Notes under the pieces: generated by a model
Told to the model about the DNA's origin: nothing
Database searches by the model: none
What the model saw: the letters and a program-made list of their open reading frames with translations, nothing else
Origin: Podarcis filfolensis
Lineage: Eukaryota
Reading direction: 5' to 3' (one strand)
DNA: 64,000 nt
NCBI GenBank assembly: GCA_964270895.1
Contig: OZ185438.1
In this document: piece by piece, positions 1 through 64,000 of the stretch
Layout: each line of letters opens with the position of its first letter
Numbering within the stretch: the first letter of the stretch is position 1
Translations under genes and position numbers: made by a program

Positions 1-468
1 AAGCTCATACCAAGAACTAACTTAGTTGGTCTTTAAGGTGCTACTGGAAGAAAAGAAAATTTTTTTTGTTTTGTCTGTAAAGGGTTTACTTGTTTTCTGC
101 TTTTTGTGCAACTGGTAAAAGCCAAGGATCCTCTGTCCATACAATATGGAGAACATAACCACCAATATTCCTCAGATGAAAATAGGGACATTTCTCATTT
201 GCCCTCCTCGACCTCCCATTTTGGCCCCCCCGGCAGAGATTTCCTATCAGAAGAAGGGAGCCCATGGAGGGGCAGTGGGATGCTCCTTCACTGGTGCTCG
301 GGACAAGCACCAGCTCCTCCTCCTCCACCTCCTCAAGCTTGATGGCAGCAGCACTGACAGGGGAAATATGGACATTCTGGAATCAAATCAGAAGTCGGGA
401 TGGCTTTCTGAACTCCAGGACTATCCCTGGAAATCTAGACACTTTGAGGATATGTGAGAACCTCAGAG

Positions 469-713
469 TACAGTGGTACCTCTAGTTACGAACTTAATTC
501 GTTCCGGAGGTCCGTTCTTAACCTGAAACTGTTCTTAACTAGAGGCATGCTTTCGCTAATGGGGCCTCTTGCTGCCACTGCACCGCCAGCCTACGATTTC
601 CGTTCTCATCCTGGGGCAAAGTTCTCAACTTGAGGTAACTCTTCCAGGTTAGCGGAGTTTGTAACCTGAAGCGTATGTAACCTGAGGCGTTTGTAACTCA
701 AGGTAGCACTGTA
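469..713. mobile_element. Tc1/mariner MITE family 1
   Basis: TIR CAGTGGTACCTC, TA TSD. Confidence 0.9.
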
Positions 714-754
714 CTTGGGTACTCTGAGGCAGATTGAGGGCAAAGCACATAGCC

Positions 755-790
<36 letters not shown>
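755..790. repeat. (TTA)n microsatellite
   Basis: Seen directly. Confidence 0.95.
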
Positions 791-793
<3 letters not shown>

Positions 794-1701
794 TCACACA
801 GTGAAATGAATCATCTGAAACGCTTGCGACAAGCACAAATTAAAAATTGGCATACCACAAAGCAGTTCACTTAAGGGAGATTTGCAATGCTGTGTCAAAT
901 CAGCAGGCCTGTTTGCTACATGCAGCGTCTGTCAGGTGGTGGTAGTTATGAATGACAGCTGAGTGTGAGAGGTGATGTCCATTGGCCTCTAGAACAGTCT
1001 CCAACTGCCCCCGAAAATGCCGGGACTGTAACAAAAAGCCTTAAGCCATCACAGCTTCTCACTTTGTCATGTCGAGTCCCGATTCCCCACTTTATTGAGC
1101 TGCACTAACTGGAAATGACTTCACGTTGGCGGAAGCAAGAGGAAGAGAGAGTTGCCAATGAGTCACTTTCTTCTCCTCCTCCTCTGCTGCCATGTCCTTT
1201 GCCACTGGGAGTCGGAGAAAATGGGGTGGAGTAAGAGGGAAGAGTCTTGTGCCAGGTCCAGGTGAGGGAGCCAGGTAGGTCGGCTGGCTAGCTGGTGGAG
1301 GAGCAGTAGCAGGAAGAGGAGGAAGGAGGGAGGCAATGGAGACGACAACGGCAATGTCACTGCCATCCCTGCCCTGGGAGGTTGTGACTCTCAGCCTGGC
1401 AGGCCCCCAGTCACCCAGCCATCCAGAATAAAAGCAAGGAGAAAATGTCAAGCCTGAAGAGAAGGTGGAGGCTGAAGGAGACCCTGGGCAGGAGCAGGCC
1501 CTGGGGGGCGGGTGTGCAGCTGGCGGTGTACAGACAGCCCGGTGCTAGGCTGGAGCTTGAGGGGAGGGGACAAGGAGATTACTGGGGTGAGGTGGGTCCT
1601 GGAGCTAAGTGAGGTTGTCTGTCTCATGGAAAACTTTATTAAGAAATCTTAACCAGCACAAAACAAAAAAATCCTCCCCCTCCCCAGCAGTGATATTGAA
1701 G

Positions 1702-1931
1702 TACAGTGGTACCTCGGGTTACATACGCTTCAGGTTACAGACTCCGCTAACCCAGAAATAGTACCTCAGGTTAAGAACTTTGCTTCAGGATGAGAACAGA
1801 AATCGTGCTTCGGCGGCGCGGCAGCAGCAGGAGGCCCCATTAGCTAAAGTGGTGCTTCAGGTTAAGAACAGTTTCAGGTTAAGAACGAACCTCCGGAACG
1901 AATTAAGTACTTAACCCAAGGTACCACTGTA
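1702..1931. mobile_element. Tc1/mariner MITE family 1
   Basis: TIR CAGTGGTACC, TA TSD; reverse orientation. Confidence 0.9.
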
Positions 1932-2781
1932 GAATAGAATGCCTCATTTTATCTGAGGCATGTTGGAGGGTACGCTTTAGTCATTAGGCTGTGACTCTCC
2001 AAGTATTGCTGGGCGACAGCTGCTATCATACATGTTTATGGCCCTCCAACATAAGCTGGAGGGCCACAGGTTCCCCATCTATGTTTTAGGCTAAATATCA
2101 CTGAGTTTAAGCGTAAAGTCCACTTATTTGTGGATCACAAACTAAGGCTGCATGCTTCCTTGGAAATAACTCCCATTGAACACCGGCACCTATTTTCTGA
2201 GTGAGTATGCTTAGGATCACACAGTGCGTTTGAAGCAGAACCAGCAATTAATCAACCTCTTAGATTTTTCCATTGTCAATTCCAAAATGAGGATGCTGAC
2301 CACAAGGAATGGATAGAATTATGTCAGTTTCAGTTTCTCTCAGCTACTCGTTTTTCCCATCTTAAATTTAGTTCTCTATATTTCCACATCAGTTTGCCAA
2401 CGCTTTCCGAAAAGTCCTCATGAAAATCTATTGGCTTGTTGATACAAATTTCTCTTTTGGGTAAGAAATTTCTGCAAGCAATTTCCCCTGATATGCCCAG
2501 TTTTGCAAAGCAATTTCCCTGAACACAAAGTAGTTTTGTATGTTGATTTCACTAAGATATGAATATATTCTAGTATATGCATTTTTGTGCATATACTACC
2601 TGGCTGGAGACCTGCTAAGCTGCAAATGAAAAGAAGTGCAGGTTTTGAAGGATGTCTGTGTTTTGATTCATGCATTGCTTCAGGAAGTGAAGTTTCGGTA
2701 TAAAATGCAAACAGGTATTAGATGCAAATGAAATCAGTTCCCATGAAAACTGATTCCAATTTATCCCCCATCCCTACTTAC

Positions 2782-3057
2782 CACACACTTTGAGCGAGAA
2801 AATTTCGCTGTCATTTCCAAAAGCAAATGTATATTTCCCCTCATCATTTTCTGATAAATTCGTCATCTCTACAATCCCGTTCCTCAGGCACAGCCTTTTG
2901 TCACAGTCATTGCAACAGTCCATCGTAAAATTCTCCGGTTTAGAACAGTTCGTTTCTTTCATTACTAGGATGCCACTTCGATTTTTAATTTCCAAAGGAA
3001 AAGAAACATTGCCACCAGCATCACCAAAAAGCTGTTTGAGGTCCACACAAGTCACAC
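2782..3057 (-). CDS. Gene B Ig-V exon; rest of gene lies beyond the left edge
   Basis: ttgcag acceptor, GTAAGT donor, 276 bp open. KQLFGDAGGNVSF...NGIVEMTNLSENDEGKY...FSLKV resembles CD58/CD48 D1 motifs as recalled. Confidence 0.8.
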
Positions 3058-4210
3058 CTGCAACAGTAATAAAAGATTTAAGTAGATTTTTTTTTTAAAA
3101 AAAGCAGTTTATAAACACTATTAAATAAATAAATACATATTGAAAGCCACAGTAAGTCTAATCAAAGAAAAAGATGAGCAACCTCTCAGTCCAAGAAGAC
3201 ATATGAGAAATGTATTCTTCGTTTTCCCCCCCTTTTTAGCTCATAGCTTCATTTTATCTGAGTGAAAAGTCAGGGTGTGGGACGGAATCAACTCAGTATT
3301 GGTTACTAAGATTGAAAGCCTTAATTCATGAAATAGTGCAATTCATAATTTTATATGAGTGCTGATCCTTTCGAAGGATACTTGATGAGCCATTGCTGTA
3401 AATAAATGACCTAAATGTAGCTTTTAATTCAGGTAACATTTAATATATTTTTACAAGAAAGTATGTGGTTTGTCGGTTAAATAAATGTTGTTTTTCATGT
3501 AGCTTAAACTGTCACCCATAGTGTGTATGTATTTGAATTCATTACTCATTGGCCTCAAAAAATGTTAAATGACTTCATATGGTCCACAGATTTATACTGA
3601 TTACACCATAGAATGTTTAGAAATGGAAATAATCCCCACCTACTTAGTAGTTTAAGGAAAAAAAGAATCTAAGCAGTGTTTGCAAAACTGGATGAATTCA
3701 GGCTAGTTACTTTCCCTCACTGCAATTCACTGTCTCCAAAATCATGCACGGATATTGAAAAGGACTTGGAGTATTGTTTTCAAAAGGATTTTAAACTGGA
3801 AACCTATGTACATGGTACTTGGGCCCCTGAATGATTTTGAGATGTTTTCATCTAGTATTCTAAATTATTTGTTCAAGGTCATGCCGAGAGACAAGAAAAG
3901 AATCCCGGAATCATTGTGTTGACCACCACCCCACACGAAAAGCCCCGCAACCTCTTATTTCTCTTGCATTTACAAATGCAGTACATCAGGCAACATGGTT
4001 GCAATTAGTTTATGAGAAAATCTGTCTTACTTTGGAGTGACTGTCCATTTTCATGCTTTGGCGGTTATGACACCAGCATTTCCCTGAGTCCCGTCGACTA
4101 GCCTTCCTTTAAAGGAGAGGGGTGGCGGGGCTGAAATCTGAACGAAGAGGATCATTTCTGCTCACCTAGGCAAAGCAATGCCAATTTGATAAAAGAAAAT
4201 TCCCACTTAC

Positions 4211-4271
4211 CATCAGTAATGGTCAGAATCACCAGCATGCATGGCAAGGGAAAAGAAAAGCGGAAATCCAT
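4211..4271 (-). CDS. Gene B (CD58/CD48-like) signal-peptide exon
   Basis: cttaaaATG start; MDFRFSFPLPCMLVILTITD plus G, donor ATG|GTAAGT; phase 1. Confidence 0.8.
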
Positions 4272-5197
4272 TTTAAGCACCTTCTTGCATCGTGTGCTGA
4301 GAAGAGGATCTGGCTTTGCTGTTAAACCAACGCACTAGTCAGGAAATGATGTCAGATGCAGGAATTTAAAAAAAGAAAAGAAGAAGAGCATATACTGGAG
4401 GGATGCAAGACTAATGTACAGTCAAAACAAAGCAGAAGGGTGTTTGGTTGACTGACCTCATGCTTTAGCCACATCACCTTGATGATCTATTTCTATGGCC
4501 CTGTATGCAGGAACTGGGGTGTGTAAGAATAAGATTCAGAAGGAGTGGTGAAATAGTGCTCTAAGCAAGCCCATCAGAGCCAACAGGGCAAGAATCCCAA
4601 GCAAATCCTGATATTGTGCCACTGAAGCCCTTTGTTGACTGATATAAACACGAGAGTGCAAAATGCAAGGCAACATAAATGATCTAATCCCACTAACAGT
4701 AGTCTTAACTTAATCATACTGAGTTGTATTCAACTACTGTATGCAACTACTGTATGTCACACGCAGAGGATGCCCACTGAAATCGACTAACTTTTAGCCA
4801 GAGTAGACCTATTGAAATGAATGGCCATAAAGAAGTTAGGACCATTCATTTCAATGGCTCCACTCTGGGCTGACAAGGTGAATCCTGCCCAACAGAACAA
4901 GCTAGATTCAACCAACTGAAGTGGATTCAGACCAAAAGCTGCAGCGCATATCGGTAGTGTTTGTGTGTGTAATTACTCTATATGCTTTGAGCATCAATGA
5001 TAGCTCAAAGAATTCCATACCTTTGTGGATGGAACCAGCAGGACAAGCCCCAAATGCATGAGGTCTTTCTGATGACAAATATTCAACCATGAATGAACCG
5101 TGCTGTATATGAAATTAATCCAAAACTTTGGTCAGTTTAGAAAAAGATACAAATATGGTGCTTTATGTTAACTCAATTTGATACAGCAGTAGTATAG

Positions 5198-5443
5198 TAC
5201 AGTGGTACCTCGGGTTAAGTACTTAATTTGTTCCGGAGGTCCGTTCTTAACCTGAAACTGTTCTTAACCTGAAGCACCACTTTAGCTAATGGGGCCTCCC
5301 ACTGCCGCTGCGCTGCCGGAGCCTAATTTCTGTTCTTATCCTGAAGCAAAGTTCTTAACCTGAAGCACTATTTCTAGGTTAGCGGAGTGTGTAACCTGAA
5401 GCGTATGTAACCTGAAGCGTATGTAACCCGAGGTACCACTGTA
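5198..5443. mobile_element. Tc1/mariner MITE family 1
   Basis: TIR CAGTGGTACCTCGGGTTA, TA TSD. Confidence 0.9.
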
Positions 5444-7199
5444 GTTGTAGCATATATGTCGCTGTGGAAGATTATCCTGTTGCAAATACCTCTGATAATA
5501 CTTTGCAGATACTCACATATGCCTCAGTTGAGAGGGTCACAGTAATGGCCCCATATGTGTGTGCAATGCATGTGTTATCCCCCACCAGAAAAGTGCACTC
5601 TCACAAGAATGGCCAGGCCTAGCTTCACAGTCAGCATTCTAGAGAATTCTGCCCACCCCCACCCCCCAAAAAAGCTCCCAAACTCTGTCTCTACAGGGTT
5701 GGCTGAAGGTCAGGATAACTATTCTGTCTCTACCACACGCACATACAGGGGGACGGGGGGAGGGGAACCTCGCTGTGATCTAAGATGCGACAAAAATAGC
5801 CTTCTGTGAGAAAGGCAGTGATCTGAAACTTCAGACATCTGCAGGCCAGTGGAGAGAGAGAGAAAAGACATCTGCAATTAAGAAGTCACCGATGGGTGCA
5901 CTTGCCCTTTATATATATTTTTAGACCAGAACTGTGCAACTGCAAGCTATACGTAGACCCCACCATCCTGCCGTAAGTGAATGCACTTGATTGGGGAAAG
6001 GCTCTATATTGCATCCAATAATAATTCTGGAAAGCAACAGAGGAATGAGGAAGAAACCAGCTCTCGCCATTTGGAAAACATCAGATTTCCATGTGTTCAA
6101 TATACATTTTATTCATGTTGCAAGTCAGATGCTAAGTTGGCACTTTCTCTCTCTGAACTTTCACTTTCTCTGTCCTGGTTCTAGACTTGCCTGGTCTTCT
6201 TCCTTAATTTCCTCCCATGGCCCAACATATCAGTCTACATATGAATTTCCGCCTTCCTGGGATTGTCTCATCCTGGCATTCTTTCCAGGCTGACTCTTGC
6301 CCGGCATCCCTTTGCAGAGGAATCAGGGGAAGAACCTTGAGAAGGGGATGCCGAGTGAGGGGTGGAGCAAGGGCGAGCCTCCAGCCAGGATTTGAGGGAT
6401 ACCCATTGCCCTCTGGTGAGCTTCCGTAGCAGTGGTAGCAGGCAGCAGCAATGCTCCAGAAAGCGCTGGGTGGGAGCTCCCAGAGCGGTGCAGCGTTTTC
6501 CCATGATGCTGCCAGCATGATGCTACACTGGCTTTGCAGAAAACTGTCATTGTAACTAGGTGCTGACACTTGGAGCACCGGACCCAGAAGAAAAATGAAG
6601 CAGGTTCCAGGGCAGGTGACAGCAATGGGTCCTGCCATGGTGTTGGGGCCCCCAACACTCGCCCAAGGATTCCAGGGACCAGCACTGACCCTGCCTGCAG
6701 TGCCTTAGTTATCCTGAATCTGGTGTCCTCCACATATTGTTGGACTACAATTCCTACCAGCCACCACATGCTGGAGGACACCAAGCTGCTGTTGTGCAAC
6801 ACAATTCACTTACCCCTCTTGTGCAAAACCTTTCTCCAGTCTCACGTTCACCATCATCATCTTGATCACCCAATCAAGTCTATTGCCTCCTCCACCTCCA
6901 AGTCTATCACACACTCCCTTTGGTCTTCCTCAGCCTTGCATGAAATGGTCAAGGTGAGACCACTGAGGCAGAGAAAGATGAAGGAAGCAGTGTGTGGCCA
7001 ATTCATCTCACAGTCTTCCTTAGTCCCTGCTTGACTACCATCCTAAGATATGTATCCTGGGCTTACTCTAGTTATTAGTGAAACCCAGGTTTACCACCTC
7101 ACCCCAAAAAATACTTCTGAGGCAGTACAATGCATCCATCTGTCAAGTTTTGAGCTCTTTGCTCCACACTTTTTTGAGTTCTTGTTTGTTCTTTCCTTC

Positions 7200-7404
7200 A
7201 CTTGTCGCATTTATATCCCACGTTTTTCTCCAAGGGGCTCAAGGTGGCGAATATGGTTCTCCTCTCCATTTTATCCCTGTGACAACCCTGTGAGGCAGCA
7301 ACTCTCCCAAGGTCACACAGTGAGCTTCATGGCTGAGTGGGGATGTGAACCCTGGTCTCCTAGGGCCTAGTCCAACCCTCTATCCACTACACCACACTGC
7401 CTCT
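7200..7404 (-). mobile_element. Older tRNA-derived SINE copy (Squam3/MIR-like)
   Basis: cccaaggtcacacag...gaaccctggtctcc...ccactacaccacactg (reverse complement of the SINE head). Confidence 0.6.
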
Positions 7405-7430
7405 CACAACTGTTGGAGCTCAATACTCAG

Positions 7431-9917
7431 AGGCTTGGTCCACTCTTCGTTCGGCTGTAGAGAGGCATGACTCCCGCTCCTTCTGGCGCTTAGTTAGACC
7501 TTCGGCACCACTCAATTCAGCTACCCAGATTTCCGCTGACGAATGGATTGCCTATTATTCAACCAGTTTCGCCTCTCCAAATCATCTCGTAGATCTCCTT
7601 CACCCCCCGTCGGACTTCTGTTCCAGTTCTCTTAGTCCCACTTCTTCAATAAACTTTACCTCAACTCGCATCTTCAACATCATAATGTCCATGCGAAGGA
7701 ATAAGGCCCCCGGCCCAGACATGGTCCCGTTGGACCTTTTCCTGACTGATCCTATTTGGTGGAGCGAACAGCTGACTCCTGTATTCACCGCTATCTCCTC
7801 CGCCCTAGACATCCCCGACTCCTGGAGAGAAGCTATAATAGTTCCGATCTTCAAAGGCGGCCAGCCAAACATCCCTAGGAACTATCGCCCCATTAGTTTA
7901 TTATCTATTCCGGGAAAAATATTTGCCGCTGTTTTACTGGAAGAACTTCTTTCATGGGTCCAGGAGAGGAACATTCTACCGCTAGAACAGATTGGCTTCC
8001 GAAAGTCAGCATCAACCATGGACCACTGTCTAACTCTTTATCACCTTGCCAGTAAATACACTGCACCAAGGCAAGGCCACTTATTTGCCGCTTTCATGGA
8101 CCTGGAGGCCGCCTTTGATTCCATTCCTAGGCAGAGATTATGGTCCAAACTTGCCCATCTGGGAATTGATCCACACCTCCTCTCCCTAATTATTTCCCTT
8201 TATTCAAACACCACAGCTTGCGTCCGAAGTGGTCCCAACGGCTCCCTTACCACTCCATTCCCAACGGCCAAGGGCGTCCGACAAGGTTGTCTCTTGGCCC
8301 CTTTACTGTTTAATCTCTATCTTCATGATGCAATTTCCCCTTTGAAGCTAGCAACTAAGTATCCACCTCACTTAGCAGGTCACCCCGTTGCTTCCCTTTT
8401 CTATGCAGATGATGCTGTCATCTTATCCAGAACAGCTGCGGACCTAGCAAATGCAGTTAATGCATTTATCGCCTGTTGTAAGGCGGAAGCTCTTAATATT
8501 AATTATAAAAAATCGAAAGTCCTTCACTTCACTCGTTCTCGCAAACTCAAGCTGGAGCCGCTTAAGATCACAGGTGGCTACTTAGAAAAGGTAAAAGCCT
8601 TTAAATATCTAGGCTTAATATTCACTTATAATCTCTCCTGGACTACCCATCTACAATCTGCCTTTTTCGCCGCAACCACGACCTCCAATGCCATTGTCCG
8701 ATTTTACCACCAGAAGGGCGGCAAACACCTTCCAGCCGCAATTCAAATATTTAATGCCAAAGTTGTTCCTAAACTATTATATGGCTGTGAAGTATGGACT
8801 ACAGCAATATCAGGTAACTTGGATCGCCCACTTCATATGTTTCTGAGATCTCTTTCCGGTATCCCGAGATGCGTCTCAGGTGCAGCCCTACGACTTGAGT
8901 TCGCCCAGCCCTCAATTGTAAAACGAGCATGGTGTCGAGCCATTTCCTATAGCTCCCACCTACTAGCATCGGATGCTCGAATTAGAGGTGGTTTTTCCAA
9001 TCTGATCCTAAGAGATATTCATAATTCCCCTTGGAAAACTACAATCAACCTCAAACTCCGCTCTCTTTTTAATCTGAATTGCAAAACTGTTCTTAAATTA
9101 GAGTGTATCAGTCCGGCGGCCCTACCTTCAATTAAAAAGAAGTTACAGCTACTTGACTTCTCTAACACAGCTGCCGTGTTCAGGCCTAGCCCTAGCTATT
9201 CCTCCCCCTGAAGGAATCCCTCTATACTGCTTCACAATTTCTTCGGAGGCTAAGCGAAGGGCCTTTACCTGTGCCCGTCTCAACTGTTTTCCTACAGCAG
9301 TTCTGTCGGGTCATTATTCCAGAGTCCCCATCGCAAACAGAACATGCAACTGTAATGACTCAGCCCTGGAGACTATGGAACATGTAATGCTCTTCTGTCC
9401 CAACTGGACAGATGAAAGATCTCGGTTTTTAACTCCTCTCATGAACAAGCTTCATCTCCCAATCCAGCCCTGGATAGTGTCCCTCTTTTTGCAAGATTCT
9501 GATTGTTGGATCACCGAGATGACAGCTAACTTCCTGCTCAGTGTGATGAAGAGGAAAGCTGCACTAACTTCTTTTTCAACACCACAGCTGTAGTCGATAC
9601 TCTGCACAATCGAATGAAGTTCCAAGTAGCTTTATAGTACAAGGACAATGGAGCTAGGACAAATCTGAGGAGCTGAAGGACCCCTTTAATGATCCTCCTC
9701 CAGCCTCAGCAGTTTTTTGTCTTTTTATTCTTGAACTATCGGTCATTCGATGTTTTAAATCCCCTGTTGTTTCTGTTATCTCCTTTCCCCCCCCCCCTTT
9801 AAGTATTTGCCCAGGACGATATCTACCTTTACCTCCCCACCCCCATTTTATGTTATGCTGTTATTTCTATGTATATCATGCTATGGCCACACGGCTAATG
9901 CAATAAAATCTATATAT
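7431..9917 (+). mobile_element. 5'-truncated non-LTR retrotransposon (RTE-X-like), young
   Basis: Reading frame is open from 7430 to 9211: RT motifs KAPGPD, NYRPISLL, QGCLLAPLLF, YADD. One frameshift leads to a C-terminal CCHC (CNC...EHVMLFC). AATAAA plus short TA tail; 9-bp TSD AATACTCAG at 7422-7430 and 9918-9926. The clade call is from motif memory. Confidence 0.85.
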
Positions 9918-12009
9918 AATACTCAGTTGCTGCAAAAGAAATCTCCACTTTATGAAGCTCTTTCATAGAGAGACGCTTTATAAAAAGGAGTGGGAACTGC
10001 CAGATGCAATTCTGTTTAACACTCTGAATAGGCCTCAGCAACTGCGCTTTGCATCTCCTTGTTAACTTTCCTTCTGGGAATCCTGTGTTGTTTCTCACTC
10101 TGCTGCTGAAAGGTGGGGTCTTGGCTGGCAGGTTGCTCAAAAATCTGCATGAGTCTGTCTACCTGGCCAGCCAGATAACAGAAGTCGCTTTTGGGTGGAT
10201 TCCAGCAAGGGAAGTGAAACAACCATGCTATCACTTTCTTTGAGACTGAAAGCGAGACGCTACGGATGATAAGATTTCCCCAGTTGCATTTCATTATTGT
10301 GGGCTGACTCTGTCTCACACTCTGCTCTATGGTCTCATTTTGTATGGAAAATTTCTAATTTTGAGAATTGCATGTGCGTAATTTGTCCTCGTTCATTCAT
10401 ATTAGTTTCTCTCTATCCACATGATCCATGCCCATAAGCTGTTGTGCACATTGAAACTTTTTTTTAGTTTGTGACTGAACGTGAGTGCACATCATTTGAA
10501 AAGCTGGGCTCAGATGAGAGGGGATGTGCATTGCCACGTACATCAGAAAGGAATACTCTGTATTGACCTTCTTGAAAGAAGGTTATGATTAAAATGAAAA
10601 AGGTGGTGAATCACCCAAGGCAGAGAGCAACATTGCTTAAACACAAATAAGATTTATTGAGAAAAGAAAAACAGAAATTCGGACTTATAGGAAAATCAAA
10701 GAAACATAAATTATCTGTTTCCTAATGACTTATGCTACAATCCTAACCATTTCTACTCTGACACAAGCTCTATCGAGTTTAATGGGTCTTATTCCCAAGT
10801 AACTTGGGTTAGCTAGCATTAACCATGAATTACGATGAACTACTTAAAAAGTGTAAAAGTTCACACAAAGTACTGGGTAACAAATCAGGGGTTGAAAGCT
10901 AAGAAGCGCAATCTTTTGGCATCACCATCCAGAAAGGCAAGAAGGCTCAAACTAGATTTCCAAGGGCAACATTTACAGTTTCAAGATGGCGGTTATTTTG
11001 GTTCACCTAGCTTTTGAACTGATGCAGATCTGACAGGTAAGTTAGCAGCTTTTACGTTCAATGTGACTATTTATATGGTCAAAGGCGGCCTAAGACCACA
11101 GTCTGCAACCACAGTTCTATATCTTGGTCATTAATGAATGATTCTGAAACACTTTATACTTACAGGTTTAGTACCTAGCAAGGGGATGTGTGTTTAGTCG
11201 TGGTTTAGGCAGGAAGCAGAGTAAAAGCCAGTCGTATACAGATCTATTTTCAATTTGGGCTGAAACGTTTGCTGTGGACAAGTCAGCAGGGTTTGCTTTT
11301 TTTTAGAAAATCAACTTTTGCTTTTCAATGCATACACTTTTAGTAACTAAATTACAATAAAACATGTTCATATGCCATTATATATATGGAAGATATATCC
11401 ACTCCAGTCCCGTTGCAAAAGCATAGCTTGAGCTTCTATAGTCTTAGATTAAAAGACTATAGAAACCTGAAGAATGACAAGTCTAGAAACTCATACCAAC
11501 AGCAATTTTAATAATGCATCCGCAATATACATAGACAAGGATAATTAATGATCAGGGACAATGCAAGAGGGAAAGTTGGATGATACACAATACAAATTAA
11601 ACATTGCTTATTTTAATCAGAACAATACAGTACAGTTAGGTCTTAACAAATTACTACATATTATTGTATCTATACATAAAACTCACCCCATTTGCTAGCA
11701 ATGTAATGACAATTTGCTGAAAGAGCAGTTTCTCATCATGATGAAGAGGTAAAATGGCCTTTTATTGTTTCATATTTGCAAGATTAAAGTTAGTAATTAG
11801 GTTTATTTTTTTACATAAGCGCACTTTGAAAGCTTCTGCCTAGCTACTAAATGAACTGCATCTTCTGACAAATGAGATAGCATGTTAAATAGAACTGGGT
11901 CTCAGATGATTTCAGAATTCCATTGTCTCTTTTCCCATCATACATGTGGGCTGGGTCACTGGAAGAAATGCATATTTGTTCTCTTAATTCGATTGCATCA
12001 TCAAACCTC

Positions 12010-12143
12010 TCACAGAACACAGTCCACAAGATCTGGAAGAACACAGCCGCCATCCCAGCAAACAGAGCTGTCACTCCTCAGTAGACTAGCACTACAATTC
12101 CTGACATTCATACACAGTGCTGGTGGTAAAGTGTTTTCTTTCT
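12010..12143 (-). CDS. Gene A probable terminal coding exon
   Basis: ttatttttctgttcag acceptor, in phase; EKENTLPPALCMNVRNC...DLVDCVL then stop. AATAAA candidates on the minus strand near 11760-11810. Confidence 0.6.
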
Positions 12144-12165
12144 CTGAACAGAAAAATAATATGCA

Positions 12166-12429
12166 TACAGTCATACCTCGGGTTAAAGTTGCTTCAGGTT
12201 GAGCGCTTTTGGGTTGCACTCTGCAGTGACCCAGAAGTAACGGAATGCATTACTTCCAGGTTTCCCCGCTCACGCATGCACAGATGCTCAAAATGACGTA
12301 ACGTGCATGTGCAGAAGCGGCGAATCACAACCCACGCACGCGCAGATGCACAGACACGGGTTGCGTTCTCTTCAGAATGCAAATGGGGCTCCAGAATGGA
12401 TCCCGTTCACATCCAGAGGTACCATGGTA
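12166..12429. mobile_element. Tc1/mariner MITE family 2
   Basis: Ends CAGTCATACCTCGGGTT / GAGGTACCATGG, TA TSD; homologous to the copy at 22624. Confidence 0.85.
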
Positions 12430-12454
12430 CATCTATAAGATATTTCTCACCCTG

Positions 12455-12545
12455 TGGTCTCCAAACTTTCCCAGCTTTCCTGCATTGCAGGGGGTTGGAC
12501 TAGATGACCCTGAGTCCCTTCCAACTCTATGATTCTATGAGTTCT
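12455..12545 (+). mobile_element. CR1 3' terminal fragment
   Basis: gggttggactagatgaccc...tcccttccaactctatgattctatga tail. Confidence 0.7.
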
Positions 12546-12573
12546 CCCTCTGTCTAAAACTGGGGTGAAGAGG

Positions 12574-12830
12574 AAGAGGAAGAAGAGTTTGGATTTGATA
12601 TCCAGCTTTATCACTACCCTAAGGAGTCTCAAAGCAGCTAACAATCTCCTTTCCCTTCCTCCCCCACAACAAACACTCTGTGAGGTGAGTGAGGCTGAGA
12701 GACTTCAGAGAAGTGTGACTAGCCCAAGGTCACCCAGCAGCTGCATGTGGAGGAGCGGGGAATCAAACCCAGTTCACCAGATTACGAGTCTACCGCTCTT
12801 AACCACTACACCACACTGGCTCTGGATCTC
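12574..12830 (-). mobile_element. tRNA-derived SINE (Squam3-like)
   Basis: The minus strand reads agagccagtgtggtgtagtggttaagagc (A box)...ggtttgattcccc (B box)...; (GAA)n tail. Confidence 0.8.
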
Positions 12831-13900
12831 CAGATGTTGTTGGAGTAAATATCCCATAATTCCTGATGGCCATGCTGATGAGATTGGATGCCCAACAACA
12901 TCAGGAAGCCCCACATGCCCCAACCCTGGTCTAAAAGAAAGAGTTGGTTTTCTCTATACAAGACTTGCCAGAGCCAGAGCCAGAGCCAGCCCACAGATGC
13001 GGTGGGGTTGTGCTTCTGCCTCAGGTGGCAGAAGTACAAGAGGCGGCACCCCATCTGCCCCACCACTTCCACCACCACCAAATTTCAATACGAGAGAGAC
13101 ATTCCAGCATGCAGTGCTGCCACTCGCTGGGTGAGAGGGGGGCATTCCGGCGGCGGTGGAAGTGGTGGGGCAGGAATGGTGCAGGGGCGTAGCAGGGGCA
13201 ACAGAGAGGGGACAGGAGACAGCACATTCCCATTTCACCTCACGTGGTGAAATGGGATGCGCTGCCCCTGAGACTTCCCTATTTTACCACAGCTCCAGTT
13301 GACACCTGTGCAGTGATCATGCTTCAAATGCTGGACATTTCTGCTGCTTTCACTGTATAGAGAGAAATTCCACCTAGTCCAGTTTTCTGTCCTCATAGTG
13401 TCCAACCAGATGCCTATGAAAGGCCCAGGAAAGTGTTGTTGTTCTCAAGTAATTCTTTCAGGCTCCCCACAGGGATCAGGTTGCACACTATGGGAACAAA
13501 ACTTCCAAAAATTACTTTTGTAAGTGTCCCCAAATTTCATGGAGGCTCGATCACAGTTAAGATCACTTTCAGCATATTTATATTTCAGACCTAAGCTGGT
13601 TTGTCTGCTAGTCATTCTCCTTCCCCAGAAACCTGATGTTCTGTGAAGATGGCCAGAATAATCAGAGAATCCTCAGCATGGTTCCCAGAAGGCTGTGGGG
13701 ATGTTAAACTAATATAAAACCTAGTATGTCTGCAAGATAGGTATGTCCTTAGACATTTAGCCAAGCAGTACAACCTCATCTGCCTATTGCCTTATAATTA
13801 GAAAAGTCCTCAGGATGCTCAAGAGATGCTCACAGCTAAACTATTTTAGATAAAAATGTGTACTTCCTGTCTGCTGTGTGGTTTGGTTTTGGCCACTTAC

Positions 13901-14050
13901 CTTGAAAAGTAGAGATATTTAAAAGCATGGGGTTTTCTGTGTTGGGAGCTGCTGCTGTTGCAGTCTCTTTTTCATTCCCAATCGAAAACCCTTGACCTTC
14001 TTCTGTGGTTTCTATAGCCTGTGGTTTCTGTAACTCTGGACTTGCAGTTG
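13901..14050 (-). CDS. Gene A cytoplasmic exon
   Basis: ctttttgctttcttgctcag acceptor, CAAG|GTAAGT donor, 150 bp, phase 1-1, open; ATASPELQKPQAIETTEEG...LNISTFQ. Confidence 0.7.
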
Positions 14051-17000
14051 CTGAGCAAGAAAGCAAAAAGCAGAAAGTACAACAACCATTGAAATTAAAT
14101 GCTGGGTTAGCACAACATTAACATATAACCATGTTGTAACACAGGAACAAACAAAATTTACTAAGTATAGGGGGAACAGGTTTTAGCATGATTACACAAG
14201 GTTTCTGTATACTATGGGGCTCACTCCCAGGTAAGTAGCCTTTTCTGAAGACCATAAATAGAGGATCCAAAATCTGCCTTGGGTCCTTAGTGGAGAGGGG
14301 AAAAACAGATTAGAAACAACAACAAGATGCTTGGAAAATGTAACTTGTGGGACCTCCTGATAAATACAAAACCATAGTGGCCTTTTTCTGTGAGCATGTA
14401 GCTCAATGTAAGCCAGGTCCATAAGAGGGCCAAGCTAGATAGGACCTGGGAGAAATGTGTGAAGCATTTCCTAACTGAAAAACTTGAATTGCAGGGGTGG
14501 GGTGCCCCAAATTTTGTCAAACCAGCTGCAGTGGAAGGGAGTGATCAGTTCCCCCATCACAAACTGCTAAAAACCACCCTCTCAAATCTGCTTTTTCCCC
14601 TGTAGGGAAATTTTGAGCCAGTTTTGACTAAGAAAACTACTCAAGATAGTAAAGTGCCTTCTCCCTCCTGCTACTGCTCCAATCACATTAGGGGGCAACA
14701 AGAGTGCATTAAAGGAAATTGTTGGAAGATACTTGATGTGCCTCCAGCTCACATCTAGTTGGACCCTCAGTGTATGTGCTGCACTAGAATAAACCCTTCT
14801 GACCACCAACAGTTGCACTGAATTCTCTAGAGACAGCAGACATGATATTTGAAGTTTCTTCTCTACGTGTGTGCATTCCCCACCACCACTCTGCCCCAAT
14901 ACCAGCACCATGCATCACTGCATACACCTGTGGTTAAAAACAGTATCATCAACCTCCATGAAAACTTTCTATTGCAAGCTAGCATCTCACACAGGGTCTT
15001 ATTTCAGCTGGTTTTAAACATTTCTGAGGATGAACAAATCCTTACATCAACTACCCTTGCAGCAATATTTCTTCATTAATTCTATGTTTTGATTTCTAGC
15101 AGCTAACACTGAATACTGTTCAAACTCCTTTACCGAAATTGCTTAGGGCAAATGTCCTAAACAGTTGGAGCACCAGTTGGGAGGGTGTGGAGTGCTGGAC
15201 TTGGACTAGGGAGAGGTGGGATCAAGTTATTGCCCAGTCTAGGTGGCCCATGAATGCTGCCTGAGATCCTTGGAAGAAAGGTGGGCTAATGTTTAATTTG
15301 AATAATAATAAGGAACAACAACAATTTAAAAAAATAGCAACAAGAAGGAGCAGTTGTCATATCAGACCCATTAAAATACCAGTTTGCCCATGTCTTAAGA
15401 TCTTCTGGAGAGATGCTGTTCCAAGTACTCTCTTTAATTGAGGTATGCTACTCTTTAAAAGAAAAAGAGGGCTTTTTTCCACAGTGCCTCTCCAACTTTT
15501 GAGTGCCTTCTCAAGGGAGACATGACTGGATCTGACATGACAAGCTTTCCTATTTGCTGTCCTATTTGCTCACACATGTTAGTTTGGGGGAGGGAGGGAT
15601 GGAATGGTTTATTTCTGTTTTTAGCTTTTGAGATATTTGTTTTGTTTCATTTATGTTTTGTTAAGCTGATTTGCTGATTTTAAGGTGTGTTTATATATTG
15701 TCCAAATTAATTATATTCCTATTTTTGGACCTGGCTCTAGAATCTTCTGTTGAAAGACGGTTGAGAAATATTTAAAATTTAAAAAAAAAAACTTTAAAAT
15801 GAGTCATTGTGAGTCATGATTCACTTATATCTATTGAATTCAGTGGTCTACTCTGAGTCCGCGGCAATCCAATAACAAATAAACAAATAAATAAATAGGG
15901 GTTGCAATGTTTCAGTTTTTAATTCATTAGACTAATGGATTTTTAAAGTATTTTAATCTACTAAAAGAGTGAATCAGGAAGCTCATTTATTTATTTATTT
16001 ATTTAAATTGGTTCCTTAATGCGAGTTACTTATTAAAACTGTGGGTGGCAAGCAGGAATGCCTCTTCGAAAATGACACTTGCAATGGCATATTGGGGGGC
16101 CTGTGGGCCTAATTAGACCTACCATGCCTCCTCATTAGACTTGCAAGGCAGTTTTTGTCCAGTCAAGCTCACCAGCTCTATGCCCAATTTATATGACATC
16201 ACATATGGGGCAGTTCAGGGCATGGCTGGACTGAAAGAGGGGTTGCAACTGACTGGCCCATCTCCAGAGATGGAGGTGGCTGCCCATGGGAGTGAAGGAA
16301 GAATGGAGGGAGGGAAGCACCAACTTGCAGAAAATATGGGGGTGCCCCCTAAATTATGCTCCACAGAGTTGGAGCATATGGGACCAGCGGTGCAATTTTA
16401 TACATGTCTACTCAGAAGCAAGCCCCACTGAATTCAACAAGACTTTCCCCCAGCAAGGCGTGTGTAGGGTTGCCACCTAAAGCACATATGGTTAATCAAG
16501 TTGCAGTAATTATAGTAATAAACAGCAGTTCAGATAGATGACAGTGCTGCCCAATGAGAAGACATGGCCCATTCACTCACTGAATTAGCTTTGTTTCTCA
16601 GAGTAGACCATGACATTGCCTTCTGTTCATGATATTGTTATAGGTGGGGGGAATTCCACTCACCCAAAAAAAAACCCTAGAAATTAATAAATGGTAGGAG
16701 TCTGATGATTTGGAGTATTGAAGGGAAGATTGGAGGCCTGTGGAAAAGTACAGGCTAAGGTTCCTTCCTGTCACCTGGGATAGAGGCATTAACATGAGAA
16801 AAGGTGTTGTTGACCCATCTAGGAAGGCTCTTGGGCCTGGGCAGATAGGCAGAGGTTGCCATGGTGATGGGGTATGTATCTGAGGTGGCACACAAAGAGA
16901 GTCTTTAGAGAAAGATGTGCTGGGAAGAAGAAGGGAAGAGAGCAAAGATCCATCTTGGGCAAGCTGGTTGAAGGCTGACTGGGAGAGATGCCTTGCACTC

Positions 17001-20000
17001 CAGTGCTGCATTGCTGTGGGGAACAAGTAAGAGCTGGACTCCCTCCATGCAGACTGAAGGTGTAAATATGCAAATAAAACAGATTTCTTAAAGCAGGCTC
17101 CACTACATCTTCAGTTCTCCAGAGGAGCTCAAACCATTGGTGAATGCCTGAAACCCCCTGGAATCTTGCTACTGCTTGGCAGAGAGTGGAGGTGCCGCCC
17201 AACCTTTGTAAGAATATGCACAATTAATACCTTGTTGGAATGGAGTTTAATTTATAAGGAAGGAAAACAGGCAGAACCATCACTTCTTTGAGGTGAGTAG
17301 TCTCCAAAACAACCAAAAATCCTTGCTTCCAGAAGCTGATCGGCAGTGCTTCAGAATGTCCTACTTACTAAACGGCACTGTTCACATGAGTATTCTGCTC
17401 ACTGAACTGTTAAATGCACTTGGTGGCAGCAGAACGTAGTGTATGAATCACCCCATAATGAATCACAAACTACACTTGGCAAAGATGCACCGACACGACC
17501 TAAATGCAAGCACAGTAAAGAAGCTCTGATAGCTTTCTGGTTTTTTATTTGTCTTTTAACTGGCACGTAAAACCATAAGAACTGCAGAAGAGTCTAGCTA
17601 GCTCCAATGAAACAGATTTATATTATTGTCTATGTATTCTCTTCCATTTATATCCCATCTTTCTTCCACCCTGAATCTAAACATACTTGTTGTTGCAGTC
17701 CAGGAACTGACCAGAACTGAATTTCATATATTAATTTAGGCCTGCTTCACAAATCATGCTAACACAAACTATGTGTGAGTGTGGAGGCTCCCAGAGAGGA
17801 GATCACAGCCACTTTGCTTCTCATCAGTTGTTTGGCTGCTGCACCAAACTGGGAGAGGTAAACCATGAGCCTAGGTTTGTACAACACATCAGCCCATACC
17901 ATGGAGTTGGAAAATAATTTCCCCTCAGGCACAACTGGCCCAAGACATTTCCCTCCCCCAACCCCAGCAGCTGCACTATAACTCTAAAACTAGTCTATAA
18001 CTGGTTTTAACTAGTCTGAGAGGCATCCTTGTGTACTTGGAAGGTCATAACTGTTGGATTACACATGGCTTTGTTGGTGGCCTTAAGCAGAAACTTAGGT
18101 TGCGGTGCAGTGCCAGACTGTGGGAACTGGAGGACCCATGGCCTTCTTCTGTAACATATGGCTTGGCTCATTTCTCTCTGTTGTCTAGAGCTAAGGATTC
18201 CCAACAGAATTTGCTTCCTTCTGCTTTCTGCTTATGTGGTCTAAATTATATAGACCAAACTTGAATCTCACCTATTGGTCTTTGGGTCCCTTTCTTCTTA
18301 TAGTTCTTTGAACCAACCCCTGAGGTATCTCCAAACCAATTTGTTCCAGACCCGCACACCTTGATTTGCAATAGAAACCTATCACACCAGAACCACCTTT
18401 GTTTGTTGTCCTCATACAATTACCAGGGAGAAAGGTCACACTTTTACAACCTCTTCCTGTCCTGTCCTCAACTGCAACATACAGAGGTCTCTTCACAGTT
18501 CTGGATCCCATGGAAGCCTAAACACATAGAGATTAGTGTACACTGGTTTGGCAGCTGTAATACTCACATCGGTCTTGCTTTCTCCTATAAACTACTGCAT
18601 AGTCAGCCACATTCTTTCTCCAACTTGCACGGCGTTGTCTTCTTGTTTTCCAGAGATCTTAAACCATATAAAATAAAAAGTGTGGAAATGGTTTTCAGTG
18701 AGAACTGAAAGCACACATTACTGGTGCAGTAGTCACTCCTAATATCCCCATCATCTCCTAATTTTATTGCAGGGGTGCAGACACAATCCCATTTCTTCCT
18801 TTGCCTTTTCTTTCTCTAGAGCAAATGACAGATGGGTCTCCTCCCTCCTGCCCATTACAGCCTTTGTGAAAAATGGCACAGATTTTAAGGGAAGCTTAGA
18901 ATGAAGTCTTTCCCCAGAGGTAACTGGCTTTCCAGCATATGCATACTGAAGAACCCTCAACCTATTTTCTTTTTAACAAACCAGCTTAGCACCACTTAAA
19001 ACATGGCCTGAAATATCCGTTGGCAACTTCCTCTTATCAGGGACCCTATGAAAGCTAAGAGGGCAGGAGGCACATGCGAGAAACGGTGTGGGCATCATTT
19101 AATTGCTCACAACCCATCACGTGCTCATAGCCTTTCAATGCTGGCAGAAGGAAAGGCGATGGATCCAATTATTTGTGTTTTCCCTCTTCAGAGGTTGAGT
19201 CTTGGTGGCTAGAGATGGGGGAGTTCAGTTCACATTTAAAGGCAAATCTATTAAATTCACAGAAGCAGAATTCACAGGTCCTTCCATCCAAAAAAAGGGT
19301 AATGAGACAGGGCAGATGGGCTTGATGATAGTATCTTCACCTCTTAAAAGATATCTACAGTAACTTGTTTTTTAATAAATGCATGCATATACTTGCTATC
19401 AGTTAAGTTCACAGGCCTACCTAGTACACTGTGATTCATGTTAGTAAGCAAAAATTCAACAATGGCAGCAATTCCAAAGGGGATCTTCAGTTGAAAATGT
19501 CTTACTTTAGACTCAAGGATGTGGCTCTCCCTGGCATGTGCCAGAGGACGGCAGAAGTCTGCATCCTGGTTTTAACCAGTCACAGTGCAGGGGACTGGAA
19601 GTGACACACTGCCCTGACACACTCACTGCAGCCTGATAAAAGATGGCAGGCCAGTGTGGGAGAGTGTGATGGCTGCAATAGCAGCAAAACACACAAAGAG
19701 GGGGGGGGACATGGAGAAAGAATTATTGACAAGTGCACAGCAACGAAGGACAGCTAAGAAGCAAGGAGGGAGAGAACCTCTGTCCCAGCGAAGCTGCTAG
19801 AAAATAATATTAATTGTGAGTGGGAGACGGGGGAAACAGAGAGGAGAAATCTGCAGCTACAGAGACAAAGCAGAGGCAGAGTGAGAGAGATGTGAGAGAA
19901 CAGCTGTGAAAGAAAAAGAGACAGCTGAGGTTACAAACTTCAGTAGAGAGCCAAGAAAAGCTGAGAGAAGTTGTATGGGCTGCTGCAATCGGAAAAACCT

Positions 20001-20412
20001 GTATGAAACCTGGAGCAAGGAACCATTCCAGGTCTTTGAGGCCTCCTGTGTGTTGGGGGGGCACAGGGGCTCTTACATGGAAGAGGAATCCTGACACAAA
20101 ATGTGTTGTTATGTCCGAACCAAGAACTGCATTCACTTCAACAAACTGAGCCAAGGTCAGAAACCACTATTTCAATAAACTATAGTTTGGCCCTACCCAT
20201 AGTTTGGCCCAATTCAGATGTAACCAATTATGGTCAGCTTAGCTCAGGAAGCAGATGAAGATCTCTTCCTCTGATGCATGTTGGAGGAGGACAGAGGACA
20301 AGAGGATGCTTGAGTCCACATTATGAGTAGGCTCACTCCTATTATGCTAAAGTATAGTTTAGAATTATGTCCAAACAGGTGTTATATACTGACCTCCATC
20401 TTGTGGGTGGGT

Positions 20413-20416
<4 letters not shown>

Positions 20417-20455
<39 letters not shown>
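20417..20455. repeat. (GA)n microsatellite
   Basis: Seen directly; about 190 bp into the intron after the gene A TM exon. Confidence 0.95.
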
Positions 20456-20459
<4 letters not shown>

Positions 20460-20644
20460 CAGTGTGCTTTGTGTGCTTGTAAAAGAAAGAAAAAGATCAG
20501 GCTGCACATGGATTTTGCATCTCACATGAGATGCAAAAGGTTTTATTGCCAAAGTAAAAGAAGGAGTTGCATTAGACAACCATCTGTACCTTTTGAGTGA
20601 CTTTCCCTCATTATGGTAAGCAAGGTAAGGCAAGGAAAGATTAC

Positions 20645-20776
20645 CTGGCTTCCTCTTCCATTTTCCAAAATGATATATACACGAGCCCAATATAATGAGA
20701 AACGCTGCAACAAGAGCTCCTTCTAAGATGAAGAAGATTAAATGAGGCAAACGTATTGTCTTCTGTGGATTAGGTT
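20645..20776 (-). CDS. Gene A transmembrane exon
   Basis: cattttag acceptor, CAG|GTAATC donor, 132 bp, phase 1-1; PNPQKTIRLPHLIFFILEGALVAAFLIILGSCIYHFGKWKRKP (hydrophobic run followed by a basic stop-transfer segment). Confidence 0.8.
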
Positions 20777-22623
20777 CTAAAATGAGAATGCAATTGTGAA
20801 AAGAATTACCTATTTTAACTCACTTCTGACAGGTAGTTTTACAAAGAGCTCTGTTTGTACTTTTAATGACATGCGGCACTGTGTAAAACATTAATATTAC
20901 CCTGTCAATTTATTTAATCATTTCAATTAACTACTTTGCGCTTAACTTTTTCATCAATTAACCATGTATAATAAATGTTACATGAACTCAACAGAGCCTA
21001 TAACTTGACGGGGGCGAGGGCAGCACACAAAACTATGTATTGTCATACATTGCTTGAAAATCAGCTTCAGTCTTATACAAGCTTTCCTGGGAATAAGCCC
21101 CACTGAACTGAATGGGGCTTACTTCTGAGTAAGCATGCATAAAATTCTAGACATATCGCACCAACTCTACCAATTCTAAAATCTTTTCATAAGGAACAAT
21201 CTTAGTTAAAACCAAGTGAATCTGTTATCAGACTGAGAAATACTCTTAAGTCTTTAAGTCAAGCCACTAGCCCATCCAGTACATTACCATGTGCTCTGAT
21301 TCATAGCAGCTTTTAAGACCTCAGAACAATGCCTGCTACTTGAAAGCCTTTTATCAAGGGTCTTTCTGCATGCAGAAGTATGTACTCTACCATGGAACTA
21401 TGCTTTCTTCCAGCAAATACGGACAGCTTTGTTAAGTATAATAGTTTAATGTACATTGAATTGGGGAGAGGGAATCTATAATGTGCCTATATTGCACTGT
21501 GTAGCATGACTAGAAATTTCCACTGAAGCTGAAGAAGAGCCTAACAAGTGAATCATGAAGTGGGGATGTATCTCTGTGCCTCGATCACAAGTTGTTTAGC
21601 TCACAGTCATATGAAAAGGATTGTATTGCAGGTCTATGCATATGCTAATCTGTAGACATCCATCTTGGGTGTGGTGCTTTCTTTGTTCCAAGCTACTGAA
21701 AAGAATGGATGTGTGAATCTCTGTCTCCAGCAAACAACCTGAGACTAATGGAGGCAGCAATGGAGGAGAGACAGAGCTTTGATTTCTAGCTGAGAATACA
21801 ACATATTTGTAATCTAAGATATTATGGCTTCTGCTGGGAGCGGTGTAAAAAATATGCATCTAACTGAAAGTAACTTTTATTGTTTTAAGTTGTTTGGAAT
21901 TAAGTTCTGTAAGTAAAGCTTCTGAGCCATATTTTGGCCTGGAGAATATTTATTTCAATAGAAGTGTCAGTTTTTATTCATCCAGGAGACTGGATATGTG
22001 CAATATTAATAGTCTCAATAGGGTTTCCTGCTGAAACATAACTTGGTTTTCATTCATCAGGTTCTCCCTTATTACATGAAGCAACACCTAGCACCTGTAA
22101 TTCCAGGTGCTTTTTGATACATTGTGTAAGGAGGGGGAAATAATCTCTGCTAAACTATGAATAACATTTTCAATTTTAGCTGCAAATCAACATTTCTAAC
22201 AGTTTCTTAGCAGTGAATGAACCCAATTTCTGTTGTTCCATTTTAAGGGACAGTCTACCACACTGTGGGCACATATGTCACAAAAAGTTAAGTGCCCATA
22301 GGTTCTGTTGATTAGAACAGAGCAAGTCAGTCCAATTGGCTTAGCATGGCCTAAAGGTACATAATGTTGTCAATGGCATGAATAAAAAAATAGTAATATC
22401 CTTCTATTCAGTAAAATTACCAACCTTCTTTTATTTGGAGGTAAGTGTTACTGTACTTTACTAACATATTTGCAGCAGGCTCTTGTCAAACAGAATGTAT
22501 GAAAGATATACAGTTACAACAAAATTACAGTACGTATAACTTCCAGTGGTTGGGTTGGCTATTGCACAGATGAACCTTGTAAATACTTGCTACTCATCTT
22601 AGAGCATGGGAATGCCCATCTAA

Positions 22624-22887
22624 TACAGTGGTACCTCTAGATACGAACGGGATCCGTTCTGGAGCCCCGTTCGCATCTAGAAGCAAACGTAACTAGCGAC
22701 GGCACGTCTGCACACGCGTGCATCGCTTTTCGCTACTTCTGCGCATGCGCGCGACGTCATTTTGAGCGTCTGCGCATGCGCAAGCGGCAAAACCCGGAAG
22801 TAACACGCTCCGTTACTTCCGGGTTGCCACGGAACGTAACTTGAACGCGCTCAACTCAAAGCTTATTCAACCCGAGGTATGACTGTA
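22624..22887. mobile_element. Tc1/mariner MITE family 2
   Basis: Ends CAGTGGTACCTC / GAGGTATGACTG, TA TSD, CpG-rich interior. Confidence 0.9.
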
Positions 22888-22892
22888 CTCAC

Positions 22893-23201
22893 GTGTAAGT
22901 TCCAGTTGAATTGTGTGACTGTACTGATACACACCATCCTTGGTAAACACTTCTGCTGTGTACTGTCCGATATCCTGCACATGAGTGGGACACAAGCTCA
23001 AGCTGCCATTGTTAAGTATAAGACATCTCTTGCTGTCGTCTATGCAAGTTGTAATATTCTGGCCGTCCACCTTTCCTATTGTGATATTGCCCTTCTTCCA
23101 AATCACATCATGAAGGTGGATGGCTTGTTTCGTGATCTTCATCTCAAGGAGCATACAATCACCAAGTGTTCCTTTGGTGAGACTAACCTGCAGTTTGGAT
23201 T
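22893..23201 (-). CDS. Gene A Ig-V exon 2 (tandem paralogue of Ig-V exon 1)
   Basis: gttcag acceptor, GTGAGT donor, 309 bp open; about 55% amino-acid identity to Ig-V exon 1 by hand alignment. Confidence 0.9.
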
Positions 23202-23604
23202 CTGAACACAGAGCAAAAATATAGCGGACATACAGTTTACTTCAATCCTCAAAAATGTGTGCATTAAGTAGATTTGAAATAATTTTGAAAACTGTTATTT
23301 CACTGAATTAAAATATTTCAATTTCAGGGGTGCATTTCAAATTTCAGCCATGAAACTGAAAGCAAAGTAGTAAAGGCAACTCTCAGGGAGCTATTCAATT
23401 TGAAAATTATACTACAACGCCTTTTAGCTGCATAATGTAACTTCTCTGCCCTCTCCCCTCCCCATGTGCCCTAAATCCGCTCCTAAATGTGTTCCTCTAA
23501 TTCTCCAGCTGTTCTGGCTATTATACAGCTGAATGCTGCAAATGCATGGCACTTATTTTATAGGAATAACACACAGTCCCTTAGAGGGCCTATCTGATAC
23601 TTAC

Positions 23605-23913
23605 GTGTAAGCAGCAGTTCCTTTCCATTACTGTATTGAATGTGTCCATCCTCAGTATATGCTGTCACTGTATAATGCCCAATATCGTCCAACTGAGTGG
23701 GACACAAGCTCAAGGTGCCATTGTTATAGATAAAACATCTTTTGCTATGGATTGTACAGTTTCCTTCATTCTGACCATTGATCATCATCCCAATCAAGGC
23801 TTTGCCTTTCTTCCAAATCACGTTGTGAATGTGGATTGCTGGGTTCCTGTTCTCCAGATCAAGGAGCATACAATCACCAAGCGTTCCATTGATGAGGCTA
23901 TCCACTTTGGATC
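23605..23913 (-). CDS. Gene A Ig-V exon 1 (CD2 domain-1-like)
   Basis: acttag acceptor, GTAAGT donor, 309 bp open. GTLGDCMLL...VIWKKG...NNGTLSL...DDIGHYTV resembles CD2 D1 motifs (G-L-G, W-K, NGTL, D-G-Y). Confidence 0.9.
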
Positions 23914-26099
23914 CTAAGTATGTCAATAAGATGCAATGGGAAGACATTTAATTCATTAACACCCAAATTGAACAAAGCATACCAATTCCTAAAACTGTGA
24001 TTTCATGAAATCAAAATGTTCAGATTTCAAGAGGACATCTAAAAATTTCAGACTCAAAACACAGCACAAAAGCAAATTCAAATCTCCATAGTAAGACATG
24101 GCTGGTAGAATTCATTCCCCAGCTGTAATCAACATAATTTCACACTTTTTCAGAAGTGAAATATGACAGCTTTTAGCATAGAACATCCATTTTTAGCATT
24201 CTTATCTGACATAATAAATCCCAGGAACGTTTATACCCAATATATCTTTTGTTTCTTTCTTTGTTTAAAATATTTTATCTGACTCTTCAATTATTCCAGG
24301 GTGGTTTACAAATTGCTCTTAAAACAGTAAAGCACCAGTAATTAATATCTATCCTTTCATTGTAAGTAGTTGCAGCACCACCAGGTTTTATCCAATTGGA
24401 TTCAAAGAAACCGGGAGTGGATTGTTCAAAATGGTGGGTGTAGAATGCCCTCTTGAATCCAGTAATTGTGTCACTGGCTGCTTCTTCCAGACAGTCACTG
24501 CATGTTGAAATAGTCAACCCAGACTCAAGTTTTTCCAAGCCTACTGATGTGCCAGTATGGTGGGACCACCCCCATAAAATGTTGAAATCCCATTAGTATG
24601 CAGTGCTGCAGCTGTCATGGTTGGACACAACTACCTATCTACATGCTCATCTGATCATGCCATAAATAAGTTTGACCATGATTCCCTTCTCTCAGTAAAA
24701 CATGTATAGAAAAAGGGGCATGAGCTCTGGCAAATCCTCTTTACCACCTGGTTAGTCACATGGTTGTGTGTGCACAGTGGGAGATAGCCAGCCACTGTTC
24801 CTGCAGTACACTGAATTATTATTTTACATCCAAGCAGAGTTCTATGATAAAAGAGGTTTGCGAAATTTCAAAATGTTGGAAATGGACAAGAGCTGTCTCA
24901 GCTAAAGAGACAGGTAAAAATAGTTGAAGTAAATAAATAATAGGCGATTAAGTCTAACTCCTTGCCACTGGTCATGATTCTCCACACACTAGCATCCTGA
25001 CCCCTGAGCAGTCCTGACCCCTGAGCTGACAACAAGCAGAAAACAGACTCAAAATGGACAAAGCGATAAATATCTAAAATGTTGTTAAACAAGCTATATG
25101 CTCTCTGTAACATGTTCCCTTTTCCAGGCAGTCTCACCAGAGTATTGACTTTTGCGTGGAAAATCAGCAGATTCATCCAAAGCCTTATTTGCTCGCATGC
25201 CATCACCAAAAACTGGACCAGAAATATAAAAAATAATAACATTAAGAAAAGCTGCATATCAAATGGTTTCTTTCCACCATATGAATAGATAACCATAAAT
25301 AATACTACAATTTTAAGGCAGAAATGTATTAGTTTTAGAACATGAACCTGGAAGGCAAAGTTCCTGTTTCCTAGTTGCCTCCTCATTTTGGAATTGACAC
25401 AAGGCTTTGGACATGGGCATCTCATGGACTGGTATGAAAGCAAGAATGCTGGATTGGATGAGAGTTTGGTCTGATCCAGAAAGGCTCTTCTAATAGTTTT
25501 ATGTAACTATTAGAGACCTTACAACCAGCTCCAGATTTTCTTCCATCCCATCACAATGACAGATGTGTGGACTTTAATCATAAATTTTGACAAAAATATG
25601 TATCCTTTCTTTCTATACCTGTGATTTTTTTAAAAGGCATGTTGTTTTTTAAACATATCTGCAATCTCATTGACTTCAGTTTCTTTCTGTGATCTAAGCA
25701 CCGTTTTCAAAATTACCTTATTGTTTTGTCCATTATCTTATTATATTAAAGAGATTTGGGGGAGGGGGTTGACCAATCTAGCCAAATACATTTGACTCCT
25801 CTTTTACCGAAGGACTAAATAAGCAATTTCTAACATCAATAGTAATACTGTGCATTAAACTTTTTGAAAATTTAAGTATGATTCACCCTTTAAAAATGTA
25901 TCCCATTCATACACCACTTACAGTTCTGCTTGTTGGATTTACACTGCATTTGATGCAATTACAGCAGACTAAATCTTAGTACTCTGATATACGACAGTCA
26001 CTGTCTAATCCTACACATAAGCATGACATACCAAGTCACTGACTTGGTAATATTTACTTGGTTGTAGTTCATTCACATCCAAGCCAAAAAGAAACTTAC

Positions 26100-26163
26100 C
26101 TTGAAGAACAAGTATATAAACCATTGACGGGACAGGAAAAATAGAAAATGCTTGAGAGTTCAT
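26100..26163 (-). CDS. Gene A (CD2-family-like receptor) signal-peptide exon
   Basis: ccaaaATG start; MNSQAFSIFPVPSMVYILVLQ plus G, then strong donor CAAG|GTAAGT; phase 1 matches the next exon. Confidence 0.75.
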
Positions 26164-27014
26164 TTTGGTAGGATGCTGTAGCATGTACATCAGAACACAA
26201 CATCCTCAGAAACATCCCTACAGTAACAGAGCTTCCATAGCATTGCCTAGAAAAGATAAAGGGCTGTTCTATCTTGATTTTAAACTCTTCCTCCTAGGTT
26301 CAGTGTAACTTGTCAAAACAGAGAAGCATGGGAGAGTCGGTTCTTCAAAACAGAAGCAAGGTGGTTTCAACCACTGTAAGAAATACTCATGCAAATTGTT
26401 GGTAAATGTGTTACTCACATGCCTGAATGTACAGAAATAGTACCTTGTAAGGCAAATACACGCGAGAGCAAAAAATAGAGATCAAAGATAAGAGCTACAA
26501 AGAGCAGAGAGATGTGGATGTCCAGTCCATGATTCAGAGTGGGGAACCTGAAGCAAGTGTTGAGTTGGGGTGTAATATTTAATGAGACTTTAGTAATTAA
26601 AGTTATAGCCACAGCAGAGCATTTTTACAGCAAATCCTATACATGCCTATATAGAAGTAAGTCCCACTGAGTTCAGTAGGGGTTATTTCTAGGTAAGTAG
26701 ACATAGCATTGATTATATAGATTCAAACTCCAATAAGCCAGTGCATTGTACCCCTAACTTGTTGACCAAACTGGAATGGTGATGTGTGAAATAGCAACCA
26801 TATTGAGATAGCTAGAAAATAATGCAATGTACCCAAGAGTAGACTCAAATATTAGTTTTCTAATAAAGTCACTGACTCCGAGCAGACCATTTATTTAATA
26901 TATATCGAACTCTTCCTTCCACATAACCAAATTCCAGGCAATGTACAGCTATTAAAACATATTCTATTATAAAGCCCTATATGGCTAAGGTCCAAGCTAT
27001 CTGAAATACCACAT

Positions 27015-28970
27015 TCCCTCATATGAAGCTGCCTGGGTTTTGAGATCTTCAGGGCAGGTCCTTCTCTTGGCCCCATCACCCTCATAGACACACTAGGTGG
27101 GAATGGACAAAAGGGCCTTCTCAGTGGCTGCTCCCAGACTCTGGAGATTCTTCCTCCCTGGAGAATACAGACTGGCATGACAGCTAAGAATGTGAACCTA
27201 TTTAAAGACAATTATGAAAAAACTTGGACAGAAGTGAAAAAAGATTTGGAGATTTGGTCAAACTTAAAGCTTTCCTTGTTAGGTCGAATCGCAGTTATAA
27301 AGATGAATGTACTGCCAAGAATGTTGTTTTTGTTCCAAGCATTGCAAATAATGGAAAAAATGGACTGTTTCAAGAAGTGGCAAAAAGATATATCTAAATT
27401 TGTCTGGCAGGGCAAGAGGCCCAGAATTAAATTTAAGATATTAACGGATTCAAAGGAAAGAGGGGGGTTTGCCCTGCCAGACTTTAAACTCTATTATGAA
27501 GCGGCAGCTTTCTGCTGGCTGAAAGAATGGCTACTTCTTGAAAACACAGACATTTTGGATTTGGAAGGTTTTAATAATATTTTTGGGTGGCATGCATATT
27601 TGTGGTATGACAAGGTTAAAGCACACAAAAGTTTTAAAAACCATATTGTCAGAAAAGCACTATTAAATGTTTGGATTAGATATAAAGATCTGCTGGAAAA
27701 TAAAACTCCAAGGTGGCTGTCGCCAATGGAAGCTAAGGCAGTTAAAAAGTTAAACATGGAGTCGAAGTGGCCAAGATACTGGGAAATTTTGGAAAAGGAA
27801 GGGGATAAATTGAGATTGCAGAGTTTTGAGAAATTAAAAGGGAAGGTGAGAGATTGGCTGCACTATCATCAAATAAATGAAGCGTTTAAATTGGACAGTA
27901 AAATTGGCTTCCAGGTGGAAAAATCAAAATTGGAGACAGAATTGTTAGAACCCAGTACTAAGAATTTGTCAAAAATGTACAACTTGCTGCTGAAATGGAA
28001 TACACAAGATGAAACGGTTAAATCAGCTATGATTAAATGGGCTCAGGACATTGGTCATAATATTTTGTTTGCTGATTGGGAAAAGTTGTGGACCACCGGG
28101 ATGAAATTTACGGCATGTAATGCTCTAAGAGAAAACATTATGAAAATGATATATAGGTGGTACATAACCCCAGTCAAGCTTGCAAAGATTTACCATTTGC
28201 CTGATAATAAATGTTGGAAATGTAAAGAAAAGGAAGGTACATTCTTTCACCTTTGGTGGACGTGCCCGAAGATTAAGGCATTCTGGGAAATGATCTATAA
28301 TGAACTTAAAAAGGTATTTAAATATACTTTCCCTAAGAAACCAGAGGCCTTTCTCTTGGGTATTGTCGGACAGGGGGTGTTAAAGACGGACATAACTTTC
28401 TTTTTGTACGCTACAACAGCAGCTAGAATACTTATTGCGAAGTACTGGAAGACACAAGAACTACCCACACTGGAAGAATGGCAGATGAAGGTGATAGACT
28501 ACATGGGCCTGGCAGAAATGACGAGCAGGATCCGAAACCAGGGAAGAGAAGCAGCGCAAGAAGAATGGAAAAAGTTCAAGGACTATTTAAAGAAATACTA
28601 CAAAATTAATGAAAGTTAGAATGATGTTGGACTGGAAAGTAAACGGTTACTATTAGCAAGGGTTAAGACAAGGAGAATAAGGAAGATTAGATTAAATTTA
28701 AATTAAAATAAGGGAAGATTTGCTGAGTAATTGATAAGAATTTGGAATACAGAAAAGGGAGGCATGAGGAAGTCGGGGAAGAAAGGTATAAGAAATTAAG
28801 ATATGAAATGGTACATGTTTTTTGTTTTGTTTTTGTTTTTGTCTGTTTATGTATTTGTTATATGTTTGTTATTATTATAAAAACCTTTAATAAAAAATTA
28901 TTTAAAAAAAAAAAAGGAGAATACAGACTGGCTTCCTCCATGTTGTCCTTCTGCCATCAGGCTTTTGGCA
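27015..28970 (+). mobile_element. Old L2 3' fragment split by the L1 insertion
   Basis: The flanks rejoin into a squamate L2-like 3' region (...agggccttctcagtggctgctcccagactctgg...agactggc|ttcctcc...tccttc...). Confidence 0.55.
27177..28915 (+). mobile_element. 5'-truncated L1 LINE (ORF2 C-terminal part, 3' UTR, poly-A)
   Basis: Uninterrupted 480-codon ORF with LSLLGRIAVIKMNVLPR and CWKC...HLWWTC; poly-A tail; 17-bp TSD GGAGAATACAGACTGGC at 27160-27176 and 28916-28932. Confidence 0.95.
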
Positions 28971-29541
28971 ATTGACCGCTTTAATAAAGGGGCTGGTGCT
29001 GTGCTGTTTCTATTGCAGTTGTTTGTATACCCTATTTTAAACAAGATTTGATTATTTTAACGTTTAATTGTTTTTTAATGACTGCCCCCCAATGTTTCTA
29101 TGTTTTGAGGGATTTCTTGTTTTTATGTGTAAGCTGCCTTGAGTCCTGTCAGGGGGGAAAGGCAAGGTATGTGTAAATAAATAATTAAATAATTAAATAT
29201 TAAATAAATAAGCAGCAGCAGCAGTAGTAAACAATAACAGTAAGAGGACCATTCAACAAGAACAGGTTAGACAACCCTAACTATGAACAAATTCCTTGAT
29301 ATTCAAATCTTTAAAATACAGACTTCCATACTTCCAGCAATAAACTAACCAGTTGCAATCCTGTACCCACGAGAATAAGCCCCACTGAACTCAATGGAAC
29401 TTATTTCTGAGTAGACATGCAGTGGGTTGCACTGTAAATCTAATACTGTGCAAGCGCCAGCGCAAACAGGAAAACTTATGAGAAGTGAATAGCTTAAATT
29501 AACCTAGGGATATATGAATGATGGTAAAATATGTTTACACG

Positions 29542-29559
29542 GTTGCCATCTAGAGGCCA
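29542..29559 (-). promoter_or_regulatory. Candidate CTCF site
   Basis: The minus strand reads TGGCCTCTAGATGGCAAC, fitting the CC(A/T)C(C/T)AG(A/G)(G/T)GGC core. Motif match only. Confidence 0.45.
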
Positions 29560-30853
29560 GAAGGCAAAAGTGTGGGTTTTCTGAGGAAAAAGTTGGCACT
29601 GAGCATGCTCAAGGCCTGTGTTCATGGGAGCGGTTCCAAGATGGATGCCAGAGTAAAAACTGTATAAAATAAACCAAGAAATAAAAGCAGCTCTAGTTCA
29701 TATTATCACTGTAGCTTGCATTCACTGTTCTGCCCTGCTCTTCACTTTGGCATACTGCTGTGGCTGCCTTCAGAGAAGCCTTTAGCACTCCCTGGCTTCC
29801 TCTTGGAATTGCCCCACTTCTGCCCAAACTGTTGCTGTAGCATTTGCTGATGCAATTGATTCCTGCCCTGTGTTCAGATTATTATGAATGCAGCGCTTGC
29901 ATCTTACTGGCGGTGCTTGGTACGAAATCTAAATTAGCTAAAGCTTAATTCTGAGCGTCCCCTGGGGAACCAGCAGTAACTGTGTGCGTCCGTTACAAAT
30001 GGAACTTTTCCCCTTACTTCGTTACTCATCACAAAGAAGTACAGGGCAGGCTGCCATATTTTTCTCAGCATGAAGGGCACCGTGAGGTAGATTCAGGGGT
30101 AGATCAGTCCCAATAGCGAAGTAAACATTGAACATCTTGAATACACTGGACTAAAGTTGAGCCACTAAACACCAGGGACTGAGCTCTTGTGCCTCACCAC
30201 TGGGATGGGGAATCCTCATCCTAATCTCATCTGTTCTATGGAACTGTTAAAAAAATATTGTGTTCACACTGTGCACACACGTAGCTATGTGTATTTTGGG
30301 GGCCAGTTGCTCTTTACTTTGGGAGGGGAACAATGCAGGGCTGGCCTCTTTTTTTTTGGCAGCAACAGCTCCCTGTCTTTTTGTGGCTGTATGGTTCAAA
30401 ATACTCAGGATTAAATATGTCTTGATTCTTTATTGACCAGGAGGTGTTGGTGCAAATAAAATAACTCTTCAGGAGGGAGCCTCTGAATGCAGAAACGATT
30501 GTGCTACTTGCCATGATTGAAAATATTTCACTGGCTCCATATCTGGACAGTAGCTACACAAACCAACTGAACTCTGTGTTGCACCTGTGTGACATCTCTT
30601 CAGAGACAGGATCCAGCCTGTCCACTTGCTTGGGGAAAGGTCTTTGTTAAGTTGTGCGTGAACATATCAGACGACACAGCGATTCTTCAAACAGCTCTTG
30701 TTTACTCACAGGCCAGAACAGAACGGAACTGAAGGGTTCAGCCAGCCTGCTTATATGGAGCTCCACTACAGCGCAAAAGTAACCACTTTCTGTAACTATC
30801 CAATCACTGAACGTCACTTTCAATCCCCTATTTGCATATGTGGACCTGAGTGA

Positions 30854-31609
<756 letters not shown>

Positions 31610-31664
31610 CAAATGCCCTTTGGTGGTGGGCAAGGGGTGCTCAGGCAGTATACAAAAACTAGAA

Positions 31665-32005
31665 CTGAAACATAATCCAGACAAGGTGGAGTTGATCATG
31701 CTGGGTAGCCTAAATACCTATAAAGGGATGGAAATGCCTGTGTTGAATGACTCCTCCACCACCACTAATAGATCGAGTTTGTAGCTTGTGAACATTCCTG
31801 GATCTAGGCCTCATGGGTGAGCAAGCCAAGGCAGTTTTATCAGCTTTGACTGATTTACCATCTGTACCCTTTTCTGGGACAGAGGGTCCTGCATACTGTT
31901 GGGGGCATGCCCTGCTAATTTACCAACTGGAGTAACGTGATGTCCTCTATATGTGACTGCCTTTGAAAGCTGTGCAATTAGTTCAGAATGCGGCAGCCAG
32001 ATCAA
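31665..32005 (+). mobile_element. Degenerate L2 RT C-terminal fragment
   Basis: Remnants of NPDK and LVQNAAAR motifs (ttagttcagaatgcggcagccaga). Confidence 0.55.
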
Positions 32006-32338
32006 TCTCTGCTGTTAAAACTGCATGTAGCACTCCAGTTCTGCAATATGCTGAGATATGACTGAACATAGCACATCTGTTATCTGAAACCTTTCTTGCA
32101 GAAGAAAACAGGTGGACTAACACTGGGAAGAAACAGCAGGTCAGGCAGACTCACCATACTGATCAGCTGTAACAAAAAGCTGGGCTTGTTTCTTCATGCT
32201 AATGTGCTAAGTTCTAAAGCTGTGGCATGGAATAGAAAAATGAAGGTGAAGCTCATCACCAGGGTTGCTCTTAATATTGTAAATAACAGTACGGGGGCGG
32301 GGGATTGCATTATAACTACTTAGCAAAACTCTTTGAAG

Positions 32339-32563
32339 TACAGTGGTACCTTGGGTTAAGTACTTAATTCGTTCCAGAGGTCCGATCTTAACCTGAAACT
32401 GTTCTTAATCTGAAGCACCACTTTAGCTAATGGGGCCTCCTGCTGCCGCCGGAGCACGATTTCTGTTCTCATCCTGAAGCAAAGGTAATATTTCTGGCTT
32501 AGCGGAGTCTGTAACCTGAAGCGTATGTAACCTGAAGTGTATGTAACCCGAGGTACCACTGTA
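32339..32563. mobile_element. Tc1/mariner MITE family 1
   Basis: TIRs and TA TSD; ends 4 bp before the Gypsy LTR. Confidence 0.9.
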
Positions 32564-32567
32564 AAGC

Positions 32568-33340
32568 TGTTATGTACTGAGCTGAATCCTAGAACAATAG
32601 GATCCAGAATGCAGCAGTCTGATTGGTCCGCAGGAGCCACCCAATCCAGCTCCGGGTAAAAGTGAATCAGTGATCTGATTGGCCTGCAGGAGCAGCCAAT
32701 CAGGCTTCTGGAGGAGGTAAATCTGCAACCTGATTGGCCTACAGGAGCAGCCTGGAATTAGCCAATCACACAGGGCCCATTGTGTAAATAATGTATAAAT
32801 ACCTGTAGCTAGATGTTTTGGGGAAAAGATTCATTCATTGCTACTATGAGCTGAATAAAGAGCATGAAATTCACACTCGACTCCAAGTATATTTCACTGG
32901 CGACGAAGGTAGGATTCCGCTGAGCTGACTGCCACACACAGCACTGCACCACCACCGCCTGCCACACCGCTGCCTCGCACCGTGTATCCAGGCTTCAGCT
33001 CCGGGACCCAAGGAACTCAGAATGGCAACCGACAGCAGCTTCTTGCCGTTCAACCCAGCATCAGGAGACTGGGAAGGTACGCCACCCGTTTCAACTTCCT
33101 CCTAGAAGCTAAAGAGGTCACCAATGACGCCAAGAAGAGGGCAACATTCCTCAGCGTCTGCGAAGAGGAGGCATTCGAAATTGCCCGGGCTCTCCTTGCA
33201 CCGGAAGACGTCGCTACTGTTTCTTACAAAACAATAATGGAATGGCTGAAGGGGCACTTCTCGCCGCAGCCCTCGGTGGTAGCTTGCCGAAATGACTTCT
33301 ACGCAAAGCAGCAAGCCCCTGGGGAAACCATAACCGGGTT
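32568..33340 (+). mobile_element. Gypsy-type LTR retrotransposon 5' remnant: LTR 32568-32896, PBS, truncated gag
   Basis: TG...CA LTR with TATA and AATAAA. PBS TGGCGACGA... at 32898 is similar to the complement of the tRNA-Ser(GCU) 3' end. gag starts at ATG 33022 with a frameshift (RFNFLLEA...KKRATFLSVC...HFSPQPS...FY..Q..GE). Confidence 0.85.
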
Positions 33341-36202
33341 TCCATTTGATAAGAGAATTATGGCTTCGAGACAGAAGGCCTTTTCATTCATGTCTTCTCC
33401 TGCAATGTGTAGAGATTGACTGGCATCGCACCCACTGACTTGCACCTTACCGTGAGTTCAGGATCAGTGAGAAAGGCTGCAGACTTCATTCAATGTGTGT
33501 TCTTAATTTAGGTCTCTCAATCGATTTCTAAAGGTTCTGTGATAAAGGCTTTCAAGCACCAAGAGAAACAGGGAAGGGGGGCGGGAGGTGGGCAAGACCC
33601 CTATCCACATCACAAACACTGGATATCAATGCCCCTTATTTTTCACCTGGGAATTCTTTCTAAAACTACCATAGTAGTAATTTAGCTCAACCCTAGGACA
33701 AAATGCCTCTGCACTGCATTGTCCGGTACTGGCTTTTAAGCCACTCTAGACGCATGTAGCAATTTCCCCAGCACTTACACCAATCTTCAGAGCCATGGTT
33801 AGCGTTTCTAAGCAACAAATGTCAGGAAAGGGTAACTTATTTTACAGCTGCCCCTCTAAAAAGCAATGAAAAATGCTGGCGTGATCCAAACTATATATTT
33901 ACTTATAGGAATGCCGTATTGATTTCAATGCAATTTACTCTTAAGTAAGTAGACTTAGGATTACAACCTGAATACTCTGTCCGTCACGCTAGAAGCAATG
34001 TTAAGATGCCTCATGTCCACAAGATGGTGTTGTTATCTCAAGAATGTATTCCAACTGTGTGTGTGAGATCGTCAAGGCTACACAGGATGCAAAAAGCTTC
34101 TCGTGGTCACTGGATAGAATATTAGCCAACATACCTAAGGCATTTGTTGCAGTATTGGATAAATACTCCCCCCCCCCCTGAAACGTCTTTCTTGTGAACA
34201 TTGTAAGCATAGTGTTGCAATTAACGTGAAATATGATCACCCGCAACACGGCAGGATCTGCCATACCCCACATATTCTATCAGTTTATGACAAAACTAAA
34301 TCAATCTGTGGCACAAAAAAGAGGACAAGAGCTCAGTCAGGAATAGAAGTGGCAGCACACAACTGTGTTGTGAGCAGGCTCTTCAGGAGCCTGCACAAAT
34401 AGCCCAGCTATTTTTGTAACATTAGGTTTTGGCAGGATTGAGAAGCTGGAACAGAAACAACAAATGTATTTTATATATTTGTTTTAGATATTCTGCCTTC
34501 CTTCCACAAGCACTTTCAAAACAGCATACATAGGTTTTAAATGGTAATATCTTATGAAAGCACTGAACAGACCCAGACCTATTTAGCTTCAGCAAGGTTC
34601 CTGTATTGTGTGCTTTCAGCCTATGCCCTAAGGCTAGAATGATAGCACCAGAAACATAAAATGCAACCAAAGGAACCTCCCAGATACTCCCAGACTAAAT
34701 TGTTGACTAACCTGCCTTTCCTGCCTCTTATTGTAGTCGCTTAAACTAAGGTTGTAGTCCACTAAAAAGGGGTCGCAGGTGGGAATATTTGTTTGCAGGA
34801 AGCAGACCAAGTGTTCTCAGACGGTGGCAGCCTGCCAACAGTTCCTAATTTTTAAGTATTCCTTTTCATCTGCTGCTGGCCTGAGCAATGCCACTTGGGA
34901 CTGGCCAGCTTCAAGGAAGTATGAAATACCCAGTTCAGTTTTGGCTTCACTGCTTCCTCAGAAGTGCTAGAGCCCAGGCAATGGTTACAGCAGTCAGACA
35001 TCACACTCAATTTTGACTACTTAGCCCAAGCATAAAACAAGTTCTTGAGGATCATGTGCCACTTCTGAACTAGATCTGCCTCCCCAGCATTGTGGCAGAT
35101 TCTTGGGCTATTGATGCTTTAGAAGAACAAAATGTGAACAATGAAGTAACTTTCAAAGCTGATGTTTCACCCAACCTATTTATTGTTCAAATTTTCTGTT
35201 GCCTTATTGAATGGCCGCAGCCAATTACCAGAAAAGGAGCAATATTGGTCCTTGTAGAAGTATAAAAGCAATGGCTATTTTCCCCTCTTTTGCACCCTGG
35301 TTTTCTCATTCTAGGTCTGTTGTTGTCTACTAGTTGGCTTTATTAAGAAAAAAAATCATTGTCAGCAGAACCCAAGCTTGAGCTCTGCTTACGAAAGGAC
35401 CAATCAGCAGAACTAGCTGAAGCCTTTTATGGCTATAGTTCAACTGTAAGGCAATGCTGATACATCATATCAGACAACAGTGAAATAACATGGCACATTC
35501 TCATTACAGCAAAATCTACTAAGTTTCACTTTCAAAACAAAACATTAATCTCACTGGTGGCTCCCATTCCTGAATGAGAAGGACATTAAAAAAATTTTTT
35601 TACAGGAACTCCAATATGTTCCTCAATATTACCCTGTCCCCCTTAGTGCAGTGCCCCAGTTCTCAGTTTGGGATCATTTCCAGATGGGTGTAGAATCGAT
35701 TTTGCAGTATTTCTTGAAAATGCCTTTTCAAGAAGTCTCAGCATGGGAAGAAAGAGCAAATGGTGAGAGCCCCTTGAACCTGTGGCAACTTTCCCTGTCC
35801 AATCTAGGATGCAGAGCAGTACAAGTGAGAAGTCAGTCATATCAGGGGAGGAATATATATCATACAAGAAAGCAGCTCCCATAATACTGTGGGTTCAAAG
35901 ATGACTGAGGATAAAAATATGGAGACACCATCTTTGCTGGGAGATCAGAAGATGAGCTTGGCAAAAGAAATCTTCTCCATGTTTCATTTCCTTGTCAACT
36001 GAGCTTCCCCTTTCCAAGGGGTTGACTGGATGAGAGCAAGTGGTTGGAACTAGCTTCTGCACAAGATCTCTATTCACATGATGAAACAGACAAGAGTCTG
36101 AATATTATCAGGTGAGAACACACATCTTGGAAGCCTGTGTGACTCAGCAGTATCACTGTTTCTGTTTTCCAAGTCCATTAACACAACTCTTCTACAACAG
36201 CA

Positions 36203-36238
36203 TCACACCACGAGGGACATCCTTGTTGGGAACTCATT
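36203..36238 (-). CDS. ILDR2: ILDR2 exon 10 coding part (terminal)
   Basis: ttttccccctcag acceptor; NEFPTRMSLVV then TGA, matching the recalled ILDR2 C-terminus NDFPTRMSLVV. Confidence 0.95.
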   Translation of the reverse strand, partial: NEFPTRMSLVV

Positions 36239-36432
36239 CTGAGGGGGAAAAGAGAGGCAAACACTGTGAAACACTAAATCACATCTCTCATAACATGAAG
36301 AAAAAAATGTATCCTCATCAGGGAACAAAAATTGGGTGCTTGGCTTCTGCTTTCAGAAGCTTTAAGTAGCCTCTTACAGTGGGGCTTCCCTACATGCTAA
36401 CTAGCTTTATGGTGGCATTTATCAAATCTTTC

Positions 36433-36762
36433 TACAGTGGTGCCCCGCAAGACGAATGCCTCGCAAGACAGAAAACTCGCTAGACGAAAGAGTTTTCCGT
36501 TTTGGAGGTGCTTCGCAAAACGAATTTCCTATGGGCTTGCTTTGCAAGACGAAAATGTCTTGCGAGTTCCTCGGGTTTTTTTTCCTTCCCCCCCCTTTTT
36601 CTAAGCCGCTAAGCCACTTATCCGCTAAGCCGATAAGCCGCTAAAAGCGCTAATAGTGCTAATCCGCTAATCCGTCAATGGGCTTGATTCGCAAGACGAA
36701 AAAACCGCTAGACGAAGAGACTCGCAGAACGGATTCTTTTCGTCTTGCGAGGCACCACTGTA
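36433..36762. mobile_element. Tc1/mariner MITE family 3 (ILDR2 intron 9)
   Basis: Ends CAGTGGTGCC...GCAAGACGAA / TTCGTCTTGCGAGGCACCACTG, TA TSD; internal CCGCTAA-like repeats. Confidence 0.85.
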
Positions 36763-38266
36763 TCTTTAACCACCTGCCCACCAATCTCACAGCCTCAATA
36801 TGAAGGGGCCAATTCGTACCTTCTGAAAGCTTGCTGGAAGACCCCTTGTTTTCATTCCTGGTTCAAACCATGTCCAGGGTAATTGTTCATTTAAGTGCTT
36901 CATCATGAGCTCAGAGTGCAGTTTCTCAAGGCTCCACACAACCTGCTTCAGGAAGGCTTTTTGTGGCATTGTCTATATTCAAAATTAACTGCTCATCCAG
37001 ATTTCCTTTTGTGCTGTACTTTCCATGCACAGGTCCACACTTTAAAGCTCTGTGTCCGAGTGGTGTGGGTTTTTTTGGGGGGGGGCGGTGTCCCAGTGCT
37101 TTCCCTGGGAAAATCCACATTTACCACTGAATTGACACAAACGGCAATCTGCAAAAAACCTGAATGCCATTTGCTTCAATTCAGTTGTAAAACACAAGTT
37201 GTTCTGGGGAAAGCACTGGGTCAAAAGAAAAACCACTCGACCTGGACCTGGACAGCCAGGACCTGTACCCAGAAACGTGGCACAAAAGGAAGTCTGGATG
37301 AATCTAGATAAAAACCAGAAATCTCACCACAAGTACAAGGGTCACAGCAGCTCCTTGTAAGCTGCCAGATGGCACTTGGACCTTCCTTTCTCCATCACCC
37401 AAGCCAACATAATTGCACTAACTGATCTTCCTCAGATCAGTAATTCTCTAGTTATACATGTGTGCTCTCAGTACTTCTTTATGGCCAGAGCTGACATGAA
37501 TGTGCTTCCTTTACTGAGTGATCAGTGGGCAATTTTCTGACCGGTCAGTCACAAACTGCACCAGGCAGCCTTCTAAATTAATTTGGCACATCAGTGGATT
37601 ATCAGCTAGTGCAAATACACTTTTAACTACTCAACAAGCTGTAAGCAACAAGTTATTAAGAAGGAAATATATAGGTTTTCAACTTTCCCATCCAACAACA
37701 CCAGTAGACAGATAGTTAACTGTTCCAACTGCTCAAAAAATAAGGTGAACAGATACCACTTCCAAATGTTGTCTAGACTCTGAACTTTGGAAACTTTTAA
37801 AAGAAGTGCCTTTCTACTCAGGTCACTAGGATCAAATCAAGCAACTATTGCTTTCACCCATCATCAGTGACCCAGAATTCATTTACGATTTACTAAAATT
37901 AGATTATTTTGCTTCCTTTCTTATTAACAACCCCTAACCTGCCACCTTCTGCTCAAGATATTCCTCTTTGTACTCCTCAGTTCTCTGAATCAAGGCAGAT
38001 TTTTTTATAATGCATTTTGTACTCAGATTCCAAGGCCTAAGACTGAAACATGCAAGTGACCACGATTTTCAGGCTCCCCCTGCAAGAGCTGTGCAAGCAG
38101 GGCTGAGATCTTTCCCCAGTTGCAACTTGAGTAACAGAACCAGAGTACAAAAACATTGACTACGAAGCGGCCCTAAGTTGTTGCCCCATCAGCCCAGAAC
38201 CTAGCCACCCTGCCTGGTGATTCTTGCTCAGCCCATTTGGATCAGGAGTGTCAGACATGGCCTCAC

Positions 38267-38413
38267 TGTTTTCTTGGGTTCTTTCTTCCTTTTCTTATCT
38301 GAGTTATTCAGGCTTGGTTGTTCTCTGCTTCTGTATGAAGGGCCTCGGCTCAACTCCCTTTCGCTGTATGGCGGCAGAGTGTCTTCCCCTTCCTCTTGCT
38401 GTGGAGGTTGTTG

Positions 38414-38444
<31 letters not shown>

Positions 38445-38963
38445 TGCCCTGGTTTGTAAGTGGATGGTGGCGACCAAGCATAGTATGTCCCTCCTCTCTG
38501 GCTGGATTGCGAGCTAAACTTTGAAGGTGTCCCGCCATGATCACCACCTTCATCATAGCTTCGCGATTTCCTCTCAAGGGCACTGGTAAGGTAGGAGTGG
38601 TCGTACTTCTGACTCCCTCCCGGTGTCCGACACACTAGCCTAGGCAAGTGTTTCTCTTCGTGGGCACGTCTCCTGGGTGGGCTATACGTCCAGCCCCGAT
38701 CCGAATCTGTCAATGGCTCACGGTTTCCTGCCCTGTGCTTGCCATAATACTCATCGGATGAGTTTTCTGGGTGTTGCACTGCACCTCCACGTACTCCTCT
38801 GGATCCTGTCCTCTCAAAGCGCCGGGGCTCCTGAGGGCCTTCTGTCCGACAGACGTGCTGACTGTAGGACTCGGCGAAGGCTGCAAGTTCATCCATGGAG
38901 ACAGCCGGCACTCCCATGGAGAAACTCTTCCTTGAGAGCATTTCTGACTTGCATCTCTGCTGG
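38267..38963 (-). CDS. ILDR2: ILDR2 exon 9, large cytoplasmic exon containing poly-Gln
   Basis: ctttcag acceptor, GTGAG donor, 697 bp, phase 2-0; SQQRCKSEMLSRKSFSMGVPAVSMDELAAFAESY...YYAWSPP...LPPYSE...KKRKKEPKKT. Confidence 0.97.
38408..38446 (-). repeat. (CAG)8(CAA)5 coding trinucleotide repeat
   Basis: Direct count; encodes 13 Gln in ILDR2 exon 9. Confidence 0.95.
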
Positions 38964-39892
38964 CTGAAAGAGACGGGAAATGGTTCATCTTTTTTGTTTC
39001 AAATCAGTAAGCCAGTCTTGTAACTAGACTTGCCTGCTCACCTAGGGTGAACAAGCAATAAACCCCAAGCGAAGCACCTGAATGACATATGCCAGCAGCC
39101 TGATATCCTTCTGCCTAGCAAAGGATACACACACACACATGTATATATATAGAATTGCTATCCCACCCTTTCTCCCAAAGGAGCTTAGGAGAACAAACAA
39201 TGGAGTAGTAAAAAGAATACAATTAAAATAAAGTAAAACATATTTAAAACATTTAAGAACAATGAAGAATATTTTAAAGCATGTAAAAACAGTCATATAA
39301 CCTCACAACAACTAATAATTCCAAGGTTGTTGCGAATAGGATCTTTCACCCGTCAGGTGTTTGGGTGAACAGGCATTTTCAAAAATTCCTCTTCAATGTT
39401 TATAATGAGGGAGTGGGGAAAGAGAGAGAAACCTCACCAGGGAGGGCCTTCCCTGGTTTGTTTTAATTCATGCTGGGAGAAAGTTGGGATAGAAAGAAAA
39501 TAAATAAAGGAAATTCCACAAATGGGAAACCACTACTAAGAAGGCCTTGCTGTGGGTCAGCACCAAGAAGGCAACATCCAGTGGCGATAGCATCAACCAG
39601 GGCTCCCCGCTGATCGAAGGACATTTTCAATCACCTTTTATATTAATCTCTTCTCTGAACATAAACACACCCAGGTCCTTCAGCCTTTATTCACAGGAAT
39701 TTTTCTCAAAGCTCCTCACCATCTTTGCCATTTTGATTCTTACTCTCTTCATTGTCATTCAAGCACCTCCCCCTGCCCCCTCCTAAAAAATGTGGACCGC
39801 AATAATTAGAAAGAAAAAGGAGGGAAATCAGGAGAGCAAAAGGCATTTTCCCTCCCTTCCTTTTCTCCCCTTCTCCCAGGAGCTGCACTCAC

Positions 39893-40103
39893 CTGAGCCT
39901 CAGGCTGCCCCTCTCTGCCCTGTAATCAGAGCATGTCTGTGGCCTAGATGTGCCACCTCCACTGATGACTCCTGCCCAGTATTCTGCATCACCATCCATG
40001 TCTCCTGAAGGGGGAAGCGGCTTCCTGCGCACCTGGCGGTAAGATTGGCGGAAGTTGGCATCTTCCTCATGCAAGGAGCTGAGCTCTGAGATGGTGTTAT
40101 TGT
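39893..40103 (-). CDS. ILDR2: ILDR2 exon 8
   Basis: atcccag acceptor, GTGAG donor, 211 bp, phase 1-2; YNNTISELSSLHEEDANFRQSYRQVRRKPLPPSGDMDGDAEYWAGV... Confidence 0.95.
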
Positions 40104-40496
40104 CTGGGATGAAAGAAGGCACAGAAATGCTGGAAACCATGGAGATGATAAAAATAACTCAAAAGACATTGGGGAAAATAGCAATCTAACGCTCATGGAT
40201 TGTTGGAGAGCCTTCGCATACCAGAACAGAATTAATTCCTCAAGAAACACTAGATGTTGTATAGAATATCTAAATATTGTATAACAGATCCATCCTTTCT
40301 GGATGGATGATTACCTGTAGAATTTTTTCTTTTATGAAAATAAACATTGTGTGTATGTGTGAGAGAGAACTATAAAAATGGTGAGGGGGCTATTGGGTTG
40401 TTGGTTTTATTTTTATTATGTATTTGTGTGGTTTTATATTTTGATTTTATTCTGTGAACCGCCCTGAGACCCCCAGGTATAGGCCTGCATATGAAT

Positions 40497-40498
40497 TC

Positions 40499-40548
<50 letters not shown>
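40497..40548. repeat. (AAT)n microsatellite, probable retroelement tail
   Basis: Seen directly; preceded by a tgtgaaccgccctgag LINE/SINE 3' motif. Confidence 0.9.
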
Positions 40549-40550
<2 letters not shown>

Positions 40551-41084
40551 GTGGTGGTGAAGTAAGACTTGTCTGTGTCAAACCAACCTTATCAGAAATG
40601 TGAATTTAGTTATCAAAAGCAATGCTAAAACTGTTTTTCCTTTACCTTTTCTTATTAAAAAATATAAACCAATCAAAAAAATATCAAAGCAGTGCACATA
40701 AAATAATTATCAATGCTACACAGATAAAATCTGCAATTTTAAAAAATGAGGATACATGACTACATGAGTGGATCCAAAGAAGGCAAAAAGGGAAAGGACC
40801 CCTGGATGGTTAAGTCCACCCAAAAGCGACTATGGGGTTGTGGAGCCCATCTCGCTGCCATTCATTCCTATGAAGAAGAGTATAAACCAATTTGGGGACA
40901 ACAAACCTGCCTACACCCACAACAGGAACTTATGGGAAGAATGGTATGCCCCACCTTCAGGCAACTCCAAGGTTATGGTGGACCAATGTTTCTCATCATC
41001 ACTAAAACAAAAACAAAAACCCAAAGCACCAGATTCAAAAGGGAAAGAGGCAACACAGAGCACTACTTAAGCTGCTCTTCCCTA

Positions 41085-41170
41085 CTTCGTCACACGGATT
41101 CGAACCGCCGACCTTCCGATCAGCAAGCCCAAGAGGCTCAGTGGCTTAGACCACAGCACCACCTGCTCCC
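41085..41170 (-). mobile_element. Sauria SINE (Squam1) 5' fragment
   Basis: The minus strand reads ggtggtgctgtggtctaagccactgagcc...gatcggaaggtcggcggttcgaatcc. Confidence 0.7.
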
Positions 41171-42488
41171 TTACAGATCCAAAGAACCACAAGGCTAGCT
41201 CTACGTGTCAGTGAGAGATGTAGTACTGTCTCTCACCATCAACAGTCTTTCATGTAAGAAAGTAAGAAGGTATTGGAAAAACATTTCTAACTTGGCGTGA
41301 GGGTCTGCTGCTGAAAAGGAAAAAGGTACAGGGAATCAACAGGACTTGTCCCAGCCCCTGAATGCACCCAAGTAGATTTTTTTGGATTCTTAATGCAAAA
41401 CCAATGTATACACTGTATTGCTCATAAAGATTTCCATATGCATTTTTTCACAGGTACTCCTCCATAGCAATAAAACATAGGAGAAGCACCCTACTGTGTG
41501 TCAGAATTATATGCATTCTGTCTCACTCTTTCTGGAGTGGGAGATAGACCGGCTCTGTGTGATTAACCAAACTTAGCTTTTTAAAATGACGTGCTCTTTC
41601 CCTCCCATCACCCCCATTGCCTAACCCACTGCACATAGTGACATCTGGATCCTAGGCATCCCAATCTGGAGGAAACCTTTTTATAGTATTTCTTGTGGGT
41701 GGAAATGGCAGCATGTTCAGTGATGACTGCTTGAGTACACCATGTAATTTTTTAGTTTTTTCCCCTCAAAGCTGTGATTAAAGTCATTCCTTGAGTCTGT
41801 CAAGTGATTGAGGCAGCTTGTGTATCTCTGACAGCCAGGACCAAGTGGCACTAATGGGCTGAATCTATTGAATGTGTATGCTAAAAATAGAGGGCAGCAT
41901 TTTTATCTGTATTTTTTTTTAACTGTATTAGACATATCTGAATGGACTTGATGAGTCAGTGACTTGGACCACCTCAGTATGTAGCAATTTATTTCCTGCC
42001 ATCTTTTGCTAGAAATGATGGATGTGTACAGACATACATAATGTGGGGGTGAGCCCTATGTGGAAATGCACTCACTGTGTTTTTCTCTCCCGGACTGAAC
42101 TCAGAAGAAACCATTTCTGTGTCTTTACAGCAGAAGGCAATTGTTCACCCTGCTGGTTGGTGGAAACTGATGGCATTACTAACTCACATTCAACCCCTTT
42201 CCTGAAGCACTTATTTCAATATTTTAAAAACTGTTTCCAATTTTTTAAAAAATGGCAGGGAGGGAGATGAATGTGGATGTGGTGCAATTAAGAAAGGTGG
42301 ATGCCTTGTTGAAGAAACATGTTACTTTGCATCCTGTTAGTAGCCCAGTCTTCACCAAATAGTTTATATCAGTGCGATCACCATTACAGGTTAAGGGGAC
42401 AGGGGAGTTTGCATTAACATTCCATTCTATTTTGAATGAAACAATGTTGGGTTTTACTAGAAATAGCTGAACAAGTTCCATCTCTTAC

Positions 42489-42602
42489 ATCTCTCTCGCA
42501 TCCTCCTCGATGGGTCAAACTGAGCCAGTTCTTTCTCGACATAGTACAGCACCTTCATAGAATCTCTCTCTTTGTCAGCCTGGATACGGTAGCCTTTCCG
42601 CA
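42489..42602 (-). CDS. ILDR2: ILDR2 exon 7
   Basis: ccaacag acceptor, GTAAG donor, 114 bp; VRKGYRIQADKERDSMKVLYYVEKELAQFDPSRRMRER. Confidence 0.97.
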
Positions 42603-44781
42603 CTGTTGGAGAAGTAGTAAATAACTGGTCAGTATGTATTCTTTCCAAAAAATAACTTTCAAGTCCTCCTAAACTAAGAATCAAATCAGGATGCCTAACT
42701 AGTTCCTGATTGCAGGGGAGAACAGAATCTTATGTGTTCGTTAACTCAAAAGCCACAGGGAAATTCACAAACAATTACACACTTCCAAACCCTGAAGATT
42801 TCAGTGGAAAAGTCAGCGCATTCTTCTCTGAAATAAGTGGACCTTTAAAATATGGAACTATAAAGTGTGGGATCATGCCTAATTTGAATAACAGCAGTGA
42901 ATGCCAGTTTCCTCAAACATTGTGTTTATTGCCTCTTGCCAACAAGAGTGTCTATGACGTGGTGCTTCTTCCAATATGAATGTCTCTTTATTATTACGAT
43001 AAAACTTTATTCATCTTTTCCGTTTATGAAAGTGACTTTTTAACTGCTAGTGACCTTGATGGAAATTAGAGTGGCATTATACAGTCATCATCTCTTGTAG
43101 TCCCAGAGGTTATTTTGGCCTTTGGATATCTATTTGGGTAGCTTGCATAATTTCTGTAATTGACAGGGAAATTAGCCATCCTCCCCCCCCCCAGCCCCAT
43201 TGCAGCTGTGTAGTAGGAAAAATATATACCCTATTTTGTGGGATGTAGATATGAATATCAGAGTGAGTTTAGATTTGTTGACTGATCCCAAACCATTAAG
43301 GAAGACACTCCTAAAATAAAAAATGAGCTTAATGGGACTTACTCCCAAGTAAGTGCAACATATTTGCAGCCTTAAAGAAATGTCTAGTGTGGTCAGTAAA
43401 GTTCTTGTGAGTCATTCAGTCAGGATTTTATTCCATTATCTATTCCATATAAATCAGAGATGATTATAGTAACCCATGCAACAGTATTTATAACAATTGC
43501 CCATGCCTGGTACCTGAGAAGTGAGAGGGTGGGAAGGATTTAGCCGTGCTTTATAATGTATGCAACCAATTTAAAGTAGTTTCAGAGAAGCAGACCCAAC
43601 ACCATGTCCAATAACAATGAAATGAAAAATGCAGTGGGTTGTTGGCTTGTTTTTCAAAGTATGTGTCGACTGAGCATCCTAGTTCAGTACAGCCATTTCT
43701 GTGCAGTGACATTTAAAGCACACACACAACATGTTGGGTTGTTTATGATACTTTTCAGTTCAATATAATTCTGCTTTTGGTCAAATACTGATTTATCACT
43801 CCTGAATCTGCTCCAGATCTTTTTGTTAATAATGAAAGAATGTTTTAACAGTTCCCCTTAACTCATCCATTCTTATTTTGAGTGGAGGAGAGCAGAAACG
43901 CACAGATTATTTAAACCCTTTTTTCCAGTGACTTTTCCAATGATCCCTCAAAAGGTCAGTACACTAGTACAAGGGCACAGGAGCTTTATTGCCAGTATTT
44001 GGTCATCAATTGCTTTTTCAGGAATGTCATCTCAGTGCAGTGCTGCTATTACCAATTAGATTCTTCCTTCCGAAATGCCACATGCCGTTTCAAGAGCTAG
44101 TAGTACAAGCATTTGATCCTAAAGTATTGCACAGGACTGTTGATAAAGAACACCTGCCATTTTCTTTGGCTGCCTATCACTGATAAGCAAAAAGGCATGT
44201 AGTGCTATCCTAAGCACGTTCCACTACGTTCAGCAGAACTTGCTGCTGACCAATGTCCATAGGATTGCACAAAGTTTTTCTCTGTCTCTTAATCACAGAT
44301 CAGTACTGATTCAAGGCATGTGTGACATAACCAAAAGCACATGGAAATATGCACTGGGCATGCTGCCACCACACTGAACACTTGAAATGGGGCATGGTTT
44401 TCTTCTAAAAAATTCCAGGCAAAATATGTGGTGGGAAAATATATATAATACCATAAATTTTTGCTCATGAGTGGTAGAGATGAAGCAGAGGTGCAAAAAG
44501 GATTTGTGTTTTTACTTTGCATGATTGTGCAAACTCGCACATTTCTTAATTTTGATCTACAACTGTCCATCAAAAAACATACAAAGAAGTTTGTACCTTA
44601 TTTTTCAGGAAAAGTCACCCTTTCCTAATCTCAAAACTTTTCCAGTTAGAATGAGGATATCCCTTGGTTTTGTTAATTTAATTCCATGTGAATACACTTG
44701 TATACATTTTCCTCCTATTCTGCTTCATTTGAGGGCCCTACTGATATATTCTGACAAAGACCCAGAAAGCATCCAGATTAC

Positions 44782-44961
44782 CACTTTGTCCTCCTGCGCT
44801 GGATTCACTTGCTGCCAAGGGAGGAAGGTGTGACTTCTCCATCAGGACAGCATGAGATGGGACTCCAGCCGCAGAGTGGACAGAGGGAATATAATAAGGC
44901 CCAGGGATTGATGTAACGGTTGAAGGGTATCCAGCCTTCGCAGCCTTTCCTGCTTCATATA
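44782..44961 (-). CDS. ILDR2: ILDR2 exon 6
   Basis: ttttccag acceptor, GTAATC donor, 180 bp; LYEAGKAAKAGYPSTVTSIPGPYYIPSV...SAGGQS. Confidence 0.95.
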
Positions 44962-46089
44962 CTGGAAAAAAAGATAATAATTAAAAACGAAGCATTCACC
45001 CTGTAGTGCTTCCCATTTAACAGTTTGTAACTGCTTTTGATTTTAGCAACAGAAATTGCAACAGCCAATTGATTCTTCCAAGATCTTTTAAATGAGATGC
45101 TACTGAACCCATTTTAAACAAACAAGCTCAGCAAGTGTCATCAGAAATGTTTTCATGTTTCAGAGATATTATGGTCTATATATCTTCAGCAGCAAAATCA
45201 GGTTCAGGTCATAACAAGACTTTCTATCAAGTATATTTCTGCAAAATAATCAGATGATTTGTTTATTTAAAAAGGGGATTAATTAAAAATAATTAAACCA
45301 CCGAGTAAACAAATGCAGAACCTAAATGAAATTTGAGGGAAATTACCCAGAAGCCTAATTAGCAAAGAGCATTCACCATGTAAATAGATTCTGTTTAATT
45401 TATCTTATAGCATCATAGCAGTTCACCTTTAATACTACTGGAAGCCTCAAGCATGTATTAAAAGCCTGCAACTAGTTGGCCAAAGATTCCAACTTATATC
45501 AGAATGGGATTTGGCTTCTCACAGCAGACACAGGTGTGCACTGAGCATTCATGTGACTGATATTTCCTTCCACACGGTCACCCTGATCCAGCAAGATCTG
45601 TGTGTGGAAGAAAGCTTCTGTGCATGCAACCAGATGGATTTAAGATGCACACCTGGCTGCTCATTTACATCTGCATTGCTATGGACATCCAGTCACCATT
45701 CAGCTGACTGGTCCATCTTTAGATTTATTTAACATATGTTCATTTGGCTTCTGCTGTTGACTGAAGTCACTCACAAACATCAAGGAGACATCAAAATTCA
45801 TCAGTAATTATGCAGTCACTTTTTAAAAAAAAAAAAACAACCCACCTTTTCAAAGTTAACAGTAAAAACAATGGGTTGATTCCATTGCTGGCTTTTGAAA
45901 ATCCCCCTATCTACTGTATCTCTCCACATTATTTTCCTTCTGTTCAGAGGGTTCACCAACCCTCATGAGGTGTTTCCCAGAAGGAAAAAGCAGCTGCAGT
46001 AGAAGATAAGACCAAAATTGAGTGCCCCAGTTTGCACAGGTGTATTTGCTTACTACTGATGGGAAGCCACCACTGGATGCAAGAGACCC

Positions 46090-46270
46090 AAGGAAGCTGC
46101 CTTATACCAAGTTGGATCATTGGTCCATCTAGTTCAGCATTGTCTACACTAACTGACAGCAGCTCTATAGGATTTAAGAAAGGGTTCTTTCCCAGTCCTA
46201 CCTGGGCGTGCCAGTTTGAACCTGGGACATTTTGCATGAAAAGCAGGTGCTCTACTATAGAGCCCAACCC
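46090..46270 (-). mobile_element. tRNA-derived SINE (Squam2-like)
   Basis: ggaagctgccttatac...ggtccatctag...ttgaacctgggac...gctctac pattern. Confidence 0.65.
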
Positions 46271-46762
46271 TATACAGATACATACTCCTCTCATCCAAAC
46301 CAGTGAAAGCCTGAACAAATAGATAGGCCTTCATGGATTTTTCAAAAGGCTAGCAGGAAGGAATACTGATAATCCTCTTTCCAAGGGGCTGTTCAAAGGG
46401 TGTTTTAAAGCCTCATAAGAACTAGCTGCTCAACTCCACCCAGAGCCCACAAATTGAAGATAGCTGCGGCTGGATTAGAGCCAATCTATTTTGCAGTCAC
46501 CCCATGGATGATTGACATCCATATGAAACTCGGCTCTGTGAAAGGTCAACCAATACACGTTTGGCTTCTCAGTTCCCAAGGCAATTCGTCAGCCTGATTT
46601 TAATGAGCAACAATACTTTAGGGCTGACAGCTGGATCCTTCAGTTCCATGAGAAGCACAGGAGGAGAAATATCATTTTAGCAATGAATACGGCAAGGAAG
46701 ATGGTGTATCTACATGAAAAAGTGCTTCACAATTTGGTCCACATTGTGAACAAGTCACTCAC

Positions 46763-46909
46763 GTGCCCGTGGACAGCAGCAGGTATCTGGGCAGCAGGGG
46801 CAGCGGACGTAGCAACAGCAGCTATGAGGACAGCACTGGCACCAGCAGATCCCAACCAGGAGGAAGAAGAGGAAGACCCCCAGGATCACCAAGCCCACAA
46901 ACACCCACT
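46763..46909 (-). CDS. ILDR2: ILDR2 exon 5, transmembrane helix and Cys-rich region
   Basis: ctttccag acceptor, GTGAG donor, 147 bp; [49 protein letters not shown]. Confidence 0.97.
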
Positions 46910-47429
46910 CTGGAAAGAGAGAGATGCAAATGTGTCAAAATGTTAGGACCATTAGCCAGTTAAGACTATTTAGATTAATTCACTGCGTGTGTGTGTTTAC
47001 AAAAACCTTGGAATGAGTGTCTTTGGGGAATACTAAAGGACATGTAAATCAATTGAATTTGATAAATGAAAACATCTATTAATGCTTAGAAGGAAAGGCC
47101 ACCTTCAATACCTTTCACCCCATACAGTCAACCCCCTATTTATGCACGTTCAATAAGTACACAACCACGCACACACGCATCATACAGAACCTGGAAATGA
47201 CCCGAAAACGTCACGAAAACATCACCAAAAGTGCAGAATGGGGCAGGGGCCCAGCCCCCTCATAAAAAACTGCCTCAGCCCCTAGGAGTCAGCACCTATG
47301 CTATGATCTATAGATTGCTTCCATTATAGCTAATGTTTACCTGGAGACCCAAATAAAGCTATAATTATCCAAAGATTGTACTGCCCCAAGAAAAGAAAAG
47401 TGCTTTTGCCCATCTCTCATAGAATGCCA

Positions 47430-48127
47430 CAGAATGTGGCAGCTAGGCTGGTGACTGGGAATGGCCGCTGAGACCACATAACACCTGTCTCCCAGTACGT
47501 TTCCGAGCACAATTCAAAGTGTTGGTGCTGACCTTTAAAGCCCTAAACAGCCTCGGTCCAGTAAACCTGAAGGAGCGTCTCCATCCCCATCATTCTACTG
47601 AGGTCCAGCACCGAGGGCCTTCTGGTGGTTCCCACACTGCGAGAAGCAAAGCTACAGGGAACCAGGCAGAGGGCCTTCTCGGTAGTGGCGCCCGCCCTGT
47701 GGAACGCCCTCCCACCAGATGTCAAAGAGAAAAACAACTACCAGACTTTTAGAAGACATCTGAAGGCAGCCCTGTTTAGGGAAGCTTTTAATGTTTAATA
47801 GACTATTGTATTTTAATACAGTGGTACCTCGGGTTAAGTACTTAATTCGCTCCGGAGGTCCGTACTTAACCTGAAACTGTTCTTAACCTGAAGCACCACT
47901 TTAGCTAATGGGGCCTCCCGCTGCCACTGCGCCGCCGGAGCATGATTTCTGTTCTCATCCTGAAGCAAAGTTCTTAACCTGAAGCCCTATTTCTGGGTTA
48001 GCGGAGTCTGTAACCTGAAGCGTATGCAACCTGAAGCGTATGTAACCCGAGGTACCACTGTATTCTGTTGAAAGCTGCCCAGAGTGGCTGGGGAAACCCA
48101 GCCAGATGGGCAGGGTATAAATAATAA

Positions 48128-48175
<48 letters not shown>
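47430..48175 (+). mobile_element. L2 3' fragment with (TTA)n tail, interrupted by a MITE
   Basis: AARLVTG...HITPV remnant, L2-type 3' UTR and TTA-repeat tail; MITE inserted at the TA at 47817. Confidence 0.75.
47817..48062. mobile_element. Tc1/mariner MITE family 1, nested in L2
   Basis: TIRs and TA TSD. Confidence 0.9.
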
Positions 48176-48177
<2 letters not shown>

Positions 48178-48530
48178 ATGCAACATCATACAAACAAATC
48201 AGAAAGAATACTCAATAAACAGCAGGCATCATAGAATCTCCCTGCAAACTTTGTAAAAACAAATCTTTATGAATGCTTGATGGACAGGTTGGTATGGAAG
48301 TGACCCAAGTGAATGGTCCCATGACTAACAACAAAGTCACCGTTGTCTTTGCATGCTCCGTGCCACTTGCTAAAGCCCCGGTTGTTCTCCCCAATTGCTA
48401 GTTGCAAGCAGTTATGGAAAAGACGGGGAATCAAGGGCACATGCACAAGCAGATGAATGCACAAGATGCTGTGGTTGAATGGGAAGATAAAGTAGAAGAA
48501 GAATGAATAAAGTGTTAGATGACGGAGTAC

Positions 48531-48587
48531 CTGGCATAATCTCCACAGCAAAACTGGGCAAGAGATCAGCAAGCAGCCCTGTCCTGC
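48531..48587 (-). CDS. ILDR2: ILDR2 exon 4, 57-bp frame-preserving cassette
   Basis: ttttctag acceptor, GTACTC donor; GRTGLLADLLPSFAVEIMP. Confidence 0.95.
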
Positions 48588-49091
48588 CTAGAAAAGACAG
48601 AGGAGGGGAAAGAAGGAGAGAGGTTAGTGCAGGAAAATCACTCCCTTGCCTTAGCATGAAGCCTGCTCTTATGTTATGATGAGGTCTCTATGCTAGGGAT
48701 GGGGAGACATTTGATTCAGTTTCACATTTAGAAGTGAATTCACACTTCCAAAACAGTACAAGAACAAACCCACAGCCATCCTGCAAAATTCGCATTATTC
48801 CAAATTTTGCAATGGACTTTGCCTACCAAGTAACGTGTAAAAAAAGATGTACCTGCTGGAGTAAAGTGTGCATAAAAAGGCATACAATACTGAAAATAAC
48901 ATACAAAATTTATTCTGTTAGAGAAAAGTACTACCAAAAAGGGTTTATTAGGTGAGATTATGTACAAAAATATTATTAAGAGAAATTCACGCTAAAATGC
49001 TGATGAATTTTCATGAGGACTTTCTTTTTTAAAAAAGAAATGTGATATGTAAATGTGGATAACTGAATTTAAGATTAGAAAAATGAGGAAC

Positions 49092-49654
49092 TACCGTATT
49101 TTTCGTCCCATAGGACGCTCCGTCCCATAGGACGCACCTAGTTTTTTGGGGGGGAAATAAAGGAAAAAACTTTTTCCTTTCTTTCCCCCCCAAAACCAGG
49201 TCGGGGAAACCAAACCAGGTCGGGGAACAGCGGGATGGCGGCGCTGCGCCTCCCCGCTGTCCCCCGAGCTTGTGGGGCTGGCCGATGTCTGCCCGAAGCG
49301 TGGGGCGCTCTGTTTCAGCGCGCCCCACGCTCCGTGCAGCAGGCTGCTATCTGCAGCCTAGGGAGCCCTGCGGGAACTCCCGCAGGGCTCCCCAGGCTGC
49401 AGATGTCTGCCCGGCGCGGGGGGCACTCTGCTTCAGGGCGCCCCGCGCGCCGGGCGGCAGGCTGCTATCCACGGGCTCCCCAAGCTTGCTGATAGCTTCC
49501 TGAAGCCTGGAGAGCGAGAGGGGTCGGTGCGCACCAACCCTTCTTGCTCTCCAAGCTTCAGCGAAAGCCTGTATTCGCCCCATAGGACGCACACAGATTT
49601 CCCCTTCATTTTTGGAGGGGGAAAAGTGCGTCCTATAGGGCGAAAAATACGGTA
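49092..49654. mobile_element. Tc1/mariner-superfamily MITE family 4
   Basis: TIR CCGTATTTTTCG...ATAGGACGC, TA TSD; GC/CpG-rich interior. Confidence 0.85.
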
Positions 49655-52600
49655 GTATGATTCATGTGTGGTTTCTCCCCTTTCTTATTTCTCAGTGAAC
49701 TGTACAGGAATGGATGCAGTTCCCATTCTCCACATCTTTAAACTGATACTGATTTAAAATAGGTAAAGGGTAGATATAGGAAATAGCTGCAGGAAGCACT
49801 GCTTCACAGGAGAAATAGTAACTATACATATTACATTGTTTAGCTTCATGCATACATATGTATCTTAATGAAACAAGACCAAAAAAATCATTTTGGCCTA
49901 GACTTTCAGTATATATGGCCTATTCCTTTTGAGACTTTATTATAGGTAGCAGTCATAAATTCTGCATTGAGCCTGCATAGATTGCTTCCAGTTGACATGG
50001 AAACAACCTGGTTCAGCGGTGCTTTACAGAAAGGAAAGGCTTGACATTGTAAAACAGTACTGTCTGCGTACTCCACAATTGTGTTAGTAGCAGCTTGGGT
50101 CATCCCAACCTTGACTGCCTCTGGTACTTTTAGAGATGTCTGGTAAAAACCTGGAGATGCAGGGAGTTGGGGATAAGGTCTCTTAAAGAAAACTGATATT
50201 CCTAAAATTAGCATTGTAATCTGGATTTTTTGTTGCAGTTAAAGCACTGATAAGATCTCAGTTAAAATGGAAAATGCAAAGAGCTGAATGATTTCCACCA
50301 TCAATCCTGGCTCTTGTGAATACCCCAGCTATACAAAATATTGGCCCAATTTCAAGGAAAATGTAATTTTATCAGCATGGTAAGTAGTAACCTGTACAGA
50401 GTTTAACATATTCACCTTCTACATTTATGCATCTATATTTTGTTACAGCTCTTGATTAAATGGATGCAATCGAACATTTTCATATCCAATTCAAGAGCCA
50501 GCTCATTAGCATGATTAGATATCATCCTGAGACCTGCAGGTTTCTTAATTGGTCAAAAAGTTAATCACCACAAGGAGCCACCCCAGTGTCAAAATAATCC
50601 ACAAAATTACTGTGGATGACCTACAGTAGAATGTTCAGATACAAATGTGTATGAATTAAGTCTCTTGGCACTCAGAAGCTCCACAAGCGCACCATGAAAT
50701 GGCAAGAAAAGGAGAGTCATCTTGAATACAGTGTTATGTTGCAACTTGCTCTTAGTAGACTTATACTGCAATCCTAATGCATCTTCATTTAGCAGTGCTA
50801 TTGGATTCAATGGGACTTAATCCCACGTGACTGTCCAAATAAACTGCATGGACCATAAGATCAGTCCATTTTGCTTTACTGTATTTATTTAGAATCCATT
50901 CATGAGAAAGGGCAATATTTTATCTTCAGGAAGTTATAGGCCACCGGCTATAGAATTCTAGATACAAACTCTGTCTCCACATCAGTCAGCCAGTTCTGCA
51001 TTAAGCAAAGTTTAGACTAAGGTCACCAACTGGAATTCAATTCTACTTCTAGTTTTCCCCATTGAATAAAAAAGAGGGCTATACTTATTAAGACTACAGC
51101 ATATGTTTCTGGTCCCCTAACCATGAGGCTATTGTCAAAGCAACAATAAAAGCACTCTAAAGTCTAGTAATGCTTTCCTACCTGTTGCATTTCATCAAAG
51201 CTGCTGTTATATCACCACTGTAACATCATCAATCATGAGTGGCTCTTGGAGCCATAGTGGAACGCAAAACTGATTCTGCAGATAATGTGCTCACGTTTCC
51301 TTATAACAATAATTGTTTCTATCACCAATAGTTTTCCTGCAACTATCTTTGGGCTGAGCTATATGTTACACACATAACAAAAGGCCAGAAACTCATTTTC
51401 CTAGGGGAAAGCAGTTTGCACTAGAGAAGCAACGCAACAGGGAAGGGATCTTTAACTCTTACTATTCAGAGTGCTTCTTCCTACCAAATCCTGCTCTCTT
51501 TTCTACTGCTATCCCTACAAGGTCCCAAATCCATGGTTTAAGACACCTGGTGAGGATATGAGCACTGTTATGCTGGAAAAGGGTGCTACTCCTTCACAGT
51601 GTAGCATTTTCTTGATCTAACTGTGTCCCTCCAAAGTTCCTATTTTACTTGCTGTGAAAGGTACTGATCAGGAAAATGGCATGGGCGAAAGGCTTCGAAA
51701 CAACATGGCAGTCCTGATTCAATTCTCCCCTTCCCTTTAAAGAGAAACTAAACATTGGGAGATCCCATCACAAATCTCCCACATTTCATCTAGTTCGACC
51801 CTTCATACACATTTAAAACAGCAGCTGCACTAAACACTAGTCTCAGTTGCATGTATGTTTATGACTTTCAGTCACAAAAAGCAAATATGTAGGGAGAGAA
51901 AACTTCTAAACCAGTCTTTTCTGACCTGGTGCCCTCCAAGTGTTTTTTTACTGCTAACCCCATTGCCCCTGACCATTGAACATTTTGGCCAGGGCTGATA
52001 GTTGTGGGCCAAAACTATCAGAGGCTACCAGGTAGGAGAAGCCTGCAGATACCTGGAGCGTGGGGTCATGTTTTCCAGTTAGGGAATTGCTTGAGGCCAA
52101 GTGTGAATGCCTAAAGATCTGGAGAACTGAACATCCCAAGCACTCTCAAACTGTGATCTGGTCTCCAAAACAAAACAGATGTGGTAGCCAACCTACCAAC
52201 CCCTGTATTCCAGCACATCCTGTCAAAACAGTCAGATCGGCCTCGATTGCCAGGAACCATGCTGCACCCTCCACACTCCCTCACAGAACGGTTTACAGTC
52301 AGATTCCAGAATATAGCATACACTTCAGACAAAGCACACACACCCGCCGAAAGACTGTGTGTGTTTTGTTCTCGTCTCACAGATTTCTTCTCGCCCTTCC
52401 CTCCTGCCCACCACCCTGTCTAGTGTGAAGAATTCAATCTCTAAAGGAATTCACTAAGCTCTCTCCTTGGGGGCTAGTTCAAAGCACGGGGGTGAGGTGG
52501 AGGCGGGGCAGAGGCCATGCCTAGATCTGAACCTGATGACTTGAATATTCCAACAGAAATTAAACAGCACTAAATAACTGTGCCATCGCCCACCTTTCAG

Positions 52601-55600
52601 CATTTTGATTCCTCCCTCCTTTTACACAAGCTGCATTAATTCAAAGATAACCGCTCTTCCCAATGCTGCGTAATTCCACCCCCCTTCACAGAACCTCCCC
52701 CTGATCCTAGTTTTTAATACCGGCTGTTAAGTAGGCTGCTGAAAAACACTACAGCTGACCCAGCCGCTCTTGTTCATACCAGTGGTAACCACAGCAACGG
52801 TAGGGGGGAGGTAACACATGGGCCTGTCATGAATGCTCGCTAATTGAAGGCCAACTTTCCTCCCACAGGGATGAGCAACAAGTGAACCAAAAATATATAA
52901 CGAACGAGGACAAAAGAACACACTGGGTGAGGAAGGAAGAGGTCTGAATACCTCTTGGAAATTTTCAGGCAGAAAATTGAGACATTTTGCACATTTAGAA
53001 ATTTGATAATCCAGGCGCAAGGCAGATGTGACACAAAAGGTTACTTTTATGGGACTATATTTGGGGGGGGATAGAAATTTGAAGGGTACGGTCAACAAAT
53101 ACACAAGGGCTGCCAGGATGCAGCTCTAATATTCTTAAAGGTTTTGGTTTCGGCAATCTGCTTGAGGAAACACACAAGTCTATTCCACTGCCAACATTCA
53201 GTTGCTATTTGCTTCCCAACCACAGTGATGCAGAATGAGAGCATGAGCATTCAGGCTTCCAGCCAAGGGGCAACCAACATTTTTGGGTACATCCAGGGGT
53301 CTCTCTCTTTTCTTCCCCTGCCCCCAAATTGTGTGAGAGCAGAAACTGACATTGGTGCAATTAAAAGAAGCTTGGGGTCGTTGTACCTTACTCCAAAAGA
53401 GGCAGTCAAACCCTCGCCTCATGACCATCTTCTTTAAGGGATAACTTCCTCAGGTTAAATGGTGACCTGAGCTAACCTTCGTTCCTGTACAAAGGTAAGC
53501 AAGGACATTTATTCACCTCTTCTCGTAATTGTACACTGGGAATAGATCTGAGTCTGGCACTTAGTGGAGGTGCCAAACTCAATTCAAAATCAAAAGCAGG
53601 AGAGTACAGAGGAGGAACAAGCTGGCAGGGGAAAATAGCATATTAAGCGATCCAGATAACAGATCATCCATCTCGGCTTCCTGTTTATTATTGCTATTTC
53701 TTGCTGGAAAGGGAACTGCAGACATTTGATAAATCAATTGCAACAGTAGCATAGATTTCAGTGTATTTCACCTCCCCATAAACATATTTTTATCGTTGCG
53801 GGCTCCAAGCCCTCCTGTTTTCATGTGTCAGTAACTCATAGCAACTATCCTCCTGCTAGGCTGACTAGATGGCCCAGTTTATTAGGATTGTCCCAGATGG
53901 TTATTTCCAAATGGCAAATTTGTCCTTGTTTCAATAATAAAAAGAAAATCTAGGACATGCTGTCATTGTCTCTATTCACGCTGCACTGCTGATTATACCT
54001 TTTGTATAAGTACATCCAGCAGCTGCCTCTCTGCCATTTCCCTAAATGCACCTGCTGCCTTAAACCATCAACGGAAGTTTGAGCCAGACACATAATCAAG
54101 TTGCAAGGAGTGGGCAGCAAAGTCTACAGAGAAGGAGCAGGCACTGATCTGGCATAGCATGTACAAAGCAGAGAAAAGACCAGATACGGGGAAGTGAGTT
54201 ACAGTGTTAAAGCAAAGAAAAGATATACTGATCCAAATGGCAGGGGAATAAATCAGAAGGGCAAACTCAAATATGGGGAAGGATGAAGAGAAGTTGTAAA
54301 ATTTTGACAAAGGAAAAATAAATGAGACAAGAGGTAAGTAGGTTATGGAAAAAGGGAAACATCCTATGAGACAAGACACACAAAAAAGGTTTAAAAAACA
54401 TCATGGATGGTCAGCGTGAGGGGGTGAAAACATGCAAATGTAAACACAGTAAAATAGCAAGTGCAGCTAAGCACAGAATAGGAATTTATGATAACATTGT
54501 TTTTGGACATATTGGATTACAGCAGTCTGGTTCTGCAGCTCTCTAATGGGAAAAAGGAACTATTGTTCTTCTAGCGGTGGCAACGTGTGGCTATTTGGCA
54601 AAACCGTAGCACTCGTTGGGCCTCAACATTTAGACATGATCCCATAAGAGCATAAAAACGATGTAGAGAGGAAACGCGTCTCTTGTAAATCAGAGGGGCA
54701 TCCAGGAAGCTACTGAGAGATTTATTGGGAGAGTGTGACCATGTAATGAATTCCTCTTTCCTCCCTCTGCTAGAAATAAACTTCTTCTTTTCTGCCCACC
54801 CCTCTCTTTCTTGTTTTGTCAATCAAGGGAAGAACAGCAGCAGCTATTTGCAGAGATCAAAGTTTTAACAGGCAACACAGACCGCCAAGCAGGCTGTTAC
54901 CATAGAAACCTTAGTAACGGAGGCCTTTGAATTGTGCCGGTATCCTTTGTTAGCAGCATGTGGCCGAGGCTGGCGAGTGAGAAGGAATGATGGGGAAATC
55001 TTTGGACAACAAGCACCACTTCTAAATAGCATTAAAGGAGGGGAGTAGGACTGGGCAGAGGAGACTCAAAGGCTGCTAACAGTGCCATGTGGCCTTGAGA
55101 CAGAAAGGCTGGGGGGGGGGGCGAGTTACAGCACACTGAAGATGCAGACGGGAACTACCACTCCATCAGAAACAGGCATTCACAAATCATGACAAAAAAT
55201 AAATAAGGAGTTACTTTGTTCTACCCCTTTCATATTACTACTACTATGTGTGCTATTCTGTTAAGTTTTACTCAGAGCAGGTCCATTGAAATTAGTCAAC
55301 ATGGCAAAGTTAGGTCCATTAATTTTAATACCACCCAATGAATACCACCCACTGTTTGCTTATTGATTTGTTTATAGGTGTCAGGAGTCAAGCCTGCAGC
55401 AGGATGGTGGGACCTTGGCCCCTCATATAAAGCAAAGATTTAGGCTGTGTGTCACACCGTGCTCTTGCCAAAGAGCCAGAGTCCTTTGTTCTGAATTGGC
55501 CAAACTAATGAAACTCTGAGAAACACATGGCCAGTCTCCCAATGGCTTTTTATTGTTACTGAAAGGCAATAAGGGGTCAGGGATTAGGTATCTGACTGGA

Positions 55601-57304
55601 GAAGAAGCAGAGGAAGGAGTGCCTAACCCTTTCCCCTCGGGCCATTTTTCTCTATATACTACATTTGCCCTTTCCGTCATCATGCTGCTGAACAAATAAA
55701 CAACGAAGAAGAGAGCAGGCAGACAGGTGGCCCAGGCAGGCCTTTCCATGCACTTCCTGCCAGGCTGGGGTAGGAAGAAGAGGGAGGGCAGACAGACACC
55801 ACAGGGAGGCAGGTGAGCAAACAGACCAGTGGAACAGGCAGGCAGGTGGCCCAGGAAGTTCTTCCCAGATTCCTCCTGTTGTTGCTGCCATCACCACTGG
55901 TGTGGGGAGGGGAGGGGAATGAAGGGAAGAAAGTTGCTCTCCACTTTGTCCTGCCGCCATCACCACCTTGTCAACTTTCTCTCCTTCATCCCCCCCCCCC
56001 AGTGGCAACAGCGACAGAAGCAAAGAAGGGATGAGGTTAGGGAGCTGCAAGGGGTTGAGAGGGTTTTTGGTGGCAAGCTGTGTGGGAAGGGGTTCAGGGC
56101 CAACTATGAGGCAGGTGTTGGCAGTAGGTATGTTTGCGAGCAACACAAGCAGCCTCAGAAGTCCCTAGTGCAAGTGAAAGAAGGGGCAGGGAGAAGCCAT
56201 GCCATGAGGAGAAACCCTCTTTGCATATATCCTTCCTGCTTGGACAGGAATAATTTTTATTAAATTTTCAATACAATTATACAAATGTCACCATATCAGA
56301 AAATGGACAGCTCCTTTATCAGTGAGTGTGTGGTAACACCACTTTTGAATGGCAGACAAACTCAGCTCCCATCCACAGTGGCTGCCCACCATCTTAACTT
56401 CCCCCAAGTGCAATGCCTGTCCCTGGCCTATTGAGATTGGACAGCCAAGTTCAGCTTCCATTCAAGAGTAGTACTGCTACCTGCTCTCTGCTCTTTGGCC
56501 ACCAAAGGACCCAGCAGCAGGCAGCTGGGTTAGGCCAATGAAGGACCCTACTGAGCCCCTGGGGCCTTCAGCCAATGTCTGACCTGGCTGGCTGTTGGTG
56601 CTACGCCTGCTATTCATCACTAATCTCCCAGTCAGGATCAACATGAAGCAATAATATGGGCAGGACCTGCAAACAAGGCACTTTTAATTGTAGGCACAGG
56701 AGCCCCCAAAAGCTTCAATAGCACTTTGCCTGTTCACACTAGAACAGCTGGTGCTGCAATTACATGTTGTTGCAAAAAGGGAAAGAAGCCCACCGCCACA
56801 AATCAAGTCTGAAAGAAATACGGGAGGGTAGACAACAAAGAAAATATTTGACTGCATTTATTTAGCAACATCATCTGGAATTCTCTATAAAAAGTAAATG
56901 GGTAGAGGATGGCAGTTCCACAGAAAGGAGTCTGTGTAGAAGCGACCTCAGACGCTATTCATTGCAGCTGCTTGAAACGCAGTTTCTTCACCCAACCTTA
57001 CTTCCTCTGTCTGATCATACTCAGACCACCACTATTGATTTGGCAACCACAGGATCAGATAATAGACCTATAACTCTGAGGGAGCAGGCAACAAGAGTGT
57101 CTGCTGTGAAGCCTTCTTCCCCAAACTACCACTTCCTCCACACAAGTCTTCACTTCTGCTTTGGTGACAGGGGATGTGATAAGACATCTACTCTCCAGAG
57201 AGTGCCAGTTGCTAATCTGCAGTTTAGCATTTCAATGGACTATGTTGTGGGATAACAGCATCCCACAACATATCAAAGATACCAACACCTGTTTTAATCA
57301 CAAG

Positions 57305-57550
57305 TACAGTGGTACCTCAGGTTAAGAACTTAATTAGTTCTTGAGGTCCGTTCTTAACCTGAAACTGTTCTTAACCTGAGGTACCACTTTAACAAATGGG
57401 GCCTCCTGCTGCAGCTGCACCACCGCCGTGCGATTTCTGTTCTCATCCTGAAGCAAAGTTCTTAACCCAAGGTAATATTTCTGGGTTAGTGGAGTCTGTA
57501 ACCTGAAGCGTATGTAATCTGAAGCATCTGTAACCCAAGGTACCACTGTA
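57305..57550. mobile_element. Tc1/mariner MITE family 1
   Basis: TIRs and TA TSD. Confidence 0.9.
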
Positions 57551-57851
57551 GTTGCTGATATATGATTGGCAGCTTTTCAGCAAAACAATATAAAATCAGT
57601 GGTTCTTTTAACTATCATATCTTTATCATATTTTAAGTAGAAATTCACTTGAAGGATTCCTCTAACTTTCACATCCATATCACCTTGTCTAATGCATTTT
57701 TGCTGAGGCAGAAGAGATCACTAAAACTGACCTAAAGTAGCATGTCATCCAGCAGGGCCCTCACCTCGCGTGGAGTCAGACTTTCCTCTCCACAGAGGCT
57801 TTTCACCCACTCTGCTTGCAGCTATTTTATTCTATCCTATAGGGTTGTCAC

Positions 57852-58140
57852 ATGGAAGATGAAGCAAGTTTGTTTTTTCCTGCTCTGGAGGCTAGGACCC
57901 AAACCAATGGATTCAAAGTTACAAGAAAGGAGATTCTGGATAAATATCAGGAAGAACTTTCTGACAGTACGAGCTCTTCAACAGTGGAGCAGGCTTCCAT
58001 GAGAGGCAGTGGGCTCTCTTTCCTTGGAGGTTTTTAAGCAGATGTTGGATGGCCACCTGCCATGTATGATTTAGTTGAAATTACTGCATTGCGGGGGTTG
58101 GACTAGATGACCCTTGGTGTCCTTTCCAACAATGGGATTG
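57852..58140 (+). mobile_element. CR1 LINE 3' fragment
   Basis: RRFWINIRKNFLTVRALQQW ORF2 end plus gggttggactagatgacc 3' motif. Confidence 0.8.
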
Positions 58141-61100
58141 TAAACGTATCCCATCAACACATACACAGACAGGAGGCATGAACTGATAAAGTAAGAAGGT
58201 GTATTTCCCTAGCTGGTGATGACAAAACGATCCTTTCTGAAATCTGATGGTAGGGAATCTTCCCATTTCTTGTCCTAAGGGGGGGGGGGGCGGAGATATT
58301 CTGGCCACCTCCAAACTGTCAGTATTTTGCAGGAGAGATTTAAATAACATGCCAGAAATTTAGGTTTCTGCAGTTAAAATGGATTAAAACATCCTGTCAC
58401 AACATATCTACTTTATAAAACAAAAAACAAGACTTCTGGGATAGGAAAGTGACGGGGAAATGTACTTAATTGTGTCAGATATTTGATTAATTAACAAGAA
58501 GACATACAGTATAACCACCACACGCAAGCAGTGTGATGCCAGTGAGCAACCTTTTGATAAAGTCTTGGTTTTCTACAAATGCACTTATGAAAAATCTTGT
58601 GAAACTGAATGCTCACTTTTATTTATCTAAATCAGAATATATGTGTTTTCTGCCTCAACCGGAAAGATTCAGATGTTGCTCTGTCTGTATGATTACGGTA
58701 GTTATTTTCTACTTCTGCAGTTTTAAGAAATATTGCACAAAATGCGCAAATAAAACTTTTGAAATAAATTTGTCAACAGGCTAGTGAAGTAGGAATGTTT
58801 TAAGTTATCTCAGTTATGTAGGATTACCCATAAACATCTATTTGCTCTTAAATAACCCATATTTCATGATTTTCAAGAGCTTTACTCTTGCCGCATAAAA
58901 AGCTACCCTTCTCACATAATTCCTGGGGATAAGGCAGCCACCAAGGTGTTGCATAATTTATAGGCAGCCCCTAATCCCTTTCCTGTTCTAGTTTTGCATC
59001 CCCCTCTAAGGGAATAAGCCTCCCATCTGAATATCAGCAAATAGAAAAACAAAAGCCTCTCACTCTGACTCTCCAAGAACTAAGATATTTTATCTAAGCC
59101 TTTTCTACAGTTCATTAATAGTGGGATGGGGTTTAAATGTCCCAAGAAGCTACAGAACCGCAAACAAATGGTCGTTTCTAAGTGTTTGTTTTCTCCTTTG
59201 AATGATGAGAAGAATGCTAAGCATTGGCAATGAAATACTAATGGGTGTGCAAAAACAAAAAACAAAAAAATGCATTTTTATAATGTATTATGCACACATA
59301 CAAGAATATAAGTAGTATATGTTTCTGGTCTTGGATCAGACCAAGTTGGAGCCAATCATTTGCTTCTGAGAAGCCCAAAGCAGGGCATAGAGACCCCTGA
59401 TGCTGCCCTCCCCTATAACAACTGGTGTTAAAAATATTGGAATTTCAGCTCTGGTCGTCCGAGCTGATATGGCCCATCTTCTTTGAGCCCACCCAGCAGA
59501 GCATTAAAACAACAAAGTCCACAACGCAAGGATGAGATAGTATGGGCTACTCGCCATGCTTTATTACTAAGCTATGCAGAGAGCAAAGAAATATACATGT
59601 TCTCTCTATGAGAAGCAGAAAGCAACTGAACGAAAGAAACAAGAAACCAGTAACGTCACATCCCGTCTCCCTTTCCTGTGAGAATCCAACAGTATCTGGA
59701 CTCTGGAATGTAAACAGTCCTATGACTGCAAGCAGCTGCTCAGTGAGGAAACAGAAACTAACATAAACTGCTTCTGAAGTGGAAGTTCCAATTATACGCA
59801 ATCCTATGCATGTTTACGTAGAAATAAGCCAAACTGAATTTAGTTGTACTTGGCCCCGGGACTGCAGTCTTAGCCATTATGACTAACATCCTTTGATAGC
59901 CTTACTCACTCCTACTACACTGATATTTATGTAGTCCCATCTAAACCCAAGGCCATTACCACACTTTATATACATTGTGTGTGACATGCACTACATCTTC
60001 TGCCAACTGATTTCATTGAGCAACCTCAGGTTTTAGGATTGTGAGAGCAGAAGCAGAGAGGAACCTCCTACCAACTAACATGGCCAATTTGGGATTTCCG
60101 GAGGGCACCTGTGCAAATGGGTACAAAGAGCATACATGCTAAGTGAACATGCTTGAGGAGGGAGTCAGTATTGGCACAGCAGGTTTTATCTCATCAGGGG
60201 TGCCAGAAACAGGAAACTTTCAATAAATAAGAAAGCCCTCAGAGGCCTAGCCAGCTTCTTATTTTGGAGTATGGGATCCTTCTCTCTCTCTCTCTCTCTC
60301 TCTGGAGTCCAAGACTTCGTTCATCACAGGGTATCGCTAAGTGACACAAACATAATCTCTCTTCATCATCATAATCTCCCAGATAACCCCTCAAGTCCCT
60401 CAACTAGTTTCCCCTCTTTCCTGAACTCCAGTGTGGCTCAGCACTGGGCTGAACCTGACCTTTCTTCCTTCTTTCTGAATATAGCAGGGCCTCTTTGAAC
60501 CTTGCCTTTGCCTTCTCTGAGACATGCTCCTACTCTTCCTCTTTGGCTGCTCTCCTTTTCCCCTGCCAGCCACCCAGTGGGACGAACGGAAGTGCATCAG
60601 ATGTCCAAACACCACAGCACTTCAGGTCCATCCATGTTTACATCTGGTTATTTCTGACCTCCCACATGATGGTTTAAAATAGAGTTGAGCCAAAATTATC
60701 TGCAGACGTATTAACAGTAGTCTGTGAAGTGGATCTAATGGAGACTGTGGAATCCAAAAGTTACCCTTCCGCTCATGAAACAGAAGGACTCCTTGCAGCA
60801 GAAGATGATCTTTGGGTCCTACAAGTGACTTGTGGCTGATAGAACCAACATATGACATCCACAGTGAATCTGCTGAAAACATCTGGGAACTGATCAGGCA
60901 CCACTGAAGTTGGATTTGCACAGTTCATGCTGTAGAAATTTGCCCCAAAGTTCCCTTCTGCTGCTTCCAGGGCTGCCATTTTGCATTGTACTTTGAAGAA
61001 AAGGGCAATAGGATACCTGGCAAACCATTTGCACCAATCCCACCATTTCAGGGGGGTGCTATTGTTTTTTAATATTTTTTTTTAACAATTGTTATTTCTC

Positions 61101-61598
61101 TGCCCAATTTTTCTAAGAATTTTAGACAGCTGTTTAAATTTTGAAAACAATGCAAAAGCTGTGTTTTTAACTTGTAGGCTATATTAATGAAATTCATTGT
61201 GCATGTTGGCACTGCAACGTTTAGTGTAAAAGTATTTTAAATTATGCACTTATGATTTTTGTTTTAATGTGAGCCATCTGGAGTTTCAAAGAAAACAGGA
61301 TACAATCCTTTAAGTAAACACTGATCTTGGAATACTGCTTCAGTGGAACTTTATCATTTAAATTTAGGAGGAAAGAATCTGGCACTCTCCATCCTTTGTT
61401 ACATGTTGCCTTACAACAGTGCGTAGTGATTGCAAAACAATACTGGCTTGTCTCTCTTTAGATCAGCTTCACTCTGACACAAAGCAACAATGCAAGGAAC
61501 AGAAAGAACAGAGAAGGACACCCAGGAAATGTTGCAAATCTTTTCACATATAGACTAATACCATGCATTTAAAAACAATTCCCAGAGTGGTTTACCAA

Positions 61599-61842
61599 TA
61601 CAGTGGTACCTCGGGTTAAGTACTTAATTCGTTCTGGAGGTCCGTTCTTAAACTGAAACTGTTCTTAACCTGAAGCACCACTTTAGCTAATGGGGACTCC
61701 CGCTGCCGCCGGGCCGCCGGAGCACGATTTCTGTTCTCATCCTGAAGCAAAGTTCTTAACCCAAGGTACTATTTCTGGGTTAGCGGAGTCTGTAACCTGA
61801 AGCGTCTGTAACCTGAAGCGTATGTAACCCGAGGTACCACTG
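61599..61842. mobile_element. Tc1/mariner MITE family 1
   Basis: TIRs present; right TSD reads CA instead of TA. Confidence 0.9.
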
Positions 61843-62066
61843 CAACTCTCTCTTCCCAGAGAACTCTGGCAATTGTAGCTCTACAAAGGGCATAGGGGAT
61901 CTCCTAGCAACTCTCAGCACCCTTAACAAACTACACTTCCCAGGACTCTTTGGTAGGAACCAGATGGTGTAACAGTGCTTTAAATGTATGGCGTGGATGT
62001 GACCTTAGATAGGTACATAGAAATTAGTAGAGAAGTAGGCTGTGTTGAATGGAAAAGTAAGCTCAC

Positions 62067-62186
62067 CTAGAACAAGCAGCTCCACTGACTCTTCCGTCTT
62101 GCCCTCCACATCGTCAGGTGTGATAATGAGGCAGTAATACAACCCACTGTCTCCCCACATCAGTTTTCCAATGTGGAGGTCTGCAT
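62067..62186 (-). CDS. ILDR2: ILDR2 exon 3, Ig domain C-terminal part
   Basis: ttttcag acceptor, GTGAG donor, 120 bp; DADLHIGKLMWGDSGLYYCLIITPDDVEGKTEESVELLVL. Confidence 0.97.
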
Positions 62187-63062
62187 CTGAAAAACAATAT
62201 AAGAGAAATAGTAGAGTCAGAAACACAGAGAAAAGGTGAAGGACTATAAACAAGGCTTTCACTAACAGTTGTTACTGGCAGGAGTGCATTTTTCTTCCTT
62301 AGAGAAATAAGCACACTCCAGTGAGCCACAGTGCACTCCAGAGCGTCAGCAAACTCCGCTGGACAGTGATTTGCATCCAGGAGACCAACTTCCTATTTAT
62401 TGAGGAACACACCAGATTGTCTTTTCCACAATGAAAGTAGGACACATATAAACTTATCTCACAATGCCATTTGTTCCCATGCCCTTCAACACGGAAGCAA
62501 GGTATAGGCCCATTCACATCACAGGCTCCTGCCCCAATCCACATATACAACACAAACATCTGTAGGGAGGGGGCCTTCACATACAGTTGAACATGCAATG
62601 GCTTCTTTGGAATCTAGGATCTGGGTGGTCAGGGTTCCGGACCACAAGAAAGCCTTAATGCAGTGCAAAGTGATTGTGAATAATTTTTATTTCTACAGGA
62701 AGGGACATACACCTCAACAACACACACGAAGAGAAAGATCTTCTATTTTACCAAGGTTTTTACAACTTAATTTTTGCTTATTGTTTTACACTGCCATTAG
62801 ATGTTTTTACATCTAAGATCTCTCTGCCTTGCTAGTTTTCATGTTTTATTGAAATTCGTACTTTAGCCGTTTCGCAGGTTTTTTAAATGTAAACTGCCCT
62901 GGGAATATGACAAGAGTGGAATATACATGCCTATAATAAATAGCATTAAATAAGCACACTGATCCTCATAAGAGAGATCCGAAACACTGATGTAATTTTC
63001 TACCATTCATAATAGCCAAAGAACCTTTCCCATAATTAATAAACTGCTAGGCAGGCAGTTAC

Positions 63063-63395
63063 CATGGAGAATGGTGACATCTCTTCCCTTGTAGAATTCT
63101 CCAACTGTGACCGACGGGCCCTGCTTGGAAGCCACAATGCGGACCGTTCTTCTGCTGTCGACGCAGTCCAAGTATGGATCCCATTCCAGGTTCCTCTTGC
63201 TCACAGCCTGTAAGCCTGCAGAGACCACTCCCAGAGCTTCTCCCATGCGGTCTTGGCAATATGATTTGAACTTCCACTGCACCACAGCTGGTTGTGTGGA
63301 GGAAGTTGAAAAGTGGCATCGAAGCACGACAGACTGAAAGAGCATGGCCACCTTTTTCTTTTCCGGCACCATGACCTGAAGCCCTTCAGTCACAG
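63063..63395 (-). CDS. ILDR2: ILDR2 (angulin-3) coding exon 2, Ig-V domain N-terminal part
   Basis: Acceptor ttgtag at 63396-63397, donor GTAAC; 333 bp, phase 1-1. Encodes VTEGLQVMVPEKKKVAMLFQSVVLRCHFSTSS...EWDPYLDCVDSRRTVRIVASKQG...ILH, closely matching ILDR2 as I recall it. Confidence 0.97.
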
Positions 63396-63575
63396 CTACA
63401 AGACAAAAAGTATGAACGTTATTGATTTGTGAGGTATCAACAATCTGTTCAGTGGTTCTGATCAAGACAGAATGTTATACGGGAGATTGCCATCTGCTTT
63501 TGGTGCTAAGAAGAAAATGTGCTGGAGAAATACTGGCAGCAAGGCAATAGTGCTATTTAATGCATCAAAACAATG

Positions 63576-64000
63576 CAGTGGTACCTCAGGTTAAGAACTT
63601 ACCGTATTTTTTGCTCTATAAGACTCACTTTTCCCCTCCTAAATAGTAAGGGGGAATGTGTGTGCGTCTTATGGAACGAATGCAGGCTGTGCAGCTATCC
63701 CAGAAGCCAGAACAGCAAGAGGGATTGCTGCTTTCACTGCGCAGCGATCCCTCTTGCTGTTCTGGCTTCTGAGATTCAGAATATTTTTTTTCTTGTTTTC
63801 CTCCTCCAAAAACTAGGTGCGTCTTGTGGTCTGGTGCGTCTTATAGAGCGAAAAATACGGTAATTCGTTCTGGAGGTCTGTTCTTTACCTGAGACTGTTC
63901 TTAACCTGAAGCACCACTTTAGCTAATGGGGCCTCCCACTGCTGCCGTGCTGCCACTGCACGATTTCTGTTCTCATCCTGAAGCAAAGTTCTTAACCCGA
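63576..64000. mobile_element. MITE family 1 (runs off the window) with a nested family-4-type MITE at 63600-63862
   Basis: The host sequence ggttaagaact|TA|attcg is split by a CCGTATTTTT...AAAAATACGG element with duplicated TA. Confidence 0.9.

Follow-up and report, generated by a model that had tools for sequence, protein, structure and literature searches.

A gene for a probable member of an uncharacterised V-only, CD2/SLAM/CEACAM-like receptor family in the lizard Podarcis filfolensis

A 64,000-nucleotide stretch of the Podarcis filfolensis genome (assembly GCA_964270895.1, contig OZ185438.1; hereafter the window) contains a gene, gene A, that encodes two tandem V-type immunoglobulin domains. 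Judged by its sequence, gene A is a squamate member of an uncharacterised V-only family of CD2/SLAM/CEACAM-like receptors of non-mammalian jawed vertebrates. We consider it likely that this placement is correct and that gene A, in this Podarcis-like lacertid, is spliced, codes for protein, and is functional. The receptor family is unstudied; the lizard gene is already predicted but unnamed. It is not unique. A preliminary description of the window had proposed a lineage-specific receptor of unrecognised architecture; RefSeq already predicts orthologues in four other lacertids (LOC114595955 in Podarcis muralis, LOC128412891 in P. raffonei, LOC118085352 in Zootoca vivipara, and LOC117045096 in Lacerta agilis), and models exist for P. 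lilfordi by transfer. The RefSeq entries are computer predictions, all labelled 'uncharacterized protein', and a literature search with six LOC identifiers returned no paper mentioning any of them. Protein identity between these orthologues and the window is approximately 90% or more; both V exons, the transmembrane (TM) exon, and both 3' ends are present in the window, and the differences are point substitutions only, 20 of them coding in the comparison with P. raffonei.

All six exons of the preliminary description exist: they lie on the minus strand, have AG...GT borders, and together give an open reading frame (ORF) of 1098 nt (365 codons). The first ran from an in-frame ATG at 26163 to 26100, and the other five have the borders given in Table 1. 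The exons are real, but the gene model was incomplete, as two in-phase coding exons (exon 1b, 75 nt, and a cytoplasmic exon of 90 nt) were absent from it. An additional in-frame ATG lies upstream at 26190 and is the start codon in the RefSeq models of congeners. The resulting eight-exon ORF is intact in the window and encodes 429 aa; in both length and exon order it matches isoform X1 of P. muralis and of P. raffonei in RefSeq. Exon 1b occurs in all Podarcis and Zootoca models. The 90-nt exon (93% identity to RefSeq isoforms by tblastn) and the upstream ATG are shared by the RefSeq models of P. muralis, P. raffonei, Z. vivipara, and L. agilis, and by the P. lilfordi models transferred from P. 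muralis RefSeq. The donor of exon 1 is GTAAGT, in phase 1, and the 5' UTR extends to at least 26241 (an RNA contig of run X4 spans 26100-26241 and is spliced at 26100). The alternative last exon, which belongs to the 400-aa RefSeq isoform X3, is also intact. RefSeq isoform X2 lacks 18 residues through use of an internal acceptor in the TM exon; isoform X4 lacks that exon altogether and is a TM-less form.

Table 1. Features of gene A and its V2-TM intron in the window.
Feature	Coordinates	Strand	Evidence
Coding exon 1, start codon(s) and signal peptide	26100..26190	-	Sequence; spliced RNA contig, run X4
Exon 1b, 75 nt, phase 1-1, 25-residue N-terminal extension ahead of V1	25138..25212	-	RNA, models, AG/GT borders
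V1 exon, 309 nt, membrane-distal CD2-like V-set	23605..23913	-	Pfam, AF2, Foldseek, RNA joint to V2
V2 exon, 309 nt, membrane-proximal V	22893..23201	-	RNA joints 23201>23605, 20776>22893; model
Interspersed repeat in V2-TM intron	22624..22885	.	RNA depth, loose ends, joint 22623>22886
Stalk and TM exon, 132 nt	20645..20776	-	RNA contig over whole exon (run X2), model, tblastn
Cytoplasmic exon, 90 nt, phase 1-1	18568..18657	-	tblastn, AG/GT borders, open frame; gene models only
Cytoplasmic exon, 150 nt, ends in NISTFQ	13901..14050	-	Sequence, tblastn conservation
Last coding exon, 134 nt, stop 12012-12010	12010..12143	-	Sequence, tblastn, alignment
Alternative last exon, 15 codons, ...ETMEF then stop	11912..11958	-	tblastn 100% over 15 aa; AG acceptor

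Transcription was assessed in small, coded RNA runs (X1, X2, and X4) from species related to that of the window. A contig of run X1 splices V1 to V2 (joint 23201>23605), and contigs of runs X2 and X4 splice V2 to the TM exon (joint 20776>22893), both with GT..AG ends on the minus strand; in run X2 the whole of V2 is joined to the complete TM exon. A run X4 contig splices exon 1 to exon 1b (25212>26100) and not straight to V1. The GT..AG joints at these three junctions come from three organisms, and RNA junctions of this kind were what the preliminary description had proposed to look for. The three tail exons (90, 150, and 134 nt) lie outside the RNA evidence and are placed by gene models and conservation. 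Because the V1-V2 and V2-TM splices are seen directly, no C2 exon is used. Scans of the introns with tblastn and HMMs detected no C2-like and no further V-like or Vc exon. The V-V-TM layout without a C2 domain, the central claim of the earlier description, is thus real and transcribed. The V exons are nearly identical in size and phase, the usual look of mutually exclusive exons, and the six-exon model was made without transcripts, so that the layout might have been an annotation or assembly artefact produced by such exons, by the fusion of two genes, or by an overlooked C2 exon. We regard this as highly improbable: V1 is joined to V2 within one RNA contig and V2 to the TM exon in two runs, neither a signal-peptide nor a TM exon separates the V exons, the scans of all introns revealed no further Ig exon, and the same layout recurs in Pogona and in five other lacertids, in assemblies made independently.

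The V1 and V2 exons share 70% DNA identity and 56% protein identity. V2 is a tandem duplicate of V1 and sits where CD2/SLAM members carry their C2 domain. That these are CD2-family-like V domains was borne out by a profile search of PDB sequences and by Foldseek. The best whole-domain profile matches were CD2 domain 1 (~1e-12) and the CEACAM1 N domain (~4e-13), followed by SLAMF6, CD84, CD48, and CD58 at 1e-7 to 1e-8; in Pfam, V1 gave weak Receptor_2B4 and V-set matches. The AF2 model of V1 (mean pLDDT 88) placed rat and human CD2 domain 1 on top in Foldseek (TM 0.82, 21-29% identity), then 2B4, NTB-A, CD84, and CEACAM1, and among Swiss-Prot models it matched CD2, SLAMF8, and Ly-9. A full-length model of the P. 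muralis orthologue consists of two beta sandwiches, the second being V2, one TM helix (271-301), and a disordered tail; residues 1-57 have low pLDDT, and the exon 1b extension is predicted to be disordered. V1 has three N-x-S/T sites and cysteines at B14, C''52, D59, and E70. Both V domains lack the canonical B-F disulfide, as do the V-set domains of the CD2/SLAM family (CD58, CD48, 2B4, NTB-A, CD84, Ly-9). The cysteines form two co-varying non-canonical pairs. Those at B14 and E70 co-occur in 15 of 15 Vb-type domains covering both positions and in no other domain; those at C''52 and D59 co-occur in 11 of 11 squamate domains and nowhere else. None of the compared domains has a cysteine at the canonical F-strand position.

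A single-sequence HMMER search returned 56 proteins at E<=1e-3. The named relatives belong to lizards, alligators, turtles, birds, frogs, bichirs, sturgeons, gar, teleosts, and sharks; no mammal was among the named matches of this one search, about 20 long matches of which lie outside the named set. The family V signature comprises W-K-K, N-G-S-L, and D-x-G-x-Y. Non-lacertid homologues have two to three such V domains, the same TM/juxtamembrane pattern, and the same [LI]STFQ tail motif. The lineage-specific receptor first suggested is not supported: the gene is no invention of lizards, V-only homologues being present in Pogona, in alligators, turtles, and birds, and also in frogs and sturgeons. 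A domain tree unites all squamate V domains in a single clade (98/92), which is sister to the Vb clade of archelosaurs (turtle, alligator, bird; 98/94), and Vc is a separate clade (97/92) with zero squamate members. Turtles, alligators, and birds have the domain order (Va-)Vb-Vc. The tree shows two changes in squamates, the loss of the membrane-proximal Vc and a duplication of the Vb exon, that gave the V-V layout; the particular Vb-Vb' arrangement is therefore squamate-only, and the receptor family as such is not. The archelosaur homologues (Anas LOC101800308, Dromaius LOC112979290, Alligator LOC102561689, Pelodiscus LOC142820268, and Caretta LOC125631814) are all 'uncharacterized', and sequence and architecture alone point to orthology with gene A. 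They share with it the V signature, a Vb with the B14-E70 pair, the absence of C2, a TM segment followed by a W-H-F juxtamembrane pattern, the NISTFQ block, and D-C-x-P-P-[DE]-F tail repeats. Unlike gene A, they retain a distinct Vc, birds add an N-terminal Va, and they lack the C''52-D59 pair and both lacertid exons (1b and the 90-nt exon). Their tails are far longer, with approximately 17 CVPPAFDD-like repeats in Caretta and an ITSM/ITIM-like motif at the end in birds.

The TM helix of gene A includes a Glu, and the basic residues KWKRK behind it form a stop-transfer stretch; by tblastn the TM exon is 40% identical to turtle TM exons. A cytoplasmic tail is present as first described, but it is longer than the about 100 aa first given, and the 90-nt exon puts tyrosines into a tail supposed to have none: its polybasic segment includes an RRAS site and the sequence DYAVVY, with two tyrosines (Y-x-x-V). 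Tail alignment revealed blocks common to the family. The 150-nt exon is 60% identical to Pogona, 50% to Pelodiscus, and 36% to Alligator (a weak match, E=0.18), and its [LI]STFQ motif is found from sturgeon to birds, with frog relatives carrying LSTFQ at the C-terminus or LATFQ near the end. The lizard tail ends in CVLPDLVDCVL, one degenerate copy of an acidic Cys-Pro repeat; turtles and the alligator have this repeat in expanded form.

Gene A lies 12 kb downstream of ILDR2; the human ILDR2 gene is at 1q24, within a few Mb of the SLAM cluster. Synteny with the archelosaur genes was not confirmed: in a sparrow, no family exon was found within 10 kb downstream of ILDR2, and the flanks of the duck and alligator loci carried no information on the point. 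The human neighbourhood of ILDR2 is one point in favour of a rival reading, in which gene A is the squamate orthologue of CD2, of a SLAM-family gene, of chB6/Bu-1, or of a CEACAM, with a derived ectodomain. The CD2 and CEACAM1 matches agree with such an origin, as do the ITSM/ITIM-like terminal TVYASI or IQYASI of bird homologues and the automatic naming of fish relatives as CD2, Ly-9, CEACAM3-like, and PSG22-like. The 'PSG22-like' and 'CEACAM3-like' names arise because rodent PSGs repeat V-like domains in tandem; rodent PSGs with several N domains are a precedent for such repeats. In CD2/SLAM proteins the second domain is a C2 with two disulfides, and in gene A it is a second V. Gene A further differs from them by two extra cysteine pairs per V domain, by its position beside ILDR2, and by a tail with no ITSM (T-x-Y-x-x-[VI]) and no CD2-type proline-rich motif. 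With CEACAM/PSG proteins it shares an N-domain-like V fold without disulfide. In reptiles, the common wall lizard among them, CEACAM genes occupy a locus flanked by TOMM40 and LIPE and encode IgC domains (4-16 in CEACAM1) and ITIM/ITAM tails (PMC13278318), whereas gene A lies elsewhere and has no IgC domain, ITAM, or ITIM. The avian B-cell alloantigen chB6 is likewise an orphan: this sauropsid type I receptor is CD2/SLAM-like, has two Ig-like domains and no clear mammalian homologue, and similar genes are reported in crocodilians, turtles, snakes, and lizards (PMC11882424, PMC4031500); its tail is acidic and proline-rich (PMC11882424). Its orthologues are defined by a CCC palmitoylation site and a PxxP (PPMP) site (PMC11882424). 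The CCC motif was in no family protein checked, and by these motif descriptions, neither site being found, the family is set apart from chB6. Orthology to any of these named genes is accordingly unlikely, and the V-only family remains our preferred placement. As a separate observation, the RefSeq accessions of alligator chB6 orthologues (PMC11882424) are 18-22 away from those of the family's alligator genes, a weak hint of linkage.

Compared with P. raffonei, dN/dS was approximately 0.8, a value derived from only 20 coding substitutions, and exon identity (98.4%) barely differed from intron identity (97-98%). Purifying selection is thus not demonstrated at this distance. These values would fit a decaying remnant of an ancestral Va-Vb-Vc receptor, a transcribed unitary pseudogene in the making that is free of selection, as would the loss of Vc, the reduction of the acidic repeat tail to one degenerate copy, and a weak 11-residue Vc-like match (FFSVAWNKEST) within the V2-TM intron. 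Twenty substitutions are, however, too few to show relaxation. The ORF is intact, the eight exons and their splice sites are conserved in the window and P. raffonei, and the RefSeq or derived models of P. muralis, P. lilfordi, and Zootoca have complete ORFs (that of Lacerta is shorter). Across lacertids and Pogona each domain keeps all four cysteines, the tail motif is conserved as far as fish, and RNA is correctly spliced in three organisms. Decay is therefore quite unlikely, and a functional gene explains these data better.

The predicted product of gene A is a type I membrane glycoprotein of 429 aa. Its signal peptide and a short, disordered N-terminal extension are followed by two tandem CD2-like V-set domains and a TM helix, and the cytoplasmic tail, of approximately 130 aa, is disordered. 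Two non-canonical disulfides, probably paired as B14-E70 and C''52-D59, may stiffen the V domains. We propose that the protein acts as an adhesion or recognition receptor, possibly at the leukocyte surface; by analogy with CD2 and the SLAMs, the GFCC'C'' face of its distal V domain could contact a ligand in trans. The tail might serve signalling or trafficking, with the polybasic juxtamembrane region, the Y-x-x-V site, NISTFQ, and the acidic Cys-Pro motif at its end as candidate elements. A TM-less form and one with another C-terminus would arise by alternative splicing.

RNA contigs from many loci carry the interspersed repeat of the V2-TM intron, which is very abundant in them. RNA depth reached 300-4000 with many loose ends at 22622-22830, a joint with non-canonical ends (22623>22886) was present in run X1, and the repeat is missing from an intron-retaining transcript contig of organism A.

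Gene A, the minus-strand CD2-like receptor gene, lies in sequence free of any N and with a G+C content of ~37-49%, as in ordinary vertebrate DNA. The six exons of the preliminary description were all recovered with AG acceptors and GT donors at the claimed minus-strand coordinates, and their joined open reading frame measured 1098 nt. The exons and the frame of that model were real, and two coding exons had been overlooked, exon 1b and a 90-nt cytoplasmic exon; the six-exon join had nevertheless stayed in frame because both are phase 1-1. With these two exons and the upstream ATG included, the window encodes an intact protein of 429 aa, which is the length of the predicted isoform X1. The 150-nt cytoplasmic exon was the sole candidate of matching size and phase to combine a good polypyrimidine acceptor with a GTAAGT donor. 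Between the exons of the membrane-distal (V1) and membrane-proximal (V2) V domains, identity is 70% at the DNA level and 56% at the protein level. The 90-nt exon contributes a polybasic segment that includes RRAS and DYAVVY, and the tail of gene A is therefore not tyrosine-free. A dinucleotide microsatellite (~20400-20450, minus strand) lies just 3' of the donor of the transmembrane (TM) exon; it translates as (SL)n or (RE)n and enlarges the open reading frame around that exon.

Features of gene A and its surroundings in the window
Feature	Position	Strand	Remarks
Upstream in-frame ATG	26190	-	orthologue proteins mapped on window
Gene A exon, 64 nt	26163-26100	-	AG/GT borders checked in sequence
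Exon 1b, 75 nt, phase 1-1	25212-25138	-	orthologue mapping and RNA joint to exon 1
V1 exon, 309 nt	23913-23605	-	AG acceptor and GT donor
V2 exon, 309 nt	23201-22893	-	AG acceptor and GT donor
TM exon, 132 nt	20776-20645	-	AG acceptor and GT donor
Cytoplasmic exon, 90 nt, phase 1-1	18657-18568	-	orthologue proteins mapped on window
Cytoplasmic exon, 150 nt	14050-13901	-	good polypyrimidine acceptor, GTAAGT donor
Last exon, 134 nt	12143-12010	-	sequence borders
Alternative last exon	11958-11912	-	orthologue proteins mapped on window
ILDR2 orthologue, last exon	38228-38941	-	partial mammalian ILDR2 matches, 47-49% identity, 95% of length
ILDR2 orthologue, V-domain exon	63007-63465	-	
Gene B V exon, CD2-like	2774-3055	-	signal exon near 4270; 8 kb downstream of gene A
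Reverse transcriptase ORF, 508 aa	7685-9211	+	Pfam RVT_1, E 8e-36; between genes A and B
Retroelement ORF, 480 aa	27177-28619	+	between gene A and ILDR2; no Pfam match

Public databases already contain predictions of gene A, which belongs to a broad family that is as yet unstudied. When V1 was used as query in an exhaustive HMMER search, a 411-aa protein spanning both V domains was returned, and cluster look-ups identified it as the "uncharacterized protein" LOC128412891 of Podarcis raffonei. Further orthologues were LOC114595955 of P. muralis (isoforms of 429, 411, 400, and 385 aa), two P. lilfordi entries, LOC118085352 of Zootoca, and LOC117045096 of Lacerta agilis. Six LOC identifiers yielded no literature match. 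Soluble and alternative-tail isoforms may also be produced, a prediction that comes solely from the RefSeq models.

Transcription was followed in the assembled contigs of four small RNA-type runs, which came from three related organisms and were placed on the 5.8 kb between 20500 and 26300; the evidence consists of assembler contigs from relatives, not of reads from the individual that provided the window. The joint between V1 and V2 (23201>23605) was present in one 701-nt contig of run X1, the joint between V2 and the complete TM exon (20776>22893) in a 695-nt contig of run X2 and again in run X4, and the joint between exon 1 and exon 1b (25212>26100) in run X4. All three end in CT..AC on the plus strand, that is GT..AG on the minus strand. 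The contigs carry both the V1-V2 and the V2-TM joints, and V1 and V2 are therefore used in tandem and not as alternatives; the V2-TM joint likewise means that no exon is inserted between V2 and the TM exon. Of the junctions in the proposed model, V1-V2 and V2-TM are present in related-species RNA, and gene A is a transcribed V-V-TM gene with CD2-like V domains. The X1 contig extends from V2 into the intron and omits 22624-22885 with non-canonical ends. This segment is a highly abundant interspersed repeat with very high depth and many loose ends in all four RNA runs, and we read the contig as intron retention in a species without this repeat copy. Several indels also distinguish the V2-TM intron of the window from that of P. 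raffonei.

A hidden C2 or third V exon was the main alternative to the V-V layout. Searching the window by tblastn with 15 family proteins gave only V1, V2, the TM exon, the 150-nt exon, exon 1b, and the V exon of gene B, the downstream neighbour. Hidden Markov models of fish C2 domains and of Vc, the membrane-proximal V domain of archelosaur (turtle, alligator, and bird) homologues, were run on minus-strand open pieces of gene A of at least 25 aa; they recovered V1 and V2 only, and all else had E > 0.1. An additional exon of either kind was rejected on these two scans. The claim that gene A has no C2 exon was thereby borne out: the V2-TM joint occurs in two runs, the introns hold no C2 match, and the second domain is itself a duplicated V. 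The observation stands, and a V-only architecture is unusual for the CD2/SLAM/CEACAM superfamily. In the V2-TM intron, at the place expected for a lost third V exon, 11 residues (FFSVAWNKEST, 21705-21673, minus strand) resemble the archelosaur Vc C-strand FFQVVWKKENT. This match is isolated and marginal (E ~0.01-0.1), is not collinear with other weak matches, and is at most a hint of a dead exon.

The proposal of a lineage-specific receptor did not hold, as V-only relatives occur in other reptiles, birds, frogs, and fish. Among the relatives at E<=1e-3, Pogona has V-V and frogs have V-V-TM; the models of Alligator and turtles contain two V domains, those of duck, emu, plover, and penguin three, and those of bichir, sturgeon, paddlefish, and gar 2-4, some with one C2. 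Teleosts and sharks were represented as well. These proteins have been named automatically as "uncharacterized", "CEACAM3-like", "PSG22-like", "CD2", or "Ly-9". No mammal was among the family matches whose names were looked up (HMMER, E<=1e-3; all but ~20 of the long matches). Word-indexed protein searches with a full-length orthologue and with a 16-sequence family alignment returned lacertids, Pogona, duck, and goose only, and so added no further members. As defined here, family members have at least two tandem CD2-like V domains with W-K-K, N-G-S-L, and D-x-G-x-Y, followed by a single TM and a tail with [LI]-S-T-F-Q (STFT in sturgeons), and all of these features are found in gene A. Tetrapod members are without C2, whereas some fish members have an extra C2.

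A maximum-likelihood tree of 38 domains placed all squamate domains in one clade (98/92), sister (98/94) to archelosaur Vb; this domain stands in the middle of the bird proteins and comes first in the models of alligator and turtle. The archelosaur Vc domains formed a separate clade (97/92) with no squamate member; the branching order of Pogona V1/V2 versus lacertid V1/V2 was left unresolved. Gene A belongs to a wider V-only family and has a squamate-specific domain history. Judged from the domain sequences, the simplest history would be that Vc was lost and the Vb exon duplicated in the squamate stem or soon after.

Pfam matches to V1 were weak (Receptor_2B4, E 0.014; V-set, E 0.17). When a 41-domain family profile was searched against PDB sequences, the best whole-domain matches were the CEACAM1 N domain (~4e-13) and CD2 domain 1 (~1e-12, covering profile positions 5-98), followed by SLAMF6, CD84, CD48, and CD58 at 1e-7 to 1e-8; titin and Robo entries ranked higher only by summing several domains. 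AlphaFold2 folded V1, with the family alignment, as a nine-strand sandwich (mean pLDDT 88). Foldseek placed rat CD2 (1hng) and human CD2 (1qa9) at the top with a TM score of 0.82, then 2B4, NTB-A, CD84, and CEACAM1; among Swiss-Prot models the order was CD2 of horse, rat, and human, then SLAMF8 and Ly-9. The CD2-like character claimed for the V domain was accordingly upheld, with CD2 domain 1 as top structural match. A model of the full-length P. muralis orthologue contained two sandwiches (~residues 58-158 and 164-261) and one helix (271-301), with low confidence at 1-57 and 309-429.

D76, G78, and Y80 never vary across the 41 domains, and conservation of W33, G65, and L67 is 90% or higher. 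The F-strand position after D-x-G-x-Y is V or A and never the canonical Cys, which is absent in 41/41. In all 15 Vb-type domains spanning both positions, and in no others, Cys B14 is accompanied by Cys E70; Cys C''52 and D59 likewise co-occur in 11/11 squamate domains and nowhere else. Because these pairs strictly co-occur, the V domains of gene A probably carry two extra, non-canonical disulfides (B14-E70 and C''52-D59).

The tail alignment consists of three blocks: the TM with a W/Y-H-F juxtamembrane segment, an Ala-rich segment with (N)[LI]STFQ at its end, and the D-C-x-P-P-[DE]-F repeats. In gene A, NISTFQ is encoded at the 3' end of the 150-nt exon. The [LI]STFQ block is found in Pogona, Alligator, Pelodiscus, Dromaius, frogs, and sturgeons; frog proteins have a C-terminal LSTFQ, or LATFQ near the end, and those of sturgeon and paddlefish end in LSTFTY or LSTFTC. 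The D-C-x-P-P-[DE]-F repeat is single and degenerate at the lacertid C-terminus and occurs ~17 times in Caretta. Turtle homologues (Caretta caretta LOC125631814 and Pelodiscus sinensis) contain 8 to ~17 tandem 8-residue acidic cytoplasmic repeats, with units of C/F-V-P-P-A-F-D-D or G-P-P-E-F-D-D. We know of no binding partner for a PPxF-acidic repeat. In birds the tail terminates in an ITSM/ITIM-like motif, TVYASI or IQYASI. The tail of gene A has DYAVV with Ala at -2 and no proline-rich repeats. A downstream ITSM exon was also considered and rejected, as a scan for T-x-Y-x-x-V/I in the minus-strand frames of 20600-4300 gave two matches only, both in stop-broken frames. The product of gene A may act in leukocyte cell-surface adhesion or recognition via its distal V domain, and its tail could signal or be sorted via the Y-x-x-V site, NISTFQ, and the terminal acidic Cys-Pro motif.

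Gene A resembles CD2/SLAM receptors in an N-terminal V-set domain without the canonical B-F disulfide, CD2 domain 1 and then 2B4, NTB-A, and CD84 matching best, but differs from them in having neither a membrane-proximal C2-set domain nor a tail with a SLAM-type ITSM or a CD2-type proline-rich region. Among CEACAM/PSG proteins, the genes of the common wall lizard and other reptiles lie at a TOMM40/LIPE-flanked locus and have IgC domains (PMC13278318). In contrast, gene A adjoins ILDR2, has no IgC exon, and has a tail without ITIM, ITAM, or ITSM; by locus and domain content it is therefore not a CEACAM (PMC13278318). The avian CD2/SLAM-like orphan chB6/Bu-1 lies <20 kb from CD2 on chicken chromosome 1 (PMC4031500), and its orthologues share a juxtamembrane CCC palmitoylation motif and a conserved PxxP SH3-binding site (PMC11882424). 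CCC was found in none of the fetched family proteins nor in the protein of the window, and PxxP was absent from the lizard tail; chB6 orthology was rejected on these defining motifs. Accessions of the alligator chB6 orthologues (PMC11882424) are 18-22 away from those of alligator family genes. This proximity is a lead for linkage of chB6 with the family, not evidence.

Comparison of gene A with P. raffonei gave 5 synonymous and 15 non-synonymous differences (pS 0.018, pN 0.015, ratio 0.81), and dN/dS is uninformative on constraint at such a distance and with 20 substitutions only. Whole-gene DNA identity was ~97%, and 98.3% in the 5' half. We regard gene A as functional because the eight-exon open reading frame is intact in the window and in P. 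raffonei, other lacertids have complete gene models, splicing is correct, and the cysteines and tail motifs have been kept over hundreds of millions of years.

Receptors of the CD2/SLAM/CEACAM type set thresholds of lymphocyte adhesion and activation and are often exploited by pathogens. To our knowledge, what is known of them is almost all mammalian, and there the ectodomain rule is V then C2. Non-mammalian vertebrates keep a V-domain-only branch with its own conserved tail motif, and its lizard member is without a SAP-type or ITAM-type signalling motif. Gene A is a concrete, transcribed test case of how far synapse-scale spacing depends on the V-C2 rule, an orphan candidate beside chB6 among sauropsid receptors without mammalian counterpart, and a clean example of a receptor remodelled by exon duplication and loss; it will be of modest practical use until either its ligand or the cells expressing it are known. 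A fuller reading, which we offer tentatively and rate slightly below an even chance, is that the unstudied V-only CD2-like [LI]STFQ family is at least as old as bony vertebrates and was lost in mammals, that the squamate ectodomain was rebuilt by loss of Vc and duplication of a disulfide-bearing Vb exon, and that the family would stand as a separate branch within the CD2/SLAM/CEACAM superfamily, having a ligand and a signalling adaptor of its own.

Gene A is positioned beside ILDR2, its upstream neighbour, which lies on the same strand 12 kb away in the window; the last exon of this ILDR2 orthologue includes a run of ~13 Gln. In P. raffonei the gene A orthologue is 9.5 kb downstream of a gene with V-set and LSR domains (product 643 aa). 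Human ILDR2 maps to 1q24.1 and is not part of the SLAM cluster. In neither duck nor alligator did the 10-kb flanks of the homologue contain an informative neighbour, and no family exon was found within 10 kb downstream of ILDR2 in sparrow; the duck homologue is on a 207-Mb chromosome record. The downstream neighbour of gene A, gene B, is also CD2-like. Its V exon is Cys-rich, is without the usual Trp, and is 96% identical to that of P. raffonei (product 344 aa); the remainder of the gene lies beyond the window start. An Atlas search with this exon gave generic V-set clusters only, and one with the ILDR2 last exon was uninformative. Gene B could represent the chB6/CD2-like gene of squamates, and its product might bind that of gene A. 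Both intergenic regions contain a plus-strand retroelement reading frame, and the 480-aa frame resembles the C-terminal portion of a LINE ORF2.
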